Source: Selaginella moellendorffii
Lineage: Eukaryota; Plantae; Lycopodiophyta
Assembly: GCF_000143415.4 (NCBI RefSeq)
Contig: NW_003314420.1
Span: forward strand, 128,123 to 192,122
Direction: 5' to 3'
DNA: 64,000 nt
Shown here: in pieces, positions 1 to 64,000 of the stretch
Position numbering within the stretch: the first letter of the stretch is position 1
Layout: each line of letters begins with the position of its first letter
Position numbers and translations under genes: made by a program
Notes under the pieces: model-generated
The model's database searches: none
What the model saw: only the letters and a program-made list of their open reading frames with translations
What the model was told of the DNA's origin: nothing

Positions 1-3000
1 AGACAAATCCAATACCTATAGAACAAATGAACACTCAAGAACCAAACATTACATTGGCGACCACCTCTACTCCATTAAAAGAGCTTCGTCCTAAACGTTC
101 TTCTAAGGATTCTCGCGTTAATCGACCTATATGTTTCTCCCGCGCTTGTGCTACTTCACTGCTGGTTACAATTCTTCCATCTAGCACCTGTATACAAAAA
201 CATATTTTGTGCGAAATACATGATGCTTTTACCTTAAGCTTTTTCATACTGTATATAGAGTAGGTCCTGTACTCTGAACATTGACATAAAGCATTGCCAG
301 ACAAGTCAACAACCATAAGCTTTGGAAGCTCCCGTATATGTAGGAGATCACGCATGTCAGAGATTTGATTGTTTGCCGCATACAGCTCCATCAGACATAT
401 TAACCCACTCAAGCCCTGTAAAGCATTATGTGAAATGTTGACATAGTATGATTATAATTGGGTACCTTTAAGGACTGGATATAGTTTCTCTCGATTGAAA
501 GCTGAGTCAAGGCTCCAAAGCCGTGCAAATGAGCACAAGATGTAAGATAGTTTCTGCTAAGGTCTAGCTTCCAAAGGGATTGCAATGGAGGAATACCTTT
601 GACCTTTGCAATTGACATTTTGAAATCAAAACCATAAGTTTTCTTCATTTTAGTGTCTACCTGTTCGATATGGTTGTTGTCAAGAATGAGCTCTTCTAAA
701 AATGTGCATGATTCTAAGTCTTCAATGGTGGAAATGTCATTGTTGGACAGCAAAAGCCGTCGGAGATTTGGAAGCTTGCCAAAGGACTCCATCTTTCGAA
801 GCTTTTGATCTTCCAGATGCAACTCCTCAATCTCATCAAACCAGGCTTCATCCTGATCAAGTTCCTGAGCATTATGCAAGTGTTTTACCCTGTTAAGAAT
901 TCGAACTTTAGGTTCTAGCATCTGCCAGGGGTTATGTCCTGGCGTTTGGCCGCGAGTTTTGGCGAGGTCTTCATGGCCACCCAAAATCGTTGGAAAAGTA
1001 AACTTCCATTCAGAAAAAGAATTGGCGATGACATAAAATTGCTTAGCATAACTTTCATCCACACGCTCTTCTGTTTAACGATATAGTTAGGATAAGGTAG
1101 TCTTACAAAACACTGACCAGTGGAGATTGGCAAGCTATCTAGAATTAAAAGTGATGGTACATGTCTTGAAACCACTTGTCTGTATGAAAACTCTTCTTCT
1201 AGCGGATTGTTTCTCATGCTGAGGCTTTGCAGTCCGGGGACCTGTGAGTGAAACTATACTTAAAACCTCGTCAGAACTACAAAGTTTTTACTTGTCCATG
1301 AAGAAGCTTCAAATCAGTCGAACACCATATCTCATTGCCTGTCAAGTCAAGTACTTTCAAGTTTACTAGTCCCGATAGGCCTTCTATTCTTTTTATACAA
1401 TTAAAACTCAAATCCAGCTTTTCCAATGACGTGACACCTTCTAGTCCTTTCATTCTGGATATTTTGTTGCACGATAATTCTAGTACTTTCAGATGTACTA
1501 AACTCTTCAAGGCATCAATCTCGTCAATGTTGTAATTGTGAATGTTGAGATGTAAAACTTTAGAAAAATCGTGAACAGTATGATTTTTCAAAATCAAGTC
1601 GTTTGTTAGCAGAATCGATTTGTCAGAAAGTTTTATCCTCCGACTGCGTTGATGTCGTGGAGAATGATTTACAGTTCTAGATCCCTTAGCTGCTACTGTT
1701 TGTATAGGATCAGTAAAAGGTATACATTTCCAAGAGCCTCTGTCTTTATCTGATTCGCACTCCGATGTGAAAAGCATGCGCTTTTGTCTGGCTGATATTC
1801 TCTGCGTGATTTCTCCTCCGTTTTCGTTGTGGTAAGTATACTGAAATTCGACCAGATATTCAGGCACTACAAGGGTGGACTCAAAGACAAACCACGACCG
1901 TTGTACGGGGTCAGATGGATGAAGTCTATAAACAGAATCAGCTCCCGGATAAGTGGACTTTTTCGCTGCAGGCGAGGCTAAATTGACTGCCATTACAAAC
2001 TGGTTCATCATGTTAATGAACAATTTGTTGAGGGTAATAGTTACCAGTAAGATCCTGGACCGAGCAACCAAGGTAAGCTTTCACAACCAAAACCCAGCCT
2101 GGAGCCTTTATATTCCAAGGGGACTCTGTCTGCAACTGCTCAGCAATCACCTGCTCAGAATCCAAGTCAAATAGATGAAAATTCATAAAGTTATTAACCT
2201 GAAGGCGGCGCACATCTGCTAAACCAATAGAATTTGAAAGTAAAACTGGCCCATGGCAGCCATGATTAGACTGTCCAGGCAAGTAGGGGAATCCCTCCTC
2301 CACAATGCACTGAAATTCATCTGCGCATTGCAACGTTTCCCCGTAAAGAAGGTACTCAACATGCTTCTTTCTAGATTTAACCACCTGAAATAATGAAGTG
2401 AACGCCATAAAATGGAAAAGAAGTCAGTCCCACCGAACCTTTCCTTCAAAGCCTTTCTCCCACCGGTCTTGGAGGAAGCGATTATGTATACGTATCACTT
2501 TCAGTACACGAACCCCAGTGATACCAAATGGAGAATAGTCCAGTAATGAAAATCTTGAGGTCACTAAGTTGTCGCAGTTTTTAAACCAGACATCCCTTGG
2601 ATTCCCTATTTCCATGCGAATGTTACCACCTAAGAAAAGAAGTGCGTTAGTGTGGGTGAAAACGGGAAGTAATTCAGCCGAAACCTGTGTCAAGCTCCAG
2701 CTTGAGCCAGTGTATTTTGCGCTCTACAGCAGCTCTTTCCTTGGCTCTGACAATGTGCATGTCCTCTCTTAGTGTATCCAGGCGTGCCATTACATGCGAT
2801 ATTTGATTCTCAAGAGTGGTAACCATGGATTTGGAATGATGCCACCAATCTTGTCTTCTGGATTGCTCAAGCCCCACAAATGAAGTCTTAGTAGACCTGA
2901 AAGCTTCTTGAAACTCATGTGCCTGCTTCATTTGCTGCCTCAGATCCTTTTGATTTCTAAATAGCTTTGCAAGTGTTCTACAAGGAATATTGGCTTTTCA

Positions 3001-4116
3001 GGTCAATAGCTTGTGTCATGTAGCAACAAAACTACTTACTTTTGAAGACTTCTTGCACGTCTTGACTCACATTTCACAGACAGAGATGCAATATTCTCCC
3101 TATTGTGCTGCAAAGACTTTATGCACATATTATAGTAGACTCTCTTCCTGGTATAAGTAGCTTTCGCAGCCTGTTTGAGTTCCTCTGCCATATCCTCCGA
3201 ATCCAGCATAATTAACTGTTGCATACGGAAGAGGATATAAGTCTGCGAAAAAGCCAGGTAAATAACGATAAAATTGTAAGCAAAACATAAATCTACCTGA
3301 TAATTATGAAGCAAAGCTATAGGACTACTACCCCAATTCGGGTCGGCAAAACGTAAATCCCTTAAAAACTTTAGCCTTGTCAAGTTCCCAATCTCCTGCA
3401 GTTGTTTTCGATTTAAGTAAACATTTATATGCTAATTGGACGACTAACCTTAAATGATCCTATCCCAGTGGCGGCAACATTAAGATGTTCCAGCAGTTTC
3501 AAATTTACAATATCTCCAAGCTGACTTATGGTGTTGCATGCGAGATTGAGCTCTCTTAGTCTCGCAAGATTTTCAAGCCCCTCCACTTTCTTAATCTGAT
3601 TGTTTGCGAGCCAGAGAACTTCGAGACTAGAAAGATGGGAGATATTCCTAACTTGACTGATTTGGTTGCTATGCAAATAGAGTTCTTTGAGCCTAAAACA
3701 ACCATCCAGGCCTTCAATCCTGCAGCCCGACCAAGTTAATTTTTCAAGATGTATCATGTTAAAAAATTCTAAACCTTTGAATATGATTTTCATTAAGTCG
3801 AAGGACTTCCAGATAGGGACAATTGTGAAGCCCATGAATTCCCCCAAGATTTTGCTGAACCAGGGAAAGTGAGACAAGGTTTGGAAAGAAAGACATGCAG
3901 CAAATTCGAGGGAGGGTGTGCATAAACATTTCGACACTTTTGATAGTCTCTGGAGCAGATACCAATTGTTCCTCTGTAATGTCGTTGTATTCGCAGATAT
4001 CCTGTAAAGCTGTTTGGAAAGAGATAGTTGAGAGTCTGAATGAAAAGAGCGGCGAGTTTTACACCTTGGCACTCGTCTGGAGAAACCATTCGCAAAATCT
4101 GCTTTAAGTCTCCCAT
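1..4116 (-). CDS. LRRC9: Leucine-rich repeat-containing protein 9-like (multi-exon, runs off the window start); SDS22-type LRRs flanking a PARP-like domain
   Basis: Consecutive minus-strand ORF pieces are separated by ~50-bp GT-AG introns. Motifs match LRRC9 as I recall it: VEMFMHTLPRICCMSFFPNLVSLSL, LRDLRFADPNWGSSPIALLHNYQ, RKRVYYNMCIKSL, WFKNCDNLVTSRF...RVLKVIRIHNRFL, RSWFVFESTLVVPEYLVEFQY, plus many LxxLxLxxNxI repeats. The start at ATG 4116 is inferred and exon borders are not all resolved. Confidence 0.85.
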
Positions 4117-4559
4117 GCTGGTCCACGAGAAATAATTTCACAGCAGCCTGCATTGTTCTTTGAGCATGGCAAACCTAATTTGCTCTGTAAATGGAAGTCT
4201 TGTCCCAATGGGTGAGCTTCGTTGAGAGCCAAAGCTTGAGAGTTCGTGCATGTCGAGCTGACTATAGTGTACCGATCATGAGCGAATAATCTAGAGACAG
4301 AGCAAGAACGGTCCACAGTTTAAACTGCTGTAAAATTTAGGGTAAGTGGAACAAGAGCAATGGAGCAGGCAACAGAGGAAACTTTAACTCATTGCTTCGC
4401 AGACTGGGTATACGACTTTAATGGAAACACGTGGTTTACAGTGTTTATAGAGAGCTGAGGAAGCTTCTCGTTTCTTAGAAATGGCAATCCAGAGGGTAGA
4501 ATGCGCCCCACAAACTTCTAGGCCTCATTCTCCATGTAATTTCTGCACACAGTCTGTTT

Positions 4560-5740
4560 TCCCCAAAGGTATTATAGAAAAAATTCCTTAGAATGTGTGG
4601 ATTGACTGAAGATTCCAACTGTGAAGAAGTTCAATTTGAAGAAGTTTTTGGCTGCCAGAGGAATTCCAGATGCAGAGGCTTTAATGGCCATTCTAATGGT
4701 TTTGAGTGATATAGGTCTTTGATGGTGGAATTGGCTTGAGGAATTTTGTGTTGCAGACAAGAAACCATCAATATCTACTATGGATGAGTTTGAAGCTGCT
4801 TTTTATTTACATTTTACCCCTGATTATGATGTGAAGAATGCTTGCACAAAACTTTGACATTTCTAGCAAGGGAAAATGAGCTTACTCACTTGATAAGCTG
4901 TGTCCCAATGAAGGATCCAGATCAAAACAAATCCTACTTCTTGATAGCGTTCATAGTGAGAGCATGAGGCAACACTCATCATTCCCAACTTATAAAGAGT
5001 TTGAAATTTGTCAACTTGACAATGACAAACATAAGGCTCCCAAGTGTTTGAGGAGTCCTTCAGTCAAGAATCATTGTAATAATCATTGTGGACATAGGGA
5101 TGGGAACAAACATCACAAGTTGAAGTTTGTGGTGACCACTTCAGATGCAAAAGGGTTGAAGAAGCAAAAGTTCTTTGTGAAGAATTATATCCAAAGTTAT
5201 CATCATTACGTCAAGCTTAGACACTACAAAATTAATTTTCCTCAGCTGAAGAACAAGCAACAAAGAAAAAAGAATGGCCAATCTTCTAATGAAGGCAAGT
5301 CAGATACTAAGAAGTTGCAATGTGAGGATGATGAGAAAGACTGTTTTGGTTAGAGGAAGAGGCTTTCGATTGTTGCTTATCAACTAAATTATGTGTTGAA
5401 AAAGATGGAGTTCGAGCACACTCATGCATCAGCTTTAATGCTAGAGGGCATGTTCCATGGTAGTCCAATGTGGATTTTATTGGATAGTGGAAGTGATGAA
5501 AATTTTGTTTCGATAAAGTTTGTTGAGGAATATGGCCTGGTGACATGAGGAATTCTTCTATACATGGTGGAAGGTGTAACTACCCCTTTTTAGCAATTCA
5601 ATGCTTCTGTAGAGTGGCTAGAAGTGTTGGTTGGCAAAACCACACTTGTGGAGACTTTTTATATTGCAGAGATCCATCATGTGAATCTCATTTTTGGGAT
5701 GCCATGGTTGAGAGGGTGGATCTGGAGATAAAGAGAGGTG
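4560..5740 (+). pseudogene. Highly degenerate Ty3/gypsy gag-protease remnant
   Basis: WWNWL...TMDEFEAAFYLHFTPDY...QGKMS is retrotransposon gag-like; LLDSGSDENFVS near 5480-5515 resembles the aspartic protease DSG motif; many stops. Confidence 0.5.
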
Positions 5741-6631
5741 TTACATGTGGGGGGGACCCTGGAAAATTCTGGGTTCTCTCATGTTATATGCACCCCTTTT
5801 GGGCAATTGGAGCTTGGAATCCGTTTGGGTCGACCTAGGAGAGCCCCGGGCCCCAATTCTGGAGAATCCTCCAAGTCAACCCTAGAGGAGCCTTGGCCAT
5901 ACATGTGGCAACCTAAATTTGTTTTAGATCTGGTGGAAATAAGGCCATGCTACAGCTAGTGCACCCAAGAAAATTAACGAGAGATGGAATCACTACACCA
6001 TCCCTCAAGAGGACAATCAGGTAGCTCAAGAGCACCCACAACAACATCAATGGTGCAACCATAAGCTACAAACCAAGTAAGGATTAGAGAATTTTTGTAT
6101 TTGTATTCATGATGCATTTCTAAGAAAACTTGGCATCTCTAGCATCATTTTCAGTTCAGAATTTTTATTTATTTGCAAGGCAGAGTCTTGGGGATGCCCT
6201 AGTGAGCTAAAATTTTCATTTTATTTAAGCTAAATTTTTCTTTTTAGGAAACACAATTGGACTTAGAACTCATGGAAAATCCACAAGTGCCTTAGAATTT
6301 GGATTGTGCTTTTAGAAACATGTTTAGTGTAGTTTATGTAATAGTCACTTACTCAACAAAATGTTTACACACCAAAACTTCTTTAAGTCCACAAGACCTA
6401 TCTAATGAGTTTTTCAAGTTTAAATTTTGGTTTGAGTTTTCTTTTCCTTCTACATTTCAGTTGACTTTGGTTCTTTCCTTATCTGTAACTATGTCTCAAT
6501 AGCAGGAAATACAGCTACAAGTTGCCTCGACACCTCAACTTTCAATCTCTTAAATCCAGACTAGTAGAAGTGATTCAAAGTATTTTAAACAGAAGATTGA
6601 AGTTAGGAAGGAGAAGAGATGGACACTAGAG

Positions 6632-7835
6632 TGTAAGCCATAAATTTTGCTTTTCCAATTTGCCAACTTACCTTGTTTATCTAACCACCACTGCCTTAGC
6701 TTTAGTTAAGTTTCCTTACCAAGGTTTCTACCTATTGTACTAGCTCATACTTGGTTTTAGCTATTCATTACACAAGCAATGGAATGTTAGCCATCCATTT
6801 ATGAATTCTCAAATTCTCTCCTAGTGGCCCTCCCCAGATTAAACTAGACTTAAGGTTCAGATACATTCTTCACAAGCACAAACAGCTAAACTGTAGCGCA
6901 TGTGATCATGGGATGAGATTTGGATATACTGTCACCGTGGATCCTTGGAACCTTGGGAGATAAATGGGGATAAAATAGCCACTAAGGGCTCTCTCATCAA
7001 GCAATTGCCCCTTTTCCAGTTGGCTTAAGGGGAGAGAGATAAGGTGCGCTACAGTTGGTATCGGAGCAAATGGCACGGGTTCGATTCCCATTGATTAGTG
7101 GCTACTTAAAAGTATAATATACCCTTGAGCAAGGTATATTCCTACCCCTAAAAATTTAAATCGTACATATTGGGCATCCATGCGTACGTCCTTCCTCTTG
7201 TGTGGAGTATCCACGGACGAAGGTATCCACCGTGGGACTGCGGTACGGGTGGATGACTAGTTGCCTCACATGGAATAGCTGGTCTACACAATGGAAGGAT
7301 TGGTAGATTGAGTGCGGAAATGGAGGTGTTGGTTCCCCTTGGCTCAGTAGGGGTTGTTAGTCAATAGTCAATGAGGACATTGACATCTCTAAAGGGGGGG
7401 TGAGTGTAGTGCATGTGATCATGGGATGAGATTTGGATATACTGTCACCGTGGATCTTTGGAACCTTGGGAGATAAATGGGGATAAAATAGCCACTAAGG
7501 GCTCTCTCATCAAGCAATTGCCCCTTTTCCAGTTGGCTTAAGGGGAGAGAGATAAGGTGCGCTACATAAACACACTAAGCCTCCAGGTTCCTAACCTCCC
7601 TTGGTACCACAAAACTTGATCATAGGACCCTCTAATCCCAAGCCTAGGGGCATCACTTGCTTTGGGACCCTAAGGGGAAACATTGTGGCCTAACGGCCAG
7701 GTATGGGTACCCTATTCCCCCGCTTCCATCCCGAAGGGAAGGCCCAAACCCCTAGGATGGGGCAAGGACAATTGATCCATATAATACTCAAGTGGGGCAC
7801 CACTCCACATGAGCTGGGAGCACCACAGTCAGTTT
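6632..7835 (-). mobile_element. Partial family-C LTR, interrupted by a TRIM
   Basis: Begins TGTAAGCC and aligns by eye with the family-C LTR at 37288-38452. Confidence 0.7.
6892..7566 (+). mobile_element. Intact TRIM, 675 bp
   Basis: 162-bp LTRs at 6892-7053 and 7405-7566 (TGTAG...CTACA, 2 differences seen); PBS TGGTATCGGAGC 7056-7067; PPT AAAGGGGGGG 7391-7400; 5-bp TSD TAAAC (6887-6891 and 7567-7571). Confidence 0.95.
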
Positions 7836-8474
7836 TCCTGTGTTTTTCTATGTTATGCTTGTTGGACTTTGGCTTCAACCACTGTTATGTAGCACACTTT
7901 TAGCTCCAGTTTGAGGCTTAGGGATTTTTATCTCATAAAGCCTTCCAATAGTAAGTTTGAGTAAAATGGTTTAGGGCTTCACCATTACCCATCCCATGAT
8001 TCACCACTTGTAAAACCATCATAACCAACATATATTGATATAGGCCTTTTTGATTGTATAATATGAACACAAACATTGAGATTACATCTCATTGCAAATC
8101 GTCTCTTGAGGACATAAAAATGATTTATATATTTGATCTTTTGTCCCTAATGACCCTCTTTTTGGTCTCTAACTTTGACTAAACCTCAAGTTTGAGTTTC
8201 CACTACCTTTAGTTCAATCTAAAAAAAAGCTTTTGAGAGCACAACAATGACTACTTGAATTAATAAACTATCCCTATAGTCTTAATTGATCCTTTTATAA
8301 TCATGTCTAGGAATGATCCACTAATGCCATATTAGAGAACTATAGACAAGCTTATTTGCCACTCATACCAAACTTAGAGAAGGTTTACTTTTACCTTTGG
8401 TAACATGGAACAACTCATGGTAACCACTGATAGGCTAACATTAATCTTTCCAACTCAAAGTGTAACCTTAAGTT

Positions 8475-8628
8475 TGTAGCACACTTTATCTCTCTCCCCT
8501 TAATCCAAGGGATAATTGTTTGATGAGAGAGCTCTTAATGCCTATTTTATACCCATTTATCCCCCAAGGTTCCAAACATCTATAGTGATAGTATATTTAA
8601 ATCTTATCCCGTGATCACATGCACTATA
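8475..8628 (-). mobile_element. Older solo LTR of the same TRIM family
   Basis: Diverged reverse complement of the 162-bp LTR; TSD AAGTT on both sides (8470-8474, 8629-8633); the empty site matches the homologous sequence near 33950. Confidence 0.85.
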
Positions 8629-8753
8629 AAGTTGCTAAAATACCTCAATCACTAAGTGCAAGCATAAACTTGTGTAAAAAGTGCATCAAAAATATATTTT
8701 GAACCTAAGCAAAAGCTTATACAATATAGTATGAAAAAGTAACTAAAAAAAAA

Positions 8754-9125
8754 TGTTAGCGACTAAATTTTCCATTCTACTTTAATCACTTAACCACACC
8801 TCCGACCACTTGGAGGAGTCTCACTCACAACCTCCATAAGTCCTGTTCTGGACTTAAGGACTTGCTAGCCCTAAGAATGGCATCCATCTCGGATACTTCC
8901 ACGTGTCATGTGTTGGTCCTCTTGTCTCTCTTTTCTAGAGACTCACTTATTGCTTGCTTCATGCTTGTTCCTCGAGCCCTTCATTGGGAGTTCCACTCCT
9001 GCTCTCGACTTTTCAAGTCAGAGCTTTTAGTCCAAACGTGTTATGCTCATTTGGCTTTCACTTCGGCCACTACCATATGGCACCCTTGTGGCTCCATTTT
9101 GGGGCTTAGGGATTTGTGTCTCACA
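8754..9125 (-). mobile_element. Internally deleted family-A LTR
   Basis: Both LTR termini are present (TGTTAGCGACTAA...GTGTCTCACA) but the central ~1.5 kb is missing; the junction falls on TCCAT microhomology. Confidence 0.75.
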
Positions 9126-9737
9126 CTCAATGGACACATGTGAAGCCATAACAACTAAACATATACCCACTTGGATCATTGTCATCATCCCTATGTATGC
9201 AATGAGATTATTTACTTAATCTCATTGGATAGTACTCACTGAGACATATTTTATAATACAAAATGTAGCACATGTTATTTTCACCCTTTACCTTATAGTG
9301 ATTTACCATAGGATAACTATAGAGCAAACTTGAGTTTTTAGGCCTTAGGCCACTAAATGAAGCAATGGAGCCAAACTCTCAAGTATATAGTAAAGAGCAA
9401 AGAACTAGAGCATAGGATGACTCCCAAGCATATAGCCTAAGGAGTAAAAGGATAAAATTGAAAACCTTGAATAGAGTTTGGTGAAATTTTAGTATAATGC
9501 TAGGATATGGATATTCCATCAACTAGCATGGTATGGAACTTGTGCTTAAACCCAAGCCAGATGTAAAACAAGAAAAAGCATACAAATGAGGAGCTAAACT
9601 ATGCCTCAAGTTAGTCAGCCATGCCCAACTTACCCTACTATACATTTCAAACCCCTCTTCTGAATATAAGCACAAGCTTTTGTCTTTCACCATAGTTCTA
9701 GAAGTTCATTTTTGGGATAATTACAAGAGCTTACTAA

Positions 9738-11064
9738 TGTAAGGAACCAACTCCCCAAGGTGCCATATGCTAAAGGATCCTTAAAACCATGACTGGAATG
9801 ATAAAGAGTTCATCAAATAAGATCGAGTTTGAAAATAACTCTAAGACCAAGTTTGAGACCAAGCTCGAGACCAAGCTCGAGACCAACTTAGAGACCTAGT
9901 GCGAGACTAAGTCTGAGATCGAGTCTGAGACTGAGTCCGAGGTCAGATTTGAGAGCTCTCGACTCATGTGGAGTGGTGCCCCACTTGAGTACCATACGGC
10001 TTATTGATCCTTGCTTTTTCTAAGGGGCTTGGGCCTTTCCTTTGGGTGCAAGTGGGGGAGTAGGGGTACCTATACCATAGTGTTTCCCCTTGGGGTCCCA
10101 AAATAAGAGATGCACCCAATGCTTGGGATTTAGATGGTCCTATGATGAAGTCTTATGGTACAAAGGGATGTTAGGAACTTGGAAACTTGATGTATTTGAA
10201 TACTTGTGCTTGCAGGGAGTATAGCTAAACCATAAGTCCAATTTAACATGAGGGGGATTGAGAGAGAATTTAAGAATTCGTGGATGGTTAGCTCCCTGTT
10301 GCTCATCTAGTGAGTAGCTAAAGCCAAGTAGAACCAAGTAGGAGTGGGTTCTATAAGCAAGAACCTTAGCAAAGAAACTTAACTAATGATAAGGTAGTGG
10401 TGGTCAGATAGATGAGGTAAGCTAGCAAATTGGAAAGGAAAAATGGCTTATAATTTGGTATTAGAGGCTTTTCCACATTCTAGCGAAGGATAAATGTGGA
10501 TTGCTAGGAGATGGTTAAAGCATGGCATAAGAGAACTACGGTGAAGACAGAACCTCCTCTAAAGCTAGAGCTTTCAATCGAACAAGAACCTATTAGATGA
10601 GGAATACTTGCATGGGGAGGACTCCAAAGAGGAAACTTCGAAACAAGAGTCTAGTGGGGAGGTTTGGTTGTCCAAGGCTCAATTGGATGTTCTAGAAGCA
10701 TAATTGGTATAGACCAATACCCTATTGGAGACCCTCGTATGCAAGTTAAAGTGTGACGAGAAATAAAAAAAAGAAGCAAAAGATGCAAATGCTGGCAGTG
10801 TAAAAGGCATGGACCCTTTGGTAAGGATTAAGGCAAAACCAAATAAAGTCAAACAAACCAAAGTAGAATTAGTCCCTCAAGCACTTCCCAAGTATAAACC
10901 AAAGCCCCCATCGATCTTCAAGGGAGTGAATGACTATAAGGTGGTGGAGGATTAGTTTTATGATATGGAGAATTACTTCTAAGTGTTATGGTTACCAAGT
11001 TTGGAAAATGTCCCTTGTGCAAAACTATACTTAGTAAATAATGCTAAGTATTGGTAGAGAATAA
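9738..11064 (+). mobile_element. Family-C 5' LTR (deleted form, 9738-10452), PBS and degenerate gag
   Basis: TGTAAGGAACC start; TGGTATTAGAG PBS at ~10456; downstream KYKPKPPSIFKGVNDYKVVED is gag-like and homologous to 36740-36900. Confidence 0.75.
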
Positions 11065-12164
11065 TGTAAGCCACAAATTTTTCTTTTTTAATTTGCTAGC
11101 TCACCTCGTCTATCCGACCGACACTTCCTTCGACTTAGCTAAGTTCCCTCACCAAGATTCCCATCTATGGTACCAGCTCTTACTTGGTTTCATCTACTCA
11201 TTACATGAGCAACAGAGCGTTAGTTATCCATCCACAAATTCCCAAATCTCTCCCAATACCCCTCCCCAGTTAAATTGGACTTAAGGTTTGGCTACACTCC
11301 CAAGAGGCACAAGCAGCCAAGCACACTAAGCCTCTAAATTCTTAACGTCCCTTGGTACCACAAGATTTAATCATGGGACCCTTTAAATCCCAAGCCTTGG
11401 GTGCCACACTTGCTCTGGGATATAGGGGGAAACACCATGGCCTAACGGCCCAGTATGGGTACTCATACTCCCCCACTTCCATCTTGAAAGGAAGGCCCAA
11501 GCCCCTAGCCAGAGCGAGGACCAATGAGCCACATGGTACTCAAGTGGGGTACCACTCCACATGAGCCGGGAGCATCATAGTCGATTTCCCTTTCGGGAGT
11601 GGGAGTTGCTCTTGAGCACTTTCTGGGGTGGCCCCTCTGGCACCACCCAAGTCCATGCTCACTCCCAGCCAAGGCCCCTCGGCCCCAGTCTCAACCTCAA
11701 GTTAGTTTGGAAGCACCATTAGAGAGTTCCTTCAAGACTAGTTCCTAGACCTCACTATCCTTACTATACTTTTGGAACCACATGCAGCCCCCCCCCCCCC
11801 GGGACACACACGCTTTGGGCTTTCACCCCTCGACCTGTATTAATACTTGGACTCAGTCTTGGACTTGATCTCGGACCCGATCTCGGACCCAACCTCGGAC
11901 TTGGTCTTGGACTCGATCACAGACTCGACCTCGGACTCAACCTCGGACTCACTCTCGGACCAGATCTCGGATCTTGGATTTTGTCTCGAACTCGATCTTA
12001 GAGTCGGCCTTGGACTCGATTCTGGACTCTATTTCGAACTCAGTCTCAAAGTCAATCTTGGACTCGATCTCAGACTCGATCCCATTTGATGAACTCTTTA
12101 TTATTTCGATCGTGCTTTTGGGGATCCTTTAGCCTACAACACCTTGGGGAGTTGGTTTCTTACA
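11065..12164 (-). mobile_element. Family-C solo LTR inserted in gag
   Basis: TGTAAGCC...TTCTTACA flanked by TSD AATAA (11060-11064, 12165-12169); gag resumes after it. Confidence 0.85.
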
Positions 12165-12199
12165 AATAATAAAGGCCAACGAAGGATTGGTATATACCC

Positions 12200-13502
12200 T
12201 CATTTGACCAACAAAGGACTGGCATACACCCTCATTTGTTTATAATAGATGAGTCCAATTCTTTCTGCATAACCTATTTTCTCTTCTGTTGGCAGCTCAC
12301 TTCTCTAGTGAGCTTCTCGCGCCTCTTGGTTCCTTAGCAACACTTCTTGTGCTAGACCATCATTCTCATATGTTGTTCGCACATCATCCCAAAATGTTGT
12401 TGTTGTGCTAGAGATCGTCAACTTCAAGCTTGCCTTTTGACTTAGAGCATTTGCCACAATGTTGTTCTTCCTAGGTTTATACAGAATCTTGAAATCAAAC
12501 TCAGCCAAAGCATTGGCCCATCAACCTTGTTTCCCTTTTAGGTCAGGCTGCGACAAAAAGTGTTTTGTTGCCACATTATCCATGTAAATTTTTAAGTGCC
12601 TCCCAAGGTAGTGTTGCCACTCCTTGAGCGCCTTGACCACTGCAAATAATTCCCTCCAGTGGGCAGGCCACTTTTGCTGAGGCTTGTTCAACTTCTTCGA
12701 GAAGAACACCACTGGATAGTTATCTTTCTTCAAAACTATGCCCAACACAAAGTTAGAAGCATCTGTTTTTACCTCAAAGTCCTTACCAAAGTCTGGTAAT
12801 GCCAACACGGGAGTCTTCCTCAACTTCCCTTTGAGGTGGACAAATGCCGCTTCACATTCCACTGTCCATACCATTTTCCCTCACCCGTTTGGTCCGTTAA
12901 GGGTAGGGCTACTCTTGAATAGTGTTTGATAAACTTTCGGTAATAGTTGCACAGCCCTAACAATGCCCTCAACTCATATACATTCAATGGTCGCTCCCAT
13001 CCTTGGATTGGTTGGACCTTCTTAGGGTCCACCTTAAGCCCGTCCTTGCCCACCACATGCCTGAAAAACTTTACCTCTTGTTGAGCAAATTCATATTTGC
13101 TCTCTTAACATACAGCTTGTGTTCCCTTAGTTTCTCAAATACGTCAAATGTTCGGCATAGTCCTCTAGCATTTCACTATAGATCAAGATGTCGTCAATAT
13201 AGACGACCAGAAAGTGATCCAAATAAGGTACAAAGATGTGGTTCATCAATGCCGAAAATATTGCCAGCTCATTGCATAGCCCAGAGGGCATCACTAGAAA
13301 CTCAAAGCTCCCATACCTTATCCTATAGGTTGTCTTCTCAACATCTTCCTTTGCTACCCTGATCTAGTAGTATCTTGACTTTAGGTCAATCCTTGAGAAG
13401 TATTTTGCCTTTAGTACTTATCAAACAGGTCCTTAATCCTTGACTTGTTCTTCTTTGTATACTTGTTGAGCAACTGGTAGTCTATACACATATACATAGA
13501 TC
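12200..13502 (-). pseudogene. Ty3/gypsy pol relic, copy A, 3' part (RT, RNase H, start of integrase)
   Basis: ORFs with VGKDGLKVDPKKV, LLGLCNYYRKFI, FEVKTDASNFVLG and YKPRKNNIVANALS; frameshifts and stops. Confidence 0.9.
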
Positions 13503-13728
13503 AAGCTCTATTTCGTTAAAGTGGGATTTATTCAGTAAAATGGGACTAGGTACAAATTTTTAAGTATTTGAAAATGACGTGAAATTATAAGTTTTTTGTC
13601 CAGGGGCTAGACATATCTGGGGTATGGTGACTAGCATGGTGACTTTGTGTCCAGATTGAGTCCATCTGGTTGTATAATAAATCTCATTGTCAAGGTGAAC
13701 AAGCCGAATCTGAAGCTAAATAAGAGCG

Positions 13729-16700
13729 ATGGCATGCGCGCACACACTATTTGTTTGTTCATTGAGCGTGTGGTGAGCTTTCCAAGATGAACGTCATTCC
13801 TATTAGCCAGACATATAACTTAATGGTGAGAACATTTAGATATTATTCAATGTTATCTTTTTCTAACGAATCTAATTGTGAAGGTGTAGCAAGAGGCATT
13901 GCTAGTCTGGAGAAGTCATTTAACTCATTTGACCCTTAGTGTATTTTCATGAAACTAAATAACATTCACATTATTAAGGAATTTCTCTAGTACCTTTTTT
14001 TTATGACATAGAGGCTTGCATTTCTTTCAAAGGTGATTTAGTAAAAGGCCTGAGGGCACATGCCATTCTATTTCTCAGACCGGTATTAAGATATACTAGT
14101 GCAAAGGGAAAAAGGTATTTGGTGATCAAGTAAATGGCATGAGGGCACACGCCATTATAAGCCTAAGCGCTAGTGGACACCTCCTTTTTGGTACTCTCAG
14201 CGGTACTATCATCCTTCTCCGGGTCAGTTGTTTTGCTTTGGATTGTTGTCTCTAATGTTACTGGGGCGTTCTCAATAGTTGTTAATGTTGCCGTTTGTTC
14301 AGAAAAATGATCACCTGGAGTATAGTACAAGGAGTTTGGAAGACTTATATATTCTACATCTTCACCTATCTCCTTCTCCATCTCCTTTTCTGCCTCACTT
14401 ACAAATTTTGTGCTTGCCATGAGAACGCTCTTCACCCTAAAATATGGAGTTCGTTGTGTTATAAAAGGAAACCAACACCCACGCTGCAAGGGAATGATGG
14501 TACATAAAGCACGTAAGCCCACAATATGGGTTTATGTGCCATTAATATGGGCCACACGCCATATTATTAGATTTATGCATGTGTGATTGGTAAATGCATA
14601 TGTCACATCATCTTTGTTTTACCTCACACACTATATCAGGCCTAATGAACCATATCACATGTGCGCACATGCTATATATATGGAGAAGTGTTATGCAAGG
14701 ATAGAAAAATTCAATGCATGATTGTGGAGAGCAATGGCATGAAGCCACATGCTAAATAACATTTTAGAGAAAGAATTAAAATAGAAACATGCAAACAGTA
14801 CTGAGTGGACCAAGACTTAGAAGTGCACAATTGAATGAGGTATTTCTAATAAATATTTCACTCACCTCATATAGGAATGGCTACCACTCTCAAATGGCGT
14901 ATCGCCTCATGCCATCACCTCGCAATTTGTTATAACAATCCGATGAATTCATATTCAGCTTGTTCACCTTGAACTTTAAGTAAGATTTGCTAGAACAACT
15001 AAGAATTTATACATGTTATTTGTATCATCTCACCTAGGAATGGCGTAAGGCCACATGCCATCACGCCTCCTTTGATTCAGATTCGGATTGTTCACCTTGA
15101 AATAAAATACATTAGAAACTTAGTAAAGGAATATTAATGAATCTCACCTTGAACCCGGGTTATGAATGCTCTTGCTGCATCTCTTGCATGGTCTGGCAAG
15201 GTGATGGTGGCACTCTGCTTCCGCATCCAACCATGCACAAGATTATCCACTGATATGCTCATACTAGGATCCCTTGGATTCAGCACCCATCTCTTTTCTA
15301 GGCAATCCTTCGTATATCCGAAACTTGGCTTGAACCACTCCACAGTTACATTGAAGGAGTTAGTTTCCACGTCCTCCTCTGCATCAGTGATGCAGCACCC
15401 CACCCATATCATTTGTTTTTTATTACTGGGTCTGACAAGCACGACCATTCCTTTGCAGACCTGTACTGGATTGAATGTTGAATCCAGCTTCTTGTTCCTC
15501 GGCCCACAATAGTGATCCTCAACATCGTTATTTGTCACTACATTTCCAGAGGACATTGTTCCGCTACTATCTGGTGCTCTAGGTTCTGGCCAAAAGGACT
15601 CTTCCAATTCTTCATATACAACCGGCCCATTTTGGATAGCAGATATAATCTTCTCCTAGTATTCGAGCAAAGGCTTGCACCTCTTAAAATAGGATTCTCC
15701 ACCAAACACCAACCCCCTCTTCCAGAAGGCAATATGCTGTCTAATCCCGGCCACTATACTTTCCTGGTCTTTGAGTCCATCCGGGTGCATCGGCCGTGGG
15801 GAACCCTGAGGAATCATAGGTTCCCCAGTTATGGGATCTCTCTTGAAGAGTTCAATGCCGTCCACTGGCAGCCACACTGTGTCCCATTCTCTCATCTTGT
15901 ACCTCATCACTGGAGCACCGTCATGCATGCTGAAATGAAACTGAAGAGGCTTGGAGTGGCCAATCAGCGTTTCGGATTCGTCCCTGATGTAGCCTCTTAC
16001 AAACCCCTTAAAGTCTGGAACCTCTGTCACAAGTGCAGCTTCAATAGTGCCTTTGATGCAATTTTGGAATTCATCGTAGAGTTGTGGGAGGGTGAGGACA
16101 TTGGATTGCCGGAGGGACTTTGCCAGGTGACTGAACATGGCATCAACGTCTTCATGAGTGTGCCCAACCATGAGAAAGCCAAGTGTAACCATTTCAAATA
16201 TGCCTTTGGCAACAAGCATCGCCAAGTACGCGAAGACGTATATGTTTTTGTTCTCACTGCCAGCATTGTTTGTTTGGAGCAGAAGATGGGGTGGAAGGCC
16301 ATATCGGCCGCAAGAACTTCCTTGAGATTCTGCTTCATTTGGATGAAGCTGTGCATTCACCGGGCGACCAGCCTCATCGAAATGGCATGAGGCCTCACGT
16401 GATAACCCTACAATCTGACGGCCAACATATTCACTAGGATGGCATGGGGCCCCACGCGATACTGCAAGCCTTTGCTCCTCCTCCAGCTGAACCCTGTATG
16501 GGGTTCGATCGACAAGGGCCTTATCCAAGGGTTGGCCGTTCAGCTCAGTCTACGCACTTTGCAGAGACCTTAAGTGTTTTGCTAGGGACTCAATCATCAT
16601 GTTTGCACCCCCGCCACCCCATAGAGGTACAAAGAAGTTCCCATAGTTCTGGGCACCATGCCCATGAGCGATTATGCCAAACAGAGACACAGGCAGCTGC

Positions 16701-19302
16701 ATGGATGAAGAGATTGCCTTGGGGGCAGGATTGAGTCGAGGTAAGCACGTCTTTTTCTGGTCCATTTTGTCGTGGATGATGCAGAGGTAAGAGTCAGGTC
16801 TCTCCATGGAGAGAATCCTGTTATGATAATATGCAGTCCTGCAGCTTCTCTACTCGATGTTGTGGTCGAGCCGCCTTCTAACCAACGTCTCTCGCTCTTG
16901 AGCGCTGTAAGAATTCTTCGACAAAGCCATTTTGATAGCAGTGCACTCGTCACACTTTGAAAAGCTGGAGTACTTTCCTATACTCACATCCCTAAACCTG
17001 TTGCTCCACAATCTACTAAATCTAGATTGGCTCAGCTTCCTATAGCCATTACTCTAGAGTTCCCGATTCACATCTTCCAATATGGCCCCCTTGGTATACA
17101 TGGAAGGGAGAACTCGTTGGGTGTCTCGTGTTCCATCTTCCAAGAGGCGGGTTTTATGTGGTTGCTGCTCGCTACATGTCGCGACAAACCTCTTGAAGAT
17201 TGCCTCTCCATATACAACATGACCCCTGGTTTTGTGTGTACCGTCGTTCCCATGGACTGCCTGTTGAACCCTTTGTTCCTTGAACTCAGTTTTGATTCTG
17301 TAAAATGTGCTTCGAGGGACTCCATAAATGATTCTCCATGCCTTCATGCAGACCAAACCCCTCTGGAAGACCATGCCCCCCGCCTGATGTTCTGAAGCAT
17401 CAACAGATGACCTTAATGCCTCATACACAAAATTGCGAGCTACCTTCCAGGACAATATCTTGTATCTTGCTCTCTCCTCTTCAATAGCATCCCAATCAGC
17501 ATGTTGACAGCACCTCCTCTTGCAACAAGCAACTGTCGAGACCATTCGAACCTCCATCGCCATTTTCTGCCTTTTCGGTTCGTTGCTCAAATCCCTTTGG
17601 CTGCGCTTTAGGAAGGTGTACTTTCTTTTCCCATGAAGAGATGTTCTGTCATCAGTTGTAGTGGTGTTTGATTGTGAATCTTTCACATTCTCAAACACTA
17701 AGTGCCTCAATTTCCTCCGCACAATGCTTCCAATAGTCAGACTGTTTTCTTCTGTGTCAACAACCTCTAAAATCGCAAGTCCAATATCATCCCAGCCCAA
17801 TTCTTGATTAGCAACCGCATCTCTTGGATCGACAACTGTGGCTAAGCCCTCAGCTACCACCTCCCCCTCGGGGTTGTTTAGAAACACCTTTGCTTGAATC
17901 CATGTAGCACGGTTCTTAAGATCCATGGAGGGAACATGCGTCTCACTTGCGCTATCCCCAACATCTGCTTTCTTCTGAAGATTTTTCAAGGCAACAACAA
18001 CATTTACCCCGACGACCATCTCTCCTCGTTCAATAGCGACCACATTCCCATCGAAGACAGTCTCTTCTGATACAGCAGCATTGCCTTCCCCAAGCCTTTG
18101 ACAGTGTATAACAAAGTTCTGATCCATAGACACAAGGGTCCCTTTTGCAACTTTCTTCCCACCATTCAAAATGTAAACCTTTTTCCCAACCTTGAAGGCC
18201 ATTCTGAAAGTGCAGAAAAGAAGTTAAGACCATACAAAAAATGATTGGAGAATGGCCTAAATCATAACATACCAAACAACCTCAATAGCATGAGGCCACA
18301 TGCCATTATTCAAACATGCTATTGACACCTACGTGAAATTTCGCATTCACAAAATTGGCATGAGGCCTCATGCCATTAGTGGTACCACTAATGGCATGAG
18401 GCCTCACGCTATCTTTGGCCCCTGCTAGCCTGTTGCTATATTCCTTTTGCCTTGCTGCAACTGTATATATGGGGCCAGGCTAGCAGGGGCCAAAGATGGC
18501 ATGAGGCCTCATGCCATCTTGATATACACACAGCTGCAGGCAAGTAAAAACATACATGACAATACGCTAGCCATGAAATTGCAAGGGCCCAAGATGGCAT
18601 GTGGCCTCATGCCATTTCTAAATGTGGTCCTAAGCCATTCCATGGTGAACATACCAGGAAGCACAAGTGCCGAATATCAAGAGGAAGCGGTAGCCACACC
18701 AAAGACAGTGCCGCTCGCAACACTGCAACTACTCGTAGTGCCGCTCGCAACACCGCAACTGCTCATAGCGTTGCTCGCACAAACTACCACTAGCATAAAC
18801 TGCCGCTTTCAATGGCACTCGCAATGCCGCAACCGCTTGTAGACGCATAAACCACAGCTCACAACGCCGCTTACACAAGCAGCGCTCACTACGCTCAGCG
18901 AAACCAAGAATACGGCGCACAAAAATGATAGACCTAGGAATGAGTTCGAGAATTCAAAAATAACACACGCTTGAACCTCACATCAAATCCTCTGACAAAC
19001 CAGATCTTATGATTCCTCTAACAAATTTCAAACTGAGTAGCTTCTAGACTTTGCTGTCGGAGGTTGAACTTTGTCACATCATGTCCTTGCCTCAATCCAG
19101 CTGTGCCATGTCAGTGATTCGAAGTTTGCCATGCCGTGTCAGCGATCCCCACCAAGATTATTTGCCGTGTAAAGGAATAATTATGCTGTGTGTGTATGTC
19201 CATTTATGGCAATATAAGGCCACACGCCATTCAAAGAATAATGCTAGTCGAGCATTTTTTGGTGCATTTTTGGGTTCAAAATTGCATGAGCCCACACACT
19301 AT
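13729..19302. repeat. Dispersed 22-bp palindrome, consensus ATGGCATGAGGCCTCATGCCAT
   Basis: Copies start at about 13729, 14045, 14134, 14541, 14654, 14734, 14894, 15040, 16382, 16439, 18285, 18355, 18391, 18496, 18594, 19209, 19281; none noticed outside the TIR element. Confidence 0.85.
15134..18202 (-). pseudogene. Putative DDE/DDD transposase, ~1022 codons, four in-frame TAG stops
   Basis: ORFs 17054-18202, 16550-16807, 15656-16528 and 15134-15607 share one frame; stops at 17054, 16850, 16550, 15656. Motifs CCKRRCC, VCMKAWRIIYGV, FSKCDEC, IIHDKMDQ, LLLQTNNAGSENKN, FLMVGHTHEDVDAMFS. Confidence 0.8.
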
Positions 19303-20382
19303 AAAGTTTACCTGTACCAAAAATAGAAATAGCTTTATTTACTTGGGAATTTAAGTGGTTGAAGCATTTTTAAACTTACAAACACATGCCCTACTTACAT
19401 TCCTTTGGTTGCTTAAAATTTAAAAATATTATAAACCTTTCTTTTTGCATTTTCAATGTTTTCAATTATGGTTTTTGATTTTCGCAGGACCAGCCTAGTA
19501 ATCTATTTGCATCCCGTCATGTTTATAGCTAGCTTTCGTTTGTCCCCTTCGCTAGCCTGAGATACATCTGCTTGGCATCTACCTCTTACAGCATTTGCCC
19601 AGAAAGGGCATCTTTCTTCATGCAGCATTTGCCACATGTTTAGGGTTTAGGGTTTAGCAATTCAGTAGCTTTATAAACATGCAAATACAGAACTTGATGC
19701 AAAATCCTTTGATATGTCACAATGCCCTTAGGACCATAAACACATTTCAATAGAGAGGGTCCTTTCATTTCATAACTCCTTACATAGATCTTGGTAAAAC
19801 TAGAGTTAGTGAAGTTGGTTTCTTGTGATCCCGCATCTGATTGTGATGTCCCTTTGCAGTGTCGATGGAAAGGTCAGTGCACACCAAACTGTAGAATCTT
19901 GGAGCAAAATAACGGTCGGATCTATGGCAAATGCCCCTGAAACACTGTAAGGCTCGTGTGGTCTCATGTGGTGTTTGATCGAGATGCTTCTTTGCAGGGT
20001 CATCAAGAAGGACATTGCATACCATTCTTTATTTAGCTAAACATCTGGCATTTTTGGAAATACAAGATGCTTTGGAATATCCAATCATGCATGGTATAAA
20101 AGTAAAGATTGAATGGGGACTTGGGCTCCACCTAGACTCGGAGCAACTGAGCCAATATTAAAAGGATGGAAAGAAATTGGACGATGATGACAAAGAGAAG
20201 AGAGAGGTGAAGCAGTGGCAGGGGGAGGAGAAGTGATTGAGTAGACATTTCCTTGTTTAAAATAAAATGGCATGTGCCTCAATGCAGTTGAATTTTGTTA
20301 TATTTATATACTATATAAAGGTTTGGAAACCTTATTTTACAAGTGGGATAATGACAATTCCCACTTTAATGAAATAGAGCTT

Positions 20383-21373
20383 GATCCATCTTTCTTTTTC
20401 ACAAATAACACTGGTGCCCCATATAGTGACTTGCTCAACCTAACATACCCTTTTTCCACCAACTCTTTTAGTTGGCGCTTGAGCTCCTCGAGTTCTCTTT
20501 CATTCAAACAATAGGGTGGACAAACCACTGCTTTAGCACCATCGACTAGCTCAATCTTATCTTCTATCGGTCGTGCGAGGGGCAACCCCACCAGTAGCTC
20601 CTCGGGCATGGTATCTTTGAATTGGTCTAGCACTCGTTAAATCACTAAAGGTACTTATTCCATTCCCGTCTTTTTGTCACTCTTCGCCGAGGGTAAGCAT
20701 AAAAATGTTGCCTTGGTTCCTTTAGTGAGTTGTCCTCTTGTGGACACTAGGTTTAAGTAGGAGTCTTTGGCTTTACATTGCCCTACCTTCAGATTTTGGG
20801 CCTCCCCCCTAGATCATTTTCCCTGAGCATTCGCTAGTACCACAAGGTTCCTACCTTGTCCATGTAGGGCTATTATGAACCAATTGAACCAATCCATCCT
20901 GAAGATTACATCAAACCCCACGATGTCCAAAATGGTGAAATCCATGTCTACTTTCCATGTCCCTACTTCAACTCTCGCTCGTCAAAGTACCTCATCAGTG
21001 CTTTGGCTACTTTGAACAAATTTTATAGTCCTTGGTTCACCTAGTCGCTACATCGTTAGTTTGGTTTGCCGAACTATGTCTACAGCCACAAAATTATTCA
21101 AAGCACCCGTATCAATAAGGATCTTAACAAAGCTACCTCCGAGCTTCCCTTAGAGGGTTAGTAGATGTCATGAATGACTCTCTACCAAAGTTGCTTCTGT
21201 AATGAGTAACTTTGAGCTAGGGACTAGATTACGTACCTCAGTTTAGATTTCACCCGACTTAATGGCCATATTGGCTCTAGCCTTTTTTGGGTAGGGACAT
21301 TCTCTCGAAAAGTGTCCCGCTTCACCGCAATTGAAGCATATGTTGTTTCCCACACTACTATCTGACTTGACTA
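20383..21373 (-). pseudogene. Ty3/gypsy copy A, 5' part (gag zinc knuckle, protease, RT N-terminus)
   Basis: [16 protein letters not shown]; inverted homolog of 21450-22450. Confidence 0.9.
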
Positions 21374-23850
21374 CTAGCTACGGAAAGGCAAATCCGGTGG
21401 CCAGCGAGCGAGTACGTGGGGGAGTCAAGCGAAAAGAGACAAACCCACGGATAAGAAGGTCAAGTCGTATAGTAGCGTGGGAAACAACATATGCTACAAC
21501 TGCGGTGAAGTGGGACACTTTTCAAGCGAATGTCCCTACCCGAAGAAGGTCAGAGTCAATATGGCCATCAAGTCGGGTGAAGTCTGAACTGAGGTATGTG
21601 ATCCAGTCCCTAACTCAAAGTTACTCATTACACAAGCAACTTTGGTAGAGAGTCGTTCGCGACATCTACTAGCCCTCCAGGGGAAGCTCGGAGGTAGCTT
21701 TGTTAAGATCCTTATTGACACGGGTGCTTCGGATAATTTTGTGGCTGCAAACATAGTTCGGCAAGCCGGACTAACGGTGCAGCGGCTAGGTGAACCAAGG
21801 ACTATAGAGTTTGTTCAAGGTAGCCAAAGCACCCATGAGGTACTTTGACAAGCGAGAGTCGAAGTGGGGACTTGGAAGGTGGACATAGATTTCACCGTGT
21901 TGGATATGGCGGGATTTGACGTGATCTTCGGAATGGATTGGTTCAATCAGTTCGTGGTAACCCTGCATGGACAAAGTAGAAACATTGTGGTACTGGCGAA
22001 TGCCCAAGGAAGAAGATCTAGGGTGGAGGCCCAAGATCTAAAGGTAGGGCAAAGCAAGGCCAAAGATTCCTGCTTAAACCTGGTGTCCACGAGAGGACAA
22101 CTCATTAAAGGAACCAAGGCAGCATTTTTGTGCTTACTCTCGGTGAAGAGTGACAAAAAGACAGGAATAAAAGAAGGGCCTTTAGTGATCCAACGGGTGT
22201 TGGACCAATTCCAGGATACCATGCCGGAGGAGCTACCGGCGGGGTTGCCCCCCGCCCGACCGATAGAACATAAGATTGAGCTAGTCGATGGTGGTAAGGC
22301 AATGGTTTGTCCACCCTATTGTTTGAACGAAAGAAAACTCGAGGAGCTCAAGCGCCAACTAAAAGAGTTGGTGGACAAAGGGTATGTTAGGTTGAGCAAG
22401 TCGCCGTATGGGGCGCCGGTGCTATTTGTGAAAATAAAAGATGGATCTATGCGCATGTGCATAGACTACCGGTTGCTTAACAAGTATACAAAGAAGAACA
22501 AGTACCCTTTGCCAAGGAATGAGGACCTGTTCGATAGGTTGGGAAAGGCAAAATACTTCTCGAGGATTGACCTAAGGTTAGGATACTACCAGATTAGGGT
22601 AGCCAAGGAAGATGTCGAGAAGACAACCTGTCGAATGAGGTATGGGAGCTTTGAGTTTCTGGTGATGCCCTTCGGGATATGATGTAATGCGCCGGCAACG
22701 TTTTCGGCGCTGATGAACCACGTCTTTGTACCCTATCTAGATCACTTTGTGGTCGTCTATATCGACGACATCCTGATCTATAGCGAGACACTAGAGGAGC
22801 ATGCCGAACACTTGGCGAAGGTGTTTGAGAAACTAAGGGAACACAAACTGTATGCTAAAGAGAGCAAATGTGACTTTGTTCAACAAGAGTTAAAGTTTCT
22901 CGGGCATGTGGTGGGCCAGGACGGGCTCAAGGTGGACCTAGAGAAGGTCCAAGCGATCCAGGAATGAGAGCAACCATCGAATGTACATGAGTTGAGGGCA
23001 TTCTTGGGGCTATGCAACTACTACCGAAAGTTTATCAGACATTATTCAAGAGTAGGGAAGCTTGGGAAGCCTGGGAAGAGCAACATCATGGCAGATGCAC
23101 TAAGTCGAAAAGCGAGCTTGAAGTTGGCGATATCCAGTGCAACAGCAACCTTTTGGGATGATGTGCGGACAGCATATAAGAATGATGGTCTAGCACAAGA
23201 AGTGTTGCTAAGGAATCTAGAGGCACGAGAAGCTCACTAGAGAGGTGAGCTGCCAATGAAAGAGAAAACGGGCTATGCAAAACGCAACGGAATCATCTAT
23301 TACAAGCAAACGAGGGTGTATGTTCCAGAAGGGGAACTAAGGAAGGTAGCCTTAGAAGAGTGTCATGATGGACCTCTTGCGGGACACGGTGGAGTGTCCA
23401 AGATGATGGGCTTACTCAAGAGGAAGTATCACTTGCCAGATATAGCTAAGGATGTCCAAGACTATATAAAGACATGCCCAACATGTCAGCAGGTCAAAGC
23501 CGTGACTAAGGCCAGTGGGGGCTTGTTGCAAAGCATCCCAATTCCAGATCGTCCATGGAAATGTCTTACGATGGACTTCATCACGGGACTCCCCCCAAGC
23601 GAGGGGTTTGATGCGATATTCATGGTGGTGGACCGATTTTTGAAGATGGCACATTTCATACCCACCACAACGGAAGTGGATGCGAAAGGTGTAGCAAAGC
23701 TGTTCTTCGAACAAGTGGTTCGAGTGCGGGGAAGTCCAAAAGAGATTATCTCAGATCAAGATAAGATCTTCACTAGTAGGTTCTGGAGAACTCTCCTAGA
23801 ATAGTATCGCACCAAGTTGAAATTCAGCACAGCCTACCACCCACAGATAG

Positions 23851-23897
23851 GTATGGGGTATTAAGTCAAGTTTGATGGCACTAACACTTCTTGACAG
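23851..23897 (+). other. 47-bp spliceosomal-intron-like insert in the integrase core
   Basis: GTATGG...GCACTAAC...TTGACAG; removal gives STAYHPQIDGQTERVN in frame. Confidence 0.8.
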
Positions 23898-24315
23898 ACG
23901 GACAAACGGAAAGGGTGAATAGGCAGCTAGAGGATTATTTGTGATGCTATGTCTTGGGAGACCAGACCGATTGGGTAAGTCATTTGGGATTTGCGGAAAT
24001 GTGTTATAACAACTCACCACATTCGAGTATCGGGGTGAGTCCATGGGAAGTCATCAATGGGCGAGCTATTGAAGGTCCTGTGGAACTCGGCGTGGCCGAG
24101 TATCATGGAGAGTTACCCGTAGTGGAAGCATTCACGGTGGAAAGACTCAACATCTGAAATCTAGTGAGGGATTCCTTAGAACAAGCTCAACAAAGGCAAA
24201 CCAAGTACGCGAACCAGAAGCGTCAGGATGTAGAGTTCCAAGCTGGGGAGAAGGTGTGGTTGAACACCAAGAACCTCAGGCTACCAAGTGGGATCAGCTA
24301 GAAGTTGACCCAAAG

Positions 24316-24367
24316 GTAAAAATGCAGGTATTCCTGTAAATGAAGTGATCTTCAGTTCCTTAAGCAG
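24316..24367 (+). other. 52-bp spliceosomal-intron-like insert in the integrase GPY/F region
   Basis: AG|GTAAAA...TTAAGCAG|GT; removal gives KLTQRFVGPYEI in frame. Confidence 0.75.
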
Positions 24368-24470
24368 GTTCGTGGGGCCTTACGAGATTGAGTCACGAAT
24401 CGGTAAAGTGGCTTACCGTCTCCGACTTCCTCGAGAGATGGGGAAGATGCACCCAGTATTCCACGTGAAC

Positions 24471-27400
24471 TCTAAGAGGTTTAGCGAGAACTAAACCAAT
24501 AAAAGGAGAGAACCACTATATGTGGTCCAATCAGTCTCTAAGTTGGAGAGACTACCCTCCTTAGAGGATATGCAAAAAGGCATGGTGAGCCTTCAATGCC
24601 CAACCATTGACGAATATGGAGAAGGCATGGTGAGCCTTCAATGTCACACCATTGACAAATATTGGCTACGTACCAAGGATGGAAATGGTAACACATGCGG
24701 GTGTTACTTTATAAAATGGTTCACCGTTCGATGAGGACATCGAACTTCGTCCGCGACTAAATTTTTCATTCTACTTTAGTCACTTAACCACACCTCTGAC
24801 CACTTGGAGGAGTCTCATTCACAACCTCCATAAGTCCAATCCAGGACTTGGGACTTGCTAGCCCCGAGAATGGCATCCATGCCACTCAACATTTGCACTT
24901 GGTCCAAGTGCTCCACGTGTCCGATCCCGTGACCGACACTCAAAGGTACCACCGACATAGCAGCCCGTTACGCTAAGGCCATGCCCAATCACCTTTGCCA
25001 CACTGGTAGTCCAACACCACTTGCATCACCGTCTTGGCTCTCCAAGACTAGGGAAACCATCCGTGAGTGGTCATCTCAGATCCACTCCTTAGCATCCCTA
25101 GGATGCCCACCGACAAGGGGAATAGCCTTCCCCAATATCCCTCTGTCAGTCCCCACTAAGTCCCTTTCTGCCCCTGGCCGTGTTTGCCAACACTGACTGC
25201 CACTGGACCGAGACCCACAGGCCCGACCACTAAGTCCCACAGTCCTCTGGGACTTCCTCCCCACACGACTGTGTTCTTGGTCACTACCCCAGAGGACTGC
25301 TCCTCTTCCTTTCCACAGTCTGGGCCTTTGGGACAACATTTCGGAACACCGTGACCTTACGCGAGCCACCTGGGTACTCTCCCCGCCTTTTGCCTTTAGG
25401 TGCTCTAGCCATGGGCTTAGAGCGAGGTTCCGTTGTGCCACGCCTGGTATCCAAGTAGGTAGTGCCACCCACACTTGGACTGGGAGCATCGGCCAGTCGA
25501 TCTCCCGGGGGAACTAGAGCTGGCTCTTGAACACTTCACCAAGCTACCCCGCTTGTCGGTCCATGTTCACTCTAGTCTTGGACTTCCCAGTGGGCAGCTC
25601 ATCACCCAACATTGGGTCCGGCCTTCCTGGGCCAAACTGGCCTTTCCTGGCCAAACTGGCTCCACTGCAGTCCTCCCCCTACTATACTTTTGGAGCTCAC
25701 CAAACCCCCCAGGGTCTGGGAGACGAACGCTTTGGGCTTTCACCCTCTCAGGCTCCGGACTCGGACTCAGACTCGGTCTGGGTCTCGGTCCCGGACTCGG
25801 TCTCGGTCTCGACCTCGGACTCCATCTCGGACTCCATCTCGGACTCCATCTCGTTCCTCAAGCACTTCGTTGTCCGAGGTGGACCCGAGTTGGAGTCTGA
25901 AGTGGAGTCCGAGATGGACCCGAGATGGACCCGAAATGGAGTCCGAGATGGAGTCTGAGATGGACCCGAGATGGACCCGAGATGGAGTCCGAGATGGAGT
26001 CCGAGATGGAGTCCGAGATGGAGTCCGAGATGGACCCGAAATGGAGTCCGAGATGAAGTCCGAGATGGACCCGAAATGGAGTCCGAGATGGAGTCCGAGA
26101 TGGACCCGAGATGGAGTCCGAGATGGAGTCCGAGATGGACCCGAGATGGACCCGAGATGGAGTCCGAGATGGAGTCCGAGATGGAGTCCGAGATGGAGTC
26201 CGAAGTCGAGACCGAGACCGGGACCGAGACCGAGACCGAGACCGAGACCGACACCGAGATCGGGACCGAGACCGAGACCGAGGCCGAGGCCGAGACCGAG
26301 CCCGAGCCCAAGTCCGAATCCGAATCCGAATCCGAGTCCGAGTCCGAGTCCGAGTCCGGAGCCTGAGAGGGTGAAAGCCCAAAGCGTTCGTCTCCCAGAC
26401 CCTGGGGGGTTTGGTGAGCTCCAAAAGTATAGTAGGGGGAGGACTGCAGTGGAGCCAGTTTGGCCAGGAAAGGCCAGTTTGGCCCAGGAAGGCCAGACCC
26501 AGTGTTGGGTGATGAACTGACCACTGGGAAGTCCAAGACTAGAGTGAATACGGACCGACAAGCGGGGTAGCTTGGTGAAGTGTTCAAGAGCCGGCTCTAG
26601 TTTCCCTGGGAGATCGACTGGCCGATGCTCCCAGTCCAAGTGTGGGTGGCACTACCTACTTGGATACCAGGCGTGGCTCAACGGAACCTTGCTCTAAGCC
26701 CATGGCTGGAGCACCTAAAGGCGAAAGGTGGGGAGAGTACCCAGGTGGCTCGCGTAAGGCCACGGTGTTCCGAAATGTTGTCCCAAAGGCCCAAACTGTG
26801 GAAAGGAAGAGGAGCAGTCCTCTGGGGTAGTGACCAAGGACACAGTCGTGTGGGGAGGAAGTCCCAGAGGACCATGGGACTTAGTGGTCGGGCCTGTTGG
26901 CCTCGACCCAGTGGCAGTGTTAGCAAACACGGCCAGGGGCAGGAAGGGACTTGGCAGGAACTGACAAAGGGACTTTGGGGAAGGCGATTCCCCACGTCTG
27001 TGGGCATCCTAAGGATGCTAAGGTGTGGATCTAAGATGACCACTCGTGGACAGATGGCCAAGTCTTGGAGAGACGGGATGGTGATACAAGTGGTATTAGA
27101 CCACTAGTGCAGCAAAGGTGAATGGGCATGGCCTTAGCGTAACGGGCCGAGACGTCAGTGGAACCTTTGGGTGTCGGTCTTGGGACCGGACATGTGGAGC
27201 ACTTGGACCAAGTGCAAGTGTTGAGTGGCATCTTGGGGCTAGCAAGTCCCAAGTCCTAAATTGGACTGATGGAGGTTGTGAATGAGACTCCTCGAAGTGG
27301 TCGGAGGTGTGGTTAAGTGACTAAAGTAGAATGGAAAAATTAGTCGCTTACAACTTGGTATCGGAGCTGTTCCTTAGTCTGACTTTTATTGGTGCTCAAG

Positions 27401-30400
27401 TATATCACCACTAGCGTTGGCATCGGAAGGTCTGAGGAGTGGGCCTATCCTTGAGGAGTAGCAAGTCGGGAAGACATGGCTCTCCATTACTGTTCATGTG
27501 TGAACTTGTAGACGAGGTGGTGGATAGAAAAGGGCCAATAATGGAACGACTTTGGGATCTTGGGAATAGTGCAAGGTTTTCCTCATTGAGTTGAGGATGT
27601 GATCCAGATGAGCATTTGTCTCAGCAAATTGGCTAAGGTTGTTGTGGTAAACAACTAAAGTTGGGATCACGGGAAAGATAGAGACTCCAAAACAATAAAG
27701 GAGTCACAAGATTATCCTCATATAGTTGAAGTTGGTGCTCATGAATGTGAGACCAAAGGTAATGACCGTGGAAGGTCAAATACGGAAGAGGACTCAAGTC
27801 CTTGAAATGGTAGCCGGGGTTACCTTTAATAAATGCTGGAACAACCCAAGGAGTTGGGGGGTGTACTTAGAGATGAGTGGTATTCTCATCACATGGACAA
27901 GTAGTCCTAAGGGGCAAAAGTTGCCCCCAGAGAACAAAATCAAGTGTCGGAGTAACACTTGTGAAAATAGTCCTTTTGAGTAGGACAGGAATGCAAGAAG
28001 TGTATTCCAGTGAGCTAGTGCCTCACAAGTAGGACCTTACGGGTCTATGGATTAACCAAGTCCAAAACTGCTGGATGACTCAAGTAGAGTCAAGGGATGG
28101 TCCTAAAAGGACTGATAGAAGCATTTGGACTGAGGTGTGTTGTACCCCACAAAGGATGGGGGGGGATCATAGGATCCAAGGATGAGAACAGAGGGTATCT
28201 CATCGATGGCAAAATGTGCCATGCAAAAATTATGGAAAAGGTGTTCCCAGAAGAAAACAACTTTGACATAAAGTTGTGTGTGACCTCTATGGTGCAGTGC
28301 TAACGGATGGTTGGCATGAGAAAGAGCGGTGTTGGTCTTGGCAAAGACTTAGACACGAAAGGGAAATGTCATAGAGGTAGGCTCGTGGAGCCGATGGTGT
28401 GGAGACACCAAATGTGCCAAGGTGTGATACCTTGAGGCTATGTTGATGGGTTCATGAGAACCCCTTGCCAAAGGAATCCCAATGGAAATGGGAATGGCAT
28501 AGCCTAAGTTGCAGAGTATGCAGTTGGAGTGTGGTGACCCAGATAATGATGGAGGTGTGAAAGCACCAAGCAATGAGTTGTAGGACTTGACAACTATGAG
28601 GCAACTAAGCAAGAGGTGCAAAATAACTGGTTGAACGGGTAGAAGGTAGCTACCCAAGACTACTAAGTCCCACAGTCCTCTGGGACTTCCTCACCACACG
28701 ACTGTGTCCTTGGTCACTACCCCAGAGGCCTGCTCCTCTTCCTTTCCACAGTCTGGGCCTTTGGGACAACATTTCGGAACACCGTGGCCTTACACGAGCC
28801 ACCTGGGTACTCTCCTCGCCTTCTGCCCTTGGGTGCTCTAGCCATGGGCTTAGAGCGGGTTCCGTTGAGCCACACCAGGTATCCAAGTAGGTAGTGCCAC
28901 CCACACTTGGATTGGGAGCATCGGCTAGTCGATCTCCCGGGGGAACTAGAGCCGGCTCTTGAACACTTCACCAAGCTACCCCACTTGTCAGTCCGTGTTC
29001 ACTCTAGTCTTGGACTTCCCAGTGGGCAGCTCATCACCCAACACTGGGTCCGGCCTTCCTGGGCCAAACTGGCCTTTCTTGGCCAAACTGGCTCCACTGC
29101 AGTCCTCCCCCTACTATACTTTTGGAGCTCACCAAACCCCCCAGGGTCTGGGAGACGAACGCTTTGGGCTTTCACCCTCTCGGACTCGAACTCGGACTCG
29201 GACTTGGACTCGGACTCGGACTCGGACTCGGACTCGGACTCGGACTCGGCCTCGGCCTCGGCCTCGGTCTCGTTCTCAGTCCCGATCTCGGTCTCGGTCT
29301 CGGTCTCGGTCTCGACTTCGGACTCCATCTCGGACTCCATCTCGGACTCCATCTCAGACTCCATCTCGGGTCCATCTCGGACTCCATCTCGGGTCCATCT
29401 CGGACTCCATTTCGGGTCCATCTCGGAGTCCATCTCGGGTCCATCTCGGACTCCATTTTGGGTCCATCTCGGGTCCACCTCGGACTCCATCTCGGACTCC
29501 ATTTCAGGTCCATCTCGGGTCCACCTCGGACTCCATCTCGGGTCCATCTCGGACTCCACTTCGGACTCCAACTCGGGTCCATCTCGGACTCCACTTCGGA
29601 CTCCAACTCGGGTCCATCTCGGACTCCACTTCGGACTCCAACTCGAGTCCATCTCAGACTCCACTTCGGACTCTAACTCGAGTCCATCTCAGACACTTCC
29701 ACGTGTCATGTGTTGGTCCTTTTGGGTCCCTTTTTGGAGCCTCGCTTTTTGCTCGCTCCGTGCTCGTTCCTTGAGCACTTCTTTTGGGAGTTCCACTCCC
29801 ACTCTTGACTTTTCAAGTCGGAGCTTTTGGTCGAAACGTGTTACGCTCGTTTGGCTCTCGCTTCAGCCACTACCACGTGGCACCCTTTCCGGCTCCACTT
29901 TGGGGCCTAGGGATTTTGTGTCTCACAACTCCACCACCCATGGACGAAGTTCGATGTCCTCATCGAACGGTAAACCCTTTCATAAAGTAACACCCACACG
30001 TGTTACCATTTCCATCCTTGGCACCTAGCCAATCTTTGTCTATGGTTTGACACCAAAGGCTCACCATGCCTTGTCCATCCTTTAAGGAGCGTAGTCTCTC
30101 CAACTTAGAGACTAATTGGACCACATGTAATGGTTCTCTCCTTTTATTGGTTTAGTTCTCGTTAAACCTCTTAGAGACCCTTCTCTAAGTCAATCCCACT
30201 ACTCCTTCTCGAGTAGTCTCAATTTCCATCGATATAACCTTTGCACTTTGGAACTTTGAATTTTGACTTCTTGGAGTCAATTTCCTAGGTGTCTCCAACA
30301 CCTTGCCTTGCACCTTTTGTGCAACTCCACTTCCCATCCTAGGAAGTTCTCTACTCGAGGGCACCATCATCCTCTCTTTTATTTCGTGCCAAAGTTCCAG

Positions 30401-32232
30401 TTATCATACTTTGTGCTAGGGCTGTTCATGGCCCTATCATTTGGCTACCTTACCGCTCCCTCCCTTAGAGCTTCCACTTTCGCCAAATCAGAGCATTTTG
30501 GAATCCCTCCTTGGAAACACACTTCCTTTCCCACAACTTGTTAGCGTCCAACACATTAGTGTTCCTCGCCTAACTTTGTCACTTGGATTCCTTCCAAGGG
30601 ATTCCACGGCCCTATCTTGGCCACTCATCTTTTGCTCCTATCCGTTGATTGTTGCACCAAGCAACATCAAATCTCTACCTCCCTCCTTGAGGTATTGTTT
30701 CGGTTCCATAGCAAAGACTCTTCTTTGCCAAGTCCGGAGGATGTTCACCCCTAGTACGTCTCTTTAGCATCTTCTGCTATGGGCTCTATCCACGGCCCAA
30801 CTTCGTGACCCTCCCATGGGTCTTTTATAGAGACTACTTTCCTCGAACTCACTATGCCATCACACGGACATAGTTTATTTCCCTTAGGTGCTCTTCCCAC
30901 TTGGTTATCACGACCAAGCCACACCACCTTAAACAGTTCAATTTCAACATTTTGAACCAGGAACTTCATTCCTTAGCCAACCAAGGACCTTGTCCTTATC
31001 TGGCCATAAGATCATCTAGTGATCTCACCTTGGCACCTTAACAGAGTTGCCAAAAGGTACTTGGTTTTCTAGACCTCCAAGTTGTTGACTATAACCCCGA
31101 GGGCATCCCCCACACTTGGCAGTGCACCCAAGCTAGCCCTTACGGCCAAGGGTTCATAGCAACTGAGATTAGGTGTCCCCATCTCACTCACCACGATCTT
31201 GGTGCCACTTGCACCAAAGTGTTCAAGTTAGATATGCTGAGCTTTCACACTAAGCAATCTAACCGTGCATCACGACTCTGAGGCATCCCTCGCTTGGCGG
31301 TGTGCCCAAACCAGTCTCCCCACTGAGAGTCCATGACCACCGAAATATGAGTGTCCTCATATTCCAAACCATCACCATGCCCTAGTGATTTGGGACTCGA
31401 ACCCAAGCACTAGAGGGTCGGGACTCGAACCCAACCTCCGTATATGCATCTACGGACGGCATCACACAAGATGCCTGGCGTGACTCCCCACGCCGGTGCA
31501 CCAACTTATTTTTAAAGCGCACTACCTACTTGGATACCAGGCGTGGCTCAACGGAACCTCGCTCTAAGCCCATGGCTAGAGCACCTAAAGGCGAAAGGCG
31601 GGGAGAGTACCCAGGTGGCTCGCGTAAGGCCACGGTGTTCCGAAATGTTGTCCCAAAGGCCTAGACTGTGGAAAGGAAGAGGAGCAGTCCTTTGGAGTAG
31701 TGACCAAGGACACAGTCGTGTGGGGAGGAAGTCCCAGAGGACCGTGGGACTTAGTGGTCGGGCCTGTTGGCCTCGATCCAGTGGCAGTGTTAGCAAACAC
31801 GGCCAGGGGTAGGAAGGGACTTGGTAGGAACTGACAAAGGGACTTTGGGGAAGGCGATTCCCCACGTCTGTGGGCATCCTAAGGATGCTAAGGTGTGGAT
31901 CTAGGATGACCACTCGTGGACAGATGGCCAAGTCTTGGAGAGACGGGATGGTGATGCAAGTGGTATTGGACCACTAGTGCAGCAAAGGTGAATGGGCATG
32001 GCCTTAGCGTAACGGGCCGAGACGTCAGTGGAACCTTTGGGTGTCGGTCTTGGGACCGGACACGTGGAGCACTTGGACCAGGTGCAAGTGTTGAGTGGCA
32101 TGGATGCCATTCTTGGGGCTAGCAAGTCCCAAGTCCTAAATTGGACTGATGGAGGTTGTGAATGAGACTCCTCCAAGTGGTCGGAGGTGTGGTTAAGTGA
32201 CTAAAGTAGAATGGAAAAATTAGTCGCTTACA
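24471..32232. mobile_element. Rearranged family-A (LARD) complex inserted between integrase and chromodomain
   Basis: Segments: internal 3' end (+) 24471-24752; LTR (-) 24753-25851; LTR (+) ~25872-27352; PBS 27356-27367 and internal (+) to ~28660; LTR (-) 28661-29927; internal (-) to ~31520; LTR (+) 31520-32232. All are homologous to 47282-55144. Confidence 0.85.
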
Positions 32233-32490
32233 CTGCTTCGCAAGGACCAAGTGAGACCTTTACCTGAGGTTATCCAAGGGGAAGAGGAATACGAAGTCAA
32301 GGCCATCCTCAATGCGCACAAGAGCAAGCGACAAGGACACAAGGTGAGAGAATTCCATGTGAAATAGAAAGGATTTCCACACTACGAAGCAACATGGGAA
32401 CCGAAGGAGAACCTAGCGAACGCGCGAGATTTAGTGGAAGAATTTCTGCAAGGCAAAACTCTATGTATTTATGCAAAGTTCAATTAAAAA
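32233..32490 (+). pseudogene. Integrase C-terminal chromodomain of gypsy copy B
   Basis: LLRKDQVRPLPEVIQGEEEYEVKAIL...FHVK*KGFPHYEATWEPKENL continues directly from HPVFHVN at 24470. Confidence 0.85.
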
Positions 32491-33025
32491 TATCAATTTG
32501 TGAAATTGAGCAATGGCATATGTTGGGACCCTATCGCGAATGTGACTTCGGGTATCAAAAGTTACCTGTCGGCCAGTCCTTACGGACACTCTTACCTTAC
32601 TGCCACGATGGCAGAAGGTCAGTATTGCTGGACCCTTTATCAGTCCCTCTTGTGTTAGTGGAGTTAACTGGGCATTTCGAGTGTACTTAGACCGGACGAG
32701 CATAAGGACGGAATTCCTACGTGTTATTAGCTAAGCATACTTAGCCCGGTAAGGAGTTCTCGTCTCGTTTTGTCTTGCACTTGCTAGTGACAAGAACCCT
32801 CGCGTATTGAGATTAGTCCCTAAATATCGCTACATGATAGCTTACCATATCTACCAAACACCCTCGCTATCATGCCCTTTGTGTTAGTCTCATTTCGGTC
32901 CCAAATGCTATGTATGGAAAGTGTCCAGATTTGCTCCTTTGGCATATCTACAGAATGTAGAGATCGGTCTGAACACAATGGTGTTCGTCCCATGTCCAAA
33001 TTCACAATCTAGGGACATTCCATAT

Positions 33026-35140
33026 TTAGTAAATTTCGAGCTTTTCCCAGAGACTAACTCCTGATACTAAGGGAAGCTTGGGGTGAAAGCCCAAAGCATG
33101 TGTTCCTCAAGGGGGGGGGGGGGGGGGGGGGGGGGCTATAGGGGGTTCCAAATGTATAGTAGGGATAGTGCGTAGGTCGGGCATGGCCAACCAACCTGAG
33201 GCATAGTCTAGCTCCCGCTTGGGTGCCTGTCCTTGTTCTGTGTCCGGCTTGGGTCTAAGCCCAAGTTCCATTCCATGCTAGCTGGTGGAGTACCCATACT
33301 CTCACGTTAGGCCACCGGTATGCCGAAATAGCACTGGACTCCGTTTGGCTCTGTTTTGCGTGCTGGTCCTGGCATTGGGATGCTGGTTGCTCCAGGACTG
33401 TTCCAAGTCGCTCCGGGCTCCTGTCCCTTTGCTCCTTGGGCTATATGCTCGGGAGTTGCTCCGTGGTCCGGTTCCATCACTCCTTAGCGTCACGCTTGGG
33501 AGTTTGGCACCGTTCCTTCGTTCAGTGGCCCAAGGCCCTGAACCTTGGGTTCCTATGGCCACATGGCATGGACACATGGCATGTGACACATGGCATCTAT
33601 CACATGGCACAAAGAGGGTTTAGGTTCCGCTTCGTGGTGTTATCCTATGGTAAATCACTATAGGATAAAGGGTCAAAACCACGTGCGCTACATTTGGTAT
33701 CAGAGGGTGAGTCTCAGCGAGTACTATTCAATGAGATTGGGCAACTAGTCTCGTTGCATACGCAAAGATGAAAACGATGATCCGAGTGGGTACACGTTTT
33801 GGTGCAAAGACTTCGCATTGGTTCCTTGGGTATGGATATTGTTACCTTATTGTACCTTATGATGAGAGCTTGCGCTTGGGCTCATAGGATGGATTTGAGT
33901 TGTTCCGGTAGCACGAGTTTAAGCTTGAGCTCGTGAGTGAGGCACATTAGCAACTCGAGGTTACACTTTGAGTTGGCAGGATTAATGTTAGCCTATCGGT
34001 GGTTCCATGAGTTGTTCCATGTACCATGGGTGCAAATAAACTTTCCCTGGGTTTGTTATGAGTGGCAAATAGGCTGGTCCGTAGCTGTTTAGCACGGCAC
34101 TAGTGGATCCTTCCTAGGCATGATTATAAGTGGAACAATTAAGACTATAGGGATTAGTCTATTGGTTCAAGTAGTCATGGCCGTGCTTTCTCATAAACTT
34201 TTCTTTGATTGAACTGAAAGCAGTGCGAAAGCAAGCTTGAGGTTTGGTCAAAAGATGAGACCGAAAAGAGAGTCATCGGGGACGAAGGATCAAATACGTA
34301 AATCATTTTCTCTTCTTGGAGAGATGATCTGCAACGAGGTGTTAACTCATTACTTGTGTTCACATCATGCAATCAAGAGTCCCTATCTTGATGCATGTTG
34401 GAGATGGTGGTCTTACAATGGTGAGTTGTGGGATGGATAGCGCTGAAGCGCTAAACCATTTTGTCTAAACTTGCTATTGGAAGACTTGGGTTGCAATGCT
34501 CAATTCTTTTTCGAGGAACCTTGCTATTGCTCCTTGAGTAGCTTGGTGTTGGATTAGTTTTGAGTTTGGTCAGAAAAAGAGTGGCATGAGCTTATCTGTG
34601 TTGTGAACAAAAGTTAGTGATGTTGGGTGTTGTAAATCTCTATCGGTGGAGTGTGGCATTTATGTTGCATTTTGTCAAATCGAGTTGACACTTGATATTC
34701 ACATAAACCTTTAAAGTAATGACATGGGCATTGCTCATAGTATTGCTTGATTGACGATCAAGTCATTGTGATTTATATCATATTATCCATATGATAATGA
34801 GCAATGTGTTTACGAAGTTGCTTGGGTAAATGTTGATCAACCCCAAAGTGGTTGATGGAGAAGCTAGTCTACTTGCACGAAGTAGCATTGTAGTAGCTTT
34901 GACTGGATTCTCAATGGTGGTCCATTATGCTAAGCTTAAGTTGGTACCTTGCTTACTTGAGTTTGCCCATCAGGTATTGGAAAAGGGTTATAGCATTCAC
35001 TTGCTATGACTTGTCGGTTGATCCATTAGCACTTGGAGTAGATTGTTGGATGGAGAAGATGTGTAGTTGGGGCATTGACATCACTAACACTTGTGTTAGT
35101 AGAAGTGGCATAGTTACTTCGAGTGATGAGGAATTTTCCT
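33026..35140 (+). mobile_element. Family-D LTR 3' part (ends GCGCTACA ~33692), PBS and non-coding internal region
   Basis: TGGTATCAGAG follows the LTR end; 25-nt poly-G at 33111-33135; reverse homologs at ~7900-8640, ~9130-9737 and 38783. The LTR start was not identified. Confidence 0.65.
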
Positions 35141-35273
35141 TGGACCTTGATTTTTCATGTTCAGTTTCGAACTTGATCTTAGACTCGGTCTCATCCAATG
35201 AACTCTTTATCATTTCAGTTGCACTTTCAGGGATCCTTTAGCCTACAACATCTCAGGGAGTTGGTTCCTTACA

Positions 35274-35733
35274 TTACCTAGCCACTGCACCATTAATCGG
35301 GCTTGCTAGACTATGTGTGAACTCCTCTTAAATTTCCCTTTACCATATGTTCCTCTTAGTTTAGCTCCTTTTTTGAATGTGGACCTTGACCCCGTTGGTG
35401 TTCCCTTTTCATAGGTTATTATTAAAATGCACCTTTATAGCTGTATATAATGCTTTCTTATAGTTGGTTAAGTTTTACTGCATCACCTTGCCTTGAGCCG
35501 AGGTTTGTAAGCCTGATATAAAGGCATGGAATGCATCCATGTCACCCATATCCGTGACAAGGATCCTTTTGGCCATAAACCCATTCATATACTCTTGAAT
35601 GTTTTCTATCTACTTTAGCCTACTCAGCTCATCCTTTAGGTGCAGAGTAGCATTTGGAGGAACATAAAATGCATAAATCCTCACCTTCATCACTTCTCAA
35701 GTGGCCATCAGTCCTTTGTTGGCCTTTATTATT
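35274..35733 (-). pseudogene. gag fragment bounded by family-C LTR ends
   Basis: Reverse homolog of 36915-37290; family-C LTR ends at 35273 (-) and starts at 35734 (+). Confidence 0.75.
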
Positions 35734-36449
35734 TGTAAGGAACCAACTCCCCAAGGTGTTGTAGGCTAAAGGATCCCCGAAAGCATAACCAAAATGATAA
35801 AGAGTTCATTGGATGGGACCAAGTATGAGATTGAGTCCAAGACTGACTCTGAGACTGAGTTTGAGATAGAGTCCGGGATTGAGTCTGAGGTTGACTCTGA
35901 GACCGAGTGCGAGACCGAGTTTGAGACCGAGTTCGAGACAGAGTCCGAGATTTGAGATCGAATTTGAGACCGAGTTTGACGTCGAGTCTGAGGTCAAGTC
36001 CAAGATCGGGTCCGAGGTTGAGTCCGAGATCAAGTCCGAGGTTGAGTCCAAGGTCAGGTCTGAGATCGAGTCCGAGACTAAGTCCTAGTACTAATACAGA
36101 TCGAGGGGTGAAAGCCTAAAACATGTTTCTCCCAGGGGGAGAGGGGGTGTAGGGGGTTCCAAAAGTATAGTAGGGATAGTGAGGTCTAAGAACTAATCTT
36201 GAAGGAACTCTCTAGTGGTGCTTCCAAACTGACTTGAGGTTGAGACTGGGGCTAAAGGGCCTTAGGTGGGAGTGAGCATGGACTTGGGTGGTGCTGGAGG
36301 GGCCACCCCAGGAAGTGCTCAAGAGCAACTCCCACTCCCGGAAGGGAAACCGACAACGGTGCTCCCAGCTCATGTGGAGTGGTGCCCCACTTGAGTACCA
36401 TGTGGCTCATTGGTCCTCCCCTTCCCTAGGGGGACCTTCCCTTGGGCTA

Positions 36450-37287
36450 TGGATGAGGAATCCTTGCATGAGGAGGACTCCAATAAGGAAACTTCCAAAT
36501 AGGAGTCCGATGGTCAGGTTCGGTCGTCTAAGGCTCGATTGGACATTCTAGAAGGACACTTGGCACAGACCAATGCCCTGCTGAAGACTCTTATTCTTAA
36601 GCTAAAGTGTGACGAGAAGCAAAAGAAAAAGTGAAAGACTACAGATGTTGGCAACGCAGAAAGTGCGGACCTTTGGCAGGGACTAAGGCAGTACCAAACA
36701 AGGTTGAAAAAACCGCAGTGGAATCAGTCCCTCAAGTAGTTCCTAAGTACAAACCAAAGCCCCCATCGGTCTTTAAGGGAGTGAATGACTTTAAGGTGGT
36801 GGAAGATTGGTTTTACAATATAGAGGACTACTTTCAAGCATTGCGACTACCGAGTTCGGAAAAGGTCCCATGTGCAAAACCATAGTTGGCAAATAATGCC
36901 AAGTCTTGGTGGAAAATGACAGAGGCCAACAAATGACCAGTGGCCACTTAGGAAATGATGAAGGCAAAGATCCGCACAACTTACATTCCTCCAAATGCCA
37001 CTTTGCATCTAAGGGATGAGCTGAGTAGGCTAAAGGAGATTGAAACCATTCAAGAGTATGTGAATGGGTTTATGGCAAAAAGGATACTTGTCATGGATAT
37101 GGGTGATATAAATGCATTTCATGCCTTCATATCAAGCTTACAAACCTGGGCTCGCGGCAAGGTGATGCATTGGAACCCAACCAACTACAAAGAAGTATTA
37201 GATGTGGCTATCAAGGTGCGTTTCAATGATAACCTGCGAAAGGGGAACACGACGAGGTTGGGATCCATGTTTAGCAAAGGAGCCAAA
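36450..37287 (+). pseudogene. Ty3/gypsy gag (Retrotrans_gag-like)
   Basis: PPSVFKGVNDFKVVEDWFYNIEDYF...NAKSWW...LRDELSRLKE..TIQEYVNGF. Confidence 0.8.
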
Positions 37288-38780
37288 TGTAAGCCACAAA
37301 TTTTTCCTTTCCAATTTGCCAACTTACCTCGTCTATCCGACCAACACTGCCTTGGCTTGTGCTAAGTTCCCTCGCCAAGGTTCTCGCCTATTGTACCAGC
37401 TCCTACTTGGTCCTATTTGGTTTTAGCTACTCACTGCATGAGCAACGGAGAGTTAGCCTTCAATCCACGGATTCCCAAATCTCTCCCAATCCCCCTCCTC
37501 GGGTTAGACTAGACTTAAGGTTCGGCTACACTCCTAGTAGGCACAAGCAGCCAAGCACACCAAGCCTCCAGGTTCCTAACACCCCTTGGTACAACAAGAC
37601 TTGATCATGGGACCCTCTAAATCCCAAGCCTTGGGTGCAACACTTGCTTCGGGACATCGGGGCAAAACACCGTGGCCTAACGGCCCGGTGTGGGTACCTC
37701 TATCCCCCCACTTCCATCCCAAAGGGAAGGCCCAAGCCCCTAGGAAGGGCGAGGACCAATGAGCCACAAGGTACTCAAGTGGGGCACCACTCCACATGAA
37801 CTGAGAGCACCACAATCGGTTTCACTTTCGGGAGTGGGAGCTACTCTTGAGCACTTCCCTGGGTGGCCCCTCCAGCACCACCCAAGCCCATGCTCACTCC
37901 CACCCAAGCCCCCTCGACCCCAGTCTCAACCTCAAGTCAGTTTAGAAGCACCACTGGAGAGTTCCTTCAAGACTGGTTCCTGGACCTCACTATCCCTACT
38001 ATACTTTTGGAACCCCCTGCAGCCCCCCCCCCCCCCCCCCCCGGGAGATGCATGCTTTGGGCTTTCACCCCTTGACCCGTATTAGTATTTGGACTTAGTC
38101 TCAGATTCGATCTCGAACTCGATCTCAGACCCGACTTCAGATTCGGTCTCGGACTCAATCTCGGACTCGATGTCGGACTTGATCTCAGACTCGACTTCAG
38201 ACTCGACCTCGGACTCGGTCTAGGACATGATTTGGATCTCAGACTCTGTCTCGAACTCAGTCTTGAACTCGGTCTTGATCTCGGTCTCTGATTTCGCCTC
38301 GGCTCGATCCTGGACTCTATCTCAAACTTGGTCTCAGAGTCGGTCTTGGACTCGATCTTCGACTCGGTCCCATCCGATGAACTCTTTGTTATTTTGGTGA
38401 TGCTTTCGGGGGTCCTTTAGCCTACGACATCTCGGGGAGTCGGTTCCTTACAATTCCACGACCCATAGAAGAAGTTTGATGCCCACATCGAATGTCTCTT
38501 TTTATCTTACAACTTGTTGACCATGTCTCTGGGGGCATCCCCCCACTTAGCGGTGTGCCTAAGTTAGCCTCCCTGGCCAAGAGCCCATGACAACGGAATA
38601 TAGGTGTCCCTATACCCCTCACCTCACCACGCCCTAGTATGGGGTCGGGACTTGAACCCAGCCTTGCTTTATTAGGGGGTTGCAACTCGAACCCAACCTC
38701 CATAGAATACGTCTATGGATTCGACATCCCCGCGGGGAGTCGAACGCCTGGTCGACCTAACCAACCCATGCTAATTAGCT
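37288..38780 (-). mobile_element. Full-length family-C LTR (37288-38452, 1165 bp) with PPT and 3' internal region
   Basis: Minus-strand TGTAAGGAACC...GGCTTACA preceded by ATGGGTCGTGGAAT; degenerate GAGTCC/GAGACC hexamer array and poly-C at 38023-38042. Confidence 0.85.
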
Positions 38781-39589
38781 TACCTTCGGTGCGCCTTCGG
38801 GTCTGTAGCGCACGTGGTTTTGACCCTTCAACACTGACATCCGCAAAGTGCAAAATGAACATCCAAGGCTTGATCACGAAGACCACATCTTCGGATATCC
38901 ACATTGCACTAACACTCTTCTTCAATCACCTTCAAGATCCAATGTGAAGCCAAAACACTAACAAGAAAAATGCTCCGAGACTAAGTTTGAGATTGAGTCC
39001 GAGATCGAGTTTGAAACCGAGTCTGAGACCATGTTCGAGACCGAGTCCAAGATCTGAGATCGGGTCCAAGACTAAATTTGAGATTGTGTCTGAGACAGAG
39101 TCTGAGGTCGAGTCTAAGATCGAGTCTGAGATTGAGTCTGAGACCGAGTCTGAGGTCGAGTTCAAGATCAAGTCCCAGATCCAGTCCGAAACTGAGTCCG
39201 AATACTAATACAGGTTGTGGGGTGAAAGCCCAAAGCGTGTGTCTCCCAAGGGGGGGGGCAGGGGGCTGCAGGGGGTTCCAAAAGTATAGTAAGGATAGTG
39301 AGGTCTAGGAATTAGTCTTGAAGAAACCCTGTGCTTGCAGAGAGTGTAGCTGAACTTTAAGTCCAGTCTAACCTAGGGACGGGGATTGGGAGAGAATTTG
39401 GGAATTTGTGGATGGATAGCTAATGCTCTATTGTTCATGCAGTAAGTTGCTGAAACTAAGTAGGACCAAGTAAGAGCTAGTACAATAGACAGGAATTAAG
39501 GCCAAGGCCATGGTGGTCGGATAGACAAAGTAAATTAGTAAATTGGAAAGGAAAAATTTGTGGGTTATAAGTGAACTAAAGACTATAAA

Positions 39590-40352
39590 GTGTGTTCAAG
39601 GTAGCCAAAGCACCAATGAGGTAGTTTGACAAGCAAAAGTTGAAGTAGGGACATGGAAAGTGGATATGGATTTCACCATGTTAGATATGGCAAGATTTGA
39701 CGTGATCTTTATGATGGATTAGTTCAATCAATTTGTGGTAGCTTTGTACGAACAATGTAAAAACCTTGTGGTATTATTGAATGCCTGAGAAGAATGATCT
39801 AAGGTGGAGGCCCAAGATCTAAAGGTAGGGTAATGTAAGGTAGGGACTCCTACTTGAATCTAGTATCCACAGGAGGACAATTCACTAAAGGAACTAAAGT
39901 AGCATTTTTGTGCTTACTCTCAATAAAGAATAACAAAAAGATGAGAACAAACAAAATACCTTTAGTGATCTAGTGGGTGTTAGACCAATTTCAAGATACC
40001 ATACCAAAAGAGTTACCAAAGGGGTCACCCCCAAACAACTAATAGAACATAAGATCGAGTTGGTCAAGGATGCTAAGGTAGTGGTTCCTCCCCCTTATTA
40101 ATTAAACAAAAAAGAACTCAAGAAGCTTAAATGCCAACTTAAGGAGTTGGTGGATAAAGGGTATGTTAGTTTGAGTAAGTCACCATATGGGCCCCAATAT
40201 TATTTGTGAAAAAGAAAAATGGCTTTATGCACATATCCATAAACTACTGATTGCTCAATAAATATACGAAGAAGAACAAATACCCTTTACCAAGGATTTA
40301 GGACATCTTTGATATTTTGGAAAGGCAAAATACTTATCAAGGATTGACCTAA
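39590..40352 (+). pseudogene. Third, more decayed gypsy protease-RT fragment
   Basis: Homologous to 21810-22575 with many C>T/G>A changes. Confidence 0.8.
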
Positions 40353-40369
40353 ACCCTAAACCCTAAACC
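40348..40369 (-). repeat. Interstitial plant telomere repeat (CCCTAAA)n, ~3 units
   Basis: CCTAAACCCTAAACCCTAAACC at the break of the RT fragment. Confidence 0.75.
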
Positions 40370-41239
40370 AACTTTTAGGTGCTTTTAGGTGGACAATCCA
40401 GAAAGGAAGTCTGTAAAATCTGTTCCATTTCCATTGCTGAAGCATCAAGTGTCACATCACCTTCAGAAAGATAATTGGCTATCTTGTTCCTTGCCCAGCC
40501 TCAGTTCATTGTAGTAATTGTATCTGCCATCTCAGCTTCCACTTTTGCACACCTGGCATCCATCTGTTTTTCTATAGCCAGCTATGTATTTTTTTTCTCT
40601 AAAGAAAAGCCTGTTCAATTCCCATGTGTCTTCAAGTTCTTCCCTAATCTTCAGTACCCCTTCTTCAATCTTAGATTTTTCTGTCTCATCAAAGCATAGT
40701 TTTCTCTAAGCAGCAGATTTCTTCTTTCCTTCTCAGCTCAAGCTGTAGCAACTACATCTTGACTAAACTGTCGTCACTTTTGTATTTTTGTTGTTTTAAG
40801 AGAGTTCGTTGATTAACACTAACTGCTGGCTTTCCATCTACTCACATAACTCATTTGTTTCCTTCATCAAACAACTTTAGCACCTCCATGTCATGGCCAG
40901 CAATCTTCACTTGGGTTGACATATTCTAGTCATCATAAACACACCCGATCTGCATTCTCTACTGCAGCTCTAAGCATGCATTGGATTCTATACCAGAGGC
41001 CTTTCTCTCCTAATACTACCAAAAGAGTTCAATTGAAGATTATCAGGAGAGTTTGTTTTGACATTGCAGAGTTCGACTGTTAATGGCAATGAAGGTGAAC
41101 CTTGAAAGCTGCTTGAAGATGGCAGAGATCACTGGCCATATCTCTGCAGTAATGATTCTCACATCAGCAAAGGAGGAGAAAAAATTTCTCAAAGCAAGAA
41201 AAAAAAAGGGAGTGTCGGTCATTAAATGTTTCTTTGATT

Positions 41240-41765
41240 ACCTGTACATATGGTAGAGCTCAAACAATGGAACTGCCAGTAGTTTGAGATTCTTTGAAAT
41301 AGCAAAGTATTGTCTTTTGGGGAGGACAACCACGCAGAACTTCTTACACTCCTGACACAAGAAATAATAAAAGAAATGAGAAGATCATACCAAAGAGTTA
41401 TGAATAATAAGGGACAAAGATTGATACCTTTGTTTTGGTGATGTGAGGAGGGCAGTAAGGATATAGCAGCGTCTCAAAATTTTGTCTCTAGCAAATTGCC
41501 ACACACTCTCCAATCTGGAAGATGGAAACTAACAAAACCAAAGTTCTTCCTTCATATCTTCATGTATTTCCATTGTACCTGCCAATCGGGCTAGATTGAA
41601 GCTGCCATTGAAGTAACCTTGCTCATGAGCTTCATCTTCAATCCTTCCACCTCTAAACAATCAAAGTTAGCAGCGTGAATGATGAAAGAAAGCTTCTTTA
41701 CTGTCTTCTCCAGTCTTGAGTCTTCCTCCGAGAAACTTGAAAAACACATTCTGCTGCTCGTGGGC
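41240..41765 (-). pseudogene. Cleavage factor Im 25 kDa (CFIm25/NUDT21) fragment with introns
   Basis: FKFLGGRLKTGED / EVEGLKMKLMSK..PDWQ / IGECVA..RQNFETLLYPYCPPHITK / ECKK..YFAISKNLKLLAVPLFELY; stops present. Confidence 0.85.
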
Positions 41766-41959
41766 AATGGCCAACCCTACAAGATCTTCGTCCCTGTCCC
41801 TCGTGATCTTCATGCCTATCCCTCGCACCACCCTTCTCACTGACGCTGGCATCGCTGCTATGTACATGTGACCAATCCCAATCTCCTAGTGGAGAATTCT
41901 CGCTGCCTTGAGATCTTCTTGCTGGTGATGCTGCTTCTGCTGCTGTGATTCCTACTTAC

Positions 41960-42560
41960 CTGTAGCATGAAGTCGACTCTACCATTAGGACTTTCAGACA
42001 GCCTTTCTGTCACTATACTATCATGAAAAGCTGTGACACAAAACCATAACCCCAACAGAAGAAGTTCCTTTAGCTCTGATAGCAAAACTTAAAAAGCACA
42101 ATGATACCTGTATCCCAAAATATTCACTAACTTTCTCCAAAAATAATAGATATCAGAGGTTCCACTCTGTAATCACAAAGAAAGGATAAATGTAAACGGT
42201 GCTAACACAGAAGGGTATTGATAGCTGTAAGCAACATGATCATATGGGTAAAATATGTTCATCATTTGCCTGCATAGTGGCATTTCTTCTTCAATGCCTT
42301 CATCTTCCCAGTACTCGACCTGTTCCTACACAAACAAGTCAACATACGTTGCAAAGACCATAAATCACACATGTACCCATTCCAGGGCATACATTCCGAA
42401 GACTGAGAATCAATGGCGATACAATTGCAAAAATTGTGTCCACCTGCGAGATACAAACTTATCAACACTGAAGAACTAAGCCACCATGTGTACCTGAAAC
42501 AAAAGATTTGTGTACCAAATTGAGGAGTATGATATTTTCAAGGAGCTCACTCTCCTTGTT
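41960..42560 (-). pseudogene. SGR2-like DDHD phospholipase fragment
   Basis: VDTIFAIVSPL..LRNV, EYWEDEGIEEEMPLCRQMMNIFYPYDHVAY, ERLSESPNGRVDFMLQ. Confidence 0.75.
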
Positions 42561-43392
42561 TCATTACCAATGCTGTATAGTGACATGAGAGAGAGTCAAA
42601 CATGAAACTGCAGATTGTGCCATTCGTGACACACACACCTTGCCTGGGACAGGCCAATGTCAGAAAGTCTGAAGAACACAAGCTCCAGATCCATGATGAC
42701 TTCCCCACTGGCAATAGCTCCTGTTCGCCACATTGTGTGTGCCATACAGTCTTGTCAAAGTAAGGATATTTATACTCACTCAGTGTTCATGTCATTGTTT
42801 GACATGACTTTGGAAGATCAAGAGACTGCGATTGCTCTTTCATAGATTATTGCAAACCAAAGGTGCAATAAAACCTTTGTCGTTGTTTTGTCTCTAAACA
42901 TTTTTGCTATGTGAAGGCCGGATCCTCACCCCTGTATTTCCCATCTGGCCAGATTCCAAAGCCTCTGCCATCCACAAACGTTCTCCAGGAGCTGGCTGTG
43001 AGGTGGAAGAAACAAAGCATCTGCAAACTCCACGGCATCCTCCACAATCTCCTTGATCTTCTTTTCAATGGCTTTCAACTCCACCTCACTGGCCAGTCTT
43101 TCTTCCAGCAAGTACTTCTTGAAAGAAGAAAGAAGGGATGGGGTTGCGAGGAGCATACTTGCTCTTTTGCTCTGGACAGAAAGAAAAAACAAAGTTTAGC
43201 TTCCAAAGAACCAGAAGAGAGAGAAGAACAAAGCGAGGCACTTACCAGGCTTCCAGAGCTCATCCAGATCAGTAAGACAATGACCGATAAGCCTCACACT
43301 CCACTAATGTTGGGCCGTCACACTCCAAGCTCTCGCAATGGCTTCCTTGGCCACGTGGCCAACTTTGAGCACGTCCATTCCATCAATGTGAA

Positions 43393-44243
43393 TGTTGAAA
43401 AACTAAGGAAGAAGAGAAAAACTCTATTGCTCAGATATCATCATCGCTATAGAGAGTTGTGACTCTCCAGGTCCACCACGTGTCTCAGCCGTACGGTGAT
43501 CTCGGATGTACTACATCCTCACACCCCCACTCAGCCGAGATCAGCGTGCAAAGGCTGGATCAGAAAAAAGAAACTAATGCTAAACCACTGTGAACCTATC
43601 TCACTCCCCCCACTCAGCCGAGAAAAGCTGAGCTCATGAAATCAGCATCTTGTGGTGTTGAACAACAGTAGCAGCACATTCCAAGGTACCCAAGCTTGCA
43701 CACAGCCTAGCTTGTATCAGGACCCATCAGGCGCCAACATCTTGTTCCATGTCCCCCACTCAAATGTGATCTCTCCATCAGCCTCAAGGTCCTTGCGCAC
43801 AGCAATTCCCGAGAGAAGCCTCTTGGCAGCATCAGCAAGTCTCCAGCCCAAGGAAGCCTTCCCTTGTAGCAGCAGCAGCATCGGATTGTCTCCAGCAGTA
43901 GCAAGCAGTGCTGCAACCCTTCCAATTCAAATCCAGGCCAGTCTCGATCAAGAACTGCCTCCAGATTAGGGTTGCTGCACAAGACAAAATAAACAAGAAA
44001 TCCTCCATCTTGATATTTGCAATTCACAGCCGCTCCAGATCAGGGGGCTCATTGTCTTCCTCCTCCATTCAGCCCAGAATTTAATCCCTGAGCTCCGATA
44101 CCATGTTGAAAACTAAGTAAGAAGAGAAAAACTCTATCGCTCAGATATCATCATCGCTATACATACACAGGTAAGAGTTGTGACTCTCCAGATCCACCAC
44201 GTGTCTCAGCCGTATGGTGAGTTGGATGTACTACATCCTCACA
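43393..44243 (-). mobile_element. Second TRIM family, 851 bp, inserted in a PDH exon
   Basis: LTRs 43393-43523 and 44104-44243 (TGTTGA...CTCACA on +); reversed PBS GCTCCGATACCA 44092-44103; reversed PPT CCCCCAC; TSD GTGAA (43388-43392, 44244-44248). Confidence 0.92.
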
Positions 44244-44365
44244 GTGAACTCCATGCATACAAAAGCCTCTCTTTTCTTCCACATATCCGACACTGACATA
44301 GCTCAAAAGTGGTCCATGCCAATCGCCTAGAGGTTGTTCTCCACCATGTGGACAATCGAGGTAGA

Positions 44366-45122
44366 CAGATACCAGAGGTGAAAACCATTCATTGCAAACA
44401 TCAATCTCTCCATAATAGTGGAGCACTTGACATAATTTTCTTCCATTTTCATCTCCGTGACAATCCCACCATTTGCTGATGGCAGCAAGAGGGATTGAGG
44501 AGAGTTTTTTACAGCAAGGATGTCCTCCTCCTGTCTTGCATAGGCTGAAAGAATGCTGCAAAGTTTTAGTTATAACACAAAAATGAAAAAATATAAAGCC
44601 ATTTCACCAATTTCCTCAACTTTTTGCCCTTGCGACTTGACTACCAGTCTGGATCTTGTTCCTGCAAGTGAAAGTGAAACTCCCCGTGTCAAAAGCATCA
44701 ACTGGAGATAGAGAGCACTGAAGTGAGATGGATCTCAAAGCTCCTCTGCATTACATTAACCTGAGACAGAGTCAGGGGAAGTTTTTTGAGTGGCCACCCA
44801 CAACAAACAGTTATTAAAGAGCGAAAAGCTACATACCTGGACATCGTTCACATAGTGGTTCCCTCCAATCATGAACATCTTATCGTGTACAACCGCTGTT
44901 TCACACACAAAAAAAGACAGTGAAATGCTGATCTTCATCCAGATACCAGAGGTGAAAACCATTCGTTGCAAACATCAATCTCTCCATAATAGTGGAGCAC
45001 TTGACATCATTTTCTTCCATGTTCATCTCCGTGGCAAGCCCACCATTTGCTGATGGCAGCAAGGGGGATGGAGGAGAGTTGTTTACAGCAGGGATGTACT
45101 CCTCCTGAGGTTGTTCTTCACC
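44366..45122 (-). pseudogene. Kelch-repeat (ACBP4/5-like) fragment inserted inside the PDH pseudogene
   Basis: TAVVHDKMFMIGGNHYVNDVQV resembles the first ACBP4 kelch repeat; ~165-bp imperfect direct repeats at ~44366 and ~44940. Confidence 0.6.
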
Positions 45123-47281
45123 AGGCTTCCACAGCACCGCCATGACCAAGCACTTCAAGAACTGCCCATTGTTGCAAGTCCCATCCCTGAAAACGCCAGT
45201 GTCACTGCGTTCACACTGAGATCCTTGAGAACTTCCCACAAGAACTTGGTCGAGAAGGCTGCTCCAGTCATCACGGGGATCCCATTATTGATCAAAGGAA
45301 ATCCTCCCAGCAGCGGAGAACATATGCATGGATCCACCTTGGCCGCGCCCAGCCAGTGGATTTGCCGAACAGCTCGCTCATTACTTGCCTAGCAGGGACG
45401 CCTTTGCTCAGCACGTGGACGTGATTGTGGTAAGTGCTGCAAATGTAGTCCTCCTTGAGCGTCTTGACAAATGCCATGGACACGGCCTCCTGTCCATTGC
45501 TGGACAAATACAAACATCTTGCTCCTAAAATACATCTGCCCAGGGATCATGTCCTCGTAGAGCCTCCTCCCTTGTCACGAGCTGGAGAGATTCCTTGGCA
45601 GGGGCCACTGTGGGGGGCGGCAGCAGCACAGCTGATCCATGGAAATCCTTGGCCCTCCTGCCCGCAAACGTGCTGCTCCTGGCTACCACACTGGAATCGC
45701 ATATAAGAATGTCTGCCAAACCATCCATAGCAGCATATCAGACGTGCTACCTTTCTCCTTTCAAAGCTGATGGTCTTTGCAATGTATTGAAAATACCTGT
45801 AGTTACAAAAAAGAACTTTGAAAACTTTTATTACTTTCTAGCTCAAGTATATATAAATTTATTTCTGCCATTCCTGGAGAAAAAATTGTGTGTGTGTGTA
45901 TGCTCAAGACAACCTTACAGGTGAATAGTAGATTTAGACATTGATAGTTTTCTCAATTTCTTATTACAAAATGTTATTTTTAGGTTGGCCACAAAGTACC
46001 CTTTACTATATATAAGTCCTACATACATACACAACCAAAGTTGCACAACTAACGAACCAATAATGGAAACTTATTCTTTCCAATATATGACTACTCTTTG
46101 CTGTAATCTAATGGTTCACATTCACCATATAACTTGTTTTTAAAGAATGAATCCAATATTGTGTTTATAACTAATGTTTCATCTTTGATCCATAACAGTT
46201 TATTGCTATGAAGAATTTCTTAGATCCAACATATATTCTCTCTAATGCCATTCAGTGTCCTCACAAATTTTTTCATGAATGTAATAAAAATTGTAGCTTA
46301 AATAATCTATTATGCTTTGGTGTACTATTTCCCCCAGTGGTGCTGGGATCCCAGGTAGTACTCTATATTTAAAGTTGTTATTTTGGCATTGGTGTCACAT
46401 ATTCTATTTTTAGAATATCCATTTTACTTATGGTGGATGCTCCCAATCGGACGAACTAGATCTATGACACTCCAAAAGAATGGTTAGAACCTTAAACCTT
46501 TACCTCTACACTAAGATACTAGAAGTAAATCAAGGTAAGTTTTTTAAGATTGGAACCACTGCTTTCTTACTATTTTTCTTTTTGACATATAGAATACAGG
46601 GACGTCAAGTGAGCCACATAAGATAGTCAAAGGTAATTACTTCTTGTTTGACACTGATAAAGCATTATGTGATCACGCAGGTCCTTTACGATATATAATT
46701 GTCATGGCGGCATGGAATAGAGGGTGGAAACAAGCATTAATCATGAACAAATTTAAATTGGAACTGAGTGTGACAGCAAGTGTGAGAGATTTAATGTATA
46801 GAATAGATTTAATAAATATATTTTTTTACACATAAATATGTAAATTAATAAATAATTTTAAATATTAAAATTATAATATTATTTGTTCATTGAGCTCAAA
46901 GTTTTTTTCTTCTTCATTGTTTGAAGTGTCTTGGCTATGCCTCTCAAGGTCATTCAGTTTCTCTCTTACAACTTGGCACTTTCATCATTTTGGAACAGAC
47001 CAAGCTTCTATTGGATGGACTCCACCATTGGAAAGGCTTCCAAGACCCTTGACCTCTTTAGCAAGTAGGACAATCCCAATGTGTAGCTCCAGATTCATCA
47101 ATGCCATCATGGACAGTAAACACATTGCATCAGCATTGGACGAGACAGGGAGCAGGCCAAGTCTCATTAGGTAGTAGAGATTTTTCCTCTTTCTTGCTTT
47201 GTTTCTAAGCTTGCATCATTAGAAAGAGTTTGTTGGAGGATTTGAGTGATGGAGCTTAGAAGCTCATTGCTGGAAATATAG

Positions 47282-50200
47282 TGTGAGACACAAAATCCCT
47301 AGGCCCCAAAGTGGAGCCGGAAAGGGTGCCACGTGGTAGTGGCTGAAGCGAGAGCCAAACGAGTGTAACACGTTTGGACCAAAAGCTCTGACTTGAAAAG
47401 TCAAGAGCGGGAGTGGAACTCCCAAAGAAGAGCTCGAGGAACGAGCACGAAGCGAGCAAAAAGCGAGGCTCCAAAAAGGGACCCAAAAGGACCAACACAT
47501 GACACGTGGGAGTGTCCGAGATGGACTCGAGTTGGAGTCCGAAGTGGAGTCCGAGGTGGACCCGAGATGGACCCGAGATGGAGTCCGAAGTGGAGTCCGA
47601 GGTGGACCCGAGATGGACCCGAGTTGGAGTCCAAAGTGGAGTCCGAGATGGACCCGAGATGGAGTCCGAGATGGAGTCCGAGCTGGAGTCCGAGGTGGAC
47701 CCGAGATGGACCCGAAATGGAGTCCGAGATGGAGTCCGAGATGGACCCGAGATGGAGTCCGAGATGGAGTCCGACATGGAGTCCGAGATGGAGTCCGAGA
47801 TGGACCCGAGATGGAGTCCGAGATGGAGTCTGAGATGGAGTCCGAGGTGGACCCGAGATAGACCCGAAATGGAGTCCGAGATGGAGTCCGAGATGGACCC
47901 GAGATGGAGTCCGAGATGGAGTCCGAGATGGACCCGAGATGGACCCGAGATGGAGTCCGAGATGGAGTCCGAGATGGAGTCCGAGATGGAGTCCGAGATG
48001 GAGTCCGAAGTCGAGACCGAGACTGGAACCGAGACCGGGACCGAGACCGAGACCGAGACCGAGATCGGGACCGAGACCGAGGCCGAGGCCAAGACCGAGC
48101 CCGAGCCCGAGTCCGAGTCCGAATCCGAGTCCGAGTCCGAGTCCGAGTCCGAGTCCGAGTCCGAAGCCTGAGAGGGTGAAAGCCCAAAGCGTTCGTCTCC
48201 CAGACCCTGGGGGGTTTGGTGAGCTCCAAAAGTATAGTAAGGGGGAGGACTGCAGTGGAGCCAGTTTGGCCAGGAAAGGCCAGTTTGGCCCAGGAAGGCC
48301 AGACCCAGTGTTGGGTGATGAGCTGCCCACTGGGAAGTCCAAGACTAGAGTGAACACGGACCGACAAGCGGGGTAGCTTGGTGAAGTGTTCAAGAGCCGG
48401 CTCTAGTTCCCCCGGGAGATCGACTGGCCGATGCTCCCAGTCCAAGTGTGGGTGGCACTACCTACTTGGATACCTGGTGTGGCTCAACGGAACCCGCTCT
48501 AAGCCCATGGCTAGAGCACCCAAGGGCAGAAGGCGAGGAGAGTACCCAGGTGGCTCGCGTAAGGCCACGGTGTTCCGAAATGTTGTCCCAAAGGCCCAGA
48601 CTGTGGAAAGGAAGAGGAGCAGTCCTCTGGGGTAGTGACCAAGGACACAGTCACACAGTGAGGAAGTCCTAGAGGATAGTGGGACTTAGTGGTCGGGCCT
48701 GTGGGCCTCGACCCAGTGGCAGTGTTGGTAAACACGGCCAGGGGCAGAAAGGGACTTGGTAGGAACTGACAAAGGGACTTTGGGGAAGGCGATTCCCCAG
48801 GTCTGTGGGCATCCTAAGGATGCTAAGGAGTGGATCTAGGATGACCACTCGTGAACAGATGGCCCAGTCTTGGAGAGATAGGATGGTGATGCAAGTGGTA
48901 TTGGACCACTAGTCCAGCAAAGGTGAATGGGCATGGCCTTAGCGTAACGGGCCGAGATGTCAGTGGTACCTTTGGGTGTCGGTCTTCGGACCGGACACGT
49001 GGAGCACTTGGACCAGGTGCAAGTGTTGAGTGGCATGGATGCCATTCTTGGGGCTAGCAAGTCCCAAGTCCTGAATTGGACTAATGGAGGTTGTGAATGA
49101 GACTCCTCCAAATGGTCGGAGGTGTGGTTAAGTGACTAAAGTAGAATGGAAAAATTAGTCGCTTACAACTTGGTATTGGAGCTGTTCCTTAGTCCGACTT
49201 TTATTGGTGCTCAAGTATATCACCACTAGTGTTGGCATCGGAAGGTCCGAGGAGTGGGCCTATCCTTGAGGAGTAGCAAGTCGGGAAGACATGGCTCTCC
49301 ATTACAGTTCATGTGTGAACTTGTAGACGAGGTGGTGGATAGAAAAGGGCCAATAATGGAACGACTTTGGGATCTTGGGAACAGTATATGGTTTTCCTCA
49401 AAGAGTTGAGGATGTGATCCAGATGAGCGTTTCACTTAGCAAACTGACTAATGTAGTTGCGGTAAACAACTACAGTTGGGATCACGGGAAAGATAAAGAC
49501 TCCAAAGCAATAAAGGAGTCACAAGATTTTCCTCATATAGTTGAGGTTGGTGCTCATGAATGTGAGACCAGAAGTAATGACCGTGGGAGGTCAAATACGG
49601 AAGAGGACTCAAGTCCTTGAAAAGGTAGCCGGGGCTACCTCTAATAAATGCTGGAACAACCCCAGGAGTTGGGGGTGTATTAAGTGGATGAGTTGGTGTT
49701 CTCATCACATGAACAAGTAGTCCTAAGGGGCAAAGGTTGCCCCCAGAGAACAAAATCAAGTGTCGGAGTAACACTTGTGAAAATAGTCCTTTTGAGTAGG
49801 ACAGGAATGCAAGAAGAAGTGTATTCCAGTGAGCTAGTGCCTCACAAGTAGGACCTTAAGGGTCTATGGATTAACCAAGTCCAAAACTGCTTGATGACTC
49901 AAGTAGAGTCAAGGAATGGTCCTAAAATGACTGATGGAAGCATTTGGACTGAGGTGTGTTGTACCCCACAAAGGATGGGGGGGATCATAGGATCCAAGGA
50001 TGAGAACAGAGGGTATCTCATCGATGGCAAAATGTGCAATGCTAAAGTTATGGGAAAGGTGTTCTCAGAAGAAAACAACTTTGATACAAAGTTGCGTGTG
50101 ACCGCTATGGTGCAGTGCTAACGGATGGTTGGCATGAGAAAGAGCGGTGTTGGTCTTGGCAAAGACATAAACACGAAGGGGAAGTGTCATAGAGGTAGGC

Positions 50201-53200
50201 TCGTGGAGCCGATGGTGTGGAGACACCAAATGTGCCAAGGTGTGATACCTTGAGGCTATGTTGGTGGGTTCATGAGAACCCCTTGCCAAAGGAATCCCAA
50301 TGGAAATGGGAATGGCATAGCCTAAGCTGCAGAGCATGCAGTTGGAGTGTGGTGACCCAGATAATGATGGAGGTGTGAAAGCACCAAACAATGAGTTGTA
50401 GAACTTGACAACTATGAGGAAACTAAGCAAGAGGTGCAAAATAACTGGTTGAACGGGTAGAAGGTAGCTACCCAAGACTTCTTAATAGCATAGGGAAGTC
50501 GGATACACCCTTACGGGGGATAAGTTGCTTGTGTTGCGATATAGTAAGTCAATGTCATAAAAGGAAATACTCATTGTCAAGAAAGCCATCATTGGGACAC
50601 CCGAACACTCTAGAACACCAGAAGGTGGTGTTTGATGTCGCGAGGGCAATGGATAAGGCCCAGGGGACTAAGTCCCTAGTGAATGATGGATAGAAGGTGC
50701 TATCCAAATGTCCAAGGTTGCGGAGACAGGAGAAAGACTGTCTGCCCGAGTTGGACAAAGCCAAAAATAGAACTTTGGCAAGGCTAGTGATGGGTATGTA
50801 AAGGCCCATAAGCAACAATGTAATCCCAGTGTGTGGGGTTACAAGGTGAGCGTACCCGGATTGAGGAACCACTCCCTGGGCTATTGGGTTGGTTCATCCC
50901 TAGGAATCCTTGCTAAGGCGTGATAGAAAGTGCAAAGCTATCCTCCTGGTCTGGAGGAGAATGACCGAAGGAAAGGTGCAAAGCCAAAAGCAAGAAGTAA
51001 GGGGATAGAACCGAACCATAGGAATCGAAGGGCATAACCAAGGTTGGTTATGCCAGCTGGGAGTGGAGAATCAAATGGGGGGCTCGAGGGTGTTGCCGCT
51101 AGCAACCGTGATGCCATGGAGAGTCTAAAATATGAAATTGTCCATGTTAGACTATGTGGCATTTGGAAGGCTTGCAAAAAGGGAGGCCTTAGCAAGCTAA
51201 GGGACAGAGTTCCTTCAAGGTTCCCAAAGACGATTCTAGGTAGCTTAGTACCTAGAAAGGCCAAGTTTAAATGGTTCATGCAACGCGCGAAATCAGAGTG
51301 GCGCAGCAGAAGCGTGGTCTTGAAGCTTGCCATGAGGCAAGGCTATCAAGGTTAGGGAAGTAGTTCCCGAGTGTTCAAAGAGAGAGCTTTGAACGAAAGT
51401 CGATGGTCAAGGACTTTCACGCTTATGCAGGAACCATGTTACAGTGGTCGGAGGACTTGCCAAGCGAGATTGGCACGTCGGGGGAACAAATACCCTAGTT
51501 GAAGGTGATAACCTCAAAAAGGGTGGGCCATGGGGCCGAGCATGGAGGAGTCCATGCATGATCACAGACATGTCAAGTGAGAGGACTTGGCAGTGTGGAG
51601 GATCTAGGTTCCTAAGCTGTGATCTGTAGCGCGCTTTAAAAATAAGTTGGTGCACCGGCGTGGGGAGTCACGCCAGGCATCTTGTGTGATGCCGTCCGTA
51701 GATGCATATACGGAGGTTGGGTTCGAGTCCCGACCCTCTAGTGCTTGGGTTCGAGTCCCAAATCACTAGGGCGTGGTGATGGTTTGGAATATGAGGACAC
51801 TCATATTTCGGTGGTCATGGACTCTCAGTGGGGAGACTGGTTTGGGCACACTGCCAAGCGAGGGATGCCTCAGAGTCGTGATGCATGGTTAGATTGCTTA
51901 GAGTGAAAGCTCGGCATATCTAACTTGAACGCTTTGGTGCAAGTGGCACCAAGGACGTGGTGAGTGAGATGGGGACACCTAATCTCAGTTGCTATGGACC
52001 CTTGGCTGGAAGGGCTGGCTTGGGCACACCGCCAAGTGTGGGGGATGCCCCCGGGGTCGTAGTTAACAAGTTAAAGGTTTAGAAGACCTAGTACCTATTG
52101 GCAAACCTATTAAGGTGCCGAGGTGAGATCACTAGGTGATCTTGTGGCTAAATAAGGACAAGGTCCTTGTTTGGGTTAAGGAATAAGGTTCCTAGTTCAA
52201 AGTGTTGATTTGAACTATTGAGGATGGTGTGGCTTGGTCAAGGTGACCAAGTGGGAAAAGCACCTTAAGGAAATGAGCTATGTCATTGCGATGGCATAGT
52301 GTGTCCAAGGAAAGTAGTCTCTAAAGAGACCCATGAGAGGGTCACAAAGGTGGGCCGAGGATAGAGCCCACAGTAGAAGATGATAAAATAGACTTACTAG
52401 GGGTGAACACCCTAGTCTTGGCAAAGCAGAGCCTTTGCTATGGAATCAAAAGAATACCTCAAGGAGGGAGGTAGAGATTCGATGTTGCTTGGTGCAACAA
52501 TCAATGGATAGGAGCAAAAGATGAGTGGCCAAGATAGGGCCGTGGAATCCCTTGGAAGGAATCCAAGTGACAAAGTTAGGCGAGGAACACTAATGTGTTG
52601 GACACTAACAAATTGCGGGAAAGGAAGTGTGTTTCCAAGGATGGATTCCGAATTGCTCCGATTTGGCAAAAGTGGAAGCTCCAAGGGAGGGAGCAGTAAG
52701 GTAGCCAAATGATAGGGCAATGGACAACCCTAGCACAAGGTGTGATAAATGGAACTTAGTGCCCAAGGTGGCACGAAATAGAAGAGAGGATGATGGTGCC
52801 CTCAAGTAATGAACTTCCTAGGATAGGGAAGTGGAGTTGCACAATCTGTGCAATGCAAGGTGTTGAAGACACCTAGGAAATTGACTTCAAGAAGTCAAAG
52901 GTAAACGTTCCAAAGTGCAAAGGTAGATCAATGGAATCTATGACTACTCAAGAAGAAGTAGTGGGATTGACTTAGAGAAGGGTCTCTAAGAGGTTTAGCG
53001 AGAACTAAACCAATAAAAGGAGAGAACCACTACATGTGGTCCAATCAGTCTCTAAGTTGGGAGACTACCCTCCTTAAAGGATAGGCAAGGCCTGGTGAGC
53101 CTTTGGTGTCAAACCATTGAGGCATATGCAAAAGGCATGGTGAGCCTTCAATGTCAAACCATTGACAAATATTGGCTAGGTGCCAAGGATGGAAATGGTA

Positions 53201-55144
53201 ACACATGCGAGTGTTACTCTACAAAATGGTTTACCGTTCGATGAGGACATCGAACTTTGTCTATGGGTGGTGGAGTTGTGAGACACAAAATCCCTAGGCC
53301 CCAAAGTGGAGCCGGAAAGGGTGCCACGTGGTAGTGGCTGAAGCGAGAGCCAAACGAGTGTAACACGTTTGGACCAAAAGCTCCGACTTGAAAAGTCAAG
53401 AGCGGGAGTGGAACTCCCAAAGAAGTGCTCGAGGAACGAGCACGAAGCGAGCAAAAAGCGAGGCTCCAAAAAGGGACCCAAAAGGACCAACACATGACAC
53501 GTGGGAGTGTCCGAGATGGACTCGAGTTGGAGTCCGAAGTGGAGTCCGAGGTGGACCCAAGATGGACCCGAGATGGAGTCCGAAGTGGAGTCCGAGGTGG
53601 ACCCGAGATGGACCCGAGTTGGAGTCCAAAGTGGAGTCCGAGATGGACCCGAGATGGAGTCCGAGATGGAGTCCGAGCTGGAGTCCGAGGTGGACCCGAG
53701 ATGGACCCGAAATGGAGTCCGAGATGGAGTCCGAGATGGACCCGAGATGGAGTCCGAGATGGAGTCCGAGATGGAGTCCGAGATGGACCCGAGATGGAGT
53801 CCGAGATGGAGTCCGAGATGGAGTCCGAGGTGGACCGGAGATAGACCCGAAATGGAGTCCGAGATGGAGTCCGAGATGGACCCGAGATGGAGTCCGAGAT
53901 GGAGTCCGAGATGGACCCGAGATGGACCCGAGATGGAGTCCGAGATGGAGTCCAAGATGGAGTCCGAGATGGAGTCCGAGATGGAGTCCGAAGTCGAGAC
54001 CGAGACCGGAACCGAGACCGGGACCGAGACCGAGACCGAGACCGAGATCGGGACCGAGACCGAGGCCGAGGCCAAGACCGAGCCCGAGCCCGAGTCCGAG
54101 TCCGAATCCGAGTCCGAGTCCGAGTCCGAGTCCGAGTCCGAAGCCTGAGAGGGTGAAAGCCCAAAGCGTTCGTCTCCCAGACCCTGGGGGGTTTGGTGAG
54201 CTCCAAAAGTATAGTAAGGGGGAGGACTGCAGTGGAGCCAGTTTGGCCAGGAAAGGCCAGTTTGGCCCAGGAAGGCCAGACCCAGTGTTGGGTGATGAGC
54301 TGCCCACTGGGAAGTCCAAGACTAGAGTGAACACGGACCAACAAGCGGGGTAGCTTGGTGAAGTGTTCAAGAGCCGGCTCTAGTTCCCCCGGGAGATCGA
54401 CTGGCCGATGCTCCCAGTCCAAGTGTGGGTGGCACTACCTACTTGGATACCTGGTGTGGCTCAACGGAACCCGCTCTAAGCCCATGGCTAGAGCACCCAA
54501 GGGCAGAAGGCGAGGAGAGTACCCAGGTGGCTCGCGTAAGGCCACGGTGTTCCGAAATGTTGTCCCAAAGGCCCAGACTGTGGAAAGGAAGAGGAGCAGT
54601 CCTCTGGGGTAGTGACCAAGGACACAGTCACACAGTGAGGAAGTCCTAGAGGATAGTGGGACTTAGTGGTCGGGCCTGTGGGCCTCGACCCAGTGGCAGT
54701 GTTGGTAAACACGGCCAGGGGCAGAAAGGGACTTGGTAGGAACTGACAAAGGGACTTTGGGGAAGGCGATTCCCCAGGTCTGTGGGCATCCTAAGGATGC
54801 TAAGGAGTGGATCTAGGATGACCACTCGTGAACAGATGGCCCAGTCTTGGAGAGACAGGATGGTGATGCAAGTGGTATTGGACCACTAGTCCAGCAAAGG
54901 TGAATGGGCATGGCCTTAGCGTAACGGGCCGAGATGTCAGTGGTACCTTTGGGTGTCGGTCTTCGGACCGGACACGTGGAGCACTTGGACCAGGTGCAAG
55001 TGTTGAGTGGCATGGATGCCATTCTTGGGGCTAGCAAGTCCCAAGTCCTGAATTGGACTAATGGAGGTTGTGAATGAGACTCCTCCAAATGGTCGGAGGT
55101 GTGGTTAAGTGACTAAAGTAGAATGGAAAAATTAGTCGCTTACA
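47282..55144 (+). mobile_element. Intact non-autonomous LTR retroelement (LARD-like, family A), 7863 bp
   Basis: LTRs 47282-49167 (1886 bp) and 53277-55144 (1868 bp), TG...CA, nearly identical; PBS TGGTATTGGAGC 49171-49182; PPT-like GGGTGGTGGAG; TSD TATAG (47277-47281, 55145-55149); no gag/pol motifs recognised in the 4.1-kb interior. Confidence 0.93.
47514..48165 (+). repeat. LTR-internal tandem array (12-mer GAGATGGAGTCC, 11-mer GAGATGGACCC, then 6-mers GAGACC/GAGTCC)
   Basis: Read directly; also at ~25872-26358, ~29178-29690 (-), ~53509-54142 and ~58420-58800. Confidence 0.95.
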
Positions 55145-55542
55145 TATAGGTGAAGTGGTAGGTGCTCATTACTTTTTATCTCTTTTACCTTGTGTGTTTT
55201 GGTTCTGCTGCTCATAGGGTGTGCTAGGATGATGTCCAAGGCTAGAGGTGGCACTAATGAAAATATTGAAGAAACAATCACAAAATTTTTCTCAAGCAGC
55301 TTGAGGCAAGCTTTCCTTCTGCAAGATGAGACACTCTTACCAGTTGAGGTATGTTCACGACTTTACTATTTATTTGATCTATATGGATCTTCTCTCTACA
55401 GGCAAGGCTGAGGCCAAGTGTGAAGAAGCTTCTCCCAATACTGAAGAACACCATGAGATGCTAGAGATGTTATGTTTTGGAGCACTACCACGTTTCCATC
55501 TGCTTTCATGGGATATGGACAGATTAGAATGAGCATGGGAGT

Positions 55543-55680
55543 AATCATTTGAAAATGGTGAAATAAAACTCATGTTAGTGCAGATGGAAAATGGTTTGTT
55601 TACAAGCAAAGAACATGTACTAAAAAAACCATTTTCCATCTGCACTAACATGAGTTTTATTTCACCATTTTCAAATGATT
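55543..55680. repeat. Perfect 55-bp inverted repeat with 28-nt loop
   Basis: 55543-55597 is the exact reverse complement of 55626-55680. Confidence 0.95.
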
Positions 55681-56049
55681 TTCAAAACCAACTTTTGTAA
55701 AATTCATATTTCTATTTACAACAATTTAACAAGTTTAAAATTTACAAAATTATAAAAACAATCTCAAAACAATAGATTTACATCCTTGTAAAATATCCCA
55801 GCCCCTCTGTGAGTGTGCTGCGCATGAGGTATATGAAGTTTAGGCATATTTGTGCCCTCACAATGAGTGAGCTCCTGCCACATCAAGAAGTGATAGAAAG
55901 ACCTATATTCCTATATATCCTCTCAGATTCCTCCATATGCCCATTGTTGGCATGTGCCAGCTGTCCATGATACTAGGTCATCAACAAAGCATACATAGAA
56001 ATCATAGAATTAAAAGAAATCTGATTTTCTTAAAACATACATTGATTTA

Positions 56050-56240
56050 CCTGCTTGGGTTAATGTTACAGAAGATAACATCCTATTCCTTCATAAGTGG
56101 AAAAGACAATCACAGACTTGGCATAGATGGTCAAGAGGCTGTTCCAAGAAATCTGGTGTCAGCAAAGGTGCTCTTTGCATTTATGGCATTTTCTACAAGT
56201 CTGTGTTCCATGACACACTATCTCACTAGGCAAAACTCTA
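56050..56240 (-). pseudogene. Possible PPR-gene remnant
   Basis: DSVSWNT and ISWNSLLTIYAKS are PPR-like, in broken frames. Confidence 0.35.
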
Positions 56241-57169
56241 TCTGAAACAGAAAGTTCCCATAGTATTAAAAAATGCAGCAAAGGAAATAAATGCACAAAA
56301 GATTCGTCTTTCACATTCACATCAATTAGGAGTGCCATCATCATTCTCCATTTCATCCAGGTAGAAATCTTCACTGATTTCCCCTTTCTTTGAATAAGAA
56401 GGCTTGAAAGCTCCAAGATCCAAAGTTCTATCCAAAAGAACACTACATAAGAAAAGAAGACACCTATGATTCTTTCTATATTTAATTCCATAATATTTTA
56501 TTCAAATTATTTTATATTATTCTTATATTTTAGTCAAGTTCTATAAGAATATTACATGGTTTTTTTTATATATTCTAAGTCCAGTTACAATATCAACATA
56601 TTCCCAACTTCATAAATTATATCCATAAAATTATTTTTCACAAAAGAAATCAGAGGTGTGGATTTGGGACTTTTGGACAAGGTGTATACATTAAAAAATT
56701 TATTATTCAGCTCCAAAAGATATTGATAGTGGCTATAGAATGAAAGTGTTATAGATGGGTTTTACAAGACGTTGGATGTTGGATGTTGATTTTAATGGCT
56801 TATAAAAATGTACACAACCCTAAACACATCCACAAGATTTCTACCATGCTTTAAAAGCAATTGAGTTTACACAATACCAAAGAATTATATACTACCAAAT
56901 TATAAAAGGTTAGTTTGGAGAAATTATAATTTTGATGCATACTGAGCTAAACTTTTTTATCTGAACTATAATGATGGCTCTAAGTTTCATACTTAACTAA
57001 AAAATAATAGCATTTCTATTATGTATCTGGTTTTACATTTAAAAATATACAAAACTAAATCTATCTGGATATTCACACTACATTATAGATGTTTGAAAAG
57101 AGGTACATCCAAAGATAATAATTACATTAGAGATATAATGATTGTATTAAGACAAACCTGTATTATTGA

Positions 57170-59627
57170 TAATGGTGTGGCTTGGTCGAAGTGACCAAGT
57201 GGGAAGGACACCTAAAGGGAAATCAGTTGTGCCAATACGATGGTGTAGTAAATCCAAGAAAGTAGTCTCGGGGAGAGACTCATGAGAGGGTCGCAAAGTT
57301 GGGCCGTGGATGAAGCCCGTAGCAGAAATTGCTAAAGAGACCTACTAGGGGTGAGCACCCGCTGGACTTAGTAAAGTAGAGCCTTTGCCATGGAACCAAA
57401 AGGATACCTCAAAAATGGAGGTAGTGATCCTATGTTGCTCAGTGCAACAATCAATGGATAAAAGCAAAAGACTAGTGGCCAAGTGTGGGCCATGGAGTTC
57501 ATTGGAAGGAATCCAAATGGCAAAGTTAGGCATGGAACACTAATGTGTTGGGTGCTAACAGATTGTGAGAAAGGAAGTATGCTTCCAAAGATGGATTCCC
57601 AAATGCTCCAAGTTGGCAAAGGTGAAAGCTCCAAGGGAGGGAGCGGCGAAGTAGCCAAAGGATAGGGGCCATGGATAGCTCTAGCACAACTTACGATGGC
57701 TGGAACTTGGTGCCAAAAGTGGCATAAAATAAAAAGAAGGACGATGGCGCCCTCAAGTGGGGAGCTTCCTAGGATGGGAAGTGAAGTTGCACAATATGTG
57801 CAGTGAAAGATGTCAAAGACACCAAAGAAATTGACTTCGAGAAGTCAAAATTAAAAATTCCAAAGTGAATTGGTTATGTCAATAGAAGTTAGGACTACTC
57901 GAGAATGAATAGTGGGATTGAGCTAGAGAACAGGTCTCTAATGGGTTTAGCAAGAGCAAACCCAATAAAAGGGAGAGAACCATCTGAGGTGGTCAAATGA
58001 GTCTCTATGTTAGAGACACTATGCTCCTTAGAGGTTGGACAAGGTATGGAGAGCCTTCGGTGTCAAACCATTGACAAATATTAGCTAAGTGCCAAGGATG
58101 GTGAAGGTAATACATGCTAGTGTTACTTTATAAAACGGTTTATCGTTCGATGAGGACATCAAACTTCGTCTATGGGTGGTGGAGTTGTGAGACACAAAAT
58201 CCCTAAGGCCCAAAGTGGAGCCGAAAGGCTGCCATGTGGTAGTGGCCGAAGCAAAAGTCAAACGAGCATAACACGTTTGGACTAAAAGGCTCTGGCTTGA
58301 AAGGTCGAGAGTAGGAGTGGAACTCCCAATGGAGTGCTCAAGGAACGAGCATGAAGCAAGCAATAAGCGAGGCTCCAAAAAAGGGACCCAAAAAGACCAA
58401 CACATCACACGTGGAAGAGTTCGAGATGGAGTCCGAGATGGACTCGAGTTGGAGTCTGAGGTAGAGTCTGAGATGGAGTCCGAGATGGAGCGAGATGGGG
58501 TCTGAGATGGAGTCCGAGAAGGACCCCAGATGGAGTCCAATATGGACCCGAGATGGAGTCCGAGATGGACCGAGATGGAGTCCAAGATGGACCCGAGATG
58601 GAGTCCAAGATGGACCGAGACAGAGTCCGAGATGGAGTTCGAGATGGACCCGAGATGGAATCTGAGATGGAGTCTGAGAAGGACCCGAGATGGAGTCCGA
58701 GGTCAAGACCGAGATCGGGACTAAGACCGGGACCAAGACCTAGACTGAGACCGAGTCTGAGTCCGAGTCCAAGTCTGAGTCCGAGTCCGAGTTCGAGTCT
58801 GAGAGGGTGAAAGCCCAAAGCGTTCATCTCCCAGACCCTGGGGGTTTGGTGAGCTCCAAAAGTATAGTAAGGGGGAGGACTGCAGTGGAGCTAGTTTGGC
58901 CCAGGAAGGCCAGACCCAATATTAGGTGATGAACTGACCACTAGGAAGTCCAAGACTAGAGTGAATACGGACCGACAAGTGGGGTAGCTTGGTGAAGTGT
59001 TCAAGAGCTGGCTCTAGTTCCCCCGGGAGATCGACTGACTGATGCTCCCAATCCAAGTGTGGGTGGCACTACCTACTTGGATACCTGATGTGGCTCAACG
59101 GAACCTCGCTCTAAGCCCATGGCTAGAGCACCTAAAGGCGGAAGGAGTGGCTGGGCCTGCGGGCCTTGATCTAGTGGCAGTGTTGGTGAACATGGCCATG
59201 GATGGAAAAGGGATTTGGCAGGAACTGACAAAGGGATGTCAGGGAAGGCTATTCCCCATGTCTGTTGGCATCCTAAAGATGCTAAGGAGTGCATCTGGGA
59301 TGACCACTCGTGGATGGACGGCCCAGTCTTGGAGAGACGGGATTGTGATGCAAGTGGTATTGGACCACTAGTGTGGCAAAGGTGAATGGGCATGGCCTTA
59401 GCATAACGGGCTGATATGTCGGTGGTACCTTTGGGTGTCGGTCTTGGGACTGGACACATGGAGCACTTGGACCAAGTGCAAAGGTTGAGTGGCATGGATG
59501 CCATTCTCGAGACTAGCAAAGTCCCAAGTCCTGAATTGAACTTAAGGAGGTTGTGAATGAGACTCCTCCAAGTGGTCAGAGGTGTGGTTAAGTGACTAAA
59601 GTAGAATGGAAAATTTAGTCGCTTACA
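57170..59627 (+). mobile_element. 5'-truncated, older family-A copy (3' internal region plus LTR 58186-59627)
   Basis: Homologous to 52220-55144; the LTR carries a deletion; ends GCTTACA. Confidence 0.88.
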
Positions 59628-60229
59628 TGTGTGTGTGGATATCACCATTCTTCTTGTTCTCTCACAGAAGTGCACACCCTGAATGCCATCACCAGCAAGA
59701 GATACCTCCTCCACCTCTCAACATGGTGGGATAAAATCCTAAAATTTTGTGTTGTATAGCTGTTTTACAGTTTTGGAGCTGATTGATATATCCAGTGTTT
59801 GCTCAAAATTTCCAGCAATTTCAACGATCATAGTGAATTGGTGGAGGCTCACACTGGCTGCTGTCCGTTTGAGGGATACGCTGCTCCAGGAACACAGAAA
59901 AAGGGAGGCTCTGGCAGCTTGGCGACGACAATGGACCCCATGCTACGGAGGAGAACACGAGGGAGATGTCAAGTGGAAATGGAGACCACCAGCTATGGTA
60001 GTAAAGGAGGCACAACGAGGCAATTTGGCACTGGATGCATTGTGGAGGTGATGACCACAGCAGCCCCGGTTGGAAGACAGCAATCGCCACTAGGTGGAGG
60101 ATAGCAAGACGGATTTGTTGAGTGAACAGCGCTATGGGTGATTCATTTTTGTATTAGTCCCTAAGGGACACGAAGTAATGTACATATATGTTGCATCAAA
60201 ATTTCCCAGTGAGGAGCGCACTGGTGATG

Positions 60230-61560
60230 CAGCAGCTTACACCTCAAGTTATCGTCACTGCAGCCACTGATATGAACGTGACTAGCCGCTCAATCCATCA
60301 GATGCCATAGCTGAGCACCAACGCCATACCATTATAGAGGTTCTTCCTCCTCTAAGTTGTCCAGATAGCCAGCTGATTAACTCCCAGGCTGTTCACTGGG
60401 AATCCACAGCAGCGTGGCAGTCACTACCTTCCTGACATTCTCGAGTTTACTCAACAAGTGGTACCATGAGACGGTGCTCAAGCTGGGACAGCGGGTTTGC
60501 TTGGATGACCCGTCTTTGGCAACGTGGCTGCTTTTCTCAGAGGCTTCAACTCTGGAAGACCGACTACATTGCAAAGTTGAGTGATCGCTTTTTTTTGGTT
60601 TCAGGTACAATCGAGTGGGTTTTTACAAGGCGTTTCTGTTCTAGCAGCCCACCGTCCTGGTGCCACACTAGAGGCATGCAAATTTGTAAAGACAGCTTTG
60701 AGACAGGATGGCTGGACAGCACTGTTGCGCTCATGGGACGAATTTTGTTTGCGGGGTTAACTGGAAAGAGCCACTTGAAGCTCCAAGACCGCTGTGAATA
60801 ATCCCAAAGCTCTCAAACAGTATGTGCTCCTAATCATCAACAATATAAAAGCATGCCTTGTGAGGTGGTCTATGCAGGATAAGGTCGTTCTTCTTACTGA
60901 GATGAGAAGGTATGTGATTGTCCTAGTTTTCTTGTTGCACTGGTTTTTTCTGATATGACAGTTCACGTTTCGAACTGACATCAAAAGGATGCGCTACCTA
61001 TCTAGTGTCAGTGCTGGCCATTTTCCCCTATTTTCAATCCTGAATTTGTCCTTTTGTTTCTGCAGGTTGCCAATGAAACACTGCAACTGGCAAATATTTC
61101 TCCAATGGTCTTTAGAAGAGCCTTGTTGGACTTAATGGTGAGTCTGCATCTTCTCTCAAGTGATTTCAATTTATGTGCAAGTGATTTGGCATGCGGAAGT
61201 GTGGCTAAGACAAGTAGATATGGATCCAAACGTCCACCCTGATCCGGAAAAGTTCAATCCAGCTGGGAGGTACGAGATTCTCAGCCATGCTCTGTAACTC
61301 TGGCTGGGGTTTTTCACTAGAAATATGGAGCATCTCCATTCACGTTGGGATGGGAAATCGAACTTGTCCTGGTAACGAACTTGCCAATCTTCAAATCTTC
61401 ATTGTCGTCCATTACTTCATTATTACAGGTGAAGATCTATTATTTGTGCCATTATTCTTTTAAGTGGGGTTTGTAGGTGGACTGCCTTGGATCCCAACAG
61501 CAAAGTTTCTTACTTCCACATCCAAGACCACGAGACTTCTATTCTGTAAGAGTTTCAAAA
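60230..61560 (+). pseudogene. Cytochrome P450 CYP88 (ent-kaurenoic acid oxidase-like) pseudogene
   Basis: YNRVGFYKAFLF*QPTVL, FETGWLDSTVALMG, AVNNPKALKQY, VANETLQLANISPMVFRRAL (ExxR altered), MDPNVHPDPEKFNP, GMGNRTCPGNELANLQI; central exons apparently missing; frameshifts. Confidence 0.8.
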
Positions 61561-63454
61561 CTTCTGTAATTATAAAAGAAAAAAGTACTTTACTGAATTG
61601 TACCTCATACAAGATGATACCTTATACATTCTCATGCCTCCACTATTCTAATTGGTCCGCCTTGTCACAAGGAGCAAATCCTTCTTTGAAGTCACTGCCT
61701 TGACAGGATGAGACTTAAAGACGAGAAGATACTCAAAGGCAGGCTTGCCAAGTACATTGTAGAGGCTGTTTGTAAGTCCCAAATGTTTCTCATCACAGGT
61801 CTTTGGAGGACATGCATAACTTTATGACCATTGACCAAATGATGAGAACAGCAGCATCATCAAGAAGAGTTGCAGTCTAGCATTTAATTTTTCTCACTTC
61901 TGGCACAAGACAATAAGGTTGTTAACAATAAGGTCTCCATTTAAGTTTTAACTAAGTCCTGTTTGCACAACAATGCAATGCATCAGGAGCTTGCTGGAAA
62001 AGATGATTTACTGAATTTCCAAGAAAGTATAAGATTCATGCTGATTACAGCAAGTAACTATCAGGTACATCTTTAGTGTTCTTGCTCATGGGTCGTGATC
62101 TCCCTTATCTTGAGTTTAGAGAAGCCTGCAAGCATCACCAGATTGTAAGAACTCAGCCAGCTATGTGTGTCTTTGGAGACTGCCATTATAAGTACTTTTT
62201 CTTTAAATTTTATATAACCTTCACTGCTATGGATTCTGTGAATGGCACTTTCAGGGCAACATGTTCCTCCTCTTCCTCCATATTTCTAAAATTAATGCAG
62301 AAAATTTCAAGATTGGCAAGGTGCTGGAATCAATAGTCAAGCTTGCCATTGTGTAGCTGCATTGTGTAGCTCGAAGTTGTCCAGGCCCAGAGGGCGCTGA
62401 GTGTTCTTCTCTAGAAGGTTTTCCAGGCCTAAAGGGCAATGCAACGGTTTTGGTGGTAGGGATTCGTGTGTGCAACCAGACAACGTATTCCATGTTTGCC
62501 AAAAGCATTATAACCAATTGTGCTTTAGATTGAAGGCTGCAAAATAAACTGGTCTTACCAATATGACTGCTTGGCCACTTCTCATGGAAAATACATGTTT
62601 ATGAAAAGTTTGCTTCCCTTATATGTAATAAAGAATAACATTTTGGCACTATTGATGTTTGGTAGCTAAAGGTAATGGGCAAAGAAACTTTTTATACTCT
62701 AAAGCTCTACTTACAGGTCTATTAATGATTCATAACTCATGCTGCATGATTAGTACAACTGCTTAGGGATGCTATGTTTCCACAACCGACTGTGGGATAC
62801 ACTGAGATCACTCCAATCCTCACCAGAATTCAAGCTCTCATGCTCAAACACTCAAGATCATACTGCTCTCCTAAAGAACACTCCAAGAACACTTTGGAAC
62901 ACTTTTAAACACTGTTAATCTTGGAAAGAAAGGGCCTAACCGCTCCTGTCACTGTCCTCCTACTTATATCTCTTGCTCCTAGCCAAATCTCCTAAATTGG
63001 ACTGCAAATCCTTCTCTGCACTTTGTCTTGTAGCGAAGACCTTGGGCACCCAAATCACAGAGGAATATCTCAGTGGATCTCCTCTCCTTGCCCTAGTGCC
63101 ATGTGGATGAAATGCAAATGGTACATGGTGATACCCTACATAAATGATGATGACATTAGCCCAAGGTTGAACCTCCAAAGATCATCAAAGGTCAGCTTTA
63201 GAGTAAATTAGGAAAATCTCTTTTCTAATGTAAGTCAAATAATATCTAATTGCCTGTTACAGGTGTCGAGTTTACCAATCAGGCAGCAGTACACTATCCC
63301 AAAACCTTTCTTGATGCAAAGAGAGATTTACCATTTTAACAAAATGAAGATCTGATTTTCTTTTTGAGTCCTTGGTCGTGGTATACCTAGTCCATGCTAA
63401 GCGTTTGACAAGTTCCAGTATTCATTTCATTGTGTATTACCATTCATAGTGGTA

Positions 63455-64000
63455 TCATTGTACTTCACATACAAAAGCATCCTGTACGAACTCGTCCAGT
63501 AGACTTTCAAAAATCTGCTCACAGATGTCGGTTGCAATAACTAGGTCTTCTTCATCAGTAGGATAGGCTTCGGCCTGGATAAAACAAGTTGAGCAATAAA
63601 AATCCAGAACGCTCATGATTTTGTCAGTCACAACTGTAGCAACCTCCCAGTGAGAGAGAAGTGCATGTTTAAGATGTGGCATGCCCAAGTACCCGGTCAT
63701 AAACTCATAAAGAGCCTTGCTAAACATCTTGCAACTCTGATAGTTTGGGTGTCGCTGCAGCGGAGAGGAGCAAGAGGACGACGTGTTGAGCTCTACAAAC
63801 TTCAATGCAAACTTTAGAACGTAATCCTTTTTGCTGCTCGGTCCTGCTGGCCCACCACATAGTATTTGATCCCAGGTTACTTTTTTTGTCAAAAACCTTT
63901 CTATATTTAGCCGAGATGAAAGATTTTCCTGAAGCGGTAAATTTGTTAGATTGCTTTGTGGGTTCCTCTGGTGCTTCACAAGGCGCATCTGCAATTTCAT
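63455..64000 (-). CDS. 3' end of a gene with a DUF4378 (TRM/LONGIFOLIA)-like C-terminus, partial
   Basis: Open 181-codon frame ending VIATDICEQIFESLLDEFVQD, resembling the E..IF..L.DE terminal motif. Confidence 0.45.
   Translation of the reverse strand: MKLQMRLVKHQRNPQSNLTNLPLQENLSSRLNIERFLTKKVTWDQILCGGPAGPSSKKDYVLKFALKFVELNTSSSCSSPLQRHPNYQSCKMFSKALYEFMTGYLGMPHLKHALLSHWEVATVVTDKIMSVLDFYCSTCFIQAEAYPTDEEDLVIATDICEQIFESLLDEFVQDAFVCEVQ

What the first reader, a model, noticed from the sequence alone, without database searches (positions are those of the whole stretch)
23851..23897. Canonical short intron splitting the catalytic core of a chromovirus integrase
Seen: a 47-bp insert with a GTATGG donor, a CACTAAC branch-point consensus and a CAG acceptor. 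Removing it at GT/AG exactly restores AYHPQ-I-DGQTERVN, the motif carrying the DDE glutamate. It matches the host intron size (~50 bp in LRRC9). Known: LTR elements copy through RNA, so spliced introns are normally purged; the plant cases I know (Ogre PR-RT intron, copia gag splicing) are different. Inference: either this lineage packages unspliced RNA and makes integrase only from spliced mRNA (splicing-gated integrase), or introns were gained after insertion.
Basis: partly seen in the sequence, partly recalled or inferred. Interest (0 to 1): 0.85.

Follow-up and report, generated by a model that had tools for sequence, protein, structure and literature searches.

The report
Retrotransposon integrase split by two introns
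A very common jumping gene of a spikemoss has two small introns inside its integrase gene that are cut out of some of its RNA but kept in nearly all of its DNA copies, so it likely copies itself from uncut RNA and likely makes working integrase only from cut RNA, although such elements normally lose introns when they copy.

Summary
Confirmed and extended. The 47-nt GT..AG insert (23851-23897) is real, and only its removal gives the D(35)E spacing. The host is Selaginella moellendorffii, whose LRRC9 introns are 36-62 nt. In DNA run X1 both inserts are covered about as deeply as their flanks, and none of the 15 listed joints (of 32) skips either, so they are family-wide. In RNA-type runs one contig skips both, another skips only intron 2, and one raw read skips intron 1. 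Outside relatives lack both, so they were gained. The family is very likely SM1-Galahad, published with a truncated integrase ORF plus 316- and 309-bp ORFs and no mention of introns; the introns explain that layout (318 and 309 bp here). Likely mechanism: unspliced RNA is the packaged genome and spliced RNA supplies integrase. Rivals: integrase borrowed from intronless SM2-Galahad, DNA-level amplification, a rare intronless master copy. Packaging and young intron-bearing copies are untested; RNA evidence is thin. The scan had not noted this on other DNA. New variant of Ogre-like splicing control.

The parts
23851..23897 (+). Intron 1, 47 nt, phase 1, between the second Asp and the Glu of the integrase D,D(35)E triad; carries an in-frame stop at 23862-23864
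   Evidence: skipped in X17 contig 11 and in one X21 read; retained as a 46-nt variant in X15 contig 2 and in DNA runs X1 and X10
24316..24367 (+). Intron 2, 52 nt, just before the SH3-like C-terminal part of integrase (KLTQR|FVGPY); in-frame stop at 24317-24319
   Evidence: skipped, GT..AG, in X15 contig 2 and X17 contig 11; covered in DNA run X1
21381..23850 (+). Exon 1, surviving part: end of gag with CCHC knuckle, protease, RT, RNase H deletion, integrase zinc finger and the two Asp codons (23574, 23754); decayed copy
   Evidence: Asp_protease, RVT_1, Integrase_H2C2, rve; Ty3 Gag-Pol 7q5b, E 2.5e-27
23056..23066 (+). Scar of this copy's RNase H deletion; ends GG..GG, not an intron
   Evidence: sibling 12223-13502 has RNase H; Pfam; X17 contig 10 has 431 letters here
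23898..24315 (+). Exon 2, 418 nt: catalytic Glu (23909) and integrase middle part; its internal ATG frame 23999-24316 is 318 nt, against 316 bp for the published second ORF
   Evidence: PMC3350952 section 2.1
24368..24470 (+). Start of exon 3: Tf2-like SH3 domain; the copy is cut at 24470
   Evidence: PF24626 E 3.2e-14
32233..32487 (+). Chromodomain piece, probably the continuation of the same copy beyond a 7.8-kb nest of other repeats
   Evidence: PF00385 E 5.2e-12; the last 7 letters of X1's loose end behind 24471 equal 32233-32239; length arithmetic gives 309 nt for the third ORF
32521..33692 (+). LTR candidate with a 25-G tract at 33111; 3' end clear, 5' end uncertain (1172 nt as drawn)
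33695..33705 (+). tRNA-Met-type primer binding site two bases after the LTR (motif recalled, not tested against a tRNA)
12223..13502 (-). Sibling fragment RT-RNase H-start of integrase, 84-85% identical; ends before the introns
20383..21371 (-). Head-to-head inverted sibling fragment gag-PR-RT, 88% identical
39568..40352 (+). Sibling fragment PR-RT, 79% identical
35..4116 (-). Host LRRC9/FAP234 gene, used to name the host and measure its introns
   Evidence: 99% identical to SELMODRAFT_431559

Best explanation
A high-copy Ty3/gypsy family of Selaginella moellendorffii, very likely SM1-Galahad, carries two short sense-strand introns in its integrase gene that are removed in some transcripts and kept in nearly all DNA copies, so the unspliced RNA is likely the packaged genome and the doubly spliced RNA is likely the only source of its own working chromo-integrase. 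Shown: both introns, their removal at GT..AG in RNA-type runs, a half-spliced form, family-wide retention in DNA, and absence in outside relatives. Follows from the sequence: unspliced RNA encodes Gag-PR-RT-RNase H and an integrase that stops before the catalytic Glu; intron-1-only splicing loses the SH3 part and chromodomain. Inferred: particles take up integrase made from spliced mRNA and reverse-transcribe mostly unspliced RNA, either because splicing routes an RNA to translation or because the 99 intron bases carry a signal for packaging or copying. Otherwise intronless, fully autonomous copies would have accumulated.
For: DNA run X1 (16,895 contigs laid): depth 354,393 inside intron 1 (23855) against 428,768 (23837) and 154,800 (23942); 551,552 and 355,183 inside intron 2 against 666,045 (24300) and 675,699 (24373); no small gap listed; none of the 15 listed joints skips 47 or 52, the weakest listed having depth 135, so an intronless form is below 0.04% of the intron-bearing depth. 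RNA-type runs: X17 contig 11 skips 47 and 52; X15 contig 2 (depth 59) keeps intron 1 and skips intron 2; one 150-nt X21 read spans 23805-24001 with a 47-nt gap (bin arithmetic). The junctions are canonical only on the sense strand. X17 contigs 7-11 tile most of 21381-24471 at depth 6.7-9.4 and hold RNase H-length sequence. Exons 2 and 3 stay alignable to outside relatives (30-49%) about as well as exon 1 (38-50%). In 24 X1 contigs the alignment loosens inside intron 2, where they carry a CTAAT motif, as expected if intron interiors drift while exons are held. The published family has no intact copy and three ORFs.
Against: Nothing here observes particles, cDNA or protein. RNA support is thin: 5, 1 and 0 reads laid in about 12% each of three raw runs; the single junction read is below the tool's listing threshold; X15-X17 are RNA by guess; a contig can join two molecules, so double splicing in one molecule is not shown. 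17 of 32 DNA joints were not listed, so one intronless genomic copy is not excluded, and the RNA runs are from other samples than X1. No young copy with identical LTRs and a target duplication could be examined; the paper found none (LTR identity 90.2%, no TSD). A closely related single-ORF family, SM2-Galahad, is in the same genome. An intron-retaining RNA with an early stop may be a decay target (own knowledge).
Confidence: 0.58

Rival explanations
1. The introns are real but incidental. Two insertions crippled the integrase; the family spread through unspliced RNA using integrase from SM2-Galahad or another intronless relative, and splicing is too rare in the transposing cells to matter.
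For: SM2-Galahad is closely related, has one open ORF, hundreds of copies and 99.7% identical LTRs. The majority donor of intron 1 is weak at +5, and X15's abundant contig retains intron 1. No intact SM1-Galahad copy was found by the authors.
Against: Two random inserts would both read GT..AG at most about 0.15% of the time, and both fall in the host's size range. Exons 2-3 and the chromodomain remain recognisable. Spliced forms are common among the few transcripts seen, yet under 0.04% in DNA, so a filter against spliced RNA is still needed.
Confidence: 0.2
2. The introns were gained once in an inserted copy, which then multiplied at the DNA level (tandem or segmental duplication, recombination, or carriage by a DNA transposon), so no RNA step ever had to keep them.
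For: The paper found no intact copy and no target duplication. The window holds a chromodomain-LTR-PBS run (32233-33705) that suggests a tandem or recombined arrangement, and a head-to-head sibling.
Against: Depth suggests on the order of 2,000 copies (354,393 over a median joint depth of 163; the tool warns that depth is no copy number; the paper says hundreds). Copies are scattered and nested with other elements, which is the usual picture for retrotransposition (own knowledge).
Confidence: 0.1
3. A rare intronless master copy supplies the intronless RNA and the integrase; the insert-bearing majority are defective passengers and are not spliced.
For: A single-copy intronless locus could hide among the 17 unlisted joints, and the RNA runs come from other samples.
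Against: It needs a further half-intronless locus for X15's contig and gives no reason why both inserts have splice signals and host intron size. An intronless copy made by reverse transcription of spliced RNA would itself prove splicing.
Confidence: 0.08

Closest known systems
SM1-Galahad, Galadriel-clade chromovirus of Selaginella moellendorffii (PMC3350952; section 2.1 read whole, further passages, Table 1; supplement searched for two terms)
   Same: Host; first ORF ends in the integrase core; two short downstream ORFs (316 and 309 bp there, 318 and 309 here); chromodomain in the third ORF; LTR over 1 kb with a poly-G tract; tRNA-Met PBS; high copy number.
   Different: The paper holds no word starting with 'intron' or 'splic' and leaves the three ORFs unexplained.
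Ogre elements (Tat lineage); seen only through passages of PMC6317226, PMC3735527 and PMC12786077; the primary paper PMC2596294 was not held
   Same: An intron kept in genomic copies and spliced from a subset of transcripts so that downstream pol can be translated.
   Different: [quoted passage not shown] Here two 47-52-nt host-like introns sit inside integrase, one within the catalytic triad, in a chromovirus; RT and RNase H need no splicing.
BARE1 and EVADE Ty1/copia splicing (PMC3735527 and PMC12786077, passages)
   Same: Spliced and unspliced RNA pools with separate roles; spliced RNA must be kept out of replication.
   Different: There splicing destroys pol and yields Gag; here splicing is needed to complete an enzyme.
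Foamy virus Pol (PMC3705302, passages)
   Same: Enzyme made from a spliced mRNA and taken into particles that carry unspliced RNA.
   Different: Foamy virus splicing removes gag-region coding sequence; here the two RNAs differ by only 99 non-coding bases.
Penelope-like elements (PMC8557442, passages)
   Same: Retroelements that retain introns after retrotransposition.
   Different: No integrase or LTR mechanism; a different order of retroelement.
Antisense intron-containing genes in gypsy elements, such as brtn of Boty (known here only from unchecked scan notes)
   Same: Introns inside a gypsy element.
   Different: Those introns lie on the strand opposite the genomic RNA and are not expected to be lost; these are on the sense strand in pol.

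Membership tests
U2-type spliceosomal intron | GT..AG ends on the transcribed strand | tested here: met
   both inserts; joints (the intron 1 joint is printed 5 nt left of the GT because of a short repeat at its ends)
U2-type spliceosomal intron | Removed in RNA, present in DNA | tested here: met
   intron 1 skipped in X17 and one X21 read, intron 2 in X15 and X17; neither skip among 15 listed of 32 joints in the lay that held DNA run X1
U2-type spliceosomal intron | Size and composition like host introns | tested here: met
   47 and 52 nt against 36-62 nt (n=14); GC 0.40 and 0.37 against exon 0.46-0.49 and host intron 0.35
U2-type spliceosomal intron | Branch-point motif | tested here: inconclusive
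   CTAAC 17 nt from the end of intron 1; no YTRAY in the window's intron 2, and 5 of 14 host introns have none either; branch use not observed
Ty3/gypsy LTR retrotransposon | Domain order gag-PR-RT-RNase H-integrase | tested here: met
   RNase H from the sibling and from X17's 431 letters
Chromovirus | Chromodomain at the integrase C-terminus | tested here: met
   PF00385 at 32233-32469, tied to this copy by a 7-letter overlap and the 309-nt arithmetic; the link is inferred
SM1-Galahad | Host Selaginella moellendorffii | tested here: met
   LRRC9 99% identical
SM1-Galahad | First ORF ends in the integrase core, followed by ORFs of 316 and 309 bp, the last with a chromodomain | tested here: met
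   stop at 23862-23864; 318 nt; 309 nt
SM1-Galahad | LTR of 1076/1146 bp with an 11-25-nt poly-G tract, then a tRNA-Met PBS | tested here: met
   25-G tract at 33111, LTR end 33692, PBS-like motif 33695; LTR start uncertain, 1172 nt as drawn
SM1-Galahad | First ORF of 3885 bp | tested here: inconclusive
   2901 nt accounted for; the remaining 984 nt of gag are not contiguous in the window
SM1-Galahad | Polypurine tract before the 3' LTR | tested here: inconclusive
   no purine run of 10 or more next to the drawn LTR start
SM1-Galahad | Over 80% nucleotide identity to the published sequence; placement in the Galadriel clade | not testable with these tools
   no reference sequence held; the supplement has no hit for 'Galahad'; no tree was built
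Ogre-type intron | Intron between the protease and RT ORFs | tested here: not met
   protease and RT share one frame without an insert; works like Ogre, is not Ogre
Introner | Similar intron copies in many unrelated genes | not testable with these tools
   no genome held; no 12-mer of either intron elsewhere in the window, nor shared between the two
Introner | Terminal inverted repeats or a clear target duplication | tested here: inconclusive
   no terminal inverted repeat; the 5-nt and 4-nt repeats at the ends overlap the splice consensus, so they say little

The most novel reading that the evidence does not exclude
An LTR retrotransposon gained two ordinary host-type introns in its integrase and turned them into a switch: genome RNA and integrase mRNA differ by only 99 bases, yet the particle copies almost only the unspliced one, reading either splicing history or a signal in the introns. 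Host splicing would then set the dose of integrase and so control transposition.
Probability: 0.42. Interest if true: 0.88.

Novelty: new variant of a known kind. Interest (0 to 1): 0.72.

Why it matters
Loss of a sense-strand intron is the classic proof of retrotransposition and the basis of the field's reporters, and a 2025 review names only Ogre and EVADE as plant exceptions (PMC12786077, passages). A successful family that keeps two introns in its catalytic gene breaks that rule in a new place. It explains a published puzzle, an abundant family with no intact copy. It gives a natural pair of RNAs that differ by 99 bases, with which to ask how LTR elements pick the RNA they package. It also warns that ORF-based TE annotation will call intron-bearing families dead.

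Tried and rejected
No genome is held for the window, so copies could not be aligned one by one, dated or searched for introners. Third intron at the gag/protease junction (about 21577-21633), suggested by a stop shared by two window copies: rejected; no joint appears there and X17 contig 7 does not share the stop (9 loose letters only). RNase H gap as a spliced-out intron: rejected, ends GG..GG and intact in siblings. No RNA holder was listed on record; X23 gave 0 reads and X22 one read that ends before intron 1, so neither is a test. Of 6 listed RNA-guess runs 3 were laid; of 23 runs 8 were laid. Protein searches found no family member (best 54% identity among 122 hits); 67 of 122 match an uninterrupted site-1 motif and 22 of 122 a site-2 motif; the rest end earlier or miss the pattern, and those ending near site 1 (such as P0064, P0097, P0098, P0110) were not checked in DNA. 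Eight nearest clusters carry no organism names. A 22-base exon-2 pattern found 14 metagenome loci, all of another family and all open across both sites, and 0 viral contigs. X10 (organism B) also holds the inserts but may be a mixture containing the same plant, so it was not counted as a second species. Folding of the introns with flanks is unremarkable (z -0.6 and -1.9), and a scan of 32480-33159 gave z -2.7 at best. Ten literature searches showed no report of introns in an LTR-element integrase; Repbase, Dfam, subscription papers, the Ogre paper and a recalled id for the Selaginella genome paper were not available, and the REXdb supplements held as text had no 'Selaginella' hit, so unseen tables may bear on novelty.

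Full report
Observation. The insert at 23851-23897 is as described: 47 nt, GTATGG at the start, CACTAAC inside, CAG at the end. Read through, the frame stops at 23862-23864; with the insert removed it reads AYHPQIDGQTERVN. The second catalytic Asp (23754) and the Glu (23909) are 35 codons apart only after removal, the spacing found in 51 of 51 homologues in which both motifs were located. Alignments to full-length relatives change frame at both places. A random insert of this composition can be read GT..AG in 0.9-3.9% of trials.

Host and element. The gene at the window's start is 99% identical to a Selaginella moellendorffii LRRC9 model; 14 of its introns measure 36-62 nt, median 54. The element runs gag end, protease, RT, integrase zinc finger and core, SH3 part. 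This copy is dead: in-frame stops, a 3-nt insertion, an RNase H deletion relative to a sibling at 12223-13502, and a cut at 24470. A chromodomain, an LTR with a 25-G tract and a PBS-like motif lie at 32233-33705. The last 7 letters of the DNA run's loose end behind 24471 equal the first 7 of that piece, so it is probably the rest of the same copy; this link is inferred.

Family-wide retention in DNA. No genome was held, so I laid public runs. In DNA run X1, 16,895 contigs aligned. Depth inside intron 1 is 354,393, against 428,768 and 154,800 at the nearest listed flank positions; inside intron 2 it is 551,552 and 355,183, against 666,045 and 675,699. Three of the eight listed X1 pieces span intron 1 without a gap and a fourth with one gap. 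None of the 15 listed joints skips 47 or 52 bases; 17 weaker ones were not listed. An intronless form is thus below 0.04% of the intron-bearing depth, though one intronless copy cannot be excluded. Dividing by the median joint depth suggests about 2,000 copies; the tool warns against reading depth as copy number, and the paper below says hundreds. The majority donor of intron 1 differs from the window's at +5.

Splicing in RNA. Of three RNA-guess contig runs laid, X17 has one 1,083-nt contig that skips both 47 and 52 bases; X15 has one contig of depth 59 that keeps intron 1 (as a 46-nt variant) and skips intron 2; X16 does not bridge site 1 and enters intron 2 unspliced up to 24340. Of three raw RNA runs, about 12% read each, X21 gave 5 reads, X22 one and X23 none. 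The bin depths of X21 add up to one 150-nt read spanning 23805-24001 with a gap at 23846-23892, the same joint as in X17; it is the only read crossing site 1 and is below the tool's listing threshold. Another X21 read enters intron 2 unspliced to 24340. The joints are canonical only on the sense strand. Limits: few molecules, no strand or abundance from contigs, and a contig may fuse two molecules.

Direction of change. No family member is in the protein collection (best identity 54% among 122 hits). 67 of 122 hits show an uninterrupted site-1 motif and 22 of 122 a site-2 motif; the others end earlier or miss the pattern and were not checked in DNA. Fourteen of 14 metagenome loci of another gypsy family are open across both sites. 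The introns were therefore most likely gained in this lineage. Their source is unknown: no terminal inverted repeats, no copy elsewhere in the window, and the short end repeats overlap the splice consensus.

Identity. PMC3350952 (section 2.1 read whole; passages and Table 1) describes SM1-Galahad: hundreds of copies, no intact one, a first ORF ending in the integrase core, two further ORFs of 316 and 309 bp with the chromodomain in the last, LTRs of 1076/1146 bp with 11-25-nt G tracts and a tRNA-Met PBS. Here the ATG frame in exon 2 is 318 nt and the third frame adds up to 309 nt. The paper has no occurrence of 'intron' or 'splic'. The two introns explain its three ORFs. Identity rests on layout, since no reference sequence was held. 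I reached this match before seeing that a scan note on another piece of this genome names the same family for a different feature.

Mechanism. Shown: introns, splicing, retention in DNA. From the sequence: unspliced RNA encodes everything up to an integrase lacking its Glu; only double splicing gives the full chromo-integrase. Inferred: because LTR elements copy the RNA they package, and sense introns are lost in reporter assays (PMC12786077, passages), a family that stays intron-bearing must copy unspliced RNA almost exclusively. I put 0.58 on the element using its own spliced mRNA for integrase, 0.2 on a helper such as the single-ORF sister SM2-Galahad, 0.1 on DNA-level amplification and 0.08 on a rare intronless master. 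Unchecked scan notes propose an export signal for full-length RNA in a similar element; my fold scan of this copy's 3' region neither confirms nor excludes it.

Comparison and novelty. Ogre keeps an intron between its two ORFs and splices it from some transcripts (passages); BARE1 and EVADE splice to make Gag; foamy viruses make Pol from spliced mRNA; Penelope-like elements retain introns. None of these passages describes introns inside an integrase. Ten searches of the held library turned up no such report; the hits that I opened by passages (PMC2864245, PMC6317226, PMC9804982, PMC12130899, PMC7175516, PMC12477816, PMC13148404, PMC6839031) did not either. Repbase, Dfam and subscription papers were not searchable. 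The scan had no look-alike stretch, and its related notes concern antisense genes or gag splicing.

Verdict. A real feature, stronger than first reported: a new variant of Ogre-like splicing control in a known but misread family. Interest 0.72. What remains open is whether young copies moved through RNA with their introns and whose integrase moved them.

Noticed in passing
window 32233-33705: Chromodomain, LTR, then a primer binding site: a 3' LTR followed by a PBS points to a tandem or recombined pair of elements.
   Followed up: partly
window 20383-21458: Two siblings joined head to head around 21372-21406, both starting near the end of gag.
   Followed up: partly
window 11063-12165, 35709-36446, 37286-38453, 38984-39567: A second, roughly 1.1-kb poly-G repeat type that shares only the core around the G tract with the LTR at 33111 and adds a tandem array; possibly a non-coding derivative.
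   Followed up: no
window 24340, runs X16 and X21: A contig and a read from two different studies both end inside intron 2 at 24340 and run on into other sequence: probably one expressed truncated locus.
   Followed up: partly
window 23817, run X15: The abundant half-spliced contig begins at 23817 behind unrelated sequence, so it likely comes from a truncated copy under another promoter.
   Followed up: no
window 15134-18517: Minus-strand ORFs including DUF7869 (E 9e-39), next to a long inverted repeat at 18350-18517; possibly a DNA transposon.
   Followed up: no
window about 19640 and 40353: Short runs of telomere-like TTTAGGG/CCCTAAA repeats; the one at 40353 sits exactly where a sibling fragment ends.
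   Followed up: no
window 32900-33099: Modestly stable predicted fold (z -2.7, 40 shuffles) upstream of the G tract; scan notes e1-10289757 and e1-10291085 propose a structured export or packaging module in a similar element, not confirmed here.
   Followed up: partly
L001-L014: Fourteen metagenome contigs of one unrelated gypsy family share 22-26 identical bases with the exon junction region and are intronless.
   Followed up: partly
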